Shown: one piece after another, positions 1 through 26,051 of the stretch
Layout: each line of letters opens with the position of its first letter
Numbering within the stretch: position 1 is the first letter of the stretch
IMG/VR virus record: IMGVR_UViG_3300015186_000011
Coordinates: 1-26,051 of that record
Reading direction: 5' to 3' (one strand)
Origin: a virus
Lineage: Duplodnaviria; Heunggongvirae; Uroviricota; Caudoviricetes
DNA length: 26,051 bases
Made by a program: the position numbers and the translations under genes
The notes under the pieces: generated by a model
Database searches by the model: none
Told to the model about the DNA's origin: nothing
The model's input: only the letters and a program-made list of their open reading frames with translations

Positions 1-1148
1 GAAGATGGATTAGAAACCACACCACCACTAACATCCATATTAGAAACACAATCTACAGTATATTTTTTATTTCCTACACCGTACATCAGGAATGTGGTCC
101 CTGTGGTAATATCAGGAGCAAATGTTGCAGTATATCCAGAGCCCCATTTGCCCACACCAAGACCAATTATCCCACCACCAGAAACAGGTGTTAACGTATC
201 CGTTATTACATACGCATTATCAGTACCATAAATAACCTTTCCTGTGTTAATGGCAGCTTGCCACGCGGCCCAGTCTATTGACTGAGATAATGAGTCAACA
301 AAAGGATATAAGGATTTTGCTTCAGAAATTGAAGAAAACCTCTCAGATAATGGATGATATTTCCCATCCCCAATTGCTCCGAATTGTTTTACATTTAAGA
401 AAAGAGCATTGTTTTCATGCTGAGTTATAGTTACAGCCCCGGCAAATGGCTGCCTTACACCAATTAATGCATCACCTTTTCCTTCTCCTGCGCTAGATAA
501 TTGCAGAAGAACATCTGCGGCACTGCCAGAAGGCACAGGTACACCTATAGGTTTACCATTGACGATACCAATGACAGTTTCTTCCAGTAAATGAACTGGA
601 GGAAGTGGTTCAATAAAATTATCTGGAACCCGTAATGTCCTGTTAATATTCACATTAACAATATTATCAACATAATTCTTTGTAGCTGCATCTTGAGGCT
701 TGGAAGGATCGCGCAAATTGCGGATGTAATTATTCAAAGCATCGTAATAGTTTGCCACAAATGATGGCTTGCGCAGCGCCAGGCTAAACCAACTGCGGAC
801 TTGCTGTATCAGCATCGTCAGCTTATCTAACGCGTCTTCATGCACCTCAGCGAAAAACTTTCCCTGATTTCGCAGATCAGTTTCCTGCGTAACCGGTAGC
901 TCTCGTGATATAGAAATCTGATAACCGTTAGCTAACGCCTTCGACAGAATTACATTACCGCCATTATATCCACCAGCCCCAGTGACAGTGTAATCAGTAT
1001 CAAGAGCCAGCACAGCGATATTTTCGTCAAGGTCAACCACCTGTACTGCCAGATCAGATTCCTTGAAAACCCTAAAGGTATACGGGAATGATGTCGTAAC
1101 GCCGTTACCGGTGTATTCGTTGTGGTCAACTTCGGTTGAGACCGTCAT
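1..1148 (-). CDS. Tailspike / tail fibre protein, partial (C-terminus runs past the window start); conserved N-terminal anchor domain plus beta-helix depolymerase-like region
   Basis: Minus-strand ATG at 1146-1148 preceded by a GGAGA Shine-Dalgarno. N-terminus MTVSTEVDHNEYTGNGVTTSFPYTFRVF carries the Y-x-G-x-G-V-T-T-x-F-P motif I recognise from phage tail fibre/tailspike N-terminal domains. Further in, NVKQFGAIGDGKYHP resembles the pectate-lyase-fold signature of polysaccharide depolymerases. The distal part (bases 1-700) is AT-rich. The reading frame is open to base 1. Confidence 0.7.
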   Translation of the reverse strand, partial: MTVSTEVDHNEYTGNGVTTSFPYTFRVFKESDLAVQVVDLDENIAVLALDTDYTVTGAGGYNGGNVILSKALANGYQISISRELPVTQETDLRNQGKFFAEVHEDALDKLTMLIQQVRSWFSLALRKPSFVANYYDALNNYIRNLRDPSKPQDAATKNYVDNIVNVNINRTLRVPDNFIEPLPPVHLLEETVIGIVNGKPIGVPVPSGSAADVLLQLSSAGEGKGDALIGVRQPFAGAVTITQHENNALFLNVKQFGAIGDGKYHPLSERFSSISEAKSLYPFVDSLSQSIDWAAWQAAINTGKVIYGTDNAYVITDTLTPVSGGGIIGLGVGKWGSGYTATFAPDITTGTTFLMYGVGNKKYTVDCVSNMDVSGGVVSNPS

Positions 1149-1200
1149 GTTAAATCTCCAGATAGTCGCAGCACCCGTTGCGCCGCATATCCGGTTATTC

Positions 1201-1268
1201 TATTACCTGAAAAACCACATATGGATAGACAACCCATAAATACGAACAGATATTACCTTTCAGGTGAT
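1201..1268 (-). promoter_or_regulatory. Conserved bipartite upstream element (copy A) ahead of the tailspike gene: TATTACC-N6-AACCACATATG, then TATTACCTTTCAGGT 50 bp away
   Basis: Plus-strand tattacc at 1201-1207 and 1251-1257, accacatatg at 1214-1223. The same arrangement recurs at 21198-21277 upstream of the portal operon. ACCTTTCAGGT is an ACCT-N3-AGGT inverted repeat. Confidence 0.5.
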
Positions 1269-1304
1269 TCGCAAAACGTGCTGGATAGCAAACAAATTAT
1301 TTGA

Positions 1305-1324
1305 TACTGTATAAACATACAGTT
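1305..1324. promoter_or_regulatory. LexA (SOS) box TACTGTATAAACATACAGTT
   Basis: Perfect CTGT-N8-ACAG with an AT-rich spacer (CTGT 1307-1310, ACAG 1319-1322), matching the E. coli LexA consensus TACTGTATATATATACAGTA. It lies about 20 bp upstream of the RBS of the 1344 gene and overlaps a TATAAA -10-like hexamer at 1310-1315. Confidence 0.65.
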
Positions 1325-1343
1325 ATTGCATGGAGAAGATAAG

Positions 1344-1601
1344 ATGCAGCAGTATCACTATCCACTGGAAGACGGATTTACCGAAAGGATTCACACGCCG
1401 GGAGGCGTCAGATCACTAGTGGAGGGATCGCACTTGATGAAATTACTCCGGGATCTCGATAAGGATGGATTTAATGTCGATGGCCCACTTGCCGAACTGA
1501 CTGCACTGATTAACTACGTCACCAGCTCACAGATGTCTATGCAGGATCTGCAAACACATCTCGACTATTGTGCCGAACAATTACGAAAGCAAACCAGATA
1601 A
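1344..1601 (+). CDS. Small (85 aa) standalone protein homologous to the C-terminal domain of the two antirepressors in this window; candidate SOS-inducible antirepressor
   Basis: ATG at 1344 with GGAG 8 nt upstream (the ORF track begins at a TTG at 1326). The product ...YPLEDGFTERIHTPGGVRSLVEGSHLMKLLRDLDKDGFNVDGPLAELTALINYV...DLQTHLDYC... aligns with the C-termini of the 1915..2607 and 3858..4802 products (YxPLKPGYRSLIHSPSGVLGLTENSLLMNLLN.LQEDGHDVSGAAAELTTMF...DIQTHAEY). Confidence 0.6.
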   Translation: MQQYHYPLEDGFTERIHTPGGVRSLVEGSHLMKLLRDLDKDGFNVDGPLAELTALINYVTSSQMSMQDLQTHLDYCAEQLRKQTR

Positions 1602-1741
1602 GGTTTGCAATTACCAAGCGGAGTGCTTATATTTACCTTTGCGGTAAATTTACATCGCACTCCTCTTGTGCCATAGTAATCGAGCACTGGCAAAATCCAG
1701 TGCCGGGATTGGTCTCCCGGATTACTACAGAGGCACATATG

Positions 1742-1760
1742 CCGCATAAGCGGTTTTTTT
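1742..1760 (+). terminator. Weak putative intrinsic terminator (short CCGC/GCGG stem followed by T7 run)
   Basis: ccgcataagcggttttttt. The stem is only 4 bp, so this is low confidence. Confidence 0.3.
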
Positions 1761-1914
1761 ATGTGTAAAGCGCACCTATTCTATGGTGGGCTGTGTGGGG
1801 GCACCGAAAGGTGCGCCGGGTTCCTTTGTAGCCGGTAAGACCAACTCTGCACAGTTCACCACCATCTGATTGGTCTCAGCGGTGGTGATTAACCTAACTA
1901 CAAAGGTGATCGCC

Positions 1915-2607
1915 ATGAATACCAAACCTTCCATCTTTTCCTTTGAGTCATCCTGCCAGATCCGTATGTTCATGATTGACGGAGAACCTTGGTTTGTCAC
2001 CAAAGATGTGTGCAATGCTTTGAATATTGATGTTACACAAGCGAGAAAACTTGATAAAAAAGGCTGGAACAAAAAGGGGCTGTATTCAATACAGACCCCT
2101 GGTGGAATACAAGAACTATCCATCGTTTCAGAATCAGGTCTCTACATCCTTATTCTGCGTTGCAAAGAGGCAATGACTGAGGGAACGAGAGCATTCAGAT
2201 TTCTTGAATGGGTTACAGGTGAGGTTCTTCCTCAGATCCGCCGCACCGGAAGTTACATTAAAAACTCGCTCCCGCAGGAAGAACGCATAAAGATGGTTGC
2301 CGACCAGGTAGCCAACGCCACGGCGTCAGCAGTGATGCAGGCGATGAAGATAGAGAACAAAACCTACAGTGCCCCACTGAAGCCCGGCTACCGCAGCCTG
2401 ATTCATTCGCCGTCTGGTGTTCTCGGCCTGACGGAGAACTCACTGCTGATGAATTTGCTGAACAAGTTACAGGAAGACGGGCACGATGTATCGGGCGCGG
2501 CAGCGGAGCTGACCACCATGTTCTGCTACATCGTCGGTGTGAGCAAATGCCTGCGTGATATCCAGACGCACGCGGAGTACATCAATGACAAGGCAGGGTT
2601 CTTCTGA
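1915..2607 (+). CDS. Phage antirepressor with BRO-N N-terminal domain and the shared antirepressor C-terminal domain
   Basis: ATG at 1915 preceded by AAGGTGA. N-terminus MNTKPSIFSFES..QIRMFMIDGEPWFVTKDVCNAL is a typical BRO-N signature. The C-terminal ~80 aa are near-identical to the C-terminus of the 3858..4802 product. Confidence 0.75.
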   Translation: MNTKPSIFSFESSCQIRMFMIDGEPWFVTKDVCNALNIDVTQARKLDKKGWNKKGLYSIQTPGGIQELSIVSESGLYILILRCKEAMTEGTRAFRFLEWVTGEVLPQIRRTGSYIKNSLPQEERIKMVADQVANATASAVMQAMKIENKTYSAPLKPGYRSLIHSPSGVLGLTENSLLMNLLNKLQEDGHDVSGAAAELTTMFCYIVGVSKCLRDIQTHAEYINDKAGFF

Positions 2608-2631
2608 CGGGCGGCGGCACATGGATGTGCC
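2373..2631. repeat. Left arm of a ~260-bp inverted repeat (partner 3834..4092), ~95% identical at DNA level
   Basis: Reverse complement of 3834-4092 matches 2373-2631 with only a few mismatches. The match spans the antirepressor C-terminal domain coding sequence and ~24 bp beyond the stop codons (cgggcggcggcaca[t/g]ggatgtgc). Confidence 0.7.
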
Positions 2632-2728
2632 TACAATTATCAATAATTGTTTACACTCGTTGCAGTTAAAAGCATTATACTCATGTTTAAAATTACCCGA
2701 TTGGTAAAGTCGATTGGTTGAGGTTCAT

Positions 2729-3055
2729 ATGAGCAGAAGATATGTCAAGGAGCTGGCTATAGAGTCTGGCACCCCTTTGGGTATCGTTCCTGGCTCCAAC
2801 TATGCCAAGGCTTTAAACCGAGACTCTGTCGTCAAAGTTATATCAAGAGACATGAATATGGTCGGAGACGATCTCAGACGGTCAGAAAATCGTGTTTATG
2901 CTGAATATATAGTAAAGAACGGAAAAAAAATTGCAGCGCCTGCTGGCGGAAAATGGGCAATAGTGACAGGGAAAAACTCAAATGCAAGAGGAAAACCAGA
3001 AGCTAAAGGAATGTCCTTCGACAAATATGCAAAAATCTATTGGGCAACCAAGTGA
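2729..3055 (+). CDS. Hypothetical protein (108 aa), first gene of a plus-strand cassette
   Basis: ATG at 2729 with GAGGT 5 nt upstream. Product MSRRYVKELAIESGTPLGIVPGSNYAKALNRD... has no family I can place. A CAATTATCAATAATTG inverted repeat lies upstream at 2634-2649. Confidence 0.45.
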   Translation: MSRRYVKELAIESGTPLGIVPGSNYAKALNRDSVVKVISRDMNMVGDDLRRSENRVYAEYIVKNGKKIAAPAGGKWAIVTGKNSNARGKPEAKGMSFDKYAKIYWATK

Positions 3056-3530
3056 TAACGAAGAAACTGAGTTCGAGGAAGTTGAGGAAGGGCTAAGTAA
3101 CGAGATCATTCAACACCCAGATGCCTTCACAAGAGTTCTTGATCGCCCTGAAATTCAGGAGATAGTTGTCGCTCACCATGCGTTTCAGGGTCCGCTTCCT
3201 CCCCCCTATCTGCTTCGCGGGTATCAGGATATTTTACCTGATGCCCCCGAACGCATCTTCCAGCTGACGGAGAAGGAGTTTGCTCACCGCCAGAAAATGG
3301 AGGAAAAGGCACTTGACGGGGCTATTAATAGAGATAAACGTGGGCAGTGGTTTGGCCTGAGTGCAACTATTTTTACAGTAGCTTGTGCAACATTATTAGG
3401 TTTAACAGGTCATGAAGTTCTAGCTGGCACAGTGATCGGTACAGTTGTTGCAGTGGCTGGTATTTTTGTTCTCAGACAAAAACCGAGCTTAAAGAAGAAC
3501 GCTGAAGATAAAACACCAGAAGAAGAGTAA
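2982..3530 (+). CDS. DUF2335-like predicted membrane protein (acidic N-terminal region, two C-terminal TM helices)
   Basis: Motif GPLPPPYLLRGYQDILPDAPERIFQLTEKEFAHRQKMEEKALDGAINRDKRGQWFG followed by hydrophobic segments matches my recollection of DUF2335. Start is ambiguous (ATG at 2982 or 3027); both overlap the upstream ORF in another frame. Confidence 0.55.
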   Translation: MQEENQKLKECPSTNMQKSIGQPSDNEETEFEEVEEGLSNEIIQHPDAFTRVLDRPEIQEIVVAHHAFQGPLPPPYLLRGYQDILPDAPERIFQLTEKEFAHRQKMEEKALDGAINRDKRGQWFGLSATIFTVACATLLGLTGHEVLAGTVIGTVVAVAGIFVLRQKPSLKKNAEDKTPEEE

Positions 3531-3553
3531 GCCCGCGACGCGGGCTTTTTTGT
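3531..3553 (+). terminator. Rho-independent terminator
   Basis: GCCCG-cgacg-CGGGC stem-loop followed by TTTTTTGT, immediately after the stop of the DUF2335-like gene. Confidence 0.7.
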
Positions 3554-3623
3554 GGGCGAAACAAAAGTCAGTGCTACACTCATTGACGCCACATTGAGGT
3601 GGTTTATAGATGGAAATTTCACA

Positions 3624-3785
3624 ATGAAAAAAGCATTTGCTGCACTGTTCGTTTTGTTGTCTCTGGTAGCTTCAACTCAGGCCTTTGCCGGTCGTTGTCA
3701 GCACGACAGCGACACTGCTGCTGACGGCTCCCGCTGCGGTGGGCGTTCTGCGGATTCCCGCCCGGGCGGCGGTGGCATTCGTTAA
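3624..3785 (+). CDS. Small putative secreted peptide (53 aa) with N-terminal signal peptide
   Basis: MKKAFAALFVLLSLVASTQAFA has signal-peptide character with an AxA cleavage motif. The mature part is Gly/Arg/Asp-rich with 2 Cys. RBS is weak and the gene is short, so confidence is low. Confidence 0.4.
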   Translation: MKKAFAALFVLLSLVASTQAFAGRCQHDSDTAADGSRCGGRSADSRPGGGGIR

Positions 3786-3807
3786 AAACAAGGCCGCGAA
3801 AGCGGCC

Positions 3808-3821
3808 TGTGACATGTCACG
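3808..3821. promoter_or_regulatory. Copy 1 of the 14-bp palindromic motif CGTGACATGTCACA (read on the minus strand), between convergent genes
   Basis: Perfect 12-bp palindrome GTGACATGTCAC at 3809-3820, just after a GGCCGC-GAAA-GCGGCC hairpin (3792-3807). The identical 14-mer recurs at 22254-22267 and 24519-24532. Confidence 0.6.
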
Positions 3822-3833
3822 ATAGTTTCGTTT

Positions 3834-4092
3834 TGCACATCCCTGTGCCGCCGCCCGTCAGAAGAACCCTGCCTTGTCGTTGATGTACTCCGCGTGCGTC
3901 TGGATATCACGCAGGCATTTGCTCACACCAACGATGTAACAGAACATGGTGGTCAGCTCCGCCGCCGCGCCCGATACATCGTGCCCGTCTTCCTGTAACT
4001 GGTTCAGCAGATTCATCAGCAGTGAGTTCTCCGTCAGACCGAGAACACCAGACGGAGAATGAATCAGACTGCGGTAGCCGGGCTTCAATGGA
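3834..4092. repeat. Right arm of the ~260-bp inverted repeat (partner 2373..2631)
   Basis: See left arm; covers the 3' end of the minus-strand antirepressor gene plus ~24 bp downstream. Confidence 0.7.
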
Positions 4093-4802
4093 TAACCATA
4101 ACATTTTGTCTGTGTTTTAATTGCCTCACGAAGCGCATCTAACATCTTGACTGCCACTTCATCATTCTCTGATGCAGATCCAGCAGGGAGATACTCCCCT
4201 TCAAGCGGAACCCGAGCAACAAGAGACAACGCTTCGGCAAATTGATCTTCACCAATTTCTTTGTACGAACAGCCAAAATGAGATTTCAGTGACGACCACA
4301 TGGTGATCATCGCCTTAGCCTGTTTTTCTTTTGGCAGAGACTGACCGCGACTCATGACGAGTTGTTTAATGGCTTCCTGCTGTTCAGTTGTTATTTTACC
4401 CGGCAACGCCTTTTTAGCTTTGCGTGGGTTAACCACATGGCCTTTAGTCCAGTACTCGTAGAGCACATCGTCACACTCTTCCTGATACTGGATTACCTTG
4501 TCGCGGATTTCAGGGCGGACTTTGTTAGGGCTGATGGTTTGCAGCCAACCTGCAAGTTTGCGTAAAGCAAGACAGATAACCAGACGACGCTGAGTATCAC
4601 CGGGGAGCTGAATGGTCATTTCGACCATGCAGCTCTTAAAGCGTTGTTGCAACTTGCGGAACTGCGTTTTCCAGTCCAGCCCCATACCTTCAACGACTGG
4701 TTTCATTGGGGTGTATGGTTCGCCGTTATGATTGACAACATAAAGCTCTGCGCCGTGGAATGGCACGTTGATAGTAGATACCGCTGTTGCTATACTCGTC
4801 AT
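3858..4802 (-). CDS. ant: P22 Ant-like antirepressor (AntA / P22_AR_N-type N-terminal domain plus shared C-terminal domain)
   Basis: 314-aa ORF with AGGAA RBS. N-terminus ...GAELYVVNHNGEPYTPMKPVVEGMGLDWKTQFRKL is antirepressor N-domain-like. It sits immediately downstream of an Arc-like gene, as in P22 immI. Confidence 0.75.
   Translation of the reverse strand: MTSIATAVSTINVPFHGAELYVVNHNGEPYTPMKPVVEGMGLDWKTQFRKLQQRFKSCMVEMTIQLPGDTQRRLVICLALRKLAGWLQTISPNKVRPEIRDKVIQYQEECDDVLYEYWTKGHVVNPRKAKKALPGKITTEQQEAIKQLVMSRGQSLPKEKQAKAMITMWSSLKSHFGCSYKEIGEDQFAEALSLVARVPLEGEYLPAGSASENDEVAVKMLDALREAIKTQTKCYGYPLKPGYRSLIHSPSGVLGLTENSLLMNLLNQLQEDGHDVSGAAAELTTMFCYIVGVSKCLRDIQTHAEYINDKAGFF
4768..4796 (+). promoter_or_regulatory. 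Sigma70-like promoter (TTGATA-17 bp-TATACT) firing antisense across the ant translation start
   Basis: -35 TTGATA 4768-4773, 17-bp spacer, -10 TATACT 4791-4796. Predicted start near 4803, directly opposite the ant start codon (4800-4802) and RBS. Confidence 0.5.
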
Positions 4803-4877
4803 GTCGTTAATTCCTATACGTAGTTTTACGATACTGAAGCCCTGACGGTCTGGCCACCGTGGGGCTTCGCTGTTTTA
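4803..4877 (+). ncRNA. sar: Candidate sar-like antisense small RNA (~75 nt) complementary to the ant ribosome-binding region
   Basis: A promoter at 4768-4796 and an intrinsic terminator on the same strand (nested hairpin GAAGCCC..ACGGT-ctggcc-ACCGT..GGGCTTC at 4836-4868, then GCTGTTTTAT) bracket a ~75-nt transcript in the arc-ant intercistronic region. This mirrors the sar antisense RNA of P22 immI. Confidence 0.45.
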
Positions 4878-5042
4878 TGCCACGCTATTCTTCTCACCAG
4901 TGAGTCCATACACTTTCCTCAGCTGATAGATAATCTCTGTATTGAACTTTCGGCATTCTTTTTCGCCATTTCTTTCAATAGCTAACTTCACATCGTCCGG
5001 AAAACGAACTCGTCGTTGACACATCTCTTTTGCTTTTTGCAT
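4875..5042 (-). CDS. arc: Arc-like ribbon-helix-helix repressor (55 aa)
   Basis: ATG at 5040-5042 with a strong TAAGGAGA Shine-Dalgarno (the track ORF starts at an upstream GTG). Product MQKAKEMCQRRVRFPDDVKLAIERNGEKECRKFNTEIIYQLRKVYG resembles P22 Arc (..FNLRWPREVLDLVRKVAEENGRSVNSEIYQRV..). It lies upstream of ant and divergent from an Mnt-like gene. Confidence 0.65.
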   Translation of the reverse strand: MQKAKEMCQRRVRFPDDVKLAIERNGEKECRKFNTEIIYQLRKVYGLTGEKNSVA

Positions 5043-5056
5043 TTCATATCTCCTTA

Positions 5057-5071
5057 GCCCCACCGTGGGGC
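5057..5071. promoter_or_regulatory. Palindromic operator candidate GCCCCACCGTGGGGC (Mnt-operator-like core CCACCGTGG) at the predicted +1 of the arc-ant promoter
   Basis: Near-perfect palindrome between the predicted Pant -10 and the arc RBS. The core matches, as I recall it, the P22 mnt operator core CCACGGTGG (reverse complement). The 12-mer CCACCGTGGGGC recurs at 4854-4865. Confidence 0.5.
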
Positions 5072-5077
5072 AAAATA

Positions 5078-5125
5078 ATTGTCACACCGTGCGTCATTGA
5101 TGTCAAGCACACGGTGAGGCATACT
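5078..5125. promoter_or_regulatory. Divergent overlapping promoters: Pant-like (minus strand) and Pmnt-like (plus strand)
   Basis: Minus strand: -35 TTGACA (plus coordinates 5101-5106), 17 bp, extended -10 TGtGACAAT (5078-5083). Plus strand: -35 TTGATG 5097-5102, 17 bp, -10 CATACT 5120-5125. Inverted CACCGTG / CACGGTG half-sites at 5085-5091 and 5110-5116. Confidence 0.5.
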
Positions 5126-5162
5126 TCAATCATTGCAAGTAACTCAATATTTGGTGAAGAAC

Positions 5163-5594
5163 ATGAGCAGAGAAGATCCACAACTAAGGATCAGACTTCC
5201 CGTTGAAGTAAAAGAAAAAATAGAAATTTCTGCAAAAGCCAATAAGCGATCAATGAACGCTGAAATAGTACAACGTCTTGACACCAGCTTTCTGAAAGAT
5301 ATTCATGAAGATGACGTAATTTCTGCTTATGAAGCAAAAATTATTGCAAACAATGCACGACATGAAATATCAAATATTATTTTCAAAAGAACCTTTAATG
5401 AAATTAATAAGAAAATAACACTTGGACATACAAGTTTTTATATAAACCTTAATGACCTTGAACTGGAATCACTTGCAGATAATGATTACCAGATCATCTT
5501 TGAAAAAACATTTAATAAGCTCAATGAACTAGGTTACATCATCTGTGAAAACTCATGGGATGCAGATGGTTTTGGAATTGAAATACCTGAATAG
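5163..5594 (+). CDS. mnt: Mnt-like ribbon-helix-helix repressor with an AT-rich C-terminal extension (143 aa)
   Basis: ATG at 5163 (track ORF starts at a TTG at 5133). N-terminus MSREDPQLRIRLPVEVKEKIEISAKANKRSMNAEIVQRL closely resembles P22 Mnt (MARDDPHFNFRMPMEVREKLKFRAEANGRSMNSELLQIV). The C-terminal ~95 aa have no match I recognise and the DNA turns markedly AT-rich. Confidence 0.7.
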   Translation: MSREDPQLRIRLPVEVKEKIEISAKANKRSMNAEIVQRLDTSFLKDIHEDDVISAYEAKIIANNARHEISNIIFKRTFNEINKKITLGHTSFYINLNDLELESLADNDYQIIFEKTFNKLNELGYIICENSWDADGFGIEIPE

Positions 5595-5607
5595 GAAGAA
5601 CAAAAGG

Positions 5608-5630
5608 CGTGTACATATTACACGTCTTTA
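5608..5630 (+). terminator. Hairpin CGTGTA-catat-TACACG followed by a T-rich tract; putative terminator or operator
   Basis: 6-bp inverted repeat with TCTTTAAT downstream, between the Mnt-like gene and the membrane-protein gene. Confidence 0.3.
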
Positions 5631-5684
5631 ATACAATTGAAAAACGCCACATTACTGATGTATGTTACAACAAGGAGCGATATT

Positions 5685-6248
5685 TTGAAAACCATATCTA
5701 TATTAAAGGTTGCATTAGGCGTCGCTATTATTTTGACTCTCTCAATATTGTTTTATTTTTACCACAAAAAAACTGCTATTGCTCTTGATGGTCACGCGGC
5801 AAACTCATTTTTCTCAGAGTACATAGTGCCGCTATCAGGAAGCGGTATAACAAATAAATATACTGACTATGACATCAAATATGGAATTGATGATGGGGAG
5901 ACTATTGTATTACATGTAATCATTAAAAACCTAATGACAGTAAATAAAAATACAGACTTCAACGATAAAAATACAATACATCACAACAACAGCAAAACAT
6001 TAATTTCTTATAGTAGCAACATCTATACGGATAAATACCTAAAATACATATCAGAAGATACAATAAAAGAAACCCGCGAAAAGTTAAAAAACATATATTG
6101 TGCATCCGGCAGTTTTCACAAATTATCGCCGCAAGAGCGTTTATTCTACGAAGCAAGAAAACAACGTAAGTCAATAATATTACATTATTATGCTGATTCA
6201 GGGGAGTCACTCATATTTAATATTGGGGTTTCCCCTGAATCATGCTAA
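5685..6248 (+). CDS. AT-rich moron: membrane-anchored protein of unknown function (~188 aa), candidate superinfection-exclusion or abortive-infection factor
   Basis: TTG start at 5685 with AGGAG 8 nt upstream (alternatives: ATG 5658, track TTG 5637). N-terminal hydrophobic helix ISILKVALGVAIILTLSILFYFY, then an Asn/Lys/Tyr-rich domain. GC content is far below the flanking phage genes. Confidence 0.5.
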   Translation: MKTISILKVALGVAIILTLSILFYFYHKKTAIALDGHAANSFFSEYIVPLSGSGITNKYTDYDIKYGIDDGETIVLHVIIKNLMTVNKNTDFNDKNTIHHNNSKTLISYSSNIYTDKYLKYISEDTIKETREKLKNIYCASGSFHKLSPQERLFYEARKQRKSIILHYYADSGESLIFNIGVSPESC

Positions 6249-6259
6249 AGGTGTTTAAC

Positions 6260-9200
6260 TCACCGCATCACCGGATCCACCTGGTTTATTAGTGGCGCAA
6301 TCCAGAACAGGTTATTGCCGGGTATCAGGGTTCGGACATTATGCACAATACGATCACCGGCATCACCATTCAACACTCCTGCGGTCACATCAATGATGCT
6401 ATCCGCAAGACCAAATGACGGTCCGAATAGAGATCCTACGAATCCACGACTGGCATACCTAGACTGTGTGCCAGTGCCAAATAAAGCCCCCAGCCCAACA
6501 GCACCACCAGTAGCCTTTTCAGCCATGTTGTTATATTCCATCAATGGCCCAAGAATACCGGATCTATCTATACCCTCAAGCACCAGCTTCTCTGGTGACC
6601 AGTCAACATTTTTCCCTTTCGATGCTTCTTTAAGCGCATAGACCAGTGAGCCAAGAGCAATCTGAAATGCAGTGCCATAATAAAATTGCGCAGTTCCTTC
6701 CTGTAACCCACCAAGTAGCGCACGGTTGTATGAAGCCGTTGTGAATGATTTAAACTGAAATATCGTTCGCCCCATTGGAGTACTCGCCCATAAAGGTGTG
6801 TCACCAATACCGGGGGTGATGATAGTGTTATTAACGTCTTTCAGAACCGCTGACTGGAATACTCCGGCAACGTACTGATCGTCCCATTTATCAAAGTTAC
6901 CAATGTGCCATCCATCAATTACCTCACCATGTTTCTCGAACTCACTGCGAATACGCGCAGCCATATTGTCGTTGATACCGAGTTTTGCCATGCGACGTGC
7001 AGAAAACGCACCAGACAAAATACCGTCTGACGTGAGCATTCCGTTCATGGATTTGTTTATGTCATTAAATCGATCCATGAGTGTCAGCTTGCCGAAGGCA
7101 TCAGTAATTCGCTCCATTCCTGCTTCGACTGCTGTTGTCCTGGAAGAACTGTCAACAAGATCACCAATTGCACGAGAACGTGAATGTAGTACAGTTTCCA
7201 ATCCAATCCCCATCTTCAACATCTCTTCTTTGCTGGCCTTAAATGCCGGTGATTGGGATATCTGAGAAGCATAGCCTTTCATGGTGTTACGGAAACCATT
7301 AACCATAACCCCTCTGGCCAGATCTGGAATAGCTGATACTGTCATTCCACCGAGTTTGGTCGTGAAGTTCACATCCCGCAGAAAAGCGCCAGCACGAACA
7401 AAAAACGAAGACGGGTCATCAGGCATACCATATGTACCAACAAGACGATCGCGTAATGCTGTTATGTCTCTGAGATCATTTGCTCTTGATTTTGAAAGTC
7501 TGGACTGTTCTTTCCGTAATTCCTTTTCGTACTTTCGCATTAATGAATCGAGTTTACCCTGAGGAACAACTTCACCATTGCTCTCATAACGTGCTTTCAG
7601 ATTTGCCACACTTTCGTCATATTTCGCCTTTATTTTTTCAGGCACTTCCCGTAACAGACTGTCATATTCGTCCTCAATTAATTGCAGACGCTCAGTCATA
7701 GTTCGTTTGCCAAATGTTCTCGTCAACTCAATTTCTGCTGCCGCTTCACGGATATGACGTTGCAGCACGTAATTCACATCACTTTCAAGATAATCCCTGA
7801 TAAGACTATCAGGAACATTTAATGTTCTTTCTTTCGTACTACCTGCGGCTTTTACAGAAAATACGCTGACAAAATCCTGTGGAACCTTAGCACCAGTAAT
7901 TTTATTAATTACGATATCCGCTGCAATTTCAGCATCCTCAGGATCCAGTGTTTTATTGCCTCTCGACCACCAGTCAACCAAAATACGTCGAAATTTATCG
8001 CGTTCACTGATTATTTTTCCAACTTTATATATACGTGGAAAATAGCTTGCCTGGCCTAATGCTTTCAGTTCTTCATCTGGCGGTAATAAACCAAGCTTTT
8101 GCATTTCAACCTTCACCCGATTTAATACAGTTCGCATCGCCTGCGCCGTTTCCTGAACAACAGGATTAGCATGCACATCACCGCTTCGCATAGCATTCCC
8201 AACCTGCTGACGAAATGAATCAAAACTCATGTCGCCACCATCAGCTTTATACTTTGCGTATGCCTGTTTATTTCCGACAACAACAGCAGCTTCTTCACGC
8301 TGCCATCCACGTGTACGGGTTTCTACAGCTACCGGTGTTTCAATCCCCCTTTCATTTCCTTTAAGGGTGAAATTATTTTCGGCTAACTCCAGCGTTGTTT
8401 TTCGCACTGTCTTGGACGGAGACTCCATTAACCTTGTCAAAGGAGTAAGATAGCTCCCTGCTTTCCATGCAGCCTTTCCAACCCACCCACCGGAAACAGG
8501 GGTTAAATCATCCAGAGTCGCTGTATCAATTTTCATAGCACCAACACTACCACCATCAGAAAGCGAAGCGGCAGCCCTGTCAGTCGCTGATGTAATGCTC
8601 ATATTATCAAGAGCATCAGCAACCTCACGCGTGGCTGCAGCCCGGACGGATGGCGAAAGCGCAACACCAGCACTGGCAAACACGCCGCTCATCATCGCAC
8701 CCGCTGCAACGTGAGCGGCACTTTCACCCCATGAGCGTGTTATTTGCTGATTATTCAGCACAACCTCGCTTAATGCTGTACCGGCAGCACCAATCGCAAT
8801 CTGTGAGCCAATACGCGCCAGTGCCCCTCCTTGAGCACCGGGGATAAACATTGACGCAACAGTAACCGGATCCATTCCCGCAGCAATACTGGCAAGAGTT
8901 CCAACTACGCCAGCATCAGACAATAAACGTCTGTCTTCATTTTCATCATCTATCTGCTGCTTAATCCACGCCGTTTCCTCTGGCGATCGGGAATCTGCAA
9001 ATTTCGCCCCCCAGTATTCATAACCGTGCAACTCATTTTTATCAGCATATGGGTTATAACCTTCGACCGGTTCAAACTGTCTGGCTGGTCGGAAAAAACC
9101 AGCCAGAATATTGTTCTGTCGCATTGCAGCCCCCCATACGGAAGGCTCCGGTGGCAATGGCTCAGGATTAGCCCCTTCCGGAAGGGCAACATCAAACCCA

Positions 9201-9274
9201 GTTTGTTCCGGCAAAACATTACCTGACGGGATCAGTCCGTTATTAAGATCTTCAGCTTGTGCATAAACTGGCAT
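6260..9274 (-). CDS. Large internal virion / ejection protein (1004 aa), T7 gp16-position analogue
   Basis: Last and largest ORF of the coupled structural operon; its start overlaps the upstream stop (TAATG at 9274). Ala/Gly-rich with coiled-coil segments. Assignment is by size and synteny only. Confidence 0.55.
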   Translation of the reverse strand: MPVYAQAEDLNNGLIPSGNVLPEQTGFDVALPEGANPEPLPPEPSVWGAAMRQNNILAGFFRPARQFEPVEGYNPYADKNELHGYEYWGAKFADSRSPEETAWIKQQIDDENEDRRLLSDAGVVGTLASIAAGMDPVTVASMFIPGAQGGALARIGSQIAIGAAGTALSEVVLNNQQITRSWGESAAHVAAGAMMSGVFASAGVALSPSVRAAATREVADALDNMSITSATDRAAASLSDGGSVGAMKIDTATLDDLTPVSGGWVGKAAWKAGSYLTPLTRLMESPSKTVRKTTLELAENNFTLKGNERGIETPVAVETRTRGWQREEAAVVVGNKQAYAKYKADGGDMSFDSFRQQVGNAMRSGDVHANPVVQETAQAMRTVLNRVKVEMQKLGLLPPDEELKALGQASYFPRIYKVGKIISERDKFRRILVDWWSRGNKTLDPEDAEIAADIVINKITGAKVPQDFVSVFSVKAAGSTKERTLNVPDSLIRDYLESDVNYVLQRHIREAAAEIELTRTFGKRTMTERLQLIEDEYDSLLREVPEKIKAKYDESVANLKARYESNGEVVPQGKLDSLMRKYEKELRKEQSRLSKSRANDLRDITALRDRLVGTYGMPDDPSSFFVRAGAFLRDVNFTTKLGGMTVSAIPDLARGVMVNGFRNTMKGYASQISQSPAFKASKEEMLKMGIGLETVLHSRSRAIGDLVDSSSRTTAVEAGMERITDAFGKLTLMDRFNDINKSMNGMLTSDGILSGAFSARRMAKLGINDNMAARIRSEFEKHGEVIDGWHIGNFDKWDDQYVAGVFQSAVLKDVNNTIITPGIGDTPLWASTPMGRTIFQFKSFTTASYNRALLGGLQEGTAQFYYGTAFQIALGSLVYALKEASKGKNVDWSPEKLVLEGIDRSGILGPLMEYNNMAEKATGGAVGLGALFGTGTQSRYASRGFVGSLFGPSFGLADSIIDVTAGVLNGDAGDRIVHNVRTLIPGNNLFWIAPLINQVDPVMR

Positions 9275-11991
9275 TATTTAGATCCCCACGAAAAGTAATC
9301 TTTAAATTTGTCCATACGTTCGTTATGCAGGCGCTGATACTGCTCATCCAGAGCGCGATGCTTGTCTTTGAAGTTTCGTATAGCCTGTCCACGCATAATT
9401 TCTTCCTGCTCGTACTGCTCCCATTCCTGCTGCATTTTCTTATAAGGTTCCCAATCTTCTAGTGATGGTTCCCAACGCATAGGACGCCCATGTTTGTTAT
9501 AAAACGGCTGGACCCGATCGATGCCATTTTCATCCTTAGTTCTTACCATAATGGCGTAATCACCATTACGAGGTGTTAACACGTCAGGGGTTATGAATAA
9601 TTCTCCATTAATACGACTCTCAGGGGTTTTTGTCTCAACTACAGGAGCATTACCTGACGTGATCCCAAGCAACGTCGGACTGGTTGTTATAATCTCTTTG
9701 CGCTCACCGTACATCAGCCGTTCTTTTTCAGCTTTCCACTGCGCCGCCTGCCAGCCTGACGGCCCATATTGATAAAGCGCCTCCGGTGCATATTTCATAA
9801 ACTGCGCTTCTCCGTTAACCTCGCTGATACTCCAGGTGCGGGCTATCTGCTGGTTGGTCATTTGCTTCGCTACGTCAGCGTTACCACCAGCAACGCGGTA
9901 GTTAATGTCATACAGCGTCTGATAGTCATTACGGAATCTAGCTGCTTCCGGCGTCTGGTCATCCGCAGACGGATCCCAACGGAACCACTGCGCCATATTG
10001 CTGACAGCAGAATTCATCGCCTTGCTGCGATCATTTTTGTACTCTTTTGAACTCTGCGTTGATGCCAATTGAGCTTTAAGAGCATCGGTCTGGTTGTACG
10101 TAAGGTTCTGCGCCTGCTCGATAGCCGCATCAGCAGACATGCCAGAATCAGTTAGTTGCTTAACAGTCAGATAAAAACCCTGCATATCCTTCGGCATATT
10201 TCCAATAGATGCATTGTCTGTTTCATATAACCGACTAAACAGTTCCGCCGCATTTTTAACCACTTCCTGATTGCTGGATCGGGATACTGCTGAAAGCTGC
10301 GTGATGACCTGCGAAGGCATTATGCCAGTCTGAGCCACAAGCCGAACAACCCCATCATGAGTGGAGGCATCATTAATACGAAAGTTCTGCGCCATTTCTG
10401 TGTAATCAGCAGCTTTCTGCATTGACTTGTTGCTTGGGTCTAATTTTTCACCTATTGTCAGCGCCTCATTGAATCTGCGTGAATCCCGTTGCGCCTGAAT
10501 TGCTTCATTTGATCTCTGAAGCAATGCAGACAATTTTCCGTAAGCATCGAGTTTTAACGCATAGTGAGGATCGTTAACCTCAGGCTTCACTTTCTGCATT
10601 TCTTCTTGCTGCTGAGAAGGAGGCAAATACTGAATTGCCTGGAATATTCTCGCGTTATCAATCGCTATATCCAGTTGATTGATTATTTTATCTGCGTTTT
10701 TTCCATACCCCCTGATGATGGTCTCCTGAGCCGGTATATAATCTGGAACCTCACCGTTATATAGCTGTGCCATGGTGTTATTAATAGCTGGCTCAAGCTG
10801 TTCTAATATTAACTTCCTTTGCTTTTCTATCTGACTATTAGCAAGGTTATCTATTTGATAAATAGTCAGCGGATCCATTCCAGTTTTATTTTTTCTATAT
10901 CGGGAAAGCCACCCTTGTGTTTCTGATGGAAGATTTCGGATAAATTCTTCTTCTGATATTTCACCTTTACGTGGATCACCGACTTTGGCGATCAGTTTAT
11001 CCACGTTACCCATCCCCCAGTTATATGCTGCTCCGGTCAATATTTCGGAACCGTACTTACCATACAGTTGATTTACATAGTCACTGGCGAGCATTTCATG
11101 CTGTTGTTCGTCCGTAGGGTTGTATTCAACGCCACGCTTGGCCGCCAGTTCTTTTCCTGTGCCCGGCATTAACTGGTATTTCCCCTGTGCTCTCTCTCCA
11201 GAAGATGTTATCGGTCCCTCAAGAAGACTACCATCAGGATTAAAATGTCGATCACCTGATTCAACAAGGCGTATGGCACGCATGTCCATGCCTCCAGAAT
11301 CATTTTTCTGAAACAGACCATTTAGCCATCCTTCTGGATTGGCAGCGGCATAATTCTTCGCCCGCATTTCTGTGGCACTGCGATCATCACTTTCTATTTC
11401 TTCCAGAATGCGTTCTTGTGACCATCCCCTGGCAGCTCCATATCTGGCAATGGCTACCATTCTGGAATTTCGGGCTAAGGTGGCAGTTTGCGGGTCATTC
11501 CAGGCATCCGCTTCATTTTGTATCCATAATTTTCTCGTTGCCTGATATTGCTCATCTTCATAGGCATTTGTCTGCCCTATCTCATGTCTGAGAACTCCAG
11601 TACTGAACTGAATTTTCTGTGTTCTGGCTTGTTGCAAAAACATATTTCTTGCTGCTTCATCAGTCAATGAAGCAGCTATTTCTTCCACATCCTGATCAAA
11701 TCCAGATATGTACTCTTGCCCCTTACCAATCGCATTTTTGCCTTGTTGTGCATAAAAACCGGTTTGAGGGTTATAAAGACGTTCATTGCTGCGCTGATTA
11801 AGCTGAAGGATGGCATCCTGAGACAATGCAACATTCGCTTTCTGCCTGGCTTCACCATATGCCACCGCATACTGATCTGCGACATTCGCCAGCACCTGAC
11901 CTGCTTGAGGAACATCGAAGGTCTGAAAACCACCGGTTTGCACACCACGACTTTGCACCTGACGTCCGGATATTGTTGGTACGACTGGCAT
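9274..11991 (-). CDS. Internal virion protein with a soluble lytic transglycosylase (SLT) domain (906 aa)
   Basis: True start is probably the ATG at 11991 (MPVVPTISG..), with GGAGG 6 nt upstream and a TAATG overlap with the preceding gene; the track ORF extends to 12066. SLT signature LVESGDRHFNP...SSGERAQGKYQLMPGTGKELA...TGAAYNWGMGNV lies at roughly 11000-11310. Confidence 0.65.
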   Translation of the reverse strand: MPVVPTISGRQVQSRGVQTGGFQTFDVPQAGQVLANVADQYAVAYGEARQKANVALSQDAILQLNQRSNERLYNPQTGFYAQQGKNAIGKGQEYISGFDQDVEEIAASLTDEAARNMFLQQARTQKIQFSTGVLRHEIGQTNAYEDEQYQATRKLWIQNEADAWNDPQTATLARNSRMVAIARYGAARGWSQERILEEIESDDRSATEMRAKNYAAANPEGWLNGLFQKNDSGGMDMRAIRLVESGDRHFNPDGSLLEGPITSSGERAQGKYQLMPGTGKELAAKRGVEYNPTDEQQHEMLASDYVNQLYGKYGSEILTGAAYNWGMGNVDKLIAKVGDPRKGEISEEEFIRNLPSETQGWLSRYRKNKTGMDPLTIYQIDNLANSQIEKQRKLILEQLEPAINNTMAQLYNGEVPDYIPAQETIIRGYGKNADKIINQLDIAIDNARIFQAIQYLPPSQQQEEMQKVKPEVNDPHYALKLDAYGKLSALLQRSNEAIQAQRDSRRFNEALTIGEKLDPSNKSMQKAADYTEMAQNFRINDASTHDGVVRLVAQTGIMPSQVITQLSAVSRSSNQEVVKNAAELFSRLYETDNASIGNMPKDMQGFYLTVKQLTDSGMSADAAIEQAQNLTYNQTDALKAQLASTQSSKEYKNDRSKAMNSAVSNMAQWFRWDPSADDQTPEAARFRNDYQTLYDINYRVAGGNADVAKQMTNQQIARTWSISEVNGEAQFMKYAPEALYQYGPSGWQAAQWKAEKERLMYGERKEIITTSPTLLGITSGNAPVVETKTPESRINGELFITPDVLTPRNGDYAIMVRTKDENGIDRVQPFYNKHGRPMRWEPSLEDWEPYKKMQQEWEQYEQEEIMRGQAIRNFKDKHRALDEQYQRLHNERMDKFKDYFSWGSK

Positions 11992-12536
11992 TATAATCCT
12001 CCGGGTAATCTGGTTCCTGCTGCTGCCCCGATTGGCGCAGGAGTGCTTTGAGTAAACGGACTCCACGTCCCACCAAACATCTGGTACGCACCGTATGCCT
12101 TCAGAGGCGCAGTGAGCAATGTTGTTGCTGCTCCCACATTCCCCTGTTTACGGGCTGAACTGGCTTCTGCTTTATAGTTGGCAGCCTGAACCTGATAACC
12201 GTAAGCCTCGCGTTGCGCGTTATTCACCGTCGTCAGCGAATCAAGAGCGCCAAACTGGGCAGTGTCGCCAAATATATCCAGCGCGTTACCGGTAGATAAA
12301 TCGGCGCCGGTCGCCCCCATTGTCGCCGCTTGAGTACCAAGCCGCTGTCGGGTCTCTCTGCGCCGTTGCTCAGCTTCAGCGTTACCTCTGTTTATTGCAT
12401 CATTTGCCTGAGCAGTGGCTATATCTGCGTTCGCTTCTGCAACCTTCGAGGCATACTTTCCCTGTTGGTACTGGGTGTATGCCTGAATGCCACTCATGGC
12501 GAGCATTGCGCCACCAGCAATAACCGGATCGCACAT
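11991..12536 (-). CDS. Putative internal virion protein (181 aa), gp14-position analogue
   Basis: Translationally coupled to both neighbours; Ala/Gln-rich; size and position match T7-like gp14. No family signature recognised. Confidence 0.45.
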   Translation of the reverse strand: MCDPVIAGGAMLAMSGIQAYTQYQQGKYASKVAEANADIATAQANDAINRGNAEAEQRRRETRQRLGTQAATMGATGADLSTGNALDIFGDTAQFGALDSLTTVNNAQREAYGYQVQAANYKAEASSARKQGNVGAATTLLTAPLKAYGAYQMFGGTWSPFTQSTPAPIGAAAGTRLPGGL

Positions 12537-13000
12537 TATTTTCTCTCCATGTGAAATCTGTGGAAATTAAGACCAAGAGCACCATAAGGCGCGGCTTCTT
12601 CAAGCCTGAATCCAAGCCAGTGCAGCCATGCTTTGGCAACATGGTTTCGCTCGTCGACGTAGTTTTCCAGGCGCGGATAAACTGCCAGCATCTGCTGCAA
12701 TACAGGTCGGCAGTGGCGAAGAAATGTCTTCTGATATTTTTCAATACGGCTGGTTCCTACCAGCCAGGGTGTACCATTGCCACCGATCATTGACGCCGGA
12801 GATACACCAAACATGGTTACCAGTTCTCCGTTCGCGAACCCTGACCAGGCCATAGTCGCAGTGCGAAGACCAACACGCAGCGCATCTTCGGTAGTCATCA
12901 GCGATACCGCATACAGTTCGTCAATATCAACCTGACGAACATCCGGCAAAATCATCTGAAGATGCTCTTCGGTGGCGGGAATAATTCGAACATCGATCAT
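12536..13000 (-). CDS. Putative internal virion protein (154 aa), gp13-position analogue
   Basis: Translationally coupled (shares one base with each neighbour); call is positional. Confidence 0.45.
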   Translation of the reverse strand: MIDVRIIPATEEHLQMILPDVRQVDIDELYAVSLMTTEDALRVGLRTATMAWSGFANGELVTMFGVSPASMIGGNGTPWLVGTSRIEKYQKTFLRHCRPVLQQMLAVYPRLENYVDERNHVAKAWLHWLGFRLEEAAPYGALGLNFHRFHMERK

Positions 13001-15465
13001 CAGAATCCCCCAACAGTAAGACGAGGAATAACGGCAAGAACAGACAGCGGCAACGGGTCAAGCTGACGGATTCTTACACGTCCGTTTTTGCCCCAGTTAC
13101 TGTCCAGTTTCACTTCTACTTTTCCGGTAGCGTCATCAACAGGATCATCGTAGAACTCGAATTCACGCTGTGGATATTCGTACCATTTACCGCCGGGCGT
13201 AGTCGCCCAGATGCCACGACTGGCATTCACAACCAGAGTAACGGACGGGATCACCTGTTTTTTGTCCAGCAGCGTTTCCTGTCCGTTAATGTTGATATCC
13301 AGTGTTTCGAATTCAGCAGTTATTGGCAGGCCGATGTGCACTACAGCCCCAGGTGATTCCAGCGTGACGGCACCTCCGGAAACCACTTTCTGTGGTTCCA
13401 CGTTCGCATCAGAGAGAATGTTTACGGTCTGGCCTTCAAGATGAGACAGGCCTCCAAATGTCCGGCGCGCCATCTGCCAGTTCGTGGTGGCCACATTCCT
13501 GAGGGATGGCGGGACGTTCCTGTTAGCACGAACCACTACAGCGGTATTGCTGGTTACAGAAATAATGTCGCAACGTAATTCTTTTGACACTTCAGTATCA
13601 GGATCAGTTCCGGTATAAGGGAACTGTAGTTGCGCGCCGACATCACTACTGGTGAAGTACGCACCACCAGAAACACTGATTGTATATTCCGCACGGTAAT
13701 CCCATTCACCAGAACCACCAGTGATGGTCATCGTTCTGTCAGACGTATTTCTTCCATCATAGCTAAGGCCAGAATCAACAAAGAAAGCATCTTCATCGCT
13801 GGTAAATAAACGGCTGGACAGTCGCTCTATGTATCTCACTGTTTGCCCGTTAACGGTTCGGTTAACGACGAAATACACCGCATCTTCATTGCCTTCGCTG
13901 ATACTGCATGTGCTTTCATATTTTCCGGTACTGGATTGTGGTGCCCATGCAAAAACCTGCTGATCACGCAAATAGGTCATCACCAGTAATTTACCGTCAT
14001 CACGAATGCAGAAGGCGCTGGAGTAAGGGACAATCGAGAAGCACCAGTCAACAATGCTGTGCTTCTGAAAAAGATGATTGGCAAGGATGGTCAGGTCGTT
14101 CCCCTGATAGCCGTCAACATCGAATGAGTAGGCCAGATCACGGACAACACTGCCTTTCTCCTGGACGAACAGAGCAATATTCGCCACGGCAATTGGTGGG
14201 ACATTGCTCGAGCCATTTGATCCCTGAGAGCTGAATGCAAATGATGATGGGGTAAGCACTTTGTTCTGGTCGCCAGTGATGACGTACTCACCTCCGGAAG
14301 TCAGCGCCACCAGCGAACCAACATCAATCAGGTGACGGATCTCATTAACCTGACGCCCGGCATAGGTGTAGATAATTCTGTCGTCATCCTGCGTAGGATT
14401 GCTTTTGCCAAAATCCTTATAATCCCCGGTACGGCTGGCCCAGATAGTCTGAGGGAACGCAGTCGATGCGGCGAAGTAAAGGCGTTGTTGATAATAAACA
14501 ACAGTGCCAGGATAACCGTTAATACTGTTCCAGGCATATTTAGCCCATTTATAGCTGGCATTATCCTCGCCAACTACCTGCGAAGGGATATAGGAAATCA
14601 CCTCGGCAGTTGCAGTAGTTCCATTTGCAGCAGAGATACGGGCAATGCCAAAACCACTGTGCAGATACTCCCACTCAATGCCGGTATCATCATCACCGGA
14701 TCCGCCCCAGCCATCCCATGATGTGCCTTCTGTATGCGAAGGGCGCAAAGTGCCTGTTTTGCCTGCTGTAACGGCGCGATAGTAGTTACTGTCTGCACGG
14801 CGAATATCGCCAATCGACGTACTCTTACTGGTTTCCCATACCGGCACAGAATCCACTGCAGGCTGTTCCAGATAGAACAATTTGCCTACCTGCTCCGCGC
14901 CAAAAATTGAGGCGCTTGCCGTTAACGTAATTGTCCCAGTGCTGGCGCTGGCATAAACCGTCACTGACTCGTCAATATTGATATCTTCAAATGGCCCGTT
15001 CTTCGTTACCACATCAACCAGTTGCCAGTTGTCATGCGCATAGCGGCGCAACTCTTTCGGCGGGTATGCCGGATGAACCAGCGTAAGCACGTCTGCGCTT
15101 TGCGTGAATTTAATTCGGAACAGATCGGCTTCAGTATATGGCGTGGCAATTTCATAAATAACATTGCTGCTGTTCAGCACCAACGCACCATCTTTGATAA
15201 CGCGCATGTACTGGTGTCCGAACTCCAGAGCATAAGTCTGAACCGTCGAGAACTGGAACGGGATCAGGCGGCATTTCCGATTTGGGTATTTGGCGGCACC
15301 GACAAAACGCGTACCAGGTCGATTCTCAACGCCGCCATACTGCCGCACGATAAAGTTATCGCACTTGCGCAATGCCACCTGGTACTTCGCCATGTCGATA
15401 CGACCGTACAACGACGGTCCAATCTCACCACCGGCAAAGCTGGGCTGGATCCAACTGATAGCCAT
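13000..15465 (-). CDS. Putative tail tubular protein B-like (821 aa)
   Basis: Size and order (202 aa then 821 aa directly after the capsid-associated genes) mirror T7 gp11 (196 aa) and gp12 (794 aa). No sequence-level confirmation. Confidence 0.5.
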   Translation of the reverse strand: MAISWIQPSFAGGEIGPSLYGRIDMAKYQVALRKCDNFIVRQYGGVENRPGTRFVGAAKYPNRKCRLIPFQFSTVQTYALEFGHQYMRVIKDGALVLNSSNVIYEIATPYTEADLFRIKFTQSADVLTLVHPAYPPKELRRYAHDNWQLVDVVTKNGPFEDINIDESVTVYASASTGTITLTASASIFGAEQVGKLFYLEQPAVDSVPVWETSKSTSIGDIRRADSNYYRAVTAGKTGTLRPSHTEGTSWDGWGGSGDDDTGIEWEYLHSGFGIARISAANGTTATAEVISYIPSQVVGEDNASYKWAKYAWNSINGYPGTVVYYQQRLYFAASTAFPQTIWASRTGDYKDFGKSNPTQDDDRIIYTYAGRQVNEIRHLIDVGSLVALTSGGEYVITGDQNKVLTPSSFAFSSQGSNGSSNVPPIAVANIALFVQEKGSVVRDLAYSFDVDGYQGNDLTILANHLFQKHSIVDWCFSIVPYSSAFCIRDDGKLLVMTYLRDQQVFAWAPQSSTGKYESTCSISEGNEDAVYFVVNRTVNGQTVRYIERLSSRLFTSDEDAFFVDSGLSYDGRNTSDRTMTITGGSGEWDYRAEYTISVSGGAYFTSSDVGAQLQFPYTGTDPDTEVSKELRCDIISVTSNTAVVVRANRNVPPSLRNVATTNWQMARRTFGGLSHLEGQTVNILSDANVEPQKVVSGGAVTLESPGAVVHIGLPITAEFETLDININGQETLLDKKQVIPSVTLVVNASRGIWATTPGGKWYEYPQREFEFYDDPVDDATGKVEVKLDSNWGKNGRVRIRQLDPLPLSVLAVIPRLTVGGF

Positions 15466-16073
15466 CAGGACAACCTCGCAATGGTAAACTCGTCAACCGG
15501 TGGCTGTGGTTCCTGTGATTCATTCTGGCTATGCGAGCCAGCACTAAGAATCACGCGATTGTACATATTGAGGGCAAACGTACCGAGGTCTGCATTCCCA
15601 GTCAGCGCCATGTTAATAGCTGCCGCAAGACGCCAGGCCAACGCCTCCATAAAAATGGCATCAAACATGTTCACATCTGAAACGCGAGAGACATACTTGA
15701 GCCATGCCTGCGGCTGGTCTGTGTAGATCAACTTTCCTGTTCCGTCGGTGTCTGCACCAACTTCGTACTGAACGCGCATTGCTGCTGTTGGATTGCGAAC
15801 ACCGGGAAGCATGATTTCAGTGATGCGCAGGCAATCAGACGGGTACTGATACGCATACGCCCAGTCAGGCGGTGGATTGCTCGTATCTGCAAGCGCCACG
15901 CGTTTGGTAGCAAAGTTCCAGTCAAAATCAGAAAGCACAGCATCACGACAGGCATCGAAATGCAGGGAACACTCCCCCGCCTCTTTGCTGGCCTCAGTCA
16001 GGCTATTGATGCTGCGACTGTTGCCGATATTCGACAGCGCGCGGTTGCAGATCTCGACAACAGAAGCCATCAC
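15465..16073 (-). CDS. Putative tail tubular protein A-like (202 aa)
   Basis: Position and size as for T7 gp11; coupled to neighbours (ATGA overlap at 16070-16073). Confidence 0.45.
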   Translation of the reverse strand: MMASVVEICNRALSNIGNSRSINSLTEASKEAGECSLHFDACRDAVLSDFDWNFATKRVALADTSNPPPDWAYAYQYPSDCLRITEIMLPGVRNPTAAMRVQYEVGADTDGTGKLIYTDQPQAWLKYVSRVSDVNMFDAIFMEALAWRLAAAINMALTGNADLGTFALNMYNRVILSAGSHSQNESQEPQPPVDEFTIARLS

Positions 16074-16399
16074 TCACCCCCGTTACCGTAAAGGGTTTCA
16101 GCAGCGGATTTATCCGGCTCGCCGGTTGCAGGTGCGATCGCCATGTCGGTGATCTGCAGGTCTGCGCTACGGTTAACGCCGTCATCAGTTTCGCGGGCAG
16201 ACAGTCCGCGAATTACCGCCTTAGCAGTAATCATCACTTCGGTTCCTACACCCTGCGGTTGCGCCTTGAGCTTATTCAGCGTGTCATTGTTCAACGTGAT
16301 GCAAAGCCCCCATGGATATTCGTCGCGGTTTTTGGTTTCTCCGCTCTCGTCCTGGTAGCTGTCGGTGCCGGTTTTGAGGTTGACCAGTTCCATATACAC
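16070..16399 (-). CDS. Hypothetical virion-associated protein (109 aa)
   Basis: ORF in the structural operon, coupled to the downstream gene; unknown family. Confidence 0.45.
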   Translation of the reverse strand: MYMELVNLKTGTDSYQDESGETKNRDEYPWGLCITLNNDTLNKLKAQPQGVGTEVMITAKAVIRGLSARETDDGVNRSADLQITDMAIAPATGEPDKSAAETLYGNGGE

Positions 16400-16409
16400 T
16401 CCTGCAATA

Positions 16410-16427
16410 AAGGGGCCGAAGCCCCTT
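16410..16427 (-). other. Intra-operon stem-loop AAGGGGC-ttcg-GCCCCTT (UUCG tetraloop on the minus strand)
   Basis: Perfect 7-bp stem between two structural genes, followed on the minus strand by only a short U-rich stretch. Likely an attenuator or mRNA-stability element rather than a full terminator. Confidence 0.4.
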
Positions 16428-16443
16428 GTCTGATACGCGAGGC

Positions 16444-16779
16444 TTACACGCCCAGTTCTTTGCGCTTATCTGCGATTTTCTCGCGAAGCGTTTCGGCTTT
16501 GGCGTTATGGTGCGGCTTCTCGTTAAAGAGCAGTTCATACTCTTCGCGGATCTTATCCAGATCGCCATCTTCGGCTGCATCGTTGATGGGTTTGGCACTG
16601 GTTACGGTTTCTGCTGCTTTACCTGTAACCTTTGCTTTCGCCGCCTTCGCTGCATCGTTGATGGGCTCCAGTGCACTACCTGGCTCGCCGTCGTATTCAA
16701 TTTCAGAGCCCTCCGGCCACAGGTTATTGTGGATATGAGAGAGGCGCAGAACGCGGTACTTCGGTTTCTCACCTGACAT
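16444..16779 (-). CDS. Hypothetical acidic protein (111 aa)
   Basis: ORF in the structural operon; Lys/Ala/Glu-rich; unknown family. Confidence 0.4.
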   Translation of the reverse strand: MSGEKPKYRVLRLSHIHNNLWPEGSEIEYDGEPGSALEPINDAAKAAKAKVTGKAAETVTSAKPINDAAEDGDLDKIREEYELLFNEKPHHNAKAETLREKIADKRKELGV

Positions 16780-16789
16780 CGATATCCCC

Positions 16790-17227
16790 TTAGCCGGTTA
16801 CTTTGGAGCGGATCGGATACGGCGTATTTGCATCAACATCCAGGTTAATGCCGGAAGTGAATTTGCCGGCCGTTAGTGGGCCAGTTGCGACGGAGTAGTT
16901 AACACGCAGATATCGCTGAACACCGGCAGGCACCTTTGCAGAAACAACTCGTTTACCTGCTGTCAGGGTAGCCTTTGCCAGTGCGCCACTATCATAAATA
17001 GTGGACCATGAGCTGTTATTCTCACTCGTCTGCAACTGGATGTTTACAGTTGCCTCACCACTTGCCGTGGCGGCTTCGTTAACCAGCGCCCAAAACTCAA
17101 GCGGGTAACCCACGCCGATATCGCGACGATTTCCATCAATTGGACCTAGATCGATTACGTCAGTAGAAGCCGCGGTATCAGTTACCGCCTGTGCTTCGGA
17201 GAACATCAACAGTTTGTCGGTGATCAT
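16790..17227 (-). CDS. Putative capsid decoration / minor structural protein (145 aa)
   Basis: Directly downstream of the major capsid gene with a GGAGAAAG RBS; Thr/Ser/Ala-rich beta-type composition. Functional call is positional. Confidence 0.4.
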   Translation of the reverse strand: MITDKLLMFSEAQAVTDTAASTDVIDLGPIDGNRRDIGVGYPLEFWALVNEAATASGEATVNIQLQTSENNSSWSTIYDSGALAKATLTAGKRVVSAKVPAGVQRYLRVNYSVATGPLTAGKFTSGINLDVDANTPYPIRSKVTG

Positions 17228-17241
17228 CTTCTTTCTCCATT

Positions 17242-17263
17242 AGTGGGTCTGTTACGACCCACT
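17242..17263 (-). other. Perfect 8-bp stem-loop AGTGGGTC-n6-GACCCACT immediately 3' of the major capsid gene
   Basis: No U-run follows on the coding strand; such hairpins after capsid genes typically stabilise the upstream transcript or partially attenuate read-through. Confidence 0.45.
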
Positions 17264-17278
17264 GGTTAATAACAGGCG

Positions 17279-18271
17279 TTACACCACACGGGCTTCTGTT
17301 TCCAGAAGCGCATCAGTTTCACGGATTGGTACACCACGGAATGAAGTCCACCACTCGCCTTCTGTCTCTTTTACGCTGATCGCCAGAGATGTTTTCTCCA
17401 GAGATTGCAGATCAAGAGCCTGGCCTACAGTGCGGTTCATGTAGAACACCGGGCGACCCATTCCACGGTTTGGAATGCGATGCAGTGCTTTAACCATCAA
17501 CTTCGCAATATTTGCGGCAGAGGAAGGTTCTGAAAGATTGCTGACATCGATGTTTGCAATGCGAACAACATAACGCCAGTCACGCAGAGCAAGTCCGTTG
17601 TCCCATTTGTAATGGGTGCGATAGCCTTCGTACTTGCCGCCATTAGCATCTTCCAGTGTCACCTGGCCTTTATCTTCCATCTGGATGCCAGCCTTCTGCC
17701 CTTTCGGGAAGATGCCATGCACGGTGTTTTCGCCCCACACCACTAACCAGATTGAGGTGTTATCTGTACCCGTGCCACCAGCATCAATGATGTTCTGAGC
17801 ATTACCTGCAGACAGGCTGGAATAGCGGGAGGACAGTCCCATAAACTGCTGAGGGTTAACGCTGGAATCACCATAAAACAGCGTCTGCGCCATCTGCTGA
17901 TTCATCGCTTCAATAAATGCGCGGTCTTCAGACAGGCGGAATTCGGCGGTATTGCCGTTCAGATCAGCCAGTGACTTATCGACTTCAGCATAGGTTTCCA
18001 GCATGCCAACGGAATCGGTTACCTGCACTGTGGTTGATTTGCTTGGCTGTACGCCATAGTTCAGCAAACGCCAGGTAGCTGAAGGTAAACCAGAACGAAT
18101 GGTGGTTCGGTGTCCGGTAGGAAGGTTCCCTTCGACAAAAGGCATATCCTGAAGGATCGGGTTAGTTTGACCGAGAAGCTCGATAATCTTATCGACTTTC
18201 CCGTTTGGATCGACGCGCTTACCCCAGTCAGCCAGCGTTAGCGCAGTTAAGCCTTTAACAGCCATTGTCAT
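17279..18271 (-). CDS. Major capsid protein (330 aa)
   Basis: Strong RBS AAGAGAGGAA; located right after the scaffold-like gene; size and order are typical of podovirus capsid genes; a 3' hairpin follows. Confidence 0.6.
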   Translation of the reverse strand: MTMAVKGLTALTLADWGKRVDPNGKVDKIIELLGQTNPILQDMPFVEGNLPTGHRTTIRSGLPSATWRLLNYGVQPSKSTTVQVTDSVGMLETYAEVDKSLADLNGNTAEFRLSEDRAFIEAMNQQMAQTLFYGDSSVNPQQFMGLSSRYSSLSAGNAQNIIDAGGTGTDNTSIWLVVWGENTVHGIFPKGQKAGIQMEDKGQVTLEDANGGKYEGYRTHYKWDNGLALRDWRYVVRIANIDVSNLSEPSSAANIAKLMVKALHRIPNRGMGRPVFYMNRTVGQALDLQSLEKTSLAISVKETEGEWWTSFRGVPIRETDALLETEARVV

Positions 18272-18279
18272 TTCCTCTC

Positions 18280-18981
18280 TTATTTGCCATAGAGCACTTC
18301 GGCCGCACTACGCTGGCCTTCATTACCACCGGTGACCATGCCATCTTCAGACATCGCCTTTCCGATTTTCACGAACGTTTTGACCAGATCAGGGTGATTA
18401 CCCAGCCCGGTGGTGTTCAGATATTCTTTGAGTTCAGGTGTCCCGAACTGGTCAAGCGCACGCTGTGCGGCGCTAAGGTTAGAAATCAACTTGTCGCCAC
18501 CGATTTCTTTGTCAGCTTTTACATCAGCAGCCCACTGCTCGGTTGTTTTCTGCCAGGCTTCTGCCTGGCGCTGCTGCACACCTGCCAGAATCTTCGGATA
18601 AGCATCAACCAGCTTTTGCGCTTGCTCGTTGGTCAGGTTAAGTTCTCGCGCCACCGGCTCGAATTCCTTCAACGCTTCTGTATCCAGCTCTACGCCTTCG
18701 GCAGCCTGAAACTCGTACTTCTCAGGCGCACCCTCTGGTTTATCGCCGTCCTTTTTTTCATCCTGCTTATCGTTTTCAGGCTTTTTGTCATCAGCAGGTT
18801 TATCGCCATCAGCAACAGGTTGTGGCTTATCACCTTCCGATTGTGATGGATCACCAACTGGAGCAGGGTTATCACCTGCAGGCGCTGACGGTTCTGACGC
18901 AGCCGGAGCTGCTCCACCATCGACTGGTTGCTCATTGCAAAGACGGCGATACAGCAAACGCTCAAATAAATTCATGATCAC
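18280..18981 (-). CDS. Putative scaffolding protein (233 aa)
   Basis: Highly acidic low-complexity N-terminal half (PAPVGDPSQSEGDKPQPVADGDKPADDKKPENDKQDEKKDGDKPEG) and helical C-terminal half; sits between portal and capsid genes. Confidence 0.55.
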   Translation of the reverse strand: MIMNLFERLLYRRLCNEQPVDGGAAPAASEPSAPAGDNPAPVGDPSQSEGDKPQPVADGDKPADDKKPENDKQDEKKDGDKPEGAPEKYEFQAAEGVELDTEALKEFEPVARELNLTNEQAQKLVDAYPKILAGVQQRQAEAWQKTTEQWAADVKADKEIGGDKLISNLSAAQRALDQFGTPELKEYLNTTGLGNHPDLVKTFVKIGKAMSEDGMVTGGNEGQRSAAEVLYGK

Positions 18982-19274
18982 TCCTGTTCACTGGCCTCTT
19001 TGGCCATCTTCAAATACTGTTCAGGGCAATGCGCCATAACGCGCTGAAACAGTTCCAGCGCCAGATTGCGTTGCCCCTCATTAAATGCCATTGCCATAGC
19101 GTCCATCGGTGAGATAGCGGAAAACACACGGCCTTTCTCCAGCACCGACCAGACAACGCGACGCCCCTGTTCACTGCTCATGACAAAGCGAATGTCATCA
19201 ATTTCACGCTGTGCCATGTCACGTTGTTTACGGGCGTTTTCTTCTTTCAGTTGATCATCTTCGTAATCTGTCAT
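18978..19274 (-). CDS. Hypothetical small protein (98 aa) between portal and scaffold genes
   Basis: Start overlaps the portal stop and the stop overlaps the scaffold start; unknown function. Confidence 0.45.
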   Translation of the reverse strand: MTDYEDDQLKEENARKQRDMAQREIDDIRFVMSSEQGRRVVWSVLEKGRVFSAISPMDAMAMAFNEGQRNLALELFQRVMAHCPEQYLKMAKEASEQE

Positions 19275-20950
19275 TGTGATTGCCCACCCTGACCACTAAC
19301 TGCATTCGCCATAGCTGACAAAACACTCGGATCCGAAGTTTTAGCTTCGCTTAGCGTCTTGGCGCCCTGTGCCGCCGCCATTCCCATCGCCATCATTTGT
19401 TGCTGCTGTTGCTGCTGTGCCCGTTGCTGGCGAGCCTGCTCAACCTGTTCCTGCGGAACAATGACGGTTGGAGACACTCCGGACATATCAGCGAATGCAT
19501 CGATCGCCTGATCAACGTTGAGTTTGTCGAGAGCTTCTGGTTTCGCTTGCGCAAGTTGACCAATGAAGTTGACCGTAGACGCCAGACTGGACAGGCCGAT
19601 AGACTTCTGCGCCTGAGCCATGACGGAAATGTATTCGACCTTCAGGGGCATACCTTCCATCGCGTCAGGCGGTGGCGGCAGCATGTTTTTACGCACCATC
19701 ATCGAGAAAGCGCGGTCAATGAGAGGATTAAGACATTCGTCGTTCAGACGCTCCAGAACCGGCCCCAACATCAGAAGTTTTTCTTCTTTCATTTCGATCA
19801 CCGCTTCAACAGGCATCGAGCGGGTATTGATGTTCTGCAACATCATGAACAGATCGACAAAGTAGGCGCTGTTAATGATTTGACGAGTGTCCTGAATGTC
19901 TGCCACCAAATCTGCTGTACTGGGGTTAACCAGATAAGCAGGCCTGAAGCCATCCTGACCAGTAATCTGATCGATATACGTGATGTCGCCAGGAAGAAGG
20001 GAGGCGCGCTGATTCTTGAGGGAAGTCGGAGCAACCATCGGCGGATTGGTGGCTTTATCAATCAACTGCGACTTGCGCTTCTGGAGAAGCTGCAATGCCT
20101 TAACAGGTCCAAGCGCCAGCATACCCGGGCATGATGATCCATAAACATCTTCGCCATTAACTTCCCAGCGCGGAGCCATAATTGGAAACTCATCAAATCC
20201 GGACTCACGCAACAACTTGTCGTTATCGCCACCAACCTCGTAATAAACCGATTTGAATGGCTTGTTCTTGCTATCCAGCTTCGATGTATCGCGGTCAATG
20301 TTCGGGTAAACCGAATGCATCACGTCAATCCACTTCTCGTAGTTGCCGCTTTCCCACATGCTTTTTACGGATTCGCTGACGTTATTTAGCCCGAACTCCT
20401 GAACAAGCTGACGAACAGTCATAGAGAACTTGCGAAAACAGGTGTCAACACTGCCACGAGGTGAGTTAGCCAGGTAGTAACTGCCTATCGGGAATGGCAT
20501 TGTGCGAATGATGTCCTCGTCATCCTCCAGCACTGCCATTGCACCAGTGCTGTATGTGCCGAGGCTTCCGTATAACTGCGGAAGAGACTGGTAGAGATTC
20601 GACTTATTGAACATATCGTTCATGCGGTTCTGAACTGCCTCAAGCCACAACTTAACAGGGCCATAATCCATCATTTCAGGATCTGGCGTAGCCAGGCGAA
20701 ACCACGGACGCGCGGGGCTTGTGATGCCTGACATCATGCCGCTGGCGAGAGTGCGCGCCGCCATAGTCCCGGTCGAATCAATAATGCGTGTATTGCGCCG
20801 ATCGTTACGGTTGGCCTCAGAAGTCAGAAAGCGGGAACCACGCGGGTTGATGTAATCACTCAACTCGCGCCAGTGCGGCTCGAACGACTGACGCTCGCTT
20901 TCAAGTTGTGCGAACTGTTTGTTCAATCGCTCTTTAGTTGTTTCCGCCAT
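19271..20950 (-). CDS. Portal (head-to-tail connector) protein, podovirus type (559 aa)
   Basis: Size, position downstream of terminase, and Gln-rich C-terminal tail (QQRAQQQQQQQMMAMGMAAAQG). RBS GGAG 9 nt upstream of the ATG at 20950. Confidence 0.7.
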   Translation of the reverse strand: MAETTKERLNKQFAQLESERQSFEPHWRELSDYINPRGSRFLTSEANRNDRRNTRIIDSTGTMAARTLASGMMSGITSPARPWFRLATPDPEMMDYGPVKLWLEAVQNRMNDMFNKSNLYQSLPQLYGSLGTYSTGAMAVLEDDEDIIRTMPFPIGSYYLANSPRGSVDTCFRKFSMTVRQLVQEFGLNNVSESVKSMWESGNYEKWIDVMHSVYPNIDRDTSKLDSKNKPFKSVYYEVGGDNDKLLRESGFDEFPIMAPRWEVNGEDVYGSSCPGMLALGPVKALQLLQKRKSQLIDKATNPPMVAPTSLKNQRASLLPGDITYIDQITGQDGFRPAYLVNPSTADLVADIQDTRQIINSAYFVDLFMMLQNINTRSMPVEAVIEMKEEKLLMLGPVLERLNDECLNPLIDRAFSMMVRKNMLPPPPDAMEGMPLKVEYISVMAQAQKSIGLSSLASTVNFIGQLAQAKPEALDKLNVDQAIDAFADMSGVSPTVIVPQEQVEQARQQRAQQQQQQQMMAMGMAAAQGAKTLSEAKTSDPSVLSAMANAVSGQGGQSQ

Positions 20951-20964
20951 TTCAATGACTCCGG

Positions 20965-21171
20965 TTACTGACCAAGCAGCGTTTTACCGCTGGTATTAGC
21001 GGTTGATGTGTCGCCCTGAGAACCGGTAAGCAGCGTAGAACTACGACCAGCAGCAGCGCGACGGCGACGTGTTTCTTCGTCGCGGGCATCAACAACGGCG
21101 GCATCCTGCTCCTGTGGTGCTGCCTGAACTTCTGGTGTTGCAGGCACTGATGGTGAGCTACCCATGCACAT
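20965..21171 (-). CDS. Hypothetical small protein (68 aa) directly upstream of the portal gene
   Basis: ATG at 21171 within CGGAGTCATTGAT-ATG; the portal gene has a near-identical initiation region CGGAGTCATTGAA-ATG. Low-complexity acidic/Arg-rich product, so coding status is uncertain. Confidence 0.35.
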   Translation of the reverse strand: MCMGSSPSVPATPEVQAAPQEQDAAVVDARDEETRRRRAAAGRSSTLLTGSQGDTSTANTSGKTLLGQ

Positions 21172-21197
21172 ATCAATGACTCCGTACGCAATTAAAT

Positions 21198-21277
21198 TAT
21201 TACCAATTTAACCACATATGATTTATTTATCGTAGAAGGTTGACATTTGACGCGTGAATTATTACCTTTCAGGTAAC
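21198..21277 (-). promoter_or_regulatory. Conserved bipartite upstream element (copy B) ahead of the portal operon
   Basis: Plus-strand tattacc 21198-21204, aaccacatatg 21210-21220, tattacctttcaggtaa 21260-21276. Same elements and order as 1201-1268 upstream of the tailspike gene. Confidence 0.5.
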
Positions 21278-21598
21278 TAAAGAGCTCATTCCGGCTACTA
21301 ACCTGACTGGCTTGTCGTTAAATTGAACAGGTGGAGTGAGATTTTATTTTGAGCAGTACGGCGTATGGCACATGCGCCGATAGCGGTCTGGATACGTTTA
21401 AGGGGCACCCTCCCTTGCTCGGGCAAACGAACCAGGTAGCCGGAATGTGCAAGTCGAGCGGTTTTATTCCGCGCACGGGGATTCACCATCCCGGCGATTC
21501 GGTGTGACGCCTCGGAAGAGACGAGGGTACAACGATGAGAGCATTTATGGAGCCGCGACAAAGTGTGGCGCCTTAACAGGCTAAGTGCTCTCAGCGTT

Positions 21599-21675
21599 GT
21601 GGCATTAGCTCAGTTGGACAGAGCAACCGCCTTCTAAGCGGTTGGTCGCAGGTTCGAATCCTGCATGCCACGCCA
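21599..21675 (+). tRNA. tRNA-Arg, anticodon UCU (reads AGA), with encoded CCA
   Basis: Cloverleaf read by hand: acceptor GTGGCAT/ATGCCAC, D-arm GCTC..GAGC, anticodon stem ACCGC/GCGGT with loop CTTCTAA (anticodon TCT), T-arm GCAGG-TTCGAAT-CCTGC, discriminator G and CCA. Acceptor stem differs from host argU as I recall it, consistent with a phage-borne copy. Confidence 0.8.
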
Positions 21676-21718
21676 GAATCACGCCTAAGGACCGTGATAC
21701 CAGAAGTTCCAGGTGCTT

Positions 21719-21761
21719 GGCGGTGATGGTTTCCCTTGAAGGACTATCACCGCCCTTTTTA
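21719..21761 (+). terminator. Rho-independent terminator downstream of the tRNA
   Basis: GGCGGTGAT...ATCACCGCC stem (9 bp) followed by CTTTTT. Confidence 0.6.
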
Positions 21762-21838
21762 CAGCAGGACGCCATTGCGATGACTTCATGCTGTAAACCC
21801 GTACAGCCACGGAAGGCAGAACTCATTGCTTCCAGTTC

Positions 21839-21862
21839 GCCCGGTTCGCCGGGCATTTTTTT
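21839..21862 (+). terminator. Rho-independent terminator-like hairpin immediately upstream of the Gp49-like gene RBS
   Basis: GCCCGG-ttcg-CCGGGC followed by ATTTTTTT; the AAGGTGAG RBS of the next gene starts right after the U-tract. Confidence 0.6.
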
Positions 21863-21878
21863 AAGGTGAGATTAGACT

Positions 21879-22250
21879 ATGAGTGACAAAGACATTGAAT
21901 CTGAAATTCAGGCTAAAGGTTTAGCCGCGCCGCGCGTTACGCCAGACCATATCGAGAGCATTATTGCTCAGGAGGCATATTTCACAGCAGAAGATGGTGT
22001 CTTTGGCGTAGCCATAAAAGCGAAACATACTGGCGGAGAGGTAAACTACCAGCCGCACGAATCACTTTCTCTGCTGACTTTCTGCGTTCTGGTGCTGCGC
22101 AACGGCTTCACCGTCACCGGAGAGAGCGCCTGTGCAAGCCCGGAAAACTTTGATGCGGAAATTGGTCGGAAGATTGCCCGGCAGAATGCTGTAAACAAAA
22201 TCTGGATGCTTGAAGGTTACTTGCTGAAGCAGAAGTTAAGCGAGCAATAA
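21879..22250 (+). CDS. Phage Gp49 / Sf6 gene-66 family protein (123 aa)
   Basis: MSDKDIESEIQAKGL...LSLLTFCVLVLRNGFTVTGESACASPENFDAEIGRKIARQNAVNKIW matches my recollection of this conserved small phage protein family. Confidence 0.6.
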   Translation: MSDKDIESEIQAKGLAAPRVTPDHIESIIAQEAYFTAEDGVFGVAIKAKHTGGEVNYQPHESLSLLTFCVLVLRNGFTVTGESACASPENFDAEIGRKIARQNAVNKIWMLEGYLLKQKLSEQ

Positions 22251-22253
22251 CAC

Positions 22254-22267
22254 CGTGACATGTCACA
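22254..22267. promoter_or_regulatory. Copy 2 of the 14-bp palindromic motif CGTGACATGTCACA
   Basis: Exact 14-mer starting 4 bp after the Gp49-like stop codon and just before the terminator hairpin. Confidence 0.6.
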
Positions 22268-22270
22268 AAC

Positions 22271-22298
22271 AGCCAGCCGATGAGCTGGCTTTGTTTTA
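22271..22298 (+). terminator. Rho-independent terminator (AGCCAGC-cgatga-GCTGGCT then TTGTTTTA), partly bidirectional
   Basis: 7-bp perfect stem with a U-run on the plus strand and an A-rich tract upstream; sits between the convergent Gp49-like and terminase large subunit genes. Confidence 0.65.
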
Positions 22299-22340
22299 TC
22301 CTCACCAGAGGATATCTCCGTCATTATCCCCGCTAACGGA

Positions 22341-23816
22341 TTAAGCATAGGGATCGTAATCTGTAATGGCCTTGCCTTGCTGGTTCTGCTGCCCGGGAAT
22401 TCGCAGACGCTTAGACACAGGGAACGCAAACGTCAGCAGTAGCGCATCGCCTTTACCCGGCGAACGCCCAAGCCGCTCCTTGATATCTTCCTTCGGTTCG
22501 ATAACGATTTTACCGTCCACTCGAACTTTGTACTCTGCCGCCGACAGGTCGTCCGCTGTTTCCTGGTCATCCAGCATGCCGCCCAGCCTCAGCCATGTCT
22601 TGCATGAGTTGAACATCTCCCCACGCTTGTTGAGCATCTGCGGGTCAGTAGACGCGCCACCGAACGGAACAAGTTGCCATGTGCGCCCCCAACCGTCACC
22701 GATTGACTTCAGCCCGGTACCGTAACCGAAGTCGATGAACACCGCGTCAGCCTGATACTGGTCTTCAAAGTCAGCGATACGCTTTGCCATAATCAGATCG
22801 TCAGTGGTCTTGTTGCCGGTCCACAGCACCTTACTGTGCAGCCCCTGCCGCAGATATATCACCGCGTCATCAACACCGGAGTATGCCGGGTCAACGCCGA
22901 TTATCACCGGAGCATGTGCAACCTGCGCAGCGGTGACCACCCGTTTCATTGCCTCGTCAGTAAGTCCGGTAGGGATAAACTGCAATTCAGATGCATCCGG
23001 GAATATGCCGCGCACACGGATTTTAACGAAGTCGCTATCTTCCCCGTAGTCATCAACCCATTTCTGCAACTGCTGTTTGTTAGTGCCTTCCACCGTCCGG
23101 CTGTCAATCTGCGCAGTTTTCCAGCGGTGTTTATATTTGCGGAAACATTCGCGGAAACGTCCGGTATTACGCGTCGGGTTTCCGAACGCCACCCAGATAA
23201 TCTCAGTGTCTTCGTCCGTTAGCGCACCCTCGGCAACTTCCCACACCAGATCCGCAATGTTCGACGCTTCATCGAATACCACAATGATGCGTTTGCGCTC
23301 GTTGTGTAGTCCGGCGAATGCCTCAGTGTTGTGCTCAGACCAGGGGATTGCGTCAGCTCGCCACCGCTTGTCGTGTCCAGGATCATTGCTGTACATCGCG
23401 GTAGCGGTACAGGTAAACCAGTCTTTCGTGATAGCAAGGTTCGACCACTTGATAATTTCCGGCCAGGTCTTCGTTCGTAGCTGGTTGTCGGTGTTGGCGG
23501 TCACCACAACCTTACAATCCTCGCAAGTGGACATGCCCCAGTTGATCAGCATTGAGATGAATGCGGATTTACCAATACCGTGACCAGAAGCACGTGCCAG
23601 CATAAGCGGCTGATATCGCGTCTCTGGATTCTGCAGGTGATCACGTATCTCTCGGAACGCATCAGCCTGCCATTGACGTGGGCCGGTAGCATGTGCCAGT
23701 TCAGTCCCCTCTTCCCCCCACGGGAACGCATAGAGGGCATAGCCAAGCGGATCGTGAGTGAACCCTGCAATATCCTCGATCAACTGCTCTTCAGGAGATA
23801 ACGCTGTATCTGTCAC
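22341..23816 (-). CDS. Terminase large subunit (491 aa)
   Basis: Size and order (after the small subunit, before portal); N-terminal ATPase-like region and C-terminal nuclease-like region with conserved acidic residues (VVFDEASN, IIGVDPAYSG). Confidence 0.8.
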   Translation of the reverse strand: MTDTALSPEEQLIEDIAGFTHDPLGYALYAFPWGEEGTELAHATGPRQWQADAFREIRDHLQNPETRYQPLMLARASGHGIGKSAFISMLINWGMSTCEDCKVVVTANTDNQLRTKTWPEIIKWSNLAITKDWFTCTATAMYSNDPGHDKRWRADAIPWSEHNTEAFAGLHNERKRIIVVFDEASNIADLVWEVAEGALTDEDTEIIWVAFGNPTRNTGRFRECFRKYKHRWKTAQIDSRTVEGTNKQQLQKWVDDYGEDSDFVKIRVRGIFPDASELQFIPTGLTDEAMKRVVTAAQVAHAPVIIGVDPAYSGVDDAVIYLRQGLHSKVLWTGNKTTDDLIMAKRIADFEDQYQADAVFIDFGYGTGLKSIGDGWGRTWQLVPFGGASTDPQMLNKRGEMFNSCKTWLRLGGMLDDQETADDLSAAEYKVRVDGKIVIEPKEDIKERLGRSPGKGDALLLTFAFPVSKRLRIPGQQNQQGKAITDYDPYA

Positions 23817-24409
23817 TGATTACCATCCTGACGTTCTTTGAGTCGCTTCCTGGCTGCCGCTATGCGATCAGCAATTGTCACATTCACATTAACATCCAGG
23901 CGTTCTTTGAATGCGTTGACGTCGACGTGCTTACCAATCAGTTCGAGGTTCTTCACCTTGTCAGGCCATTTAATTTTTTTGAGGATTGTCTCTATCGAAT
24001 CCTCGTTCATGTTCATGATGGTCGATGACAGATCAAAGCCACTAAGCGTAGTGCGCCAGATTTTCGGCCACTCGCGGATTGGCTTAAGGCTCCCATCGTC
24101 GTTGAGGATATCAATCACGTCCATCTGGTCGATCTCCACCAGGCGCATGAGAACGTAATCGGCACTGACGCGCATTCGTTTGTTGCGCTCCTCCATCAAC
24201 TCGGCAATCCGTTTTTGAATGCGTTCATCGCGCATCATGACACTGGCTTTAACTGCCGCTGTATTTGGGGAGAATCCTGCGTTAATCGCTGCCTGAGTCT
24301 GGTTTTCAGGCGTTTTGATGTATGACTGGCAATAAGCCTCCTGCATTGCGGTTAGTGGCTTAAATTGCGTTGATTTGCGTTTATAGGTTTTAGGTTCAGC
24401 AGGCATCAT
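23813..24409 (-). CDS. Terminase small subunit (~198 aa, Terminase_2-like)
   Basis: Probable start is the ATG pair MMPAEP.. at 24409 with a GGTGG RBS (track ORF extends to 24487). AINAGFSPNTAAVKASVMMRDERIQKRIAEL resembles the small-terminase HTH region. Stop overlaps the large subunit start. Confidence 0.7.
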   Translation of the reverse strand: MMPAEPKTYKRKSTQFKPLTAMQEAYCQSYIKTPENQTQAAINAGFSPNTAAVKASVMMRDERIQKRIAELMEERNKRMRVSADYVLMRLVEIDQMDVIDILNDDGSLKPIREWPKIWRTTLSGFDLSSTIMNMNEDSIETILKKIKWPDKVKNLELIGKHVDVNAFKERLDVNVNVTIADRIAAARKRLKERQDGNQ

Positions 24410-24451
24410 AACCACCCTGGTAATTGTTACCGTTGTGGTAATAGTACCATG

Positions 24452-24478
24452 CAAAATAAAGCCGCCATAGTTGGCGGC
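24452..24478 (-). terminator. Rho-independent terminator upstream of the terminase genes (tR'-like position)
   Basis: Minus strand GCCGCCA-acta-TGGCGGC followed by TTTATTTTG, between the 115-aa zinc-ribbon gene and the small terminase gene. Confidence 0.65.
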
Positions 24479-24518
24479 AGTATTCAAAACCCATCAAATT
24501 CATCATGCATAATCTACT

Positions 24519-24532
24519 CGTGACATGTCACA
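24519..24532. promoter_or_regulatory. Copy 3 of the 14-bp palindromic motif CGTGACATGTCACA, overlapping the stop codon of the zinc-ribbon gene
   Basis: Exact 14-mer; each half contains GTGACA, a 5/6 match to the -35 hexamer TTGACA, in both orientations. Confidence 0.6.
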
Positions 24533-24875
24533 CTATTAATTTAGTTTCATGCCAGCCTTTAGTCACCCAGCATTGCGAGTCACCATTACACGGGCATGAA
24601 TTAACGGGAACTTTCTCGCCGCACTTACCGCAACGTTTTCTGCTAATCGATTTTATACGCCCGCGCACGCGTGCATCATCCTGGCGGATCAGTAACGCTA
24701 TATACTCCCCAAATTCGTAAGGCGCACGCCCGGGGCGACGCGTGGCACAGTTACGCTCCAGCATTTCCTGCTCCTGCTTATCCAGCACCAGTTCAATTTT
24801 GCGCTCACCGGCGGCGGACTGCCGAGCGCGCTGCGCGGCTTTGCGTTCTGCGGGGGATTTAGCCACGAATCGCAC
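24528..24875 (-). CDS. Hypothetical basic protein with a C-terminal zinc-ribbon motif (115 aa from a GTG start; alternatively 78 aa from an internal ATG with AGGAG RBS)
   Basis: C-terminal CGKCGEKVPVNSCPCNGDSQC four-cysteine cluster; Arg/Lys-rich N-terminus. Last gene before the terminator and terminase genes, the position a late-gene regulator would occupy. Function is speculative. Confidence 0.45.
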   Translation of the reverse strand: MRFVAKSPAERKAAQRARQSAAGERKIELVLDKQEQEMLERNCATRRPGRAPYEFGEYIALLIRQDDARVRGRIKSISRKRCGKCGEKVPVNSCPCNGDSQCWVTKGWHETKLIV

Positions 24876-24981
24876 TCCACGCCAGATTGATTAATGACTC
24901 CCAGGTAATATAAACCCGGATACCAGCAGCCAGGCCGAAACCAATCACCATGGCATAAAGCAGAGCGTTGCACTTGTTCAT
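24859..24981 (-). CDS. Small hydrophobic peptide (40 aa), translationally coupled to the upstream Ead-like gene
   Basis: ATG at 24981 overlaps the upstream TGA (TGATG) and is preceded by a near-consensus AGGAGGTGA. Product MNKCNALLYAMVIGFGLAAGIRVYITWESLINLAWSAIRG is a single TM-like helix. Not in the ORF track because it is under 60 aa. Confidence 0.4.
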   Translation of the reverse strand: MNKCNALLYAMVIGFGLAAGIRVYITWESLINLAWSAIRG

Positions 24982-25907
24982 CACTTCACCTCCTGCGGCG
25001 GTTCTGGTAGCGGCATCCAGTGAGTTACGTCATCCAAGATATTTCCTGATAAATACGTGAAAGCTCTATATTTTTTGTAATCAATTGGATTTACAACCCA
25101 GTTCCAATATGCGGCCACGATTTCACCTTGACTAAATGCCAGTAACATTTTGGTGTCTTCCGGCATTCGATCACTACAGCTTATCCAACCATCCGGAGTT
25201 GCCGGAGTTGGTCCATCGAATTCGGGCATGTCAGGACCTTTTCTGATAGCTTTAGCCACCTCCAGCGGGTCATCGTAAAGCCAGTCGCCAGTTTGTGGGT
25301 GATTTGCTTCTGCAAGCTGCGCAGCCCATTCAAGACCATCTTTTTGACCTTGGAGATAATCAAGCGGCAACTCTTCATGATTACTTGCAGGTTCGGCACT
25401 ATGAAGCATGGCAGCGTGGCAGGCATCCTCTACGCCTTTAACTGCATCTGCGCAGTAGTTATAGCGATTGCATTCCACTAACTTCTGCTTGAGATTTTCA
25501 ATTGCTTGCGCGACATCATCCTGTATTTCCGGAACTGGCGGAACGGCTGTCTGCTGCTCTCGAACGTCATTAGTCGCTATCGGTTCTGCTGCCAACTGAC
25601 TGGCATATTTGTTAATGGTAACGATAAGCTCTTGCTCGGCCTCATCCAGACAATCACCGATACCTCGCCTGTCACCGTCAAAATCATCGAAATCGGCACG
25701 AATCTTGGCAACCTCCCGGATTGCGGACAACACTTCACCAGGAATAAGCCGAGAGTTGCCAGATAGTGCATTCTGCTCCAGCGATGCCAGAGCAATTCGT
25801 GCCAGTTCTTCCGCTTCTTCTGCTGGCAGTACAACGTTGCTACCAGGTCCGTATGTTTCGCGCCACTGCTGGATTGTCAGCAGGCGTTCTTTGGTAATAG
25901 TGATCAT
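24981..25907 (-). CDS. Ead/Ea22-like protein with C-terminal DUF551 domain (308 aa)
   Basis: C-terminal WISCSDRMPE...YWNW...VTHWMPLPEPP matches the DUF551 pattern common in lambdoid early regions; acidic central region; AAGGA RBS. Confidence 0.65.
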   Translation of the reverse strand: MITITKERLLTIQQWRETYGPGSNVVLPAEEAEELARIALASLEQNALSGNSRLIPGEVLSAIREVAKIRADFDDFDGDRRGIGDCLDEAEQELIVTINKYASQLAAEPIATNDVREQQTAVPPVPEIQDDVAQAIENLKQKLVECNRYNYCADAVKGVEDACHAAMLHSAEPASNHEELPLDYLQGQKDGLEWAAQLAEANHPQTGDWLYDDPLEVAKAIRKGPDMPEFDGPTPATPDGWISCSDRMPEDTKMLLAFSQGEIVAAYWNWVVNPIDYKKYRAFTYLSGNILDDVTHWMPLPEPPQEVK

Positions 25908-26050
25908 GCTGCGTTTCCTTCTTTCTTATTAACAATTACACCGTCATATATTTCATTAAGGTGCCCTCTCAACTCCATGCGCCTTAATGCAGATAACATG
26001 TAATCGCATTCAACCTGCTTATTTCCAGTAAATGGCTTATCGTCAGGATT
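25904..26050 (-). CDS. Hypothetical protein, 3' end only (start lies beyond the window end)
   Basis: Open minus-strand frame from the window edge ending in a TGA that overlaps the ATG of the Ead-like gene (ATGA coupling). Confidence 0.35.
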   Translation of the reverse strand, partial: NPDDKPFTGNKQVECDYMLSALRRMELRGHLNEIYDGVIVNKKEGNAA

Positions 26051-26051
26051 A

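What the first reader, a model, noticed from the sequence alone, without database searches (positions are those of the whole stretch)
5300..6248. Strongly AT-rich moron: Mnt-like repressor extension plus a membrane-anchored protein
GC content drops sharply from about 5300 to 6250, which indicates foreign origin. The island covers the 3' part of the Mnt-like gene (an extra ~95-aa C-terminal domain absent from P22 Mnt) and a ~188-aa protein with an N-terminal transmembrane anchor and an Asn/Lys/Tyr-rich domain. The position next to the immunity region corresponds to where P22 carries sieA, so it is a candidate superinfection-exclusion or abortive-infection gene of an undescribed family. The start codon is ambiguous (TTG with strong SD at 5685 versus ATG at 5658).
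Basis: partly seen in the sequence, partly recalled or inferred. Interest (0 to 1): 0.65.

Follow-up and report, generated by a model that had tools for sequence, protein, structure and literature searches.

The report
Periplasmic pilotin-fold moron beside ejection genes
An AT-rich stretch of an E. coli prophage holds two independent genes: an ordinary long-form Mnt repressor, and an uncharacterised envelope protein with a pilotin-like fold that always sits tail-to-tail with the phage's DNA-ejection gene and is a credible but untested candidate for blocking infection by related phages.

Summary
Bases 5300-6248 are 31.6% GC against 48.4% for the window, the lowest stretch of that size. The window is a TL-2011b-like temperate podovirus prophage with T7-type core genes and a P22-type immI module (ant, sar RNA, arc, mnt-like).

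The island holds two unrelated units.

1. The 143-aa Mnt-like protein is not an island-made extension. It belongs to a conserved 142-150-aa two-domain family (more than 260 clusters) that accompanies arc/ant in other prophages without orf187.

In 14 tabulated diverged loci (28-52% identity), the homologue is convergent with the last ejection-protein gene, with stops -28 to +35 nt apart, and is always AT-rich.

Best reading (confidence about 0.4): a prophage-expressed periplasmic protein that blocks DNA delivery by related phages. This is functionally analogous to SieA but structurally new. Abortive infection is not supported, and function is untested.

The parts
5685..6248 (+). orf187: 187-aa protein, TTG start, PHROG 8033. 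It has a signal anchor or signal peptide followed by a periplasmic AspS/PA3611-fold domain.
5685..5768 (+). Residues 1-28: N-terminal basic residues plus an 18-22-residue hydrophobic segment (signal anchor, or a signal peptide with a possible AIA|LD cleavage site).
   Evidence: Kyte-Doolittle peak of 2.47 and a single hydrophobic segment. Homologues carry classical cleavable signal peptides such as ...AFA|S.
5934..6020 (+). Residues 84-112: Asn-rich, low-confidence insertion that is absent from short-form homologues. One allele has an 8-codon in-frame gap in its alignment (positions 87-94); P0001 lacks 7 residues here.
   Evidence: Alignment A2. pLDDT below 50 for residues 87-101. Allele variation.
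6099..6101 (+). Cys139 codon. The residue is invariant and lies at the end of helix alpha2.
   Evidence: Invariant in 14 of 14 sequences. The position corresponds to the AspS Cys74 (alpha2) of the conserved disulfide.
6243..6245 (+). Cys187 codon. This is the C-terminal residue, it is invariant, and it follows a short C-terminal helix.
   Evidence: Invariant in 14 of 14 sequences. It corresponds to AspS Cys111 in alpha4.
5672..5677 (+). Shine-Dalgarno sequence AAGGAG, 7 nt upstream of the TTG start.
   Evidence: Sequence. Conserved in the indel allele.
5603..5637 (+). Inverted repeat AAAGGCGTGTA/TACACGTCTTT, a possible weak terminator of mnt-like, overlapping a promoter-like site TGTACA-16-TACAAT. 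The -10 element reads TATAAT in the 97% allele.
   Evidence: Promoter-like sites are not more frequent than in shuffled sequence, so this part is inconclusive.
5163..5594 (+). Long-form Mnt-like repressor, 143 aa: RHH at residues 1-46 plus a conserved C-terminal domain of about 95 aa with no recognised fold.
   Evidence: Pfam Arc 1.1e-14 and phrog_1388 5.1e-72. PDB 1mnt 3.5e-7. Family alignment A3 has 74% mean column identity.
5056..5070 (.). Perfect 15-bp palindrome GCCCCACCGTGGGGC between the Pant-like promoter and the arc SD. It shares the CCAC(C/G)GTGG core of the P22 mnt operator, so it is a putative Mnt-like operator.
   Evidence: and the annotated P22 operator position. Binding is inferred, not shown.
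5078..5106 (-). Pant-like sigma-70 promoter (TTGACA-17-GACAAT with TG) that would drive arc and ant.
   Evidence: This is a consensus match only.
4875..5042 (-). arc-like gene, 55 aa.
   Evidence: TL-2011b annotation 'Arc-like repressor'. phrog_228 at 1.8e-5.
4804..4871 (+). sar antisense RNA.
   Evidence: Rfam RF00262, 44.8 bits against a gathering score of 43, E 3.5e-7, full-length match 1-68. A promoter-like site lies at 4768-4796.
3858..4802 (-). ant antirepressor, 314 aa.
   Evidence: Pfam P22_AR_N 2.9e-45 and phrog_524 8.7e-79.
6260..9274 (-). gp16-like internal virion (ejection) protein, 1004 aa. It is convergent with orf187, with 11 nt between the two stop codons.
   Evidence: phrog_342 'internal virion protein' 6.2e-210. 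Its neighbours are an SLT-domain 930-aa protein and a T7_gp14-family protein. The convergent synteny is conserved in all diverged loci examined.

Best explanation
The AT-rich stretch contains two independent genetic units that are merely adjacent.

(A) The first unit is the maintenance repressor of a P22-type immI module (ant, sar, arc, mnt). It is a long-form Mnt whose RHH domain most likely binds the palindrome GCCCCACCGTGGGGC downstream of the ant promoter. Its conserved C-terminal domain of about 95 aa probably replaces the oligomerisation tail of P22 Mnt.

(B) The second unit, orf187, is an autonomous, reverse-oriented moron fixed tail-to-tail against the last ejection-protein gene of TL-2011b-like podoviruses with T7-type core genes. 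Its product is exported. An N-terminal signal anchor (a cleavable signal peptide in some homologues) places a roughly 155-residue domain in the periplasm. That domain is stabilised by a Cys139-Cys187 disulfide and has the AspS/PA3611 pilotin fold. In pilotins this fold grips a short C-terminal segment (the S-domain) of a secretin.

The most likely function is prophage-expressed superinfection exclusion. The tethered periplasmic domain would bind a periplasm-exposed segment of the incoming phage's gp14/gp15/gp16-like ejection proteins, or a host envelope partner they need, and so prevent assembly of the DNA conduit. This makes it a functional analogue of P22 SieA, built on an unrelated fold and located in the periplasm rather than within the membrane.

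Shown: gene structure, start codon, family, synteny and composition.
Predicted: export and fold.
Inferred: the disulfide, expression from the prophage, and the exclusion mechanism.
For: Export and periplasmic location:
- The protein has a single N-terminal hydrophobic segment after basic residues.
- Homologues carry canonical cleavable signal peptides, for example MKKLIPLLLIFPFIAFA|SP.
- Two cysteines are invariant in all 14 family members.

Fold:
- The AF2 model has pLDDT 80 and pTM 0.71. The single-sequence run gave nearly the same secondary-structure elements, lacking only the short strand 32-35 and the 105-121 elements that the alignment model adds.
- The element order a1-b1-b2-b3-a2-a3-b4-b5-a4 and the placement of the two Cys at a2 and at the C-terminal helix match the published AspS/PA3611 description, including its conserved disulfide (PMC3542185).

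Synteny:
- In all loci examined where the flank is present, homologues at 28-52% identity are convergent with a gp16-like gene (42-82% identity). In the 14 tabulated, the stops lie -28 to +35 nt apart. The hosts include Providencia, Proteus-type and Superficieibacter, plus IMG/VR contigs.

Autonomy:
- The gene is always on the strand opposite the late genes. It is either divergent from its upstream neighbour or preceded by a strong terminator.

Slot analogy:
- The order and orientations are the same as P22 16/sieA/mnt/arc/ant.
- P22 SieA blocks injection, and escape mutations map to the ejection proteins (PMC10883804).
- Prophages with a 97%-identical gp16-like gene carry a different N-terminally anchored 175-aa protein (phrog_21690) in the same slot.

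Selection:
- The gene is intact in 20 of 20 E. coli copies. Its pN/pS is 0.54, against 0.13 for the adjacent gp16-like gene.

Mnt-like unit:
Against: - No phenotype, expression or localisation data exist for any member of the family.
- The fold match is moderate (Foldseek E about 0.13, TM 0.5-0.6 on the target) and rests on a model built from only 14 sequences.
- There is no sequence-level support: no member of the family hits any pilotin Pfam family, and hhalign against E. coli AspS/YghG gives probability below 1%.
- Unlike AspS, the protein has no lipobox.
- The gp16-like C-terminus is essentially identical in prophages with and without orf187, so there is no sign of co-variation with the proposed target.
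- Promoter-like sites upstream are not above chance.
- A pilotin fold could equally point to a host secretin as the target.
- Membrane topology from the charge balance of the E. coli form alone is only weakly decided (N-flank +3 against C-flank about +1).
Confidence: 0.4

Rival explanations
1. orf187 is a lysogenic-conversion factor aimed at the host. In this reading it is a pilotin mimic that binds the S-domain of a host secretin (for example the T2SS-beta GspD, whose natural pilotin is AspS/YghG) or another envelope protein. It would then alter secretion, piliation or envelope properties of the lysogen, and would not act on incoming phages.
For: The best structural matches are the pilotins AspS/EpsS and PA3611. 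E. coli itself encodes the AspS pilotin YghG next to a T2SS. The island occurs in pathogenic lineages, including STEC, ETEC and APEC.
Against: The gene is tied to the ejection-protein gene of the phage over large divergence, not to any host secretion system. It has no lipobox, so it cannot pilot anything to the outer membrane. There is no sequence similarity to pilotins. Hosts such as Providencia carry the family irrespective of T2SS-beta, but that was not tested here.
Confidence: 0.15
2. orf187 serves the phage's own lytic cycle in the periplasm. For example, it could restrain the SLT transglycosylase of released core proteins or protect the infected cell from lysis from without. It would then not be a prophage-expressed defence.
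For: It lies immediately next to the core genes, one of which carries an SLT domain. T4 Sp, which inhibits the gp5 lysozyme, sets a precedent (own knowledge, not tested here).
Against: The gene is on the opposite strand from the late operon in every locus and is transcriptionally isolated. Prophages with the same core genes do without it.
Confidence: 0.12
3. orf187 is an abortive-infection or toxic effector, as the first reader offered as an alternative.
For: There is a weak PADLOC hit to ThsB (TIR-like), E 0.005 and 15 bits. The gene sits in a moron slot.
Against: The domain is predicted to be periplasmic and disulfide-bonded. The fold searches return no TIR or enzyme fold. The ThsB hit is far below any meaningful score, and no Pfam domain is found.
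Confidence: 0.04
4. orf187 is a secreted or surface-released factor that acts on the animal host, as reported for P. aeruginosa PA3611.
For: PA3611 is the top structural match. It has been reported as a secreted protein that affects epithelial cells (PMC8860233).
Against: The E. coli form has a long hydrophobic anchor rather than a typical cleavable signal. The family occurs in phages of environmental and commensal Enterobacterales. The synteny with ejection genes would be left unexplained.
Confidence: 0.05
5. orf187 is a decaying, non-functional AT-rich insert that happens to keep an open reading frame.
For: The GC content is very low, and H-NS silencing is likely (inference). pN/pS is relatively high at 0.54.
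Against: Homologues down to 28% identity keep 16 invariant residues, including both Cys. The gene is intact in 20 of 20 E. coli copies, and the only length change is in frame. The position is conserved in 14 diverged loci.
Confidence: 0.04

Closest known systems
P22 SieA (superinfection exclusion, PHROG 7745)
   Same: Both occupy the same genomic slot with the same orientation: convergent with the last ejection-protein gene, downstream of mnt, and next to arc/ant. Both are small (164 against 187 aa), membrane-associated, AT-rich (33.7% against 32.4% GC) and transcribed against the late operon. SieA blocks DNA injection, and escape mutations map to ejection proteins gp16/gp20 (PMC10883804).
   Different: There is no sequence relationship: BLASTP E 0.15, and orf187 gives no hit to phrog_7745. 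SieA has three TM helices and a cytoplasmic FxRYPxEAxxFNK motif. orf187 has one N-terminal hydrophobic segment, no such motif, and a globular disulfide-bearing periplasmic domain. The associated ejection proteins are T7-type (gp14/15/16-like), not P22 gp7/20/16.
AspS/GspS-beta (EpsS, YghG) T2SS pilotins and P. aeruginosa PA3611
   Different: There is no detectable sequence similarity. orf187 is not a lipoprotein. It carries a 29-residue Asn-rich insertion and is phage-encoded, linked to ejection genes rather than to a secretin operon. Secretin binding has not been tested.
P22 Mnt repressor
   Same: The N-terminal RHH is homologous (1mnt 3.5e-7; residues 3-45 align with Mnt residues 2-44). It is divergent from arc-ant with a sar RNA between them. 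A palindrome with the CCAC(C/G)GTGG core sits at the equivalent place.
   Different: It is 143 aa rather than the 83 codons of P22 mnt (252-nt gene). The coiled-coil tetramerisation tail (own knowledge) is replaced by a conserved domain of about 95 residues with no PDB or Pfam match. The protein belongs to its own widespread family (phrog_1388).
Other single-pass or periplasmic exclusion proteins: HK97 gp15, T4 Imm and Sp (own knowledge, not tested here)
   Same: These are small envelope proteins encoded by morons or early genes that stop DNA entry of the same phage type after adsorption. HK97 gp15 is likewise a moron embedded among virion genes.
   Different: No similarity was sought or found here, and nothing comparable appeared in BFVD. 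None of them is known to have a pilotin fold.

Membership tests
P22 SieA family (PHROG 7745) | Detectable sequence similarity to SieA types A-C | tested here: not met
   BLASTP against P22 SieA gives E 0.15 over 42 hydrophobic residues. orf187 hits only phrog_8033, while P22 SieA hits phrog_7745.
P22 SieA family (PHROG 7745) | Three (types B and C: four) transmembrane helices and the conserved motif FxRYPxEAxxFNK | tested here: not met
   orf187 has one hydrophobic segment (residues 1-28) and no motif. The same script finds several segments and the motif in P22 SieA. The defining features are taken from PMC10883804.
P22 SieA family (PHROG 7745) | Location between the last ejection-protein gene and the immI/tailspike region, transcribed against the late genes | tested here: met
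P22 SieA family (PHROG 7745) | Excludes related phages at the DNA-injection step | not testable with these tools
   This needs plating, adsorption and DNA-entry assays.
AspS/PA3611 fold (T2SS-beta pilotin-like) | Alpha/beta fold with order a1-b1-b2-b3-a2-a3-b4-b5-a4 | tested here: met
AspS/PA3611 fold (T2SS-beta pilotin-like) | Conserved disulfide linking a2 to the C-terminal helix | tested here: inconclusive
   Cys139 (end of a2) and Cys187 (after the C-terminal helix) are invariant in 14 of 14 sequences, and they are placed as in AspS Cys74-Cys111.
AspS/PA3611 fold (T2SS-beta pilotin-like) | Sequence or profile similarity to the pilotin family | tested here: not met
   None of the 14 members hits a pilotin Pfam family at E up to 10. 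hhalign of the family profile against E. coli YghG gives probability 0.7% and E 0.08.
AspS/PA3611 fold (T2SS-beta pilotin-like) | Lipoprotein signal (lipobox Cys) for outer-membrane targeting (true pilotins only) | tested here: not met
   None of the 14 members has a canonical lipobox. One subgroup has an invariant Cys in the signal region, but with a bulky -1 residue.
AspS/PA3611 fold (T2SS-beta pilotin-like) | Binds the secretin S-domain | not testable with these tools
Arc/Mnt ribbon-helix-helix repressors (Pfam PF03869) | N-terminal RHH domain above the family threshold | tested here: met
   54.5 bits against a cutoff of 20.4, E 1.1e-14. PDB 1mnt 3.5e-7.
Arc/Mnt ribbon-helix-helix repressors (Pfam PF03869) | Mnt-type context: divergent from arc-ant, with an operator palindrome at the ant promoter | tested here: met
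   The gene order is confirmed. The palindrome GCCCCACCGTGGGGC at 5056-5070 lies downstream of a Pant-like promoter and shares its core with the P22 mnt operator. Binding itself is untested.
Arc/Mnt ribbon-helix-helix repressors (Pfam PF03869) | Short coiled-coil C-terminal tetramerisation tail as in P22 Mnt | tested here: not met
   It is replaced by a conserved domain of about 95 residues.
sar antisense RNA (Rfam RF00262) | Covariance-model score above the gathering threshold, located between arc and ant on the antisense strand | tested here: met
   44.8 bits against 43, full-length match at 4804-4871 (+).
Moron (autonomous prophage-expressed insert) | Deviant composition, opposite strand, own promoter and terminator, present or absent among otherwise near-identical phages | tested here: inconclusive
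   Composition, strand and presence/absence are met. A homologue is preceded by a strong terminator. Promoter predictions are not above chance, and expression is untested.
Thoeris ThsB (TIR-like) | Significant profile match and TIR fold | tested here: not met

The most novel reading that the evidence does not exclude
A temperate podovirus has recruited the secretin-pilotin recognition fold (AspS/PA3611) as a membrane-tethered or soluble periplasmic decoy. The decoy captures a terminal segment of T7-type ejection proteins (gp14/15/16-like) and so aborts trans-envelope conduit assembly. If so, this would be a previously undescribed family and mechanism of superinfection exclusion. Its gene would be kept tail-to-tail with the gene for its target across Enterobacterales phages.
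Probability: 0.2. Interest if true: 0.7.

Novelty: new variant of a known kind. Interest (0 to 1): 0.5.

Why it matters
How prophages block DNA injection by relatives is understood for very few systems. P22 SieA was only dissected in 2024, and nothing equivalent is described for temperate podoviruses with T7-type internal core proteins.

This small family offers a clean, testable candidate. It is a single gene with a predicted soluble periplasmic domain, a recognisable peptide-binding fold, two diagnostic cysteines, and an obvious set of candidate targets encoded next door.

If the candidate is confirmed, it would do three things:
- add a new structural class to exclusion proteins;
- provide a probe for the periplasmic stage of T7-type ejectosome assembly;
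- explain part of the phage-resistance pattern of the STEC, ETEC and APEC strains that carry this prophage.

The negative results also matter for annotation. The long Mnt is a normal family member, not a fusion, and AT-richness here is a property of the slot rather than a mark of recent import.

Tried and rejected
- **SieA homology.** Rejected.
- **ThsB/TIR.** The PADLOC hit (E 0.005, 15 bits) is rejected because the fold searches do not support it.
- **Imm42 and others.** Single-member Pfam hits, ignored.
- **Spanin.** Rejected: the domain is globular alpha/beta, the gene lies far from the lysis cassette, and the lysis genes are separate in the Providencia loci.
- **Lipoprotein or true pilotin.** Rejected: no lipobox.
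- **'Island fused a domain onto Mnt'.** Rejected.
- **Co-variation of orf187 with the gp16-like C-terminus.** No signal. The C-terminus is the same with and without the gene.
- **Promoter scans** of the window and three homologous loci. None was above shuffled expectation.
- **BFVD viral structure library.** No match with E of 0.001 or better.
- **afdb50 library.** Not available.
- **The search for related loci with the full family alignment.** Failed for lack of a conserved stretch. The genome-contig scan with P0006 found nothing.
- **pN/pS for mnt-like (3.25).** This value is an artefact of the frameshifted TL-2011b allele and is disregarded.
- **Literature.** Searches found no paper on this family or on pilotin-fold exclusion proteins.
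Full report
**1. The observation**

The compositional trough is real and is the most extreme in the window. Bases 5300-6248 are 31.6% GC against 48.4% overall. The lowest of all 949-nt windows starts at 5241, about 3.9 SD below the mean. The trough begins near 5150, so it covers the whole mnt-like gene rather than only its 3' part. It ends abruptly at 6250-6260, where the convergent 1004-aa gene stops.

Two ORFs fill it: 5163-5594 (+), 143 aa, and 5685-6248 (+), 187 aa.

**2. Context**

The segment is 99.9% identical to Escherichia phage TL-2011b and occurs in 36 of 5426 complete E. coli genomes, always on the chromosome.

To the right, on the minus strand, lie a 1004-aa internal virion protein (phrog_342), a 930-aa SLT-domain protein and a T7_gp14-family protein. 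Together these form a T7-type ejection/core set.

To the left lies a complete P22-type immI module:
- ant (P22_AR_N, 2.9e-45);
- a sar antisense RNA (Rfam RF00262, 44.8 bits, above the gathering score, at 4804-4871);
- arc;
- a Pant-like promoter on the minus strand;
- a perfect palindrome, GCCCCACCGTGGGGC, at 5056-5070 that shares the CCAC(C/G)GTGG core of the P22 mnt operator and sits at the equivalent place.

The gene order and orientations match P22's 16 / sieA / orf59a / mnt / arc / ant / 9.

**3. The Mnt-like gene is ordinary**

Its first 46 residues are an Arc/Mnt RHH (Pfam 54.5 bits against a cutoff of 20.4; 1mnt 3.5e-7). The extra residues, about 95 of them, are not an island-made extension.

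The full-length protein belongs to a family of at least 262 clusters of 142-150 aa. These show 58-69% identity over about 100% of the length, across Citrobacter, Enterobacter, Yersinia, Proteus, Klebsiella, Salmonella and others. Mean column identity in a 25-member alignment is 74%. The family is phrog_1388.

In Enterobacter siphovirus prophages the same protein sits divergent from an arc-like gene and a Bro-N/P22_AR_C antirepressor, with no orf187 homologue nearby. The C-terminal domain has no PDB or Pfam match. I infer, without a test, that it takes over the oligomerisation role of the short tail of P22 Mnt.

**4. orf187: gene model**

A 97%-identical allele has a 4-nt insertion between ATG-5658 and TTG-5685. 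The insertion puts the ATG out of frame but preserves AAGGAG-N7-TTG. PGAP and PHROG 8033 use the same 187-aa form, so the TTG is the start.

The gene is intact in 20 of 20 E. coli copies. The only length change is an in-frame deletion in an Asn-rich loop (an 8-codon gap in the alignment; P0001 lacks 7 residues). Its pN/pS is 0.54 against 0.13 for the neighbouring gp16-like gene. It is therefore under purifying selection but evolves faster than its neighbours.

**5. orf187: family**

No Pfam, NCBIfam or credible PADLOC family matches. An exhaustive HMMER search of 1.84 billion representatives found only 16 proteins, and a profile search of 5.8 billion found 11. The family is small.

Members are 150-195 aa. 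In the 14-member alignment, 16 columns are invariant, including Y46, P49, Y62, Y138-C139, Y168-Y169 and the C-terminal C187.

All members begin with basic residues followed by a hydrophobic stretch. Several have textbook cleavable signal peptides, such as ...TFA|AT and ...AFA|SP. The E. coli form has a longer segment of 18-22 residues that looks like a signal anchor.

An exported domain with two invariant cysteines points to a periplasmic, disulfide-bonded protein. This is inferred, not shown.

**6. orf187: fold**

AlphaFold2 run with the 14-sequence alignment gave pLDDT 80 and pTM 0.71. The single-sequence run gave nearly the same secondary-structure elements, lacking only the short strand 32-35 and the 105-121 elements that the alignment model adds.

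The published description of AspS/PA3611 gives the order a1, b1-b3, a2, a3, b4-b5, a4, with a conserved disulfide tying a2 to the C-terminal helix (PMC3542185). The element order of the model matches this. So do the positions of Cys139, at the end of a2, and Cys187, after the C-terminal turn.

At the sequence level there is no support. None of the family hits a pilotin Pfam family, and hhalign against E. coli YghG/AspS gives a probability below 1%. The family also lacks a canonical lipobox. I therefore describe it as AspS/PA3611-fold, not as a pilotin.

**7. orf187: conserved position**

This is the strongest new evidence. The homologue lies convergent with a gp16-like gene (42-82% identical to the window's) in every locus examined where the flank is present:
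- Providencia and Proteus-type prophages;
- metagenomic contigs;
- Superficieibacter;
- a further IMG/VR group.

These homologues are 28-52% identical to orf187. In the 14 loci tabulated, the two stop codons lie -28 to +35 nt apart. Two read-through protein predictions independently show the same adjacency.

No Mnt-like gene accompanies the homologue in any of these loci.

The gene is always on the strand opposite the late genes. It is either divergent from its upstream neighbour or, in L007, preceded by a 10-bp-stem terminator. It must therefore have its own promoter, although simple promoter scans are not above chance.

Every homologue is 5-17 GC points below its phage, as is P22 sieA (33.7% against 49.9% for gene 16).

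**8. The slot is exchangeable**

E. coli prophages whose gp16-like protein is 97% identical, and virtually identical at the C-terminus, carry an unrelated 175-aa protein in the same slot. That protein also has an N-terminal transmembrane helix and low GC (35.4%), and it belongs to phrog_21690. These prophages have neither arc nor mnt.

This finding fits a locus dedicated to small envelope proteins. It also means there is no visible co-variation between orf187 and its presumed target.

**9. Interpretation**

orf187 is not a SieA homologue. BLASTP gives E 0.15, it falls in a different PHROG, it has one hydrophobic segment rather than three TM helices, and it lacks the FxRYPxEAxxFNK motif. It does, however, share SieA's slot, orientation, size, composition and envelope location.

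[quoted passage not shown] The most economical reading is that orf187 is a functional analogue for T7-type ejection machinery. A periplasmic domain, tethered or free and built on a fold that in pilotins grips a terminal peptide of a secretin, would bind an exposed segment of the incoming gp14/15/16-like proteins, or a host partner, and stop conduit assembly. I give this reading about 0.4.

The main rival, at 0.15, is a pilotin mimic that acts on a host secretin. Lesser rivals are a role in the phage's own lytic cycle (0.12), an effect on the animal host as reported for PA3611 (0.05), abortive infection (0.04) and a decaying insert (0.04).

**10. Novelty and score**

The kind of element is known: an AT-rich moron encoding an envelope protein at the end of the ejection operon, probably for exclusion. 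The protein family, its predicted fold and its periplasmic mode are not described anywhere in the literature I could search.

I rate it a new variant of a known kind, with interest 0.5. The Mnt-like part on its own is ordinary.

Noticed in passing
window 4804-4871 (+): A full-length sar antisense RNA (Rfam RF00262, 44.8 bits against a gathering score of 43) lies between arc and ant. A promoter-like site (TTGATA-17-TATACT with TG) lies at 4768-4796, inside the start of ant. The immI module of this non-P22 podovirus therefore keeps the P22 antisense control.
   Followed up: partly
window 5056-5070, 4854-4865, 5085-5091, 5110-5116: The motif CCACCGTGGGGC occurs twice: once as the perfect palindrome GCCCCACCGTGGGGC upstream of arc, and once inside the sar terminator hairpin. 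Half-sites CACCGTG and CACGGTG flank the -35 of the Pant-like promoter. The core equals that of the P22 mnt operator (GTCCACGGTGGAC).
   Followed up: partly
L001 8155-8496 and L038 (phage TL-2011b reference genome) versus window 5163-5594: The TL-2011b record has a 1-nt indel near codon 9-10 of the mnt-like gene, so the gene is annotated as a 113-aa hypothetical protein. The window and nearly all the other IMG/VR copies (L022-L037, where the gene is complete) encode the intact 143-aa protein. This is either a sequencing error or an immI-defective isolate.
   Followed up: partly
L013 and L014 4448-4975 (+), E. coli strains MS 196-1 and A_5: Prophages with a 97%-identical gp16-like gene carry a different 175-aa protein in the orf187 slot. 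It has an N-terminal TM helix, belongs to phrog_21690 (unknown function) and is 35.4% GC. These prophages lack arc and mnt and have an inverted ant fragment.
   Followed up: partly
window 6266-6310; L015 4001-4045 (ST131 and about 35 other E. coli genomes): A 45-bp stretch from the 3' coding end of the gp16-like gene, which includes a small hairpin ACCGGATCCACCTGGT, is 100% conserved as an intergenic sequence in a different prophage. That prophage's gp16-like (DUF919) gene is only 42% identical. There the stretch lies between a 98-aa two-TM protein (phrog_21905) and a 282-aa gene. It looks like a mosaic boundary or recombination sequence.
   Followed up: no
window 5934-6020 (orf187 residues 84-112): An Asn-rich 29-residue insertion is present only in the E. 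coli/P0006 subgroup. Its pLDDT is below 50, and there is an in-frame deletion allele (P0001/L037; P0001 lacks 7 residues). It is a variable surface loop on the pilotin-like fold. Other allelic substitutions cluster in the juxtamembrane linker (residues 27-36) and at 129-132.
   Followed up: partly
family subgroup A7 (P0011-P0016), alignment column of Cys14: One subgroup of orf187 homologues has an invariant third cysteine inside the signal/anchor segment (pattern LCxG). The -1 residue is bulky, so this is not a canonical lipobox. Its role is unexplained; possibilities are an atypical lipidation site or an intermolecular disulfide.
   Followed up: no
L003 7352-7879 (-), Providencia prophage: Directly upstream of and divergent from the orf187 homologue lies another 175-aa protein with a classical signal peptide (MKYFFLMLLFVSSICFG|Y). 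It has no PHROG or Pfam match. It is a second secreted cargo protein at the same locus.
   Followed up: no
window 1870-3800: The stretch between the tail-fibre gene and ant is a further cargo zone. It holds a Bro-N protein (1870-2607), a DUF2335 membrane protein (2982-3530; the corresponding TL-2011b gene is labelled a YafO-family toxin in RefSeq) and a small ORF annotated in TL-2011b as a 'transmembrane anchored protein' (about 3620-3785).
   Followed up: no
L040, L042, L044 (IMG/VR contigs): In one group of related phages, the orf187 homologue is a soluble form with a cleavable signal peptide. It is the lone reverse-oriented gene wedged between the gp16-like gene and ORFs that look like the small and large terminase genes (judged from the sequence only, not searched against any family). 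The gap to the gp16-like stop codon is 1 nt.
   Followed up: partly

What the first reader, a model, noticed from the sequence alone, without database searches (positions are those of the whole stretch)
6260..16073. T7-like tail-tubular and internal-virion gene series in a temperate prophage
After the capsid-proximal genes the ORF sizes run 202, 821, 154, 181, 906 and 1004 aa, closely matching the T7 gp11-gp16 series (196, 794, 138, 196, 747, 1318 aa). The lytic transglycosylase domain sits in the fifth protein rather than the sixth. Every junction from 16073 down to 9274 is a one- or four-base stop/start overlap, indicating tight translational coupling. Taken with the immunity module and LexA-controlled antirepressor, the element is a temperate podovirus with an ejection apparatus of T7 type.
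Basis: inference. Interest (0 to 1): 0.45.

Follow-up and report, generated by a model that had tools for sequence, protein, structure and literature searches.

The report
T7-type tail and ejection genes, known prophage

Summary
The six minus-strand genes are 201, 821, 154, 181, 905 and 1004 aa. All six junctions are one-base UGAUG/UAAUG overlaps.

The region is 98.7% identical to gp33-gp38 of Escherichia phage TL-2011b. It also sits as a chromosomal prophage in at least 45 complete E. coli genomes.

Links to T7, protein by protein:
- w1: the model has the T7 gp11 adaptor fold (Foldseek E=1e-6).
- w2: the family links to nozzle / tail tubular B proteins and to Pfam Phage_nozzle.
- w3: shares PHROG 308 with T7 gp13.
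- w4: passes Pfam T7_gp14.
- w6: shares PHROG 342 with T7 gp16 but lacks its N-terminal transglycosylase domain.
- w5: carries an SLT domain with the catalytic motifs intact. Its link to T7 gp15 is weak, but three independent methods agree.

No similarity to P22 tail or ejection proteins was found.

The T7-like core of epsilon15-type phages is published, and so is a muralytic domain on the gp15-like protein. I rate the finding already known.

One extra result: prophages with ~99% identical adaptor and nozzle genes carry at least four different ejection cassettes. TL-2011b has a two-gene back end and epsilon15/phiV10 a three-gene one.

The parts
15465..16070 (-). w1, 201 aa: head-to-tail adaptor, T7 gp11 / tail tubular protein A type (equivalent to TL-2011b gp33, phiV10 p14, epsilon15 gp11)
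   Evidence: 98% aa identity to phiV10 p14 and 86% to epsilon15 gp11. PHROG 394 'tail protein'. AF2 model with pLDDT 86. Foldseek against PDB: Carin-1 connector 8ck1_E at 1.5e-16, LME-1 9efk at 3.8e-9, T7 gp11 7box_M at 9.8e-7 with TM 0.61, plus KP32 tail tubular protein A and the PhiM1 adaptor.
13000..15465 (-). w2, 821 aa: tail nozzle, T7 gp12 / tail tubular protein B type
   Evidence: PDB 8ck1_A 'Tail Nozzle' at E=4.8e-218. The family profile A4 also hits LME-1 orf18 (1e-52), cyanophage A4 'Tail tubular protein B' (1.3e-4) and 'nozzle gp13' (4.5e-4). Two of 30 family members hit Pfam Phage_nozzle PF25675, best E=3.6e-7. Direct hhalign to the T7 gp12 family is only weak but collinear: P=0.012, 303-575 against 318-606.
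12536..13000 (-). w3, 154 aa: T7 gp13-like internal virion / core-assembly protein
   Evidence: PHROG 308 at E=1e-61, the same PHROG as T7 gp13. hhalign of the family against the T7 gp13 family gives 95.6% probability over 128 columns.
11991..12536 (-). w4, 181 aa: T7 gp14-like ejection protein (outer-membrane pore in T7)
   Evidence: Pfam PF24072 T7_gp14 at 31.2 bits (gathering score 27), E=2.5e-7, aa 1-160. PHROG 418 'internal virion protein'. RefSeq names the homologue 'virion core protein, T7 gp14 family'.
9274..11991 (-). w5, 905 aa: gp15-position ejection protein with an embedded lytic transglycosylase domain
   Evidence: The N-terminal ~250 aa are 42-44% identical to epsilon15 gp15 and phiV10 p18, and the rest is unrelated to them. 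Weak, concordant links to T7 gp15: BLASTP E=0.022 (451-623 against 73-258), hhalign P=0.028 (432-621 against 54-256), and the two top Foldseek PDB hits 7k5c_A and 6yt5_A at E~1e-3 with the next hit at 0.4, using a low-confidence model of pLDDT 56. BFVD hits are 700-980 aa podovirus proteins with assorted muralytic domains, including an 'Internal virion protein' of phage JG068.
10930..11322 (-). SLT (family 1 lytic transglycosylase) domain inside w5, about aa 224-354
   Evidence: Pfam SLT at aa 264-343, E=3.7e-7. BLASTP of w5 224-354 against T7 gp16 13-142, 30% identity, E=4e-4. Motifs E244-S, YQLMP at 272 and AYNWG at 322 are present. PDB Slt70-type hits at E=2.4e-3.
6260..9274 (-). w6, 1004 aa: T7 gp16-like ejection protein lacking the N-terminal transglycosylase domain
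   Evidence: PHROG 342 'internal virion protein with endolysin domain' at E=6e-210, with aa 24-1002 matching profile positions 203-1225 of 1235. T7 gp16 is in the same PHROG and matches positions 4-1227. BLASTP w6 97-227 against gp16 298-426 at E=0.006. hhalign of the families gives 78% probability, 741-987 against 987-1295. The epsilon15 gp17 family aligns to w6 331-996 at 98.5%.

Best explanation
Window 6260-16073 (minus strand) is the distal half of the late structural operon of a TL-2011b-type temperate podovirus, a relative of phiV10 and epsilon15.

The six genes encode, in order:
1. a gp11-type adaptor;
2. a gp12-type nozzle;
3. a gp13-like core-assembly protein;
4. a gp14-like ejection protein;
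5. a gp15-position protein with an embedded SLT transglycosylase;
6. a gp16-like protein without the transglycosylase domain.

Shown here: gene structure and junctions; identity to a known phage; family or fold links of w1, w2, w3, w4 and w6 to the T7 proteins; an SLT domain with intact motifs in w5; and a T7 gp8-family portal upstream.

Inferred from the T7 mechanism and from epsilon15 cryo-EM as summarised in PMC8954989: the adaptor and nozzle build the short tail hub under the portal, and w4-w6 are packaged as an internal core on the portal. On infection they would be ejected through the nozzle. w4 would then form the outer-membrane pore. w5 would form the periplasmic tunnel and cut the peptidoglycan with its own SLT domain. 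w6 would bridge the inner membrane.

The one-base overlaps, each with its own Shine-Dalgarno-like site, and the dearth of promoter-like sites fit a single, translationally coupled transcript. Coupling itself is inferred, not shown.
For: - Identity to TL-2011b gp33-gp38: 98.7% over 100% of the region.
- Chromosomal prophage copies: at least 80% coverage in 45 genomes, and one integrated example with flanking host genes.
- w1 fold matches T7 gp11.
- w2 links to nozzle proteins.
- w3 and T7 gp13 share PHROG 308, and hhalign gives 95.6%.
- w4 passes Pfam T7_gp14.
- w6 and T7 gp16 share PHROG 342, with supporting BLASTP and hhalign matches.
- w5 has an SLT domain and its motifs. Three weak signals point to gp15, with BFVD support.
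- The portal belongs to Pfam Head-tail_con, the T7 gp8 family, at E=1e-187. The capsid staple (Gp10-like) and cement (Bbp16) genes are of epsilon15/BPP-1 type.
- Junctions are shown. There are 8 promoter-like sites in 5000-17500, against 18.4 expected from shuffles.
Against: - T7 gp11, gp12 and gp15 fall in different PHROGs from w1, w2 and w5.
- The window proteins do not hit Pfam Tube or Phage_nozzle directly.
- hhalign of the w1, w2, w4 and w5 families against shallow T7 family alignments is not significant (P = 0.01-0.07).
- The w5 model is low confidence (pLDDT 56, pTM 0.26) and its Foldseek TM-scores are ~0.1.
- I saw no virion proteomics or structure for TL-2011b itself.
- An older genetic study of epsilon15 placed gp15 and gp17 in the tail hub rather than the core. 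I know it only second hand, through PMC12391199.
Confidence: 0.88

Rival explanations
1. Only part of the series is T7-related. On this reading w5 is not a gp15 homologue. It would be an unrelated virion-borne muralytic protein that merely occupies the gp15 position, so it is analogous rather than homologous.
For: w5 and T7 gp15 are in different PHROGs (1044 and 1339). There is no Pfam link. The best direct statistics are marginal: BLASTP E=0.022, hhalign P=0.028, and Foldseek E=1e-3 on a model with pLDDT 56. PMC8954989 states that gp15-like proteins are mostly matched by size and synteny.
Against: Three independent methods each rank T7 gp15 first. BLASTP and hhalign agree on the register (w5 ~430-620 against gp15 ~55-258). 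In Foldseek the two T7 gp15 chains are separated from the next hit by more than 100-fold in E-value. BFVD returns full-length matches to 700-980 aa podovirus internal virion proteins. The model is almost entirely alpha-helical, and so, from my own knowledge, is gp15.
Confidence: 0.12
2. The large proteins w5 and w6 are external tail-hub components rather than internal, ejected core proteins. This is the older genetic model for epsilon15 gp15/gp17.
For: PMC12391199 summarises Guichard et al. 2013 as assigning the epsilon15 packaging/injection device to gp4, gp20, gp15 and gp17/16. I could not read the original paper.
Against: w1 and w2 are homologues of proteins that form the adaptor and nozzle in solved tails of Carin-1, LME-1 and T7, so the hub is already accounted for. 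w4 and w6 belong to T7 core-protein families. Epsilon15 shows an internal core stack that is compared with the T7 core (PMC8954989).
Confidence: 0.05
3. The module belongs to a P22-type (gp4/gp10/gp26 with gp7/gp20/gp16) or a siphovirus-type virion architecture. The size match to T7 would then be coincidental.
For: The block downstream of the ejection genes is arranged as in P22: a sieA-position gene, an mnt-like gene, arc and ant. A ClustalW tree in PMC8954989 places epsilon15 gp14 and gp16 near P22.
Against: hhalign and BLASTP of all six families against P22 gp4, gp10, gp26, gp14, gp7, gp20 and gp16 give nothing: probabilities of at most 0.8% and P of at least 0.07. None of the six window proteins hits a siphovirus tail family; among the 30 w2-family members, one distant sequence gave a marginal hit to Pfam Phage_tail_3 (tail tube protein, E=0.0033). 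There are positive links to the T7 families.
Confidence: 0.02

Closest known systems
Escherichia phage TL-2011b (NC_019445 / JQ011317), gp33-gp38
   Same: 98.7% nucleotide identity over the whole region, with the same six genes, the same order and the same one-base overlaps. The window aligns with it from 3530 to 21862 at 98.1%.
   Different: There are a few replaced accessory segments outside the region (around 21862-22271 and 24865-25772). RefSeq labels the fifth gene 'endolysin' and the sixth 'hypothetical protein'.
Uetakevirus phiV10 and epsilon15 (gp11-gp17)
   Same: w1-w4 are 98-100% (phiV10) and 62-88% (epsilon15) identical at the protein level. The portal, capsid, staple and cement genes are of the same type, and both are temperate tailspike podoviruses. 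Window DNA is collinear with phiV10 at 96.9% from 11918 to 24527.
   Different: After gp14 these phages have three large genes (837/600/824 and 842/634/918 aa) instead of two. Only the first ~250 aa of w5 match their gp15. Their muralytic domain is of a different, Enc34-endolysin-like type (PDB 7q47 and 9vvp hits), not Pfam SLT. w6 corresponds to the C-terminal ~700 aa of their gp17. Their middle gene has no clear counterpart here.
Phage T7 gp11-gp16 (adaptor, nozzle, gp13 and the gp14/gp15/gp16 ejectosome)
   Same: Same gene order and similar sizes. There are fold or family links for gp11, gp12 (indirect), gp13, gp14 and gp16, and the portal belongs to the gp8 family. The presumed mechanism is the same: an internal core that is ejected to form a channel across the envelope.
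   Different: Pairwise sequence identity is at or below detection. The transglycosylase domain sits on the gp15-position protein instead of the N-terminus of gp16. The genes overlap by one base, whereas in T7 they are separated by short gaps. The phage is temperate, has no phage RNA polymerase, and carries a tailspike instead of gp17 fibres.
K1E / K1-5 (SP6-like) gp15-like protein with lysozyme activity
   Same: In these phages too the muralytic activity is on the gp15-like protein rather than the gp16-like one. [quoted passage not shown]
   Different: They are lytic phages of another group. I did not compare their sequences here.
Carin-1 phage tail (PDB 8ck1) and Legionella LME-1 phage portal-tail complex (PDB 9efk)
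   Same: These are the closest solved structures of the adaptor and nozzle: the Carin-1 nozzle is 46% identical to w2 at E=5e-218, and its connector matches w1 at E=6e-27.
   Different: They come from other hosts. No ejection-protein chains from these entries matched w3-w6.

Membership tests
T7 gp11 adaptor / tail tubular protein A | The gp11 adaptor fold, encoded between the capsid genes and the nozzle gene | tested here: met
   An AF2 model with pLDDT 86 matches T7 gp11 chains 7box_M, 6r21_M and 7ey7_M (E = 1e-6 to 6e-5, TM ~0.6) and KP32 tail tubular protein A. The gene lies directly upstream of the nozzle gene.
T7 gp11 adaptor / tail tubular protein A | Sequence membership in Pfam Tube (PF17212) or in the T7 gp11 PHROG (446) | tested here: not met
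   Neither w1 nor any of 32 family members hits Pfam. w1 is in PHROG 394, not 446. hhalign gives P=0.07. The relationship is therefore at fold level only.
T7 gp12 nozzle / tail tubular protein B (Pfam Phage_nozzle PF25675) | Sequence or profile match to the nozzle family | tested here: inconclusive
   w2 itself does not hit PF25675 and is in PHROG 376, not 457. However, 2 of 30 family members hit PF25675 (best E=3.6e-7). The family profile also hits PDB 'Tail tubular protein B' 9k09_U (1.3e-4) and 'nozzle gp13' 23sh_T (4.5e-4). The closest solved homologue is named 'Tail Nozzle' (8ck1_A). I made no structure model of w2.
T7 gp13 | Same protein family as T7 gp13 | tested here: met
   Both are in PHROG 308 (w3 at E=1e-61, gp13 at E=1e-42). 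hhalign gives 95.6%. Pfam Phage_T7_Gp13 is not hit at E<=0.01.
T7 gp14 (Pfam T7_gp14 PF24072) | Score above the Pfam gathering threshold | tested here: met
   31.2 bits against a cut-off of 27, E=2.5e-7, covering aa 1-160 of 181.
T7 gp15 (periplasmic tunnel protein) | Detectable sequence or fold homology to gp15 | tested here: inconclusive
   BLASTP E=0.022, hhalign P=0.028 in the same register, and Foldseek top hits 7k5c_A and 6yt5_A at E~1e-3 from a low-confidence model. The two proteins are in different PHROGs.
T7 gp16 (PHROG 342) | Membership of the gp16 family across the body of the protein | tested here: met
   w6 matches PHROG 342 at E=6e-210 over profile positions 203-1225, and T7 gp16 matches the same PHROG at 1355 bits. 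hhalign gives 78% for the C-terminal 250 residues.
T7 gp16 (PHROG 342) | N-terminal lytic transglycosylase domain (gp16 residues ~1-156, catalytic E37) | tested here: not met
   w6 has no Pfam SLT hit, and its PHROG alignment starts at profile position 203. The SLT domain is in w5 instead.
Family 1 lytic transglycosylase (Pfam SLT PF01464) | Domain match plus the catalytic Glu-Ser, GLMQ-like and AYNxG motifs | tested here: met
   PF01464 at 30.2 bits against a cut-off of 21.3. E244-S245, Y-Q-L-M-P at 272 and A-Y-N-W-G at 322 are present. The motif definitions come from my own knowledge. Enzymatic activity is not testable here.
Autographiviridae (T7-like phages as a taxon) | A phage-encoded single-subunit RNA polymerase and a lytic lifestyle | tested here: not met
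   The full TL-2011b annotation has an integrase, a repressor/antirepressor system and no RNA polymerase, and the element is found integrated in chromosomes. Only the virion module is T7-like.
epsilon15/phiV10 group (Uetakevirus and relatives) | Epsilon15-type capsid (gp7 major capsid protein, gp10 staple), collinear gp11-gp14, temperate | tested here: met
   NCBIfam MCP_gp7_epsi_15 equivalog at E=9e-124. Pfam Gp10-like and Bbp16. w1-w4 are 62-100% identical to epsilon15 and phiV10. PMC11522302 calls TL-2011b a Uetakevirus, while the RefSeq record gives no genus.
P22-type tail and ejection proteins (gp4, gp10, gp26, gp14, gp7, gp20, gp16) | Sequence or profile similarity to the P22 proteins | tested here: not met
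   hhalign probabilities are at most 0.8% and there is no BLASTP hit below E=0.1.

The most novel reading that the evidence does not exclude
The ejection genes behave as an exchangeable cassette. Among 74 IMG/VR prophage or phage loci whose adaptor, nozzle and gp13-like genes are ~97-100% identical to the window, at least four unrelated or highly diverged back ends occur: the phiV10 three-gene type (40 loci), the TL-2011b two-gene type (12), a second two-gene type only 30%/42% identical to w5/w6 (16), and a fourth type (6). The gp14-like alleles (100, 95, 84, 63 and 57% identity) assort independently of these back ends.

The novel reading is that this swapping, together with the swapping of the muralytic domain between SLT, Enc34-like lysozyme and GH108, is driven by selection. 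The pressure could come from injection-blocking superinfection exclusion, or from differences in the host envelope. A second part of the reading is that the epsilon15 three-gene layout is a split version of a T7-like gp16. Neither cause nor direction is shown here.
Probability: 0.3. Interest if true: 0.45.

Novelty: already known. Interest (0 to 1): 0.15.

Why it matters
It matters mainly for annotation. RefSeq labels the fifth gene 'endolysin' and the sixth 'hypothetical protein'. They are better described as the tunnel protein carrying the transglycosylase and the gp16-like inner-membrane ejection protein.

The region confirms that a common family of temperate E. coli and Salmonella prophages uses a T7-type ejectosome. 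That was already inferred for epsilon15.

The cassette variation among otherwise near-identical prophages could be a useful natural experiment. It might show which ejection-protein contacts must be conserved and which can be exchanged. That is a lead rather than a result.

Tried and rejected
- hhalign of the window families against single T7 sequences was too insensitive. Even w4 against gp14 failed, although w4 passes the Pfam model.
- Adding 17-19 T7 relatives from IMG/VR improved only gp13 and gp16.
- Scanning all 32 members of the w1 family against Pfam gave no Tube hit.
- NCBIfam gave nothing for the six proteins.
- Single-sequence PDB searches for w3, w4 and w6 gave nothing.
- The search for homologous proteins for w5 listed only relatives of at least 69% identity. 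The alignment for its structure model was therefore shallow and the model poor.
- I could not find a paper for PDB 8ck1. I could not read Chang 2010 or Guichard 2013.
- My first LexA-box pattern had the wrong spacing and was redone.
- The inverted repeat just after the w6 stop lies inside the convergent ORF and has a 25-nt loop. I do not call it a terminator.
- The idea that epsilon15 gp16 is the N-terminal half of a split w6/gp16 has only weak support (P = 0.008-0.035) and remains a lead.

Full report
**Observation**

The six ORFs exist on the minus strand:

| Name | Window coordinates | Length |
|---|---|---|
| w1 | 15465-16070 | 201 aa from ATG (202 from the GTG at 16073) |
| w2 | 13000-15465 | 821 aa |
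| w3 | 12536-13000 | 154 aa |
| w4 | 11991-12536 | 181 aa |
| w5 | 9274-11991 | 905 aa |
| w6 | 6260-9274 | 1004 aa |

The codon at 11994 is ATA and the ATG is at 11991. With the ATG starts, every junction is a one-base overlap, UGAUG or UAAUG. This includes the junction with the upstream staple-protein gene. Each junction has a Shine-Dalgarno-like stretch upstream.

T7 gp11-gp16 are 196, 794, 138, 196, 747 and 1318 aa, so the size parallel is as stated.

Promoter-like sites are fewer than expected in 5000-17500, 8 against 18.4 from shuffles. That fits one long operon.

**What the element is**

The region is 98.7% identical over its full length to gp33-gp38 of Escherichia phage TL-2011b. The rest of the window is largely collinear with that phage, with 3530-21862 aligning at 98.1%. 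TL-2011b carries an integrase.

The same module is found at at least 80% coverage in 45 of 5426 complete E. coli genomes, almost always on the chromosome. One example, strain N25, shows it integrated next to yfgI.

The front of the module, w1-w4, is 98-100% identical in protein to phiV10 p14-p17 and 62-88% to epsilon15 gp11-gp14. Upstream genes are of the same lineage:
- the major capsid protein is the epsilon15 gp7 equivalog;
- a Gp10-like staple and a Bbp16 cement protein are present;
- the portal belongs to Pfam Head-tail_con, the T7 gp8 family, at E=1e-187.

**Links to T7, protein by protein**

- **w1.** There is no Pfam Tube hit, and w1 is in a different PHROG from gp11. A confident AF2 model (pLDDT 86) nevertheless matches T7 gp11 (7box_M, E=9.8e-7, TM 0.61), KP32 tail tubular protein A and other adaptors. 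These come after the closer Carin-1 (8ck1) and LME-1 (9efk) connectors.
- **w2.** It is 46% identical to the Carin-1 'Tail Nozzle' at E=5e-218. A profile of 30 diverse relatives also hits a 'Tail tubular protein B' chain and a 'nozzle' chain. Two members hit Pfam Phage_nozzle, which is the T7 gp12 family. The direct hhalign to gp12 is weak.
- **w3.** It shares PHROG 308 with T7 gp13, and hhalign gives 95.6%.
- **w4.** It passes the Pfam T7_gp14 gathering score.
- **w6.** It shares PHROG 342 with T7 gp16. It aligns only from profile position 203, so it lacks the N-terminal transglycosylase region. BLASTP and hhalign agree on two collinear segments.
- **w5.** This is the weakest link. It is in a different PHROG. 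BLASTP gives E=0.022, hhalign gives P=0.028 in the same register, and a low-confidence model (pLDDT 56) has T7 gp15 chains as its two top PDB hits at E~1e-3, with the next hit at 0.4. BFVD returns many full-length podovirus proteins of 700-980 aa with assorted muralytic domains, and one annotated as an internal virion protein.

**The transglycosylase**

w5 carries a Pfam SLT domain. That domain is 30% identical to the T7 gp16 transglycosylase domain at E=4e-4. The Glu-Ser, GLMQ-like and AYNxG motifs are all present.

It is not new. The epsilon15 RefSeq note already reports a transglycosylase-like HHpred hit for gp15. The review PMC8954989 also notes lysozyme activity on the gp15-like proteins of K1E and K1-5, and calls such domain swapping typical.

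**Rival architectures**

None of the six families shows similarity to P22 gp4, gp10, gp26, gp14, gp7, gp20 or gp16. None of the six window proteins hits a siphovirus tail family. The only tail-tube hit was marginal, from one distant w2-family member against Pfam Phage_tail_3 at E=0.0033.

The resemblance to T7 is limited to the virion module. The phage has no RNA polymerase, is temperate, and carries a tailspike.

**Mechanism (inferred)**

By analogy with T7, and with the epsilon15 core stack and ejection tube cited in PMC8954989, I infer the following:
1. w1 and w2 form the tail hub.
2. w4-w6 are packaged as a core on the portal and ejected on infection.
3. w4 forms the outer-membrane pore.
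4. w5 forms the periplasmic tunnel and cuts the peptidoglycan.
5. w6 crosses the inner membrane.

None of this was tested for TL-2011b.

**Additional result: exchangeable ejection cassettes**

Epsilon15 and phiV10 have three large genes after gp14, whereas the window has two. Window DNA is 96.9% identical to phiV10 from 24527 down to 11918, about 70 nt into w5, and unrelated beyond that point.

I looked at 80 IMG/VR loci whose nozzle gene is ~99% identical to the window. Of these, 74 are complete enough to classify:

| Ejection cassette type | Loci |
|---|---|
| phiV10 type (three genes) | 40 |
| TL-2011b type (two genes) | 12 |
| Second two-gene type, 30%/42% identical to w5/w6 | 16 |
| Fourth type | 6 |

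The gp14-like alleles assort independently of these types.

Across 30 species-level genomes, the w1-w4 front end is conserved out to Halomonas, Marinobacterium and delta- and alphaproteobacterial MAGs, while the back end varies.

The fifth protein carries different muralytic domains at the same position: SLT, an Enc34-endolysin-like domain, or GH108.

Epsilon15 gp17 aligns to w6 residues 331-996 at 98.5%. The idea that epsilon15 gp16 is the split-off N-terminal part of a gp16-like protein has only weak support.

**Verdict**

However, the element is a sequenced phage of a studied group, and its T7-like core and tail have been described. I rate it already known and of low interest. The cassette-exchange pattern is a modest lead.

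Noticed in passing
window 3858-6248: The block directly downstream of the ejection genes is arranged as in P22 immI. A low-GC (34%) ORF with a hydrophobic N-terminus at 5637/5685-6248 (+) sits in the sieA position. An Arc/RHH-domain ORF at 5133-5594 (+) sits in the mnt position. Then come arc at 4875-5063 (-) and ant (Pfam P22_AR_N) at 3858-4802 (-), with a promoter-like TTGACA-17-GACAAT at 5106-5078 (-). The Arc domain of the mnt-position ORF (aa 12-56) lies upstream of the start annotated for TL-2011b gp40, so that annotation is probably too short.
   Followed up: partly
window 1307-1322: There is a perfect LexA-box-like palindrome, CTGTATAAACATACAG, just upstream of ORF 1326-1601 and of the Bro-N domain ORF at 1870-2607 (+). 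A second exact CTGT-N8-ACAG lies at 21791-21806. The count of such sites is not above chance.
   Followed up: partly
window 21599-21675: A tRNA-Arg (anticodon tct) lies on the plus strand between the portal and terminase genes. The E. coli N25 prophage has one at the same place.
   Followed up: no
IMG/VR loci L005-L084 (for example L005 4667-10803, L009 13406-20350): Prophages and phages with ~97-100% identical adaptor, nozzle and gp13-like genes carry four different ejection cassettes: 40 phiV10-type, 12 TL-2011b-type, 16 type C and 6 type D. The gp14-like alleles (100/95/84/63/57% identity) are combined freely with them.
   Followed up: partly
window 10930-11322; L003 12141-14669; L114 13283-15361: The fifth protein of this phage family carries different peptidoglycan-degrading domains at the same relative position (~aa 250-375). 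TL-2011b and type D have SLT. Epsilon15 and phiV10 have a domain matching the PDB 7q47 endolysin and the N-terminus of the 1295-aa Gp29 of PDB 9vvp. An alphaproteobacterial MAG has GH108.
   Followed up: partly
L003 14669-19329 (epsilon15 gp16, gp17) against window 6260-9274: The epsilon15 gp17 family aligns to w6 residues 331-996 (hhalign 98.5%). Epsilon15 gp16 shows only weak similarity to the Gly/Ala-rich N-terminal part of w6. The three-gene layout could be a split gp16-like gene, but this is not established.
   Followed up: partly
L135 10690-13809 and 30250-32000 (E. coli N25 chromosome): A TL-2011b-type prophage in a CSF isolate carries a tailspike with an endosialidase catalytic domain. 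It also has an IS3 element inserted in its Bbp16 cement gene, so that copy is probably defective.
   Followed up: no
window 21862-22271 and 24865-25772: These two short segments do not align with TL-2011b. The rest of the window aligns at 91-98%, apart from an 82% stretch at 1625-2655. The window is therefore a close relative of the deposited phage, not the same sequence.
   Followed up: no

What the first reader, a model, noticed from the sequence alone, without database searches (positions are those of the whole stretch)
21290..22303. Opposite-strand insertion between terminase and portal: structured leader, tRNA-Arg(UCU), two terminators, Gp49-like gene
The terminase and portal genes are usually adjacent and co-transcribed. 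Here about 1.1 kb of plus-strand cargo interrupts them: a phage-borne tRNA-Arg reading the rare AGA codon, followed by two tandem intrinsic terminators, the second abutting the RBS of the Gp49-like gene. That arrangement implies the Gp49-like gene is expressed by read-through or antitermination. The interruption also means the portal operon needs its own promoter, which fits the conserved upstream element at 21198-21277.
Basis: partly seen in the sequence, partly recalled or inferred. Interest (0 to 1): 0.5.

Follow-up and report, generated by a model that had tools for sequence, protein, structure and literature searches.

The report
Early phage operon: leader RNA, tRNA, sponge
Between the terminase and portal genes of this phiV10-like E. 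coli prophage lies a repressor-controlled unit holding a real tRNA-Arg, two terminators and an anti-CBASS (Acb4-family) gene; its "structured leader" belongs to a widespread, unannotated pseudoknotted phage RNA also found in phage P1 and in lambda-like phages.

Summary
They are tRNA-Arg(UCU) at 21599-21675 (73 bits), two terminator hairpins (21719-21754, 21839-21854), a third after the gene, and a PF13876 gene at 21879-22250.

The arrangement is not a private insertion. It is the standard terL/portal gap of Uetakeviruses (98.7% identical to phiV10), and public records already annotate the tRNA and the Gp49 gene.

Three things are new here:
- **Promoter.** TTGACA-17-TACCTT overlaps a phage-repressor operator, TTACC-N5-GGTAA. 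That palindrome occurs 15 times in the related prophage against 0.7 expected. The unit is therefore probably early and lytic, not expressed in the lysogen.
- **Cargo.** PF13876 is now the Acb4 anti-CBASS sponge family. A Klebsiella relative carries a Tad2-like gene in the same slot.
- **Leader.** Bases 21357-21602 belong to a covariation-supported RNA with five helices and two pseudoknots. It has no Rfam match and no annotation. It occurs in 1840 of 5426 complete E. coli genomes, in P1 between trnI and ban, and in PL leaders of lambdoid phages with no annotated N.

The tRNA is an optional passenger in this RNA. I favour a cis read-through (put-like) role for the RNA, but that is inferred. A free-standing early ncRNA is nearly as likely.

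The parts
21190..21277 (.). Control region, nearly invariant across Uetakeviruses, between the gp3-like gene and the + strand unit
   Evidence: Alignment A2 of 8 phages, mostly invariant columns
21240..21268 (+). Sigma-70-type promoter TTGACA-17 nt-TACCTT; inferred start near 21275-21277
   Evidence: Best candidate in 21150-21330, 9/12 with A2 and T6; TTGAC invariant in A2
21262..21276 (.). Operator palindrome TTACCTTTCAGGTAA overlapping the -10 element and the start site
   Evidence: 6 copies in the window against 0.39 expected. 15 in the related prophage against 0.7 expected, on both sides of its repressor gene. The homologous site is labelled 'repressor' in the epsilon15 record
21277..21356 (+). 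Variable 5' leader. 21287-21298 (CATTCCGGCTAC) is a perfect complement of core bases 21436-21447
   Evidence: Sequence; pairing appears in the MFE fold; the 5' partner is absent from the other Uetakevirus lineages
21357..21530 (+). Conserved RNA core. P1 21359-66/21372-79; PK1 21368-71 with 21447-50; P2 21383-90/21433-40; P3 21478-81/21489-92; PK2 21484-87 with 21501-04; P4 21510-14/21522-26
   Evidence: nhmmer profile hit, E = 9e-34. 94.5% of cells paired and 12 pairs with compensatory change, against 24-46% paired when slid. No Rfam match at E<=10
21537..21602 (+). P5 stem GAGAGCA (21537-43) / TGCTCTC (21586-92) around a variable insert, then GTTGTGG, which overlaps the first 4 nt of the tRNA
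   Evidence: A 7-bp stem is found in 110/153 loci with at least 7 compensatory variants and inserts of 9-376 nt
21599..21675 (+). tRNA-Arg, anticodon UCU, CCA encoded
   Evidence: ARAGORN; Rfam RF00005 at 73.3 bits; present in 25/47 Uetakevirus-type loci
21678..21698 (+). Conserved hairpin ATCACG-CCTAAGGAC-CGTGAT
   Evidence: Conserved in A2 in phages with and without the tRNA; also present in lambdoid L063
21719..21763 (+). Intrinsic terminator T1 (14-pair stem, CTTTTTAC)
   Evidence: -22.0 kcal/mol; stem covaries in Tyrion and mEp460
21764..21838 (+). Highly conserved block between the terminators (ACGCCATTGCGATGAC ... GCTGTAAACC; hairpin GGAAGGCA/TGCTTCC); function unknown
   Evidence: Long runs of invariant columns in A2, retained even in epsilon15
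21839..21861 (+). Intrinsic terminator T2 (GCCCGG-TTCG-CCGGGC, then ATTTTTTT) abutting the RBS
   Evidence: -11.2 kcal/mol
21863..22250 (+). RBS AAGGTGA and a 123-aa Acb4-family (PF13876, 'Gp49-like') gene, 21879-22250
   Evidence: Pfam 121 bits against a cut-off of 27. Weak match to PDB 9e4w Acb4. PF13876 is defined as the Acb4 family in PMC11722364
22271..22297 (+). Terminator between the convergent Acb4-like and terL genes; its tail is weak on the - strand
   Evidence: annotated as a terminator in the phiV10 record

Best explanation
This is the accessory early transcription unit of a phiV10/epsilon15-type (Uetakevirus) prophage. A sigma-70 promoter (21240-21268) is overlapped by the phage repressor's operator. 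The unit should therefore be silent in the lysogen and fire on induction or infection.

The transcript begins with a leader of about 320 nt. The conserved part of that leader (21357-21602) is a pseudoknotted RNA of a widespread, so far unannotated family. tRNA-Arg(UCU) follows directly. I infer that RNase P cleavage at 21599 would release both the leader RNA and a tRNA that supplies the AGA codons the phage over-uses.

Most transcripts should stop at T1 or T2. Only those that pass both reach the Acb4-family gene, a candidate sponge for CBASS cyclic-nucleotide signals. Related phages carry other cargo in this slot, including a Tad2-like anti-Thoeris gene.

I propose that the leader RNA acts in cis on the transcribing polymerase to raise read-through of T1 and T2. 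That would make it a functional analogue of HK022 put, not a relative of it.

Shown: the anatomy, the family memberships, the RNA structure and its distribution. Inferred: the timing, the processing, and above all the read-through role of the RNA. My probability for that last step alone is about 0.35-0.4.
For: - Anatomy.
- Repressor control: the operator is strongly over-represented and flanks the repressor gene. The epsilon15 record labels the same site as a repressor site.
- RNA structure: 6 helices, 94.5% of cells paired, 12 compensatory pairs, covariation score 0.219 against 0.10 when shuffled (0/500) and at most 0.061 when slid. Many G-U pairs fix the + strand. P5 also covaries.
- Independence from the tRNA: the core occurs without any tRNA in 74 of 112 loci.
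- Position at the head of early operons in three unrelated lineages. In Uetakeviruses it sits in this gap. In at least 10 lambdoid immunity types it lies 200-350 nt after the cI-like gene, and in L063 about 45 nt after a lambda-PL-like promoter, TTGACC-17-GATACT. In P1 and P7 it sits in the C1-controlled ban operon between trnI and ban.
- The lambdoid carriers examined have no annotated or detectable N gene, as in HK022.
- Terminator-like hairpins follow the core in 111/119 loci.
- No promoter-like site lies between T1 and the ATG.
- Acb4 and Tad2 cargo are.
Against: - No transcript data were available. The promoter has a weak -10 element (3/6).
- In the Uetakevirus and lambdoid contexts, T1 travels with the RNA as part of one module. 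That looks more like a self-contained RNA gene than an antiterminator. In the one lambdoid checked (mEp460), the rightward genes overlap, so it may need no antitermination beyond the module's own terminators.
- T1 has a long 14-pair stem. A 2023 NAR paper (title and abstract seen, not read) associates long stems with resistance to processive antitermination.
- Epsilon15 has lost the core but keeps T1, T2 and the Acb4-like gene.
- There is no sequence similarity to the HK022 early region that was searched. The core is about 3 times longer than put.
- The Acb4 assignment rests on family membership. Binding was not tested for this protein.
Confidence: 0.55

Rival explanations
1. The leader is a free-standing early non-coding RNA gene that uses T1 as its own terminator and merely hosts the tRNA in a variable domain. 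It acts in trans, for example on a host protein or RNA, or as a decoy against a host defence. The Acb4-like gene is expressed only by passive leakage through T1 and T2.
For: - In the Uetakevirus and lambdoid contexts, the core, P5, the variable domain, the ATCACG hairpin and T1 move together as one module.
- It is placed behind strong early promoters.
- RNase P processing at the tRNA would release a discrete RNA (sequence).
- The invariant loop sequences and two pseudoknots suggest a specific ligand or partner.
- Epsilon15 keeps the terminators and cargo without the core.
Against: - In P1/P7 the core has no strong terminator of its own and lies inside an operon about 100 nt before the ban start. 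My scan flags only a marginal -9.8 kcal/mol hairpin after it.
- It is always in the sense orientation within an operon leader. It was never seen as an isolated promoter-RNA-terminator cassette outside early operons.
- No target is known.
Confidence: 0.3
2. The structured region is only a tRNA precursor leader, a processing scaffold, or debris of decayed tRNA genes, with no function of its own.
For: - tRNAs abut the core on either side: tRNA-Arg follows it here, and tRNA-Ile2(CAT) precedes it directly in P1.
- T-arm-like strings (GGGTTCGAATCCC, CTGGTTCAATTCCAG) occur in the P5 inserts of BUCT554 and SPN1S.
Against: - 74 of 112 loci have the core but no tRNA.
- The core keeps invariant loops and compensatory pairs over at least 12 genera, which decay products would not.
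- ARAGORN and Rfam see nothing tRNA-like inside the window's core.
Confidence: 0.07
3. The leader is a ligand- or signal-sensing attenuator (riboswitch-like) that opens T1/T2 only under some condition, for example when a defence signal is present.
For: - A complex pseudoknotted fold with invariant unpaired bases lies upstream of terminators.
- The downstream cargo binds immune nucleotides.
Against: - A variable domain or a whole tRNA (100-400 nt) separates the core from T1, so there is no overlapping expression platform.
- In P1 and the lambdoids the downstream genes are a helicase or ordinary early genes.
- No Rfam riboswitch matches.
Confidence: 0.05

Closest known systems
phiV10 / epsilon15 (Uetakevirus) terL-gp3 intergenic module
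   Same: 98.7% identical over 1.5 kb to phiV10 and to the O157 typing phages 9 and 10. The order of tRNA-Arg, Sf6-gp66-like gene and terminator is the same. RefSeq annotates 'tRNA-Arg' and 'Gp49 family protein' in E. coli prophages.
   Different: Nothing is structurally different. The public records simply leave the leader RNA, T1, T2 and the promoter/operator unannotated. The phiV10 RefSeq record even places a spurious ORF antisense to the tRNA.
HK022 put RNAs (protein-independent processive antitermination)
   Same: A structured RNA sits in the leader of an early operon in lambdoid phages with no annotated N gene. It lies shortly after a PL-type promoter and upstream of intrinsic terminators (put properties from PMC9378689).
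   Different: No sequence similarity to the HK022 early region searched. The core is about 175-245 nt with five helices and two pseudoknots, against about 70 nt and two stem-loops for put. It occurs as a single copy per phage, not an L/R pair. Activity is untested.
Acb4 anti-CBASS sponge family (PF13876; SPO1 Acb4, PDB 9e4w)
   Same: The 123-aa protein matches PF13876 at 121 bits and aligns to the Acb4 crystal sequence over 42 residues. The source paper defines PF13876 as the Acb4 family, and all eight homologues tested there bound 3'3'-cGAMP.
   Different: This particular protein was not tested. It has about 20 extra N-terminal residues before the domain. The direct match to SPO1 Acb4 is weak (E = 0.007).
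Phage P1 ban operon (C1-controlled, with trnA, trnT and trnI)
   Same: A repressor-controlled early operon mixes tRNAs, non-coding stretches and genes. The same RNA core lies in the trnI-ban gap.
   Different: In P1 the core follows the tRNA, is truncated after P4, has no T1-type terminator and precedes a helicase gene.
rrn / lambda nut sites (boxA, boxB, boxC)
   Same: Units of stem plus G(U/C)GC(G/U)CU(U/C)(U/C)CAG-N-UGUGG recur in these leaders. By my recollection they resemble boxA UGCUCUUUAACAA followed by boxC UGUGUGGG. One relative (L094) has TGCTCTTTAACAA, which matches the boxA consensus as I recall it, right after the core. L038 has the near-match AGCTCTTTAATAA.
   Different: The window has only the half-match UGCUCUC, and it is base-paired in P5. 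The canonical boxA pattern was found in 1 locus of about 150 scanned.

Membership tests
tRNA (Rfam RF00005), isoacceptor Arg-UCU | Cloverleaf that scores above the covariance-model threshold | tested here: met
   73.3 bits against a gathering score of 29, full-length 1-71; ARAGORN call with anticodon TCT at position 35
tRNA (Rfam RF00005), isoacceptor Arg-UCU | Mature, aminoacylated product in cells | not testable with these tools
   Needs a Northern blot or acylation assay. The encoded CCA and 7-bp acceptor stem are visible in the sequence
Intrinsic (Rho-independent) terminator | G+C-rich hairpin directly followed by a T-run | tested here: met
   T1, T2 and a third site pass the scan: 3 found against 1.3 expected. 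Energies are -22.0 and -11.2 kcal/mol for T1 and T2
Acb4 / PF13876 | Match to the family HMM above the curated cut-off | tested here: met
   121.3 bits against a cut-off of 27, profile positions 1-82 of 82
Acb4 / PF13876 | Tetramer that sequesters cyclic dinucleotides and blocks CBASS | not testable with these tools
   Shown for SPO1 Acb4 and eight homologues in PMC11722364, not for this protein
HK022 put RNA | About 70-nt two-stem-loop RNA related in sequence to putL/putR | tested here: not met
   No BLAST match better than chance to HK022 23.0-32.0 kb. The core profile has no hit there. Size and fold differ
HK022 put RNA | Lies in an early-operon leader and confers terminator read-through in cis without protein factors | tested here: inconclusive
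   The position criterion is met. Read-through activity cannot be tested with these tools
Any Rfam 15 family (for the leader) | Covariance-model match | tested here: not met
   No match in 21150-21598 even at E<=10; the only hits are the tRNA and noise over or after it
lambda nut / rrn antitermination site | Single-stranded boxA (GCUCUUUA-type, consensus from my memory) next to a boxB hairpin | tested here: not met
   The pattern [TC]GCTCTT[TA]A is absent from the window's leader. It was found in 1 related locus only
Protein-coding gene (phiV10p04, mEp460 gp37-type ORFs over the region) | Conserved reading frame | tested here: not met
   Homologues differ by indels of many lengths and by compensatory base-pair changes. 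The ORFs lie antisense to the tRNA and to the RNA. No Pfam or PHROG support was sought for them

The most novel reading that the evidence does not exclude
The conserved leader RNA is a new class of self-sufficient, polymerase-modifying antiterminator RNA. It would be a second, structurally unrelated solution to the problem that HK022 put solves. It has spread as a module among P1-like, N-less lambdoid and epsilon15-like phages, and sits in about a third of complete E. coli genomes.
Probability: 0.3. Interest if true: 0.8.

Novelty: new variant of a known kind. Interest (0 to 1): 0.62.

Why it matters
The tRNA, the terminators and the Gp49-like gene are ordinary and already present in public records.

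What matters is the leader. It is an RNA of about 245 nt with two pseudoknots and strong covariation. It is present in phage P1, in many N-less lambda-like prophages (including Stx2-converting phages) and in epsilon15-like phages. It has no Rfam family and no annotation.

If it modifies RNA polymerase, it would explain how these N-less phages read through their early terminators. It would also add a second example to a mechanism known essentially from one phage. If instead it is a trans-acting early RNA, it is a very common unknown player in prophage induction in E. coli.

The locus also shows that known anti-defence sponge genes (Acb4, Tad2) sit behind a double terminator in a repressor-controlled early unit. 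That gives a concrete handle on how their dosage and timing are set.

Tried and rejected
- **Rfam.** Gathering and E<=10 searches gave nothing for the leader.
- **HK022 put homology.** BLAST with short words and a core profile against HK022 23-32 kb gave only chance matches. The HK022 record is too sparsely annotated to locate putL directly.
- **Literature.** Searches for put-like elements, N-independent antitermination, phiV10/epsilon15 tRNA and P1 trnI/ban found no description of this RNA. The P1 genome paper is not held.
- **RNAalifold's long-range alternative for P1.** It pairs GCACAU with AUGUGC. I rejected it as the main helix because the local hairpin has a 28:21 A-U/G-C compensatory pair. 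I kept 4 of those pairs as pseudoknot PK1, but they are invariant and therefore unproven.
- **First terminator counter.** It required perfect stems and was too strict, so I replaced it. The upstream 'control' stretch contains the cI terminator, so it is not a clean null.
- **Canonical boxA.** It is not a general feature; it was found in 1 locus.
- **Coding explanations** for the minus-strand ORFs were rejected (see the membership test).
- **Minus-strand promoter for gp3-portal.** Only weak 8/12 candidates were found, so this remains unresolved.
- **Not done.** I did not build a covariance model.
Full report
**1. What is in the window**

The 26-kb window is a phiV10/epsilon15-type (Uetakevirus) prophage of E. 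coli. The 1.5 kb around the finding is 98.7% identical to phage phiV10 and up to 99.4% identical to E. coli chromosomes.

On the - strand lie terS (23813-24487, PF03592), terL (22341-23816), a 68-aa gp3-like ORF (20965-21171), portal (19271-20950, PF12236), a Bbp19-like gene and a GP7-type capsid gene.

Everything between 21172 and 22340 that can be assigned reads on the + strand.

**2. Check of the observation**

- ARAGORN finds a single tRNA in the window, tRNA-Arg(TCT) at 21599-21675. Rfam's tRNA model gives 73.3 bits, E = 1.6e-14. The CCA end is encoded.
- The terminator scan finds three + strand sites: 21719-21754, 21839-21854 and 22271-22290.
- The ORF 21879-22250 is PF13876 at E = 2.4e-35.
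- The leader folds better than its shuffles, z = -3.5.

**3. The arrangement is the genus norm**

GenBank and RefSeq records for phiV10, the O157 typing phages and E. coli prophages already carry 'tRNA-Arg' and 'Gp49 family protein' at this position.

I aligned the terL/gp3 gap of eight Uetakeviruses. All share one plan:
- a nearly invariant control region of about 90 bp;
- a structured RNA;
- a slot that holds either tRNA-Arg or another variable domain;
- a conserved hairpin;
- T1;
- a highly conserved block;
- T2 abutting an RBS;
- a variable cargo ORF.

Epsilon15 has lost most of the RNA and the tRNA but keeps T1, T2 and a Gp49-like gene. The tRNA is present in 25 of 47 Uetakevirus-type loci harvested from IMG/VR.

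**4. Promoter and operator**

The best promoter candidate is TTGACA (21240-45), a 17-nt spacer, then TACCTT (21263-68) on the + strand.

The palindrome TTACCTTTCAGGTAA (21262-76) overlaps its -10 element and start site.
- TTACC-N5-GGTAA occurs 6 times in the window against 0.39 expected.
- It occurs 15 times in a 99.4%-identical complete prophage against 0.7 expected. Copies lie on both sides of the repressor gene and at the heads of several operons.
- The epsilon15 record labels the homologous site 'repressor'.

I infer that the unit is repressed in the lysogen and expressed early after derepression. This inference rests on sequence only.

**5. The tRNA**

In that prophage, AGA makes up 6.95 and AGG 3.97 codons per 1000. 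The ten flanking host genes have 0.53 and 0. This fits the classical codon-supplementation role and expression during lytic growth.

**6. The cargo**

PF13876 was 'N4 Gp49 / Sf6 gp66, function unknown'. Chang et al. then showed that SPO1 Acb4 belongs to it, that it sequesters 3'3'-cGAMP as a tetramer, and that eight homologues all bind the signal (PMC11722364).

The window's protein also aligns weakly to the Acb4 crystal sequence 9e4w, E = 0.007.

In Klebsiella phage ST512-KPC3phi13.3 the same slot holds a Tad2-like (PF11195) protein. Other cargo classes include a 61-aa protein, a DUF551 protein and an HNH-like protein. The slot is therefore a variable accessory position that often holds anti-defence genes.

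**7. The leader is a widespread RNA family**

BLAST of 21180-21600 showed that bases 21358-21600 are about 82% identical to a stretch in unrelated lambdoid phages: mEp460, cdtI, Stx2c phages, 2H10 and Ayreon.

The invariant 19-mer GGTAGCCGGAATGTGCAAG (21435-21453) retrieved at least 120 IMG/VR contigs. It also retrieved 24 places in species-representative genomes, all but two of them Enterobacterales, in 12 genera.

A 247-nt query matches 1840 of 5426 complete E. coli genomes. No annotated feature lies under any of the 40 sampled matches. 554 places are on plasmids; those listed are about 90-105 kb, the size of P1-like phage-plasmids.

Three contexts emerge:
- (a) the Uetakevirus gap;
- (b) at least 10 different lambdoid immunity regions;
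- (c) phages P1 and P7 themselves.

In context (b) the RNA lies 200-350 nt downstream of the cI-like gene on the same strand. In L063 it is about 45 nt after a lambda-type PL (TTGACC-17-GATACT) with operators. It is followed by terminator hairpins and then the early-left genes.

In context (c) the RNA fills the unannotated trnI-ban gap of the C1-controlled ban operon.

The lambdoid carriers examined have no annotated or PHROG-detectable N gene.

**8. Structure of the RNA**

I used 49 sequences less than 93% identical to one another (alignment A3). My model has P1, P2, P3 and P4 plus two loop-to-downstream pseudoknots:
- 94.5% of cells are paired, against 24-46% when the partners are slid.
- 12 pairs carry compensatory changes.
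- The covariation score is 0.219, against 0.10 in shuffles (0/500) and at most 0.061 when slid.

PK2 has a C-G to A-U switch. PK1 is invariant, so it is unproven.

Frequent G-U pairs place the RNA on the + strand. A fifth stem, P5 (21537-43 / 21586-92), covaries in at least 7 variants around inserts of 9-376 nt. It is followed by GTTGTGG, whose last four bases are the first four of the tRNA.

In loci without a tRNA, the same GTGG...CCAC frame closes another multi-stem domain. The tRNA is therefore a passenger in a variable domain of the RNA.

Rfam has no match. A profile of the core hits the window once and the whole prophage once.

**9. How it most likely works**

The shown facts are consistent with this sequence of events. 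The repressor leaves and sigma-70 RNAP starts near 21276. The leader RNA and the tRNA are made, and RNase P would separate them. T1 (-22 kcal/mol) and T2 stop most polymerases. The remainder translate the Acb4-like gene.

Two readings of the leader remain.

*Cis read-through.* The RNA sits at the head of early operons in three unrelated lineages whose only common partners are host factors. The lambdoid carriers lack N, as HK022 does. Terminator-like hairpins follow the core in 111 of 119 loci. In P1 it lies inside an operon without a strong terminator of its own. These points favour a cis, put-like effect on the polymerase.

*Free-standing ncRNA.* T1 travels with the RNA as one module. T1 has a long stem. 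In the one carrier checked (mEp460) the rightward genes overlap, so it may need no antitermination elsewhere. Epsilon15 lives without the core. These points favour an independent early ncRNA that simply uses strong early promoters.

I put the cis model at about 0.35-0.4 and the free ncRNA at about 0.3. The remainder goes to a processing-only or a sensing role.

**10. The portal promoter claim**

The conserved element is shared by divergent units. On the - strand only 8/12 promoter candidates exist.

However, an operator followed 32-44 nt later by ATGTGGTT recurs upstream of three rightward operons, including gp3-portal. Two operators also sit just before an internal ATG of terS.

Operon-by-operon, repressor-controlled promoters, as in P1, are therefore plausible. 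The terminator after terL has a poor tail on the - strand (sequence), so read-through from terL is not excluded either.

**11. Novelty**

The tRNA, terminators and gene are known. The functional label of the gene is recent but published. To the extent that Rfam 15, RefSeq and GenBank annotation and the searchable literature show, the RNA family is undescribed. I cannot exclude a description in papers that are not held here.

Noticed in passing
window 1684-1866 and 4804-4871: Rfam finds isrK (74.7 bits), C4 antisense RNA (78.6 bits) and sar RNA (44.8 bits). This looks like a P1/P22-type immI/antirepressor control region. Repressor-operator copies lie at 1253, 1633 and 2693.
   Followed up: no
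L007 (NZ_CP101197 prophage), 15 sites; window 1253, 1633, 2693, 21262, 24409, 24427: The operator TTACC-N5-GGTAA is scattered over the whole prophage at the heads of many operons. This layout is reminiscent of the dispersed C1 operators of P1 rather than lambda's two operator clusters.
   Followed up: partly
window 24409-24441: Two operator copies lie inside the listed terS ORF (TTG start at 24487), immediately upstream of an internal ATG ('MMPAEPKT...'). The real terS start is probably there, preceded by its own repressor-controlled promoter.
   Followed up: partly
window 21287-21298 and 21436-21447: In the phiV10 lineage only, the 5' leader carries a perfect 12-nt complement (CATTCCGGCTAC) of the invariant core segment GTAGCCGGAATG. 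The relative L007 keeps the pairing through a G-U. The pairing would compete with P2 and PK1 and might be a built-in switch.
   Followed up: partly
window 21764-21838: The stretch between T1 and T2 is among the most conserved in the whole gap (ACGCCATTGCGATGAC and GCTGTAAACC are invariant in 8 phages, including epsilon15). I found neither a promoter nor a convincing ORF there. Its function is unknown.
   Followed up: partly
L007 20445, 26413, 45638 (window equivalent about 21209-21216, - strand): The motif ATGTGGTT occurs three times. All copies are on the late-gene strand, each 32-44 nt after an operator and 25-70 nt before the first gene of a rightward operon. It could be a late or activator-dependent promoter element.
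   Followed up: partly
L010 (BUCT554) and L013 (SPN1S), inserts inside the P5 stem: The variable inserts contain T-arm-like strings (GGGTTCGAATCCC; CTGGTTCAATTCCAG), although ARAGORN calls no tRNA there. They may be remnants of earlier tRNA passengers.
   Followed up: no
L032 3997-4154 and 4804-4959: One IMG/VR lambdoid contig carries two tandem copies of the RNA core about 650 nt apart in the same orientation.
   Followed up: no
L094 and L038 (alignment A3, just 3' of the core): In these two lambdoid leaders the P5 region is replaced by a hairpin followed by TGCTCTTTAACAA or AGCTCTTTAATAA. By my recollection the first is an exact rrn-type boxA and the second a near-match.
   Followed up: partly
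L001 3706-3957 (phiV10p04); L005 2943-3311 (mEp460 gp37): Public records annotate hypothetical proteins antisense to the tRNA or across the RNA core. These are very probably spurious ORF calls.
   Followed up: partly

What the first reader, a model, noticed from the sequence alone, without database searches (positions are those of the whole stretch)
21290..21598. GC-rich, hairpin-dense 300-bp non-coding region upstream of the tRNA
There is no plus-strand ORF here, and the only minus-strand ORF is Arg-rich and implausible as a protein. The sequence contains a long-range complementary pair CCGGCTAC (21291-21298) / GTAGCCGG (21437-21444) and several local hairpins (GGGAT-tcacc-ATCCC, CCTCG-gaagaga-CGAGG). 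This could be a tRNA precursor leader, a small RNA, or remnant host DNA from a tRNA-associated recombination event.
Basis: seen in the sequence. Interest (0 to 1): 0.4.

Follow-up and report, generated by a model that had tools for sequence, protein, structure and literature searches.

The report
Unannotated structured RNA in phage early leaders
The region holds a real, strongly conserved, about 170-base folded RNA that no database names, carried at the start of early transcripts by several unrelated enterobacterial phages and present in a third of complete E. coli genomes; what it does is not known.

Summary
The window is a phiV10/epsilon15-like phage. Positions 21357-21528 encode a pseudoknotted RNA core (H1, P2, P3, P4 plus pseudoknot, P5). 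Twelve base pairs show compensatory changes, and 96% of pair cells are standard pairs against 30-45% in slid controls. No reading frame is conserved.

A long hairpin, P6 (21530-21599), follows the core. It encloses a hypervariable insert and ends at the first base of tRNA-Arg.

The same core sits in cI-proximal PL leaders of lambdoid phages (cdtI, mEp460, Stx2a/Stx2c phages), in the P1/P7 ban operon next to trnI, and in Klebsiella, Enterobacter and Salmonella phages. It occurs in 1840 of 5426 complete E. coli genomes and is never annotated. Rfam 15 has no match.

It always lies in an early transcript that is under, or inferred to be under, repressor control. Its neighbours are other RNA modules: hairpins like the one upstream of dicF in the Qin prophage, rare-codon tRNAs, and a DicF-like terminator.

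Best reading (about 0.4): an autonomous, mobile ncRNA cut from the early leader that acts by binding a conserved host component. Main rival (about 0.25): a cis-acting antiterminator that works like HK022 put. It is not a put family member.

The parts
21240..21276 (+). Candidate early promoter (TTGACA at 21240-21245) overlapping a palindromic operator, TTACC-N5-GGTAA, at 21262-21276
   Evidence: The block is conserved in five Uetakevirus-type loci (alignment A3). The equivalent palindrome in epsilon15 is annotated 'repressor, lysogeny'. The consensus scan found no promoter by its own criteria, so the promoter is inferred.
21281..21350 (+). Degenerate upstream hairpin module. It contains GUCGUUAAAU and is the same kind of hairpin as P6 and as the hairpin upstream of dicF in Qin.
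   Evidence: Alignment A3 shows better-preserved copies in epsilon15, Tyrion and PAT1 (AAAGCGCGC...GUGCGCUUUCAGGUGUG). The homologous module in the Qin dicB operon is seen.
21357..21528 (+). Conserved RNA core. H1 is 21359-21367 paired with 21371-21379. P2 is 21384-21391 paired with 21432-21435 and 21439-21442, with a GUA bulge. The invariant 19-mer GGUAGCCGGAAUGUGCAAG is at 21435-21453. P3 is 21458-21461 paired with 21469-21472. P4 is 21478-21481 paired with 21489-21492. The pseudoknot joins 21484-21487 to 21501-21504. P5 is 21510-21514 paired with 21522-21526.
   Evidence: Model R1 scores 145.7 bits, E = 2e-41. Pair counts on A2: 96% of cells paired, 12 pairs with changes on both sides, 0 of 500 shuffles as good. 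P3 rests on reading the alignments and was not in that pair count. Rfam gives no match at E <= 10.
21530..21599 (+). P6, a long closing helix (CAACGAUGAGAGCAUU at 21530-21545 paired with AGUGCUCUCAGCGUUG at 21584-21599) around a hypervariable insert (21546-21583). Probably an RNase III-type processing hairpin. Its last pair uses base 1 of the tRNA.
   Evidence: P6 folds in all 34 distinct variants, with compensating stem sequences and insert regions from under 20 to more than 130 nt. Inserts differ between otherwise near-identical phiV10-like copies.
21599..21675 (+). tRNA-Arg (anticodon TCT). RNase P cleavage at its 5' end would define the 3' end of the P6 RNA.
   Evidence: ARAGORN and Rfam tRNA at 73.3 bits. 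The cleavage is inferred from general knowledge of RNase P.
21707..21760 (+). DicF-like segment ending in strong terminator T1 (stem 21719-21754, then a U tract)
   Evidence: Terminator scan. The same terminator family, GGCGGU...ACCGCC-U5-ACA, follows the core in lambdoid and Uetakevirus loci. It aligns with E. coli dicF, which lies between ydfC and dicB. The Rfam DicF model does not reach E <= 10 here, so the label is tentative.
21839..21862 (+). Second terminator T2, whose U tract runs into the ribosome-binding site of the next ORF
   Evidence: In related loci T2 is followed within about 20 nt by different cargo ORFs.
21879..22250 (+). Cargo ORF of the same transcription unit (Phage_gp49_66 family). 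The equivalent slot in phage D6 holds a Tad2-like anti-Thoeris domain protein, and a Klebsiella phage has a DUF2829 protein there.
   Evidence: Pfam PF13876, E = 2.4e-35; D6 ORF PF11195, E = 1.1e-9. Klebsiella annotation.

Best explanation
The region encodes an autonomous, horizontally mobile non-coding RNA module.

It is transcribed as part of the long untranslated leader of an early operon that is under repressor control. That leader is an array of RNA modules: long hairpins, this core, a rare-codon tRNA and a DicF-like sRNA/terminator.

The core folds into a compact pseudoknotted structure. About 60 positions are invariant, many of them in junctions and loops.

I infer that host RNases free it from the primary transcript. 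RNase III would cut in the flanking long hairpins, and RNase P or tRNA 3' processing would cut where a tRNA abuts it. I also infer that the released stable RNA works by binding one conserved component of enterobacterial cells early in infection or induction, that is, as a host-takeover or counter-defence RNA like its neighbours.

Shown: the structure, its conservation, its mobility, its early-leader position and its RNA neighbours. Inferred: the processing, the stability, action in trans and the target.
For: 1. It is a real structured RNA read from the + strand. On alignment A2, 96% of pair cells are standard pairs against 30-45% when the partners are slid; 12 pairs change on both sides; G-U pairs occur only in the + orientation.

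2. The same core occurs in unrelated phage types and places. These are Uetakevirus phages (between portal and terminase), lambdoid PL leaders, the P1/P7/D6 ban operon, and Klebsiella, Enterobacter and Salmonella phages. Its flanks differ between them.

3. It is accessory.
- SfV has the same PL, the same terminator and the same downstream genes as cdtI, but a different segment in place of the core.
- The Qin dicB operon has the hairpin, DicF and terminator modules without the core.
- epsilon15 has lost most of it.

4. P1-like phages keep the core alone, without P6 and without a downstream terminator, 15 nt after the CCA end of trnI.

5. Of 116 distinct copies, 36 abut a tRNA. P6 ends at tRNA base 1 in this window.

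6. The flanking hairpins are homologous to the one upstream of dicF. The downstream terminator resembles DicF itself.

7. The neighbouring cargo genes include Tad2-like proteins.
Against: - No expression, processing or stability data were available.
- No target can be named.
- In lambdoid copies no terminator or known processing site lies at the exact 3' end of the core.
- The position just after an early promoter, upstream of strong terminators that precede promoter-less ORFs, fits a cis-acting element equally well.
- The RNA is much larger and more intricate than known trans-acting phage sRNAs.
Confidence: 0.4

Rival explanations
1. Cis-acting processive antiterminator that works like HK022 put. 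The nascent core binds the RNA polymerase that made it, alone or with Nus factors recruited by the boxA/boxC-like flanking hairpins. That polymerase then reads through T1 and T2 and reaches the promoter-less downstream genes.
For: - In the lambdoid and P1 copies the core lies just downstream of a repressor-controlled early promoter. In cdtI the order is cI stop, terminator, TTGACA-16-CATAAT overlapping an operator also found at OR, then the core. mEp390 is the same. In P1 it is in the C1-controlled ban operon. The Uetakevirus promoter and operator are inferred.
- That is the place putL occupies in HK022 and HK639.
- A strong terminator lies downstream on the same strand in 90 of 116 copies, against 9 of 116 on the opposite strand and 30 of 206 in random segments.
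- T2 abuts the ribosome-binding site of varied cargo ORFs. No promoter was found between the terminator and the first ORF in cdtI.
- No N-like gene is annotated or detected in the mEp460 or cdtI early regions.
- H1 shares ACGGCG...CAUGCGUCG with put stem I.
Against: - A put covariance model finds putL (99.5 bits) and putR (44.4 bits) but nothing in this element.
- The element's own model and nhmmer find nothing in HK022 or HK639.
- SfV and Qin carry the same terminator family ahead of downstream genes without the core.
- P1-like copies have no downstream terminator.
- There is no second copy on the PR side.
- The terminator looks like a separate DicF-like module.
Confidence: 0.25
2. Ligand-sensing leader (riboswitch-like aptamer) that tunes early transcription or the fate of the leader in response to a host metabolite or signalling nucleotide.
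For: - The fold is compact and pseudoknotted, with invariant junctions, as in aptamers.
- It lies in a 5' leader.
- An alternative pairing, GCACAU (H1 loop) with AUGUGC (junction J2/3), was predicted on the first alignment.
Against: - No expression platform overlaps the core.
- A tRNA or 100-500 nt separates it from the terminator.
- P1 copies have no terminator.
- No Rfam riboswitch family matches.
- The alternative pairing cannot be tested, because both strands are invariant.
Confidence: 0.1
3. Binding site (an extended nut-like site) for an as yet unrecognised phage antiterminator or other RNA-binding protein.
For: - boxA-like (UGCUCUUUCC) and boxC-like (GUUGUGG, GGUGUG) strings lie in the flanking hairpins.
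- A perfect rrn boxA, UGCUCUUUAACAA, lies right after the core in L094 and L038.
- The mEp phage collection is described as Nus-dependent (PMC11893012).
Against: - No protein gene co-occurs with the core across the phage types.
- The boxA/boxC-like strings belong to hairpin modules that also occur without the core.
Confidence: 0.08
4. One reading: a mere tRNA precursor leader, a remnant of host DNA, or a small protein-coding gene (GenBank records for mEp460 and mEp390 annotate ORFs here).
For: It is adjacent to tRNA-Arg. Hypothetical CDSs are annotated over it in mEp390 and mEp460.
Against: - 80 of 116 copies have no tRNA.
- Matches occur only in phage, prophage or P1-plasmid DNA.
- No frame is conserved and the indels are not multiples of three.
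Confidence: 0.03

Closest known systems
HK022 putL/putR and the HK639 'putL-like antiterminator RNA' (RNA-only processive antitermination)
   Same: Both are structured RNAs made from the first bases of the PL transcript of N-less lambdoid phages, upstream of terminators. They share a short motif in the first hairpin, ACGGCG...CAUGCGUCG.
   Different: put is about 74 nt with two stems. This core is about 170 nt with five helices and a pseudoknot. Neither covariance model detects the other family. This element is dispensable in close relatives (SfV). It also occurs mid-operon in P1 and next to tRNAs.
dicB-operon leader of the Qin prophage (long hairpin, DicF sRNA and its terminator)
   Same: The hairpin modules flanking the core, the segment after P6 in cdtI, and the downstream terminator family are homologous or closely similar to the ydfC-dicF-dicB intergenic region. 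P1 carries a 'dicF-like region' in the same ban leader.
   Different: Qin has no core. The Rfam DicF model does not reach E <= 10 on the window or on the stretch after P6 in cdtI, L002 2700-3060. DicF processing by RNase III and RNase E is recalled from the literature (Faubladier et al. 1990) and was not checked here.
Stable RNAs co-encoded and co-processed with phage tRNAs or by RNase P (T4 species 1/2 RNAs; P1/P7 C4 and P4 CI RNAs)
   Same: A non-tRNA structured RNA lies in one transcript with tRNAs, and its ends coincide with tRNA ends.
   Different: There is no sequence or structure similarity. The C4 RNA of this same phage is elsewhere, at 1779-1866. The comparison rests on my own knowledge.
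Phage-associated ornate RNAs of unknown function found near tRNAs (GOLLD, ROOL)
   Same: They are phage or prophage borne, often beside tRNA genes, intricately structured, and of unknown function.
   Different: Those are 500-800 nt, come from other bacterial phyla and are in Rfam. This element matches neither.

Membership tests
put antiterminator RNA (HK022/HK639 type) | Sequence and structure match to the two-stem put consensus of about 74 nt | tested here: not met
   Model R2, built from six put sequences, scores putL 99.5 bits and putR 44.4 bits. It gives no match to the element at E <= 10 in 13 sources that hold it.
put antiterminator RNA (HK022/HK639 type) | Located in the early transcript just downstream of PL or PR, upstream of terminators | tested here: met
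   Met in cdtI and mEp390. P1 copies lie mid-operon with no terminator.
put antiterminator RNA (HK022/HK639 type) | Suppresses termination in cis by binding the RNA polymerase beta' zinc-binding domain | not testable with these tools
   Needs transcription assays or genetics with rpoC mutants.
Any Rfam 15 family (riboswitches, ribozymes, T-box, sRNAs, tmRNA, RNase P, 6S) | Covariance-model score at the gathering threshold, or E <= 10 | tested here: not met
   Only the tRNA matches in 21150-21900 at E <= 10. The whole-window gathering scan gives C4, isrK, sar and tRNA only.
tRNA or tRNA-like gene or pseudogene | Cloverleaf detectable by ARAGORN or the tRNA covariance model | tested here: not met
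   No tRNA was called inside the core in 116 copies. Some P6 inserts do look tRNA-like (L109) or carry T-arm-like hairpins (L018, L007).
DicF sRNA (for the downstream T1 segment, not the core) | Match to the DicF model; position downstream of a long hairpin in a lambdoid early-left operon; terminator hairpin GGCGGU...GCCGCC-U5 | tested here: inconclusive
   Position and terminator sequence are similar. The Rfam DicF model does not reach E <= 10 on the window or on cdtI 2700-3060.
Protein-coding gene | A reading frame conserved among homologues | tested here: not met
   The best frame is open in 11 of 26 homologues, and indel lengths fall in all classes mod 3.

The most novel reading that the evidence does not exclude
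The core is a new functional RNA class that temperate enterobacterial phages deploy in the first minutes of the lytic programme.

It could be a second, structurally unrelated family of RNA-only processive antiterminators. Or it could be a trans-acting aptamer or ribozyme-like RNA that neutralises a host defence or takes over a host machine. In either case it travels as a non-coding 'moron' between phage lineages, including P1 and Shiga-toxin phages.
Probability: 0.55. Interest if true: 0.8.

Novelty: new variant of a known kind. Interest (0 to 1): 0.62.

Why it matters
A 170-nt RNA with riboswitch-grade conservation sits unannotated in textbook phage P1, in Stx2a/Stx2c-converting phages, in O157 typing phages, and in about a third of complete E. 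coli genomes.

If it modifies RNA polymerase, it would be only the second kind of RNA-only antiterminator known in phages.

If it acts in trans, it would be a new kind of phage host-takeover or counter-defence RNA. It would also be a portable module for engineering.

Either way, these early leaders turn out to be arrays of exchangeable RNA modules (hairpins, tRNAs, DicF-like RNAs, this core). Current annotation misses this and sometimes mislabels it as hypothetical proteins.

Tried and rejected
- **Rfam.** Gathering and E <= 10 scans found no family for the core.
- **Homology to put.** Cross-searches with both covariance models and with nhmmer were negative. Only a short shared motif was seen by eye.
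- **Literature.** String searches for the invariant 16- to 18-mers found no paper. Searches on P1 transcriptomes, phiV10 and structured phage RNAs found nothing relevant. King 2011 (PMC3187212) and a 2026 preprint could not be opened.
- **Coding hypothesis.** Rejected.
Not conserved.
- **Distribution outside Enterobacterales.** Pattern hits in Maricaulis, Methylobacterium, Actinomycetota and others were chance matches by model R1.
- **Second copy on the PR side.** None found.
- **H1-loop/J2-3 pseudoknot (GCACAU/AUGUGC).** Untestable, because both strands are invariant in all copies.
- **N-like proteins.** Pfam and PHROGs gave no N-like antiterminator among the proteins scanned from element-bearing loci and from SfV (orf33).
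- **Ideas considered and dropped.** T-box, anticodon-loop mimic, anti-Shine-Dalgarno mimic and T-loop complement. The relevant positions vary among homologues or do not fit the consensus.

Full report
**What the window is.** The window is 97-99% identical, across the stretch searched (21150-21720), to phiV10, PAS61, TL-2011b and the O157 typing phages 9 and 10 (Uetakevirus). The finding lies between a small ORF and the portal gene on the minus strand (20965-21171 and 19271-20950) and a plus-strand unit. That unit consists of tRNA-Arg(TCT) at 21599-21675, two terminators, and ORF 21879-22250. It converges on the large terminase gene.

**Checking the observation.**
- The plus strand folds to -117.3 kcal/mol, z = -2.77 against dinucleotide shuffles. 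The minus strand gives z = -2.51.
- Rfam 15 has no family here even at E <= 10.
- The long-range pair CCGGCTAC/GTAGCCGG is present (the second arm is at 21436-21443). It is not conserved, because GTAGCCGG is part of an invariant 19-mer with another partner in every homologue.

**Conservation.** BLAST shows that positions about 21358-21545 recur at 70-83% identity in phages that share nothing else with this one.
- Lambdoid phages: cdtI, mEp460, mEp390, 2H10, Ayreon, Stx2c and Stx2a converting phages.
- P1, P7, D6, SJ46 and RCS47.
- Klebsiella, Enterobacter and Salmonella Uetakevirus-like phages, Klebsiella phage SopranoGao, and a phage deposited as infecting Stenotrophomonas.

The stretch is unannotated or covered by a 'hypothetical protein'. 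In complete E. coli genomes it occurs in 1840 of 5426, at 1920 chromosomal and 554 plasmid places, with no annotated feature in any record listed. The exact 19-mer GGTAGCCGGAATGTGCAAG occurs in at least 120 IMG/VR contigs. A pattern scan of one genome per species, checked with a covariance model, gave real copies only in Enterobacterales plus one short contig binned as Bacillota: Escherichia, Citrobacter, Klebsiella, Kosakonia, Phytobacter, Kluyvera, Enterobacter, Buttiauxella, Pseudescherichia, Pseudocitrobacter, Superficieibacter and Ca. Erwinia dacicola.

**Structure.** I tested this structure on 26 representatives less than 93% identical to one another (alignment A2):
- H1, a 9-bp hairpin;
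- P2, 8 bp with a GUA bulge and a variable distal part;
- P4, 4 bp with a 7-nt loop YUCACCA;
- a pseudoknot between CACC in that loop and GGUG downstream;
- P5, 5 bp with loop GAAGAGA.

A variable hairpin, P3, lies between P2 and P4; it rests on reading the alignments and was not part of the test. In the tested structure, 96.0% of pair cells are standard pairs, against 29-45% when partners are slid by 1-3 columns. Twelve pairs carry changes on both sides. No shuffle out of 500 reaches the observed values. G-U pairs occur in the plus orientation. The model built from this alignment (R1) scores the window copy at 145.7 bits over 21357-21528. No reading frame is conserved. About 60 positions are invariant, many in junctions. 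Part of this invariance comes from how the sequences were collected, since the 19-mer was the search pattern.

**The hairpin after the core.** P5 is followed by a long helix, P6 (CAACGAUGAGAGCAUU...AGUGCUCUCAGCGUUG). It closes an insert region that ranges from under 20 to more than 130 nt and differs even between otherwise near-identical phiV10-like copies. One insert is tRNA-like and others carry T-arm-like hairpins. Stem sequences co-vary between variants. In the window P6 ends at the first base of the tRNA.

The same kind of hairpin recurs in several places:
- upstream of the core in Uetakevirus loci, degenerate in this window at 21281-21350;
- downstream in cdtI and mEp390;
- in the E. coli Qin prophage just upstream of dicF.

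**Context.**
- In cdtI the order is: cI stop, terminator, a TTGACA-16-CATAAT promoter overlapping an operator that also occurs at OR, then the core about 45 nt later. mEp390 is the same.
- In P1 and P7 the core starts 15 nt after the CCA end of trnI inside the C1-controlled ban operon.
- In Uetakevirus loci a conserved TTGACA and a palindrome precede it. The palindrome is annotated in epsilon15 as a repressor site. The consensus scan did not call a promoter in the window, so there the promoter is inferred.

So in the lambdoid and P1 copies the RNA is made from a repressor-controlled early transcript; in the Uetakevirus copies that is inferred.

**Terminators.** A strong intrinsic terminator (-15 kcal/mol or lower) follows on the same strand within 855 nt in 90 of 116 distinct copies. 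The controls are 9 of 116 on the opposite strand and 30 of 206 in random segments. The copies are not phylogenetically independent.

That terminator is itself a conserved family, GGCGGU-(co-varying stem)-loop-ACCGCC-U5-ACA. It is shared by lambdoid and Uetakevirus loci and absent from HK022, HK639 and the P1 loci. It aligns with E. coli dicF, whose identity I confirmed from its position between ydfC and dicB. The stretch between P6 and the terminator in cdtI is homologous to the Qin sequence between the hairpin and dicF, and to P1's annotated 'dicF-like region'.

The terminator is therefore best read as a separate DicF-like module. That label is tentative, because the Rfam DicF model does not reach E <= 10.

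In Uetakevirus-type loci a second terminator abuts the ribosome-binding site of varied cargo ORFs. In the window the cargo is a Phage_gp49_66 protein. In D6 it carries a Tad2-like domain.

**Is it a put RNA?** HK022 putL and the annotated HK639 putL-like RNA occupy the same place after PL. Their first hairpin shares ACGGCG...CAUGCGUCG with H1. But a put model finds putL and putR and nothing in this element. R1 and nhmmer find nothing in HK022 or HK639. It is not a member of the put family.

**Is it needed for read-through?** Three natural variants argue that it is accessory.
- SfV has the same PL, terminator and downstream genes as cdtI, but another segment (including orf33) replaces the core. 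It keeps only the 3' end of P6.
- Qin has the hairpin, DicF and terminator, then dicB, without the core.
- P1-like copies have the core but no P6 and no terminator.

In epsilon15 a deletion between the repeated UUCCCUUGAUGCU in the P2 loop and in the T1 loop removed the rest of the core, P6, the tRNA and half of T1. One locus, L073, has lost the cargo ORF but keeps the promoter, core, P6 and both terminators.

**Verdict.** It is a new, widespread, structured RNA family.

I favour an autonomous ncRNA module that is processed out of a multi-RNA early leader and acts by binding a conserved host component (0.4). The grounds are its modular mobility, its dispensability in close relatives, its company (tRNAs, a DicF-like RNA, processing hairpins, anti-defence cargo), and the fact that P1 retains the bare core.

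A cis-acting antiterminator with a put-like mechanism remains a serious rival (0.25), because of the position after early promoters and the promoter-less genes behind strong terminators. A ligand sensor (0.1) and a protein-binding nut-like site (0.08) are less likely. The tRNA-leader, host-remnant and coding readings are essentially excluded.

No expression data were available, so processing, stability and target are inferences.

Noticed in passing
window 1684-1866 and 4804-4871: Rfam finds an isrK-like RNA (1684-1760), a C4 antisense RNA (1779-1866) and a sar RNA (4804-4871). This looks like an immI-type RNA-controlled antirepressor region in this Uetakevirus. cdtI and SfV carry the same isrK + C4 pair.
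   Followed up: no
window 21700-21760: Terminator T1 and the about 15 nt before it resemble the E. coli DicF sRNA (UUGGCGGU...ACCGCCCUUUUU), with a different loop. The same family follows the core in lambdoid phages. This is possibly a family of DicF-like sRNAs with divergent targeting loops. The Rfam DicF model does not detect it.
   Followed up: partly
window 21761-21862: The stretch between T1 and T2 is conserved among Uetakevirus loci. It ends in a hairpin plus U7 and gives weak sub-threshold matches to RyhB and anti-hemB 3' ends. It could be a further small RNA.
   Followed up: no
L004 (epsilon15) 1549-1612; window P2 loop 21392-21431 and T1 loop: The P2 distal loop and the T1 loop share a motif, CCUUG here and UUCCCUUGAUGCU in other copies. 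CUUG is complementary to the invariant CAAG of junction J2/3. Recombination between the two copies explains the epsilon15 deletion. Whether the shared loop has a function is unexplained.
   Followed up: partly
L109 3580 onward; L018, L007: Some P6 inserts contain a cloverleaf-like sequence with a perfect T arm (GGUUCGAUUCC), or two T-arm-like hairpins, that ARAGORN does not call. The P6 loop seems to be a landing site for tRNA-like sequences.
   Followed up: partly
L094 3330-3380 and L038: In these lambdoid copies the core is followed directly by a hairpin and a perfect rrn-type boxA (UGCUCUUUAACAA). A convergent membrane-protein moron comes next, then the early-left genes.
   Followed up: partly
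L193 (HK639) 37910-37969: The GenBank record annotates an 'M3-like RNA' after the cII-like gene. I could not find out what this is.
   Followed up: no
L005 (Enterobacter phage Tyrion) 2708-2772: An Rfam int-alpA RNA match (44 bits) lies in the same intergenic unit downstream of the element.
   Followed up: no
L192 6943-7311(-), L013 1511-1753(+), L198 5218-5514(-): The mEp460 and mEp390 records place 'hypothetical protein' CDSs over the RNA element; these are probably mis-annotations. SfV orf33 occupies the slot where the core sits in cdtI.
   Followed up: partly

What the first reader, a model, noticed from the sequence alone, without database searches (positions are those of the whole stretch)
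24452..24981. Late-regulator-like layout: zinc-ribbon protein, palindrome, terminator, then terminase
A small basic protein with a four-cysteine ribbon ends exactly at one copy of the GTGACA-containing palindrome, followed about 45 bp later by a strong intrinsic terminator and then the small terminase gene. This resembles the lambda Q / PR' / tR' arrangement, except that lysis genes are absent between the terminator and the terminase genes. Just upstream, a 40-aa hydrophobic peptide with a near-consensus SD is translationally coupled to the Ead/DUF551 gene and is missing from the ORF track.
Basis: inference. Interest (0 to 1): 0.5.

Follow-up and report, generated by a model that had tools for sequence, protein, structure and literature searches.

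The report
Phage DNA-binding protein with matS-like palindromes
The small zinc-ribbon protein, the palindrome at its stop codon and the terminator before the terminase genes are all real, but the evidence points to a ribbon-helix-helix DNA-binding protein paired with a 12-bp site that is the E. coli chromosome-organising site matS minus one base, not to a lambda-Q-type late antiterminator.

Summary
The window is an epsilon15/phiV10-like (Uetakevirus) phage, and every gene in the finding lies on the minus strand. The layout is confirmed: Ead/DUF551 gene, a coupled 40-aa membrane peptide, then a small Cys-rich protein whose TGA stop lies inside GTGACATGTCAC. A strong terminator follows 41 nt later, then TerS/TerL. 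The small protein is most likely 112 aa, starting at GTG 24866.

The palindrome is not a chance match. The window holds three exact copies against about 0.02 expected, and they sit at homologous places in epsilon15 and Tyrion (two plus the split record junction in phiV10). Distant homologues in N15, ZF40, P2-like Yersinia phages and Vibrio phages carry GTGAC-NN-GTCAC at or near their own stop codon. Five of these lineages have exactly three copies per genome.

The Q/PR'/tR' reading is weak. The protein shows no Q homology, and N15 and ZF40 carry separate Q genes. The palindrome-terminator distance varies, with a whole ORF inserted in 25 of 80 relatives. TerS also has its own extended -10 promoter, overlapped by repressor operators, downstream of the terminator. 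The function beyond DNA binding is inferred only.

The parts
24981..25907 (-). Ead/Ea22-like DUF551 gene (308 aa), context gene of the early-right operon
   Evidence: ORF. Pfam DUF551 E 3.3e-21. Annotated as 'ea22 protein' in EC.W1-9.
24859..24981 (-). 40-aa hydrophobic peptide ORF, translationally coupled on both sides (TGATG overlap with the Ead stop; 8-nt overlap with the next gene)
   Evidence: Sequence. phrog_5525 E 7.6e-30. Annotated CDS in EC.W1-9. 50-53% identical homologues in P1-like phages SJ46 and vB_EcoM-813R1.
24528..24866 (-). 112-aa protein: basic N-terminal helix, then a ribbon-helix-helix-like core, then a C-terminal Cys4 zinc ribbon (C79, C82, C91, C99). Homologue of phiV10 p55, epsilon15 gp49 and N15 gp46. 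An alternative 115-aa reading starts at 24875.
24520..24531 (.). Site A: 12-bp palindrome GTGACATGTCAC containing the gene's TGA stop codon; proposed binding site of the 112-aa protein
   Evidence: Exactly conserved in epsilon15 and Tyrion, and split at the record junction in phiV10. Retained at the stop codon in the N15, ZF40 and Yersinia clades with a clade-specific centre. A pyrimidine flanks all 38 half-sites.
24453..24478 (-). Intrinsic terminator (stem 24478-24461, then TTTATTTT). Most likely the end of the early-right operon.
   Evidence: Folding gives -14.5 kcal/mol, z -4.1. The hairpin sequence is conserved in epsilon15 (GCCGCCGACTATGGCGGC) while the 22-41 nt upstream of it is not.
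24441..24449 (-). Candidate extended -10 promoter TGGTACTAT for the TerS-TerL operon
   Evidence: Sequence. Among 80 relatives it reads TGnTACTAT with n = G, T or A, or TGGTATTAT. Epsilon15 has TGTTACTAT. Assigned by inference; no transcript data.
24408..24442 (.). Two tandem repressor-operator-like sites (ATTACC-N5-GGTAAT type) at 24442-24426 and 24424-24408. They overlap the -10 element and the TerS ribosome-binding site and start codon.
   Evidence: 7 sites in the window against 0.75 expected. The same motif is annotated as a 'repressor' binding site at epsilon15 12-27 and six other places.
23813..24409 (-). Small terminase subunit gene
   Evidence: PF03592 E 1e-29. Annotations.
22341..23816 (-). 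Large terminase subunit gene
   Evidence: ORF. Annotated TerL in TL-2011b, EC.W1-9 and phiV10.
22255..22296 (.). Site B: palindrome 22255-22266 abutting a bidirectional terminator (about 22270-22296), between TerL and a convergent plus-strand gene (21879-22250)
   Evidence: Homologous sites at phiV10 2262, epsilon15 2142 and Tyrion 2702. In relatives the flank on the palindrome side varies.
3787..3820 (.). Site C: palindrome 3809-3820 abutting a bidirectional terminator (3787-3806), between the Ant antirepressor gene (3858-4802, minus) and a small plus-strand secreted-peptide gene ending at 3785
   Evidence: The equivalent palindrome + terminator units lie at phiV10 19493, epsilon15 19517 and Tyrion 20377.
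19211..19222 (.). One-mismatch copy (GTGCCATGTCAC) inside a coding region. Status unknown; probably not a site.
   Evidence: The same mismatched copy is at phiV10 5306.

Best explanation
The 112-aa gene product is a sequence-specific DNA-binding protein. It has a basic N-terminal helix, a ribbon-helix-helix core that should dimerise, and a C-terminal four-cysteine zinc ribbon. Its cognate site is the two-fold symmetric element Y-GTGAC-NN-GTCAC-R, and one copy overlaps the gene's own stop codon.

The protein is made as the last product of the early-right operon, translationally coupled to the 40-aa peptide. It then occupies the three copies in this phage: 24520-24531, 22255-22266 and 3809-3820. 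All three lie at operon ends beside intrinsic terminators.

The terminator at 24478-24453 ends early transcription. The TerS-TerL operon starts from its own extended -10 promoter, which is occluded by the prophage repressor in lysogens.

So the protein acts on DNA at operon boundaries. It most likely works as a boundary, roadblock-type or site-bridging factor, as RHH proteins and MatP do. It does not act as a promoter-loaded Q-type antiterminator.

Shown: the layout, the conservation, the statistics of the sites and the gene-site linkage. Weakly supported: the RHH fold. Inferred: the binding itself, dimerisation, the promoter assignment and the downstream consequence.
For: Site statistics. There are 3 exact copies in the window against about 0.023 expected, and none at other spacings. 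Copies sit at homologous positions in epsilon15, phiV10 and Tyrion although the flanks have diverged.

Gene-site linkage. In the epsilon15-like IMG/VR loci, nearly every stretch that reaches past the stop codon has the exact palindrome there. The N15 clade carries GTGAC-TG-GTCAC at the stop (52 hits in 50 loci). The Yersinia P2-like clade carries GTGAC-GC-GTCAC (57 hits in 50 loci). ZF40 has the site directly after its TAA. In the Vibrio clade the site lies 226-235 nt downstream.

Three exact copies per genome (expected 0.02-0.05) in each of five lineages: epsilon15-like (window, epsilon15, Tyrion), N15, K303 and ZF40.

DNA-type symmetry. All 38 half-sites carry a pyrimidine at position -1. 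The three Vibrio sites would give C.A mismatches if read as an extended RNA stem.

Site identity. The site equals consensus matS GTGACATTGTCAC (PMC8669397; definition in PMC3603311) minus one central base.

Own promoter for TerS. TGnTACTAT with variable n, plus two operator-like sites.

Against: The predicted beta-strand residues differ between clades although the GTGAC arm is invariant. Recognition would therefore have to rest on the conserved basic helix (A6, E7, R8, R13), which is an inference.

Some homologues lack a palindrome at their stop (L220, L227, L295). The Yersinia phage has only one exact copy.

Site contexts are heterogeneous across lineages: next to terminators, 9-19 nt upstream of start codons, or inside coding regions. 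No single downstream effect is evident.
Confidence: 0.6

Rival explanations
1. Antitermination. The protein recognises the palindrome, either as DNA in a promoter spacer (Q-like) or as a small hairpin in the nascent RNA (N/nut-like; the N-terminus AERKAAQRARQ resembles an arginine-rich motif). It then makes RNA polymerase read through the terminator into the terminase and other late genes.
For: The gene is the last early gene and lies directly upstream of the late genes. A terminator follows the palindrome at 0-41 nt on one side of each of the three sites in the window, phiV10 and epsilon15 (one epsilon15 site needs an imperfect hairpin). The same holds at +114 nt before the N15 immA operon and at +230 nt before the K303 holin gene. 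A weak promoter-like TTAATA-17-TAGATT would place the palindrome in its spacer. GUGA-CNNG-UCAC can form a 4-bp tetraloop hairpin. No Q homologue is annotated in epsilon15-like genomes.
Against: There is no similarity to Q families, and the fold is RHH-like. N15 and ZF40 have their own Q-like genes. The promoter-like hexamers are not conserved, and 25 of 80 relatives have an ORF starting 9-10 nt after the palindrome. At site B the palindrome lies downstream of the terminator in the late direction. Flanking bases follow DNA two-fold symmetry, not RNA pairing. The stems show no covariation. TerS has its own promoter downstream of the terminator. A PerC-like activator is annotated in the early-left operon of relatives as an alternative late regulator.
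Confidence: 0.15
2. A phage-private MatP/matS-like system. The protein is a MatP-type RHH protein that binds three dispersed matS-like sites. It bridges them, or uses them to displace or unload host chromosome-organising machinery such as MukBEF from phage DNA. Alternatively it competes with MatP at host matS sites. The one-base-shorter spacer keeps the sites invisible to host MatP in lysogens.
Confidence: 0.2
3. The palindrome is not bound by this protein. It is either a host-factor site or a short conserved 'linker' at which mosaic modules recombine, and it travels with the gene only because it overlaps the stop codon.
For: At all three sites, variable DNA abuts the palindrome. Class 1 and class 2 relatives diverge right after site A. 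At sites B and C the terminator + palindrome units carry many different flanks. The palindrome resembles host sites: matS in its arms, and the SlmA site in its 12-bp length (the latter from my own knowledge).
Against: The C-terminal residues and the codon before the stop differ between clades, yet the site is kept. In Vibrio phages and in L295 the site is detached from the stop but still nearby. Copies inside conserved coding regions (N15 repA, ZF40 cII-like gene) are not module junctions. A host-factor site would not be expected to track one phage gene across five lineages.
Confidence: 0.07

Closest known systems
MatP / matS of E. coli and relatives (Ter macrodomain organiser)
   Same: The 5-bp arms GTGAC/GTCAC are identical and the flanking bases are pyrimidine/purine. 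The element is bound (inferred here) by an RHH-containing dimer. Several sites are dispersed on one replicon. MatP-matS is the second-best structural match (PMC8669397, PMC3603311).
   Different: The site is 12 bp with a 2-bp centre, not 13 bp with an RNY centre. The protein is 112 aa and has neither the four-helix bundle nor the coiled coil; it carries a zinc ribbon instead. No significant sequence similarity was found. It is encoded by phages and one site overlaps its own gene.
Small phage/plasmid ribbon-helix-helix regulators (P22 Arc and Mnt, CopG, RepB-RCR_reg PF10723, RHH antitoxins)
   Different: No Pfam model matches the window protein. It has an added Cys4 zinc ribbon. Its sites are single 12-bp palindromes dispersed at operon ends and in coding regions, not tandem subsites over one promoter.
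Lambda Q with the QBE / PR' / tR' module
   Same: The gene is the last early gene and lies next to the late genes. A DNA element sits immediately 3' of the gene and is followed by an intrinsic terminator. The protein contains zinc-binding cysteines.
   Different: No homology to Q. No conserved promoter surrounds the element. The distance to the terminator varies. The gene coexists with true Q-like genes in N15 and ZF40. Additional sites are not at promoters. The late operon has its own promoter after the terminator.
P2 Ogr / P4 Delta zinc-finger late activators
   Same: A small phage zinc-binding protein with partially dyad-symmetric DNA targets (TGT-N12-ACA, from my own knowledge).
   Different: The cysteine spacing differs. 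There is no RHH in Ogr. Ogr sites are centred near -55 of late promoters, whereas the sites here show no fixed promoter geometry. The P2-like Yersinia phages have the palindrome only at the gene's own stop, not at late promoters.
N15 SopB centromere repeats IR1-IR4
   Same: Dispersed inverted repeats in N15 that lie near regulatory regions, one of them inside repA.
   Different: The sequence is GTGCGACC-NN-GGTCGCAC (PMC7205306), not GTGAC-NN-GTCAC. They are bound by a ParB-type protein. The N15 copies of the present palindrome (28550, 33237, 39269) are separate sites.

Membership tests
Lambda-type Q antiterminators | Sequence or profile membership in a Q family | tested here: not met
   No Pfam, NCBIfam or PDB-sequence hit. 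Only phrog_536, 'transcriptional regulator'.
Lambda-type Q antiterminators | Binding element embedded between the -35 and -10 hexamers of a strong late promoter just downstream of the gene | tested here: not met
   Only a weak TTAATA-17-TAGATT (8 of 12, below the scan threshold). It is not conserved in epsilon15 or in the 25 of 80 relatives with an ORF directly after the palindrome.
Lambda-type Q antiterminators | Terminator downstream that is read through only when the protein is present | not testable with these tools
   The terminator exists and is conserved. Read-through needs an experiment.
MatP/matS | 13-bp site GTGAC-RNY-GTCAC | tested here: not met
   All sites have a 2-bp centre. There are no N3-spaced sites in the window, epsilon15, phiV10, N15, ZF40 or Tyrion; K303 has one.
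MatP/matS | Ribbon-helix-helix DNA-binding core | tested here: inconclusive
MatP/matS | N-terminal four-helix bundle and C-terminal coiled coil; detectable sequence homology | tested here: not met
   The protein is 112 aa with one basic helix before the strand and a zinc ribbon after it. hhalign probability 0.1, E 0.5.
MatP/matS | Multiple dispersed sites on the replicon | tested here: met
   Three per genome in five lineages.
Ribbon-helix-helix (Arc/MetJ/CopG) superfamily | Strand-helix-helix topology with alternating hydrophobic residues in the strand and a turn between the helices | tested here: inconclusive
Ribbon-helix-helix (Arc/MetJ/CopG) superfamily | Dimer binds a symmetric operator | not testable with these tools
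   Inferred from the gene-site linkage and the two-fold symmetric flanks.
Lambda N / nut-type RNA-based antitermination | Target is an RNA hairpin, so stem pairing rather than DNA symmetry is conserved | tested here: not met
   The stem is invariant with no covariation. The flanks obey Y...R DNA symmetry, and the Vibrio sites would give C.A mismatches.
Intrinsic (rho-independent) terminator | G+C-rich hairpin followed by a U-run | tested here: met
   7-bp stem with 6 G-C pairs, a 4-nt loop and TTTATTTT. Folding gives -14.5 kcal/mol, z -4.1.

The most novel reading that the evidence does not exclude
These phages carry a private, orthogonal version of the host MatP/matS system. It consists of a minimal RHH-zinc-ribbon protein and three 'matS minus one base' sites per genome. 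The protein is switched on only in lytic growth, and the system organises or bridges phage DNA or removes host SMC (MukBEF)/Ter machinery from it. The one-base-shorter spacer explains how prophages can have such sites although true matS is strictly avoided in prophages.
Probability: 0.2. Interest if true: 0.85.

Novelty: new variant of a known kind. Interest (0 to 1): 0.6.

Why it matters
The protein family (phrog_536; epsilon15 gp49, phiV10 p55, N15 gp46, ZF40 gp22) is widespread in temperate phages of enterobacteria and vibrios. It is labelled only 'transcriptional regulator' or 'hypothetical'.

This analysis gives it a concrete, testable target: Y-GTGAC-NN-GTCAC-R, usually three copies per genome, with one copy fused to the gene's own stop codon.

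How late genes are timed in epsilon15-like phages is unknown. The analysis shows that the terminase operon has its own repressor-controlled promoter, and that the gene-palindrome pair is a separate module. That redirects experiments away from a Q-type model.

If the resemblance to matS reflects mechanism, it would be the first phage-borne analogue of a bacterial chromosome-macrodomain system. It would also explain how such sites coexist with the known avoidance of matS in prophages.

Tried and rejected
1. Prophage-repressor operator. Rejected: the epsilon15 record annotates ATTACC-N5-GGTAAT as the repressor sites, and no palindrome copy lies in the immunity region.

2. cos/pac or genome-end site, suggested because the phiV10 record starts inside the palindrome. 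Rejected: the record was simply linearised after the last gene. Sites in N15, ZF40 and K303 are not near the terminase or cos.

3. N15 SopB centromere. Rejected: the sequence is different (PMC7205306).

4. CRP, LexA and SlmA sites, judged from my own knowledge of their consensus sequences. The spacing or key bases do not fit.

5. Consistent sigma-70 promoter geometry around the palindromes. None was found; there are only scattered -10-like hexamers 2-7 nt downstream.

6. Known RNA family. The only hit is a sub-threshold rseX match (27.8 bits against a threshold of 50).

7. Sequence searches against PDB, Pfam and NCBIfam gave nothing.

8. The first AF2 run, with a shallow alignment, was poor (pLDDT 66), and its Foldseek search was meaningless.

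9. Foldseek on the good model was negative. The afdb50 library was unavailable.

10. Literature. The SPC32H operator paper was not held. The ZX5 paper does not treat this gene. No paper in the library mentions matS-like or MatP-like elements in phages.

11. An IMG/VR scan for the 14-mer was noisy. Of 120 loci, 41 were next to the gene. Many of the rest are site B/C units or chance coding matches such as the peptide R-D-M-S.

Full report
**Context.** The window is an epsilon15/phiV10-like (Uetakevirus) temperate podovirus. The best match is Escherichia phage EC.W1-9, at 98% identity over the query region, followed by TL-2011b and phiV10. All genes of the finding lie on the minus strand. Read in that direction the region is the end of the early-right operon followed by the packaging genes.

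**Observation.** The order on the minus strand is as follows.
- The Ead/DUF551 gene lies at 25907-24981 (Pfam E 3e-21).
- A 40-aa hydrophobic ORF runs from 24981 to 24859. It has a GGAGGTGA ribosome-binding site, and its ATG overlaps the Ead stop.
- A Cys-rich ORF follows, whose TGA stop (24530-24528) lies inside the perfect palindrome GTGACATGTCAC (24531-24520).
- An intrinsic terminator begins 41 nt later. Its stem is 24478-24461, followed by TTTATTTT. Folding gives -14.5 kcal/mol, z -4.1.
- TerS starts at 24409/24406 (PF03592), followed by TerL.

The 40-aa ORF is a real conserved gene. It matches phrog_5525 at E 8e-30 and is annotated in EC.W1-9. It has about 50%-identical homologues in P1-like phages.

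The Cys-rich protein most likely starts at GTG 24866, giving 112 aa. GGAG lies 8 nt upstream of this start, and the start overlaps the peptide's stop by 8 nt. Most of the 120 listed homologues (of 712 found) are 112 aa.

**The palindrome is a conserved cis element.** The exact 12-mer occurs three times in the window, at 3809, 22255 and 24520. About 0.023 copies are expected. No GTGAC/GTCAC pair occurs at any other spacing from 0 to 5.
- Epsilon15 is only about 80% identical at the protein level and has unalignable flanks. It still has the exact 12-mer at the three homologous places: the gp49 stop, after TerL, and the end of the virion operon.
- Tyrion has three copies.
- phiV10 has two copies, plus a third that is split by the arbitrary start of the record.
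- None of the copies lies in the immunity region. The repressor sites annotated in epsilon15 are a different motif, ATTACC-N5-GGTAAT.

**The palindrome travels with the gene.** Distant homologues of the protein (33-65% identity) occur in other phage types. These include the linear-plasmid prophage N15 (gene 46), the Pectobacterium myovirus ZF40 (gp22), P2-like Yersinia phages and Vibrio siphoviruses.
- In 50 N15-clade loci the stop codon lies inside GTGAC-TG-GTCAC.
- In 50 Yersinia-clade loci it lies inside GTGAC-GC-GTCAC.
- In ZF40 TGTGACATGTCACA follows the TAA directly.
- The C-terminal residues differ between clades, so the site is conserved for its own sake.
- In Vibrio phages the site (centre AC, CC or GC) lies 226-235 nt downstream of the gene, with another copy 19 nt before the TerS start codon.
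- Counting whole genomes, N15, K303, ZF40, epsilon15, Tyrion and the window each have exactly three N2-spaced sites, against 0.02-0.05 expected. They have essentially none at other spacings.
- The Yersinia phage has one exact site plus a half-site.
- All 38 half-sites carry a pyrimidine at position -1. The element is therefore Y-GTGAC-NN-GTCAC-R, a pattern of DNA two-fold symmetry. In the Vibrio sites these flanks would be C.A mismatches in an RNA stem.

**The protein.** No Pfam, NCBIfam or PDB-sequence match exists for the window protein. PHROGs places it in phrog_536, 'transcriptional regulator'.
- An alignment spanning three clades (A4) shows several invariant or nearly invariant features: A6-E7-R8...R13 in a basic helix, a hydrophobic-alternating strand (KIELVLD), and two helices. 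It also shows cysteines C79, C82, C91 and C99, plus C40.
- AlphaFold2 on this alignment gives pLDDT 85.
- Foldseek was negative.
- A Vibrio relative has a weak PF10723 (RepB-RCR_reg, RHH-like) hit at E 0.034.

I read this as moderate support for an RHH DNA-binding core preceded by a basic helix and followed by a zinc ribbon.

**The matS resemblance.** E. coli matS is GTGAC[AG]N[TC]GTCAC, with consensus GTGACATTGTCAC (PMC3603311, PMC8669397). The phage element GTGACATGTCAC is that consensus minus one central base. It has the same T...G flanks as the published matS oligonucleotide.
- A profile comparison with E. coli MatP is not significant (probability 0.1, E 0.5). Its best local alignment nevertheless pairs the predicted strand-helix-helix with MatP residues 90-124.
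- True matS is reported to be completely absent from, and avoided in, Escherichia and Salmonella prophages (PMC3603311).
- All phages in the collection that encode a homologue infect Enterobacterales, Vibrio or Aeromonas. To my knowledge these are the orders that possess MatP and MukBEF.
- I found no paper in the library describing matS-like or MatP-like elements in phages.

This is a lead, not a demonstration. The protein lacks MatP's four-helix bundle and coiled coil.

**Why the Q / PR' / tR' reading is weak.**
1. There is no homology to Q, and the fold class differs.
2. N15 and ZF40 have separate Q-like genes.
3. The only promoter-like hexamers around site A (TTAATA-17-TAGATT, 8 of 12) are not conserved.
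4. The stretch between the palindrome and the terminator is 41 nt here and 22 nt in epsilon15, with unrelated sequence. In 25 of 80 close relatives it is replaced by a 70-aa ORF whose start codon lies 9-10 nt after the palindrome.
5. The block from the terminator to TerS is conserved and contains TGnTACTAT. The n position varies (G, T or A), which is the signature of an extended -10 element. This element is overlapped by two ATTACC-N5-GGTAAT-type operator-like sites. The terminase operon therefore very probably has its own repressor-controlled promoter downstream of the terminator, and the terminator is most simply the end of the early-right operon.
6. Sites B and C lie at convergent gene junctions beside bidirectional terminators. 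In ZF40 and N15 some sites lie inside coding regions.
7. A PerC-like activator is annotated in the early-left operon of relatives, so another candidate late regulator exists.

Some points remain in favour of antitermination. A terminator lies within 0-41 nt of all three sites in the window. One lies 114 nt after the N15 site that precedes the immA operon. One lies 230 nt after the Vibrio site that precedes the holin gene. I give antitermination about 0.15.

**Best explanation and its limits.** The most economical reading is a cognate pair: an RHH-zinc-ribbon dimer and its 12- to 14-bp operator. One operator is fused to the gene's 3' end, and usually two more are dispersed in the genome.

In this phage all three operators sit at operon ends. 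I therefore favour action on DNA at transcription-unit boundaries, either as a roadblock or insulator or by bridging of sites. The MatP-like organisation model is the most novel reading that the evidence does not exclude.

The heterogeneity of site contexts across lineages is the main unexplained point. Contexts include positions next to terminators and 9-19 nt upstream of start codons. They also include sites inside repA or a cII-like gene, and next to LexA-box promoters.

Binding, dimerisation, promoter use and any effect on transcription or DNA organisation are inferred and need the experiments listed.

**Verdict.** The feature is a new variant of a known kind: an RHH regulator with an added zinc ribbon and matS-like dispersed sites. 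Interest is moderate to high because it is widespread, uncharacterised and immediately testable.

Noticed in passing
window 24408-24442, 21261-21277, 2692-2708, 1252-1268, 1632-1648: Repressor-operator-like sites (ATTACC-N5-GGTAAT): 7 in the window against 0.75 expected. They sit upstream of late transcription units (TerS, the head-gene block and others), as annotated in epsilon15. This suggests that the late promoters are directly repressed in the lysogen.
   Followed up: partly
L022 10336-10569 (and 24 other IMG/VR loci, e.g. L015-L017, L019-L023): In 25 of 80 close relatives a 70-aa ORF (MPKIRYDLEDMRDNSANFPKEV...) is inserted between the palindrome and the terminator. Its ATG lies 9-10 nt after the palindrome. 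It looks like a moron at the early/late junction.
   Followed up: partly
window 24454-24539 (minus strand): Sub-threshold full-length Rfam match to the Hfq-binding sRNA rseX (27.8 bits, gathering score 50, E 0.08-0.33). It spans exactly from the palindrome to the end of the terminator. It is probably driven by the terminator and AT-rich sequence, but a short transcript here is not excluded.
   Followed up: partly
window 3858-4802 and about 4875-5040 (minus), by homology to TL-2011b gp41-gp42: A P22 immI-like Arc-like repressor + Ant antirepressor pair lies in the late region. The third palindrome copy sits directly after ant. In phiV10, epsilon15 and Tyrion the equivalent copy follows the last virion gene instead.
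   Followed up: partly
L202, L207, L212, L264, L305, L314 (IMG/VR): The exact 14-mer CGTGACATGTCACA forms codons 2-5 (M-R-D-M-S-Q) of a gene whose N-terminus (MRDMSQVLERWAGWA...) recalls, from memory, phage-82/933W-type Q antiterminators. One of these contigs (L264) also carries a distant homologue of the 112-aa protein 12 kb away. This could be regulation of Q, or chance with ascertainment bias.
   Followed up: no
L197, L198, L201, L215, L226, L287 (IMG/VR); L008 5330-5420: In several lineages the palindrome at the gene's stop is followed after 5-8 nt by a TTGAC(T/G) -35 hexamer and a LexA-box-like sequence (TACTGT-N8-ACAG). The next gene therefore looks SOS-controlled, like tum or an antirepressor.
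   Followed up: no
L214 about 10760-10880, L262 about 1880-1960, L233 about 740-800, L243, L300: High-GC phages have iteron-like arrays of GTGAC/GTCAC half-sites. The arrays lie inside ORFs whose N-termini look to me like phage replisome-organiser/DUF1376-type proteins (not scanned against any library), just after a basic ERKRRQRER-type peptide. This recalls the origin repeats inside lambda O. Any relation to the present family is unknown.
   Followed up: partly
L005 (phiV10 NC_007804.2) 41-715: The RefSeq TerS CDS of phiV10 starts at a TTG that makes the protein run through the terminator and the operator sites. The ATG used in TL-2011b, EC.W1-9 and Tyrion (594-nt gene) is far more plausible.
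   Followed up: no
L195+L006 (N15) 28550, 33237, 39269: N15 has three GTGAC-(TG/CA)-GTCAC sites. One is 114 nt upstream of the terminator preceding the immA (antA-icd-antB) operon and is followed by GGGG-TAAAAT. One is inside repA and is invariant across relatives despite synonymous drift around it. One is at the gene 46 stop. All are distinct from the SopB IR1-4 centromeres.
   Followed up: partly
window 19211-19222; phiV10 5306: A one-mismatch copy of the palindrome is conserved inside the small gene downstream of the portal gene. It may be coding coincidence or a weak fourth site.
   Followed up: no
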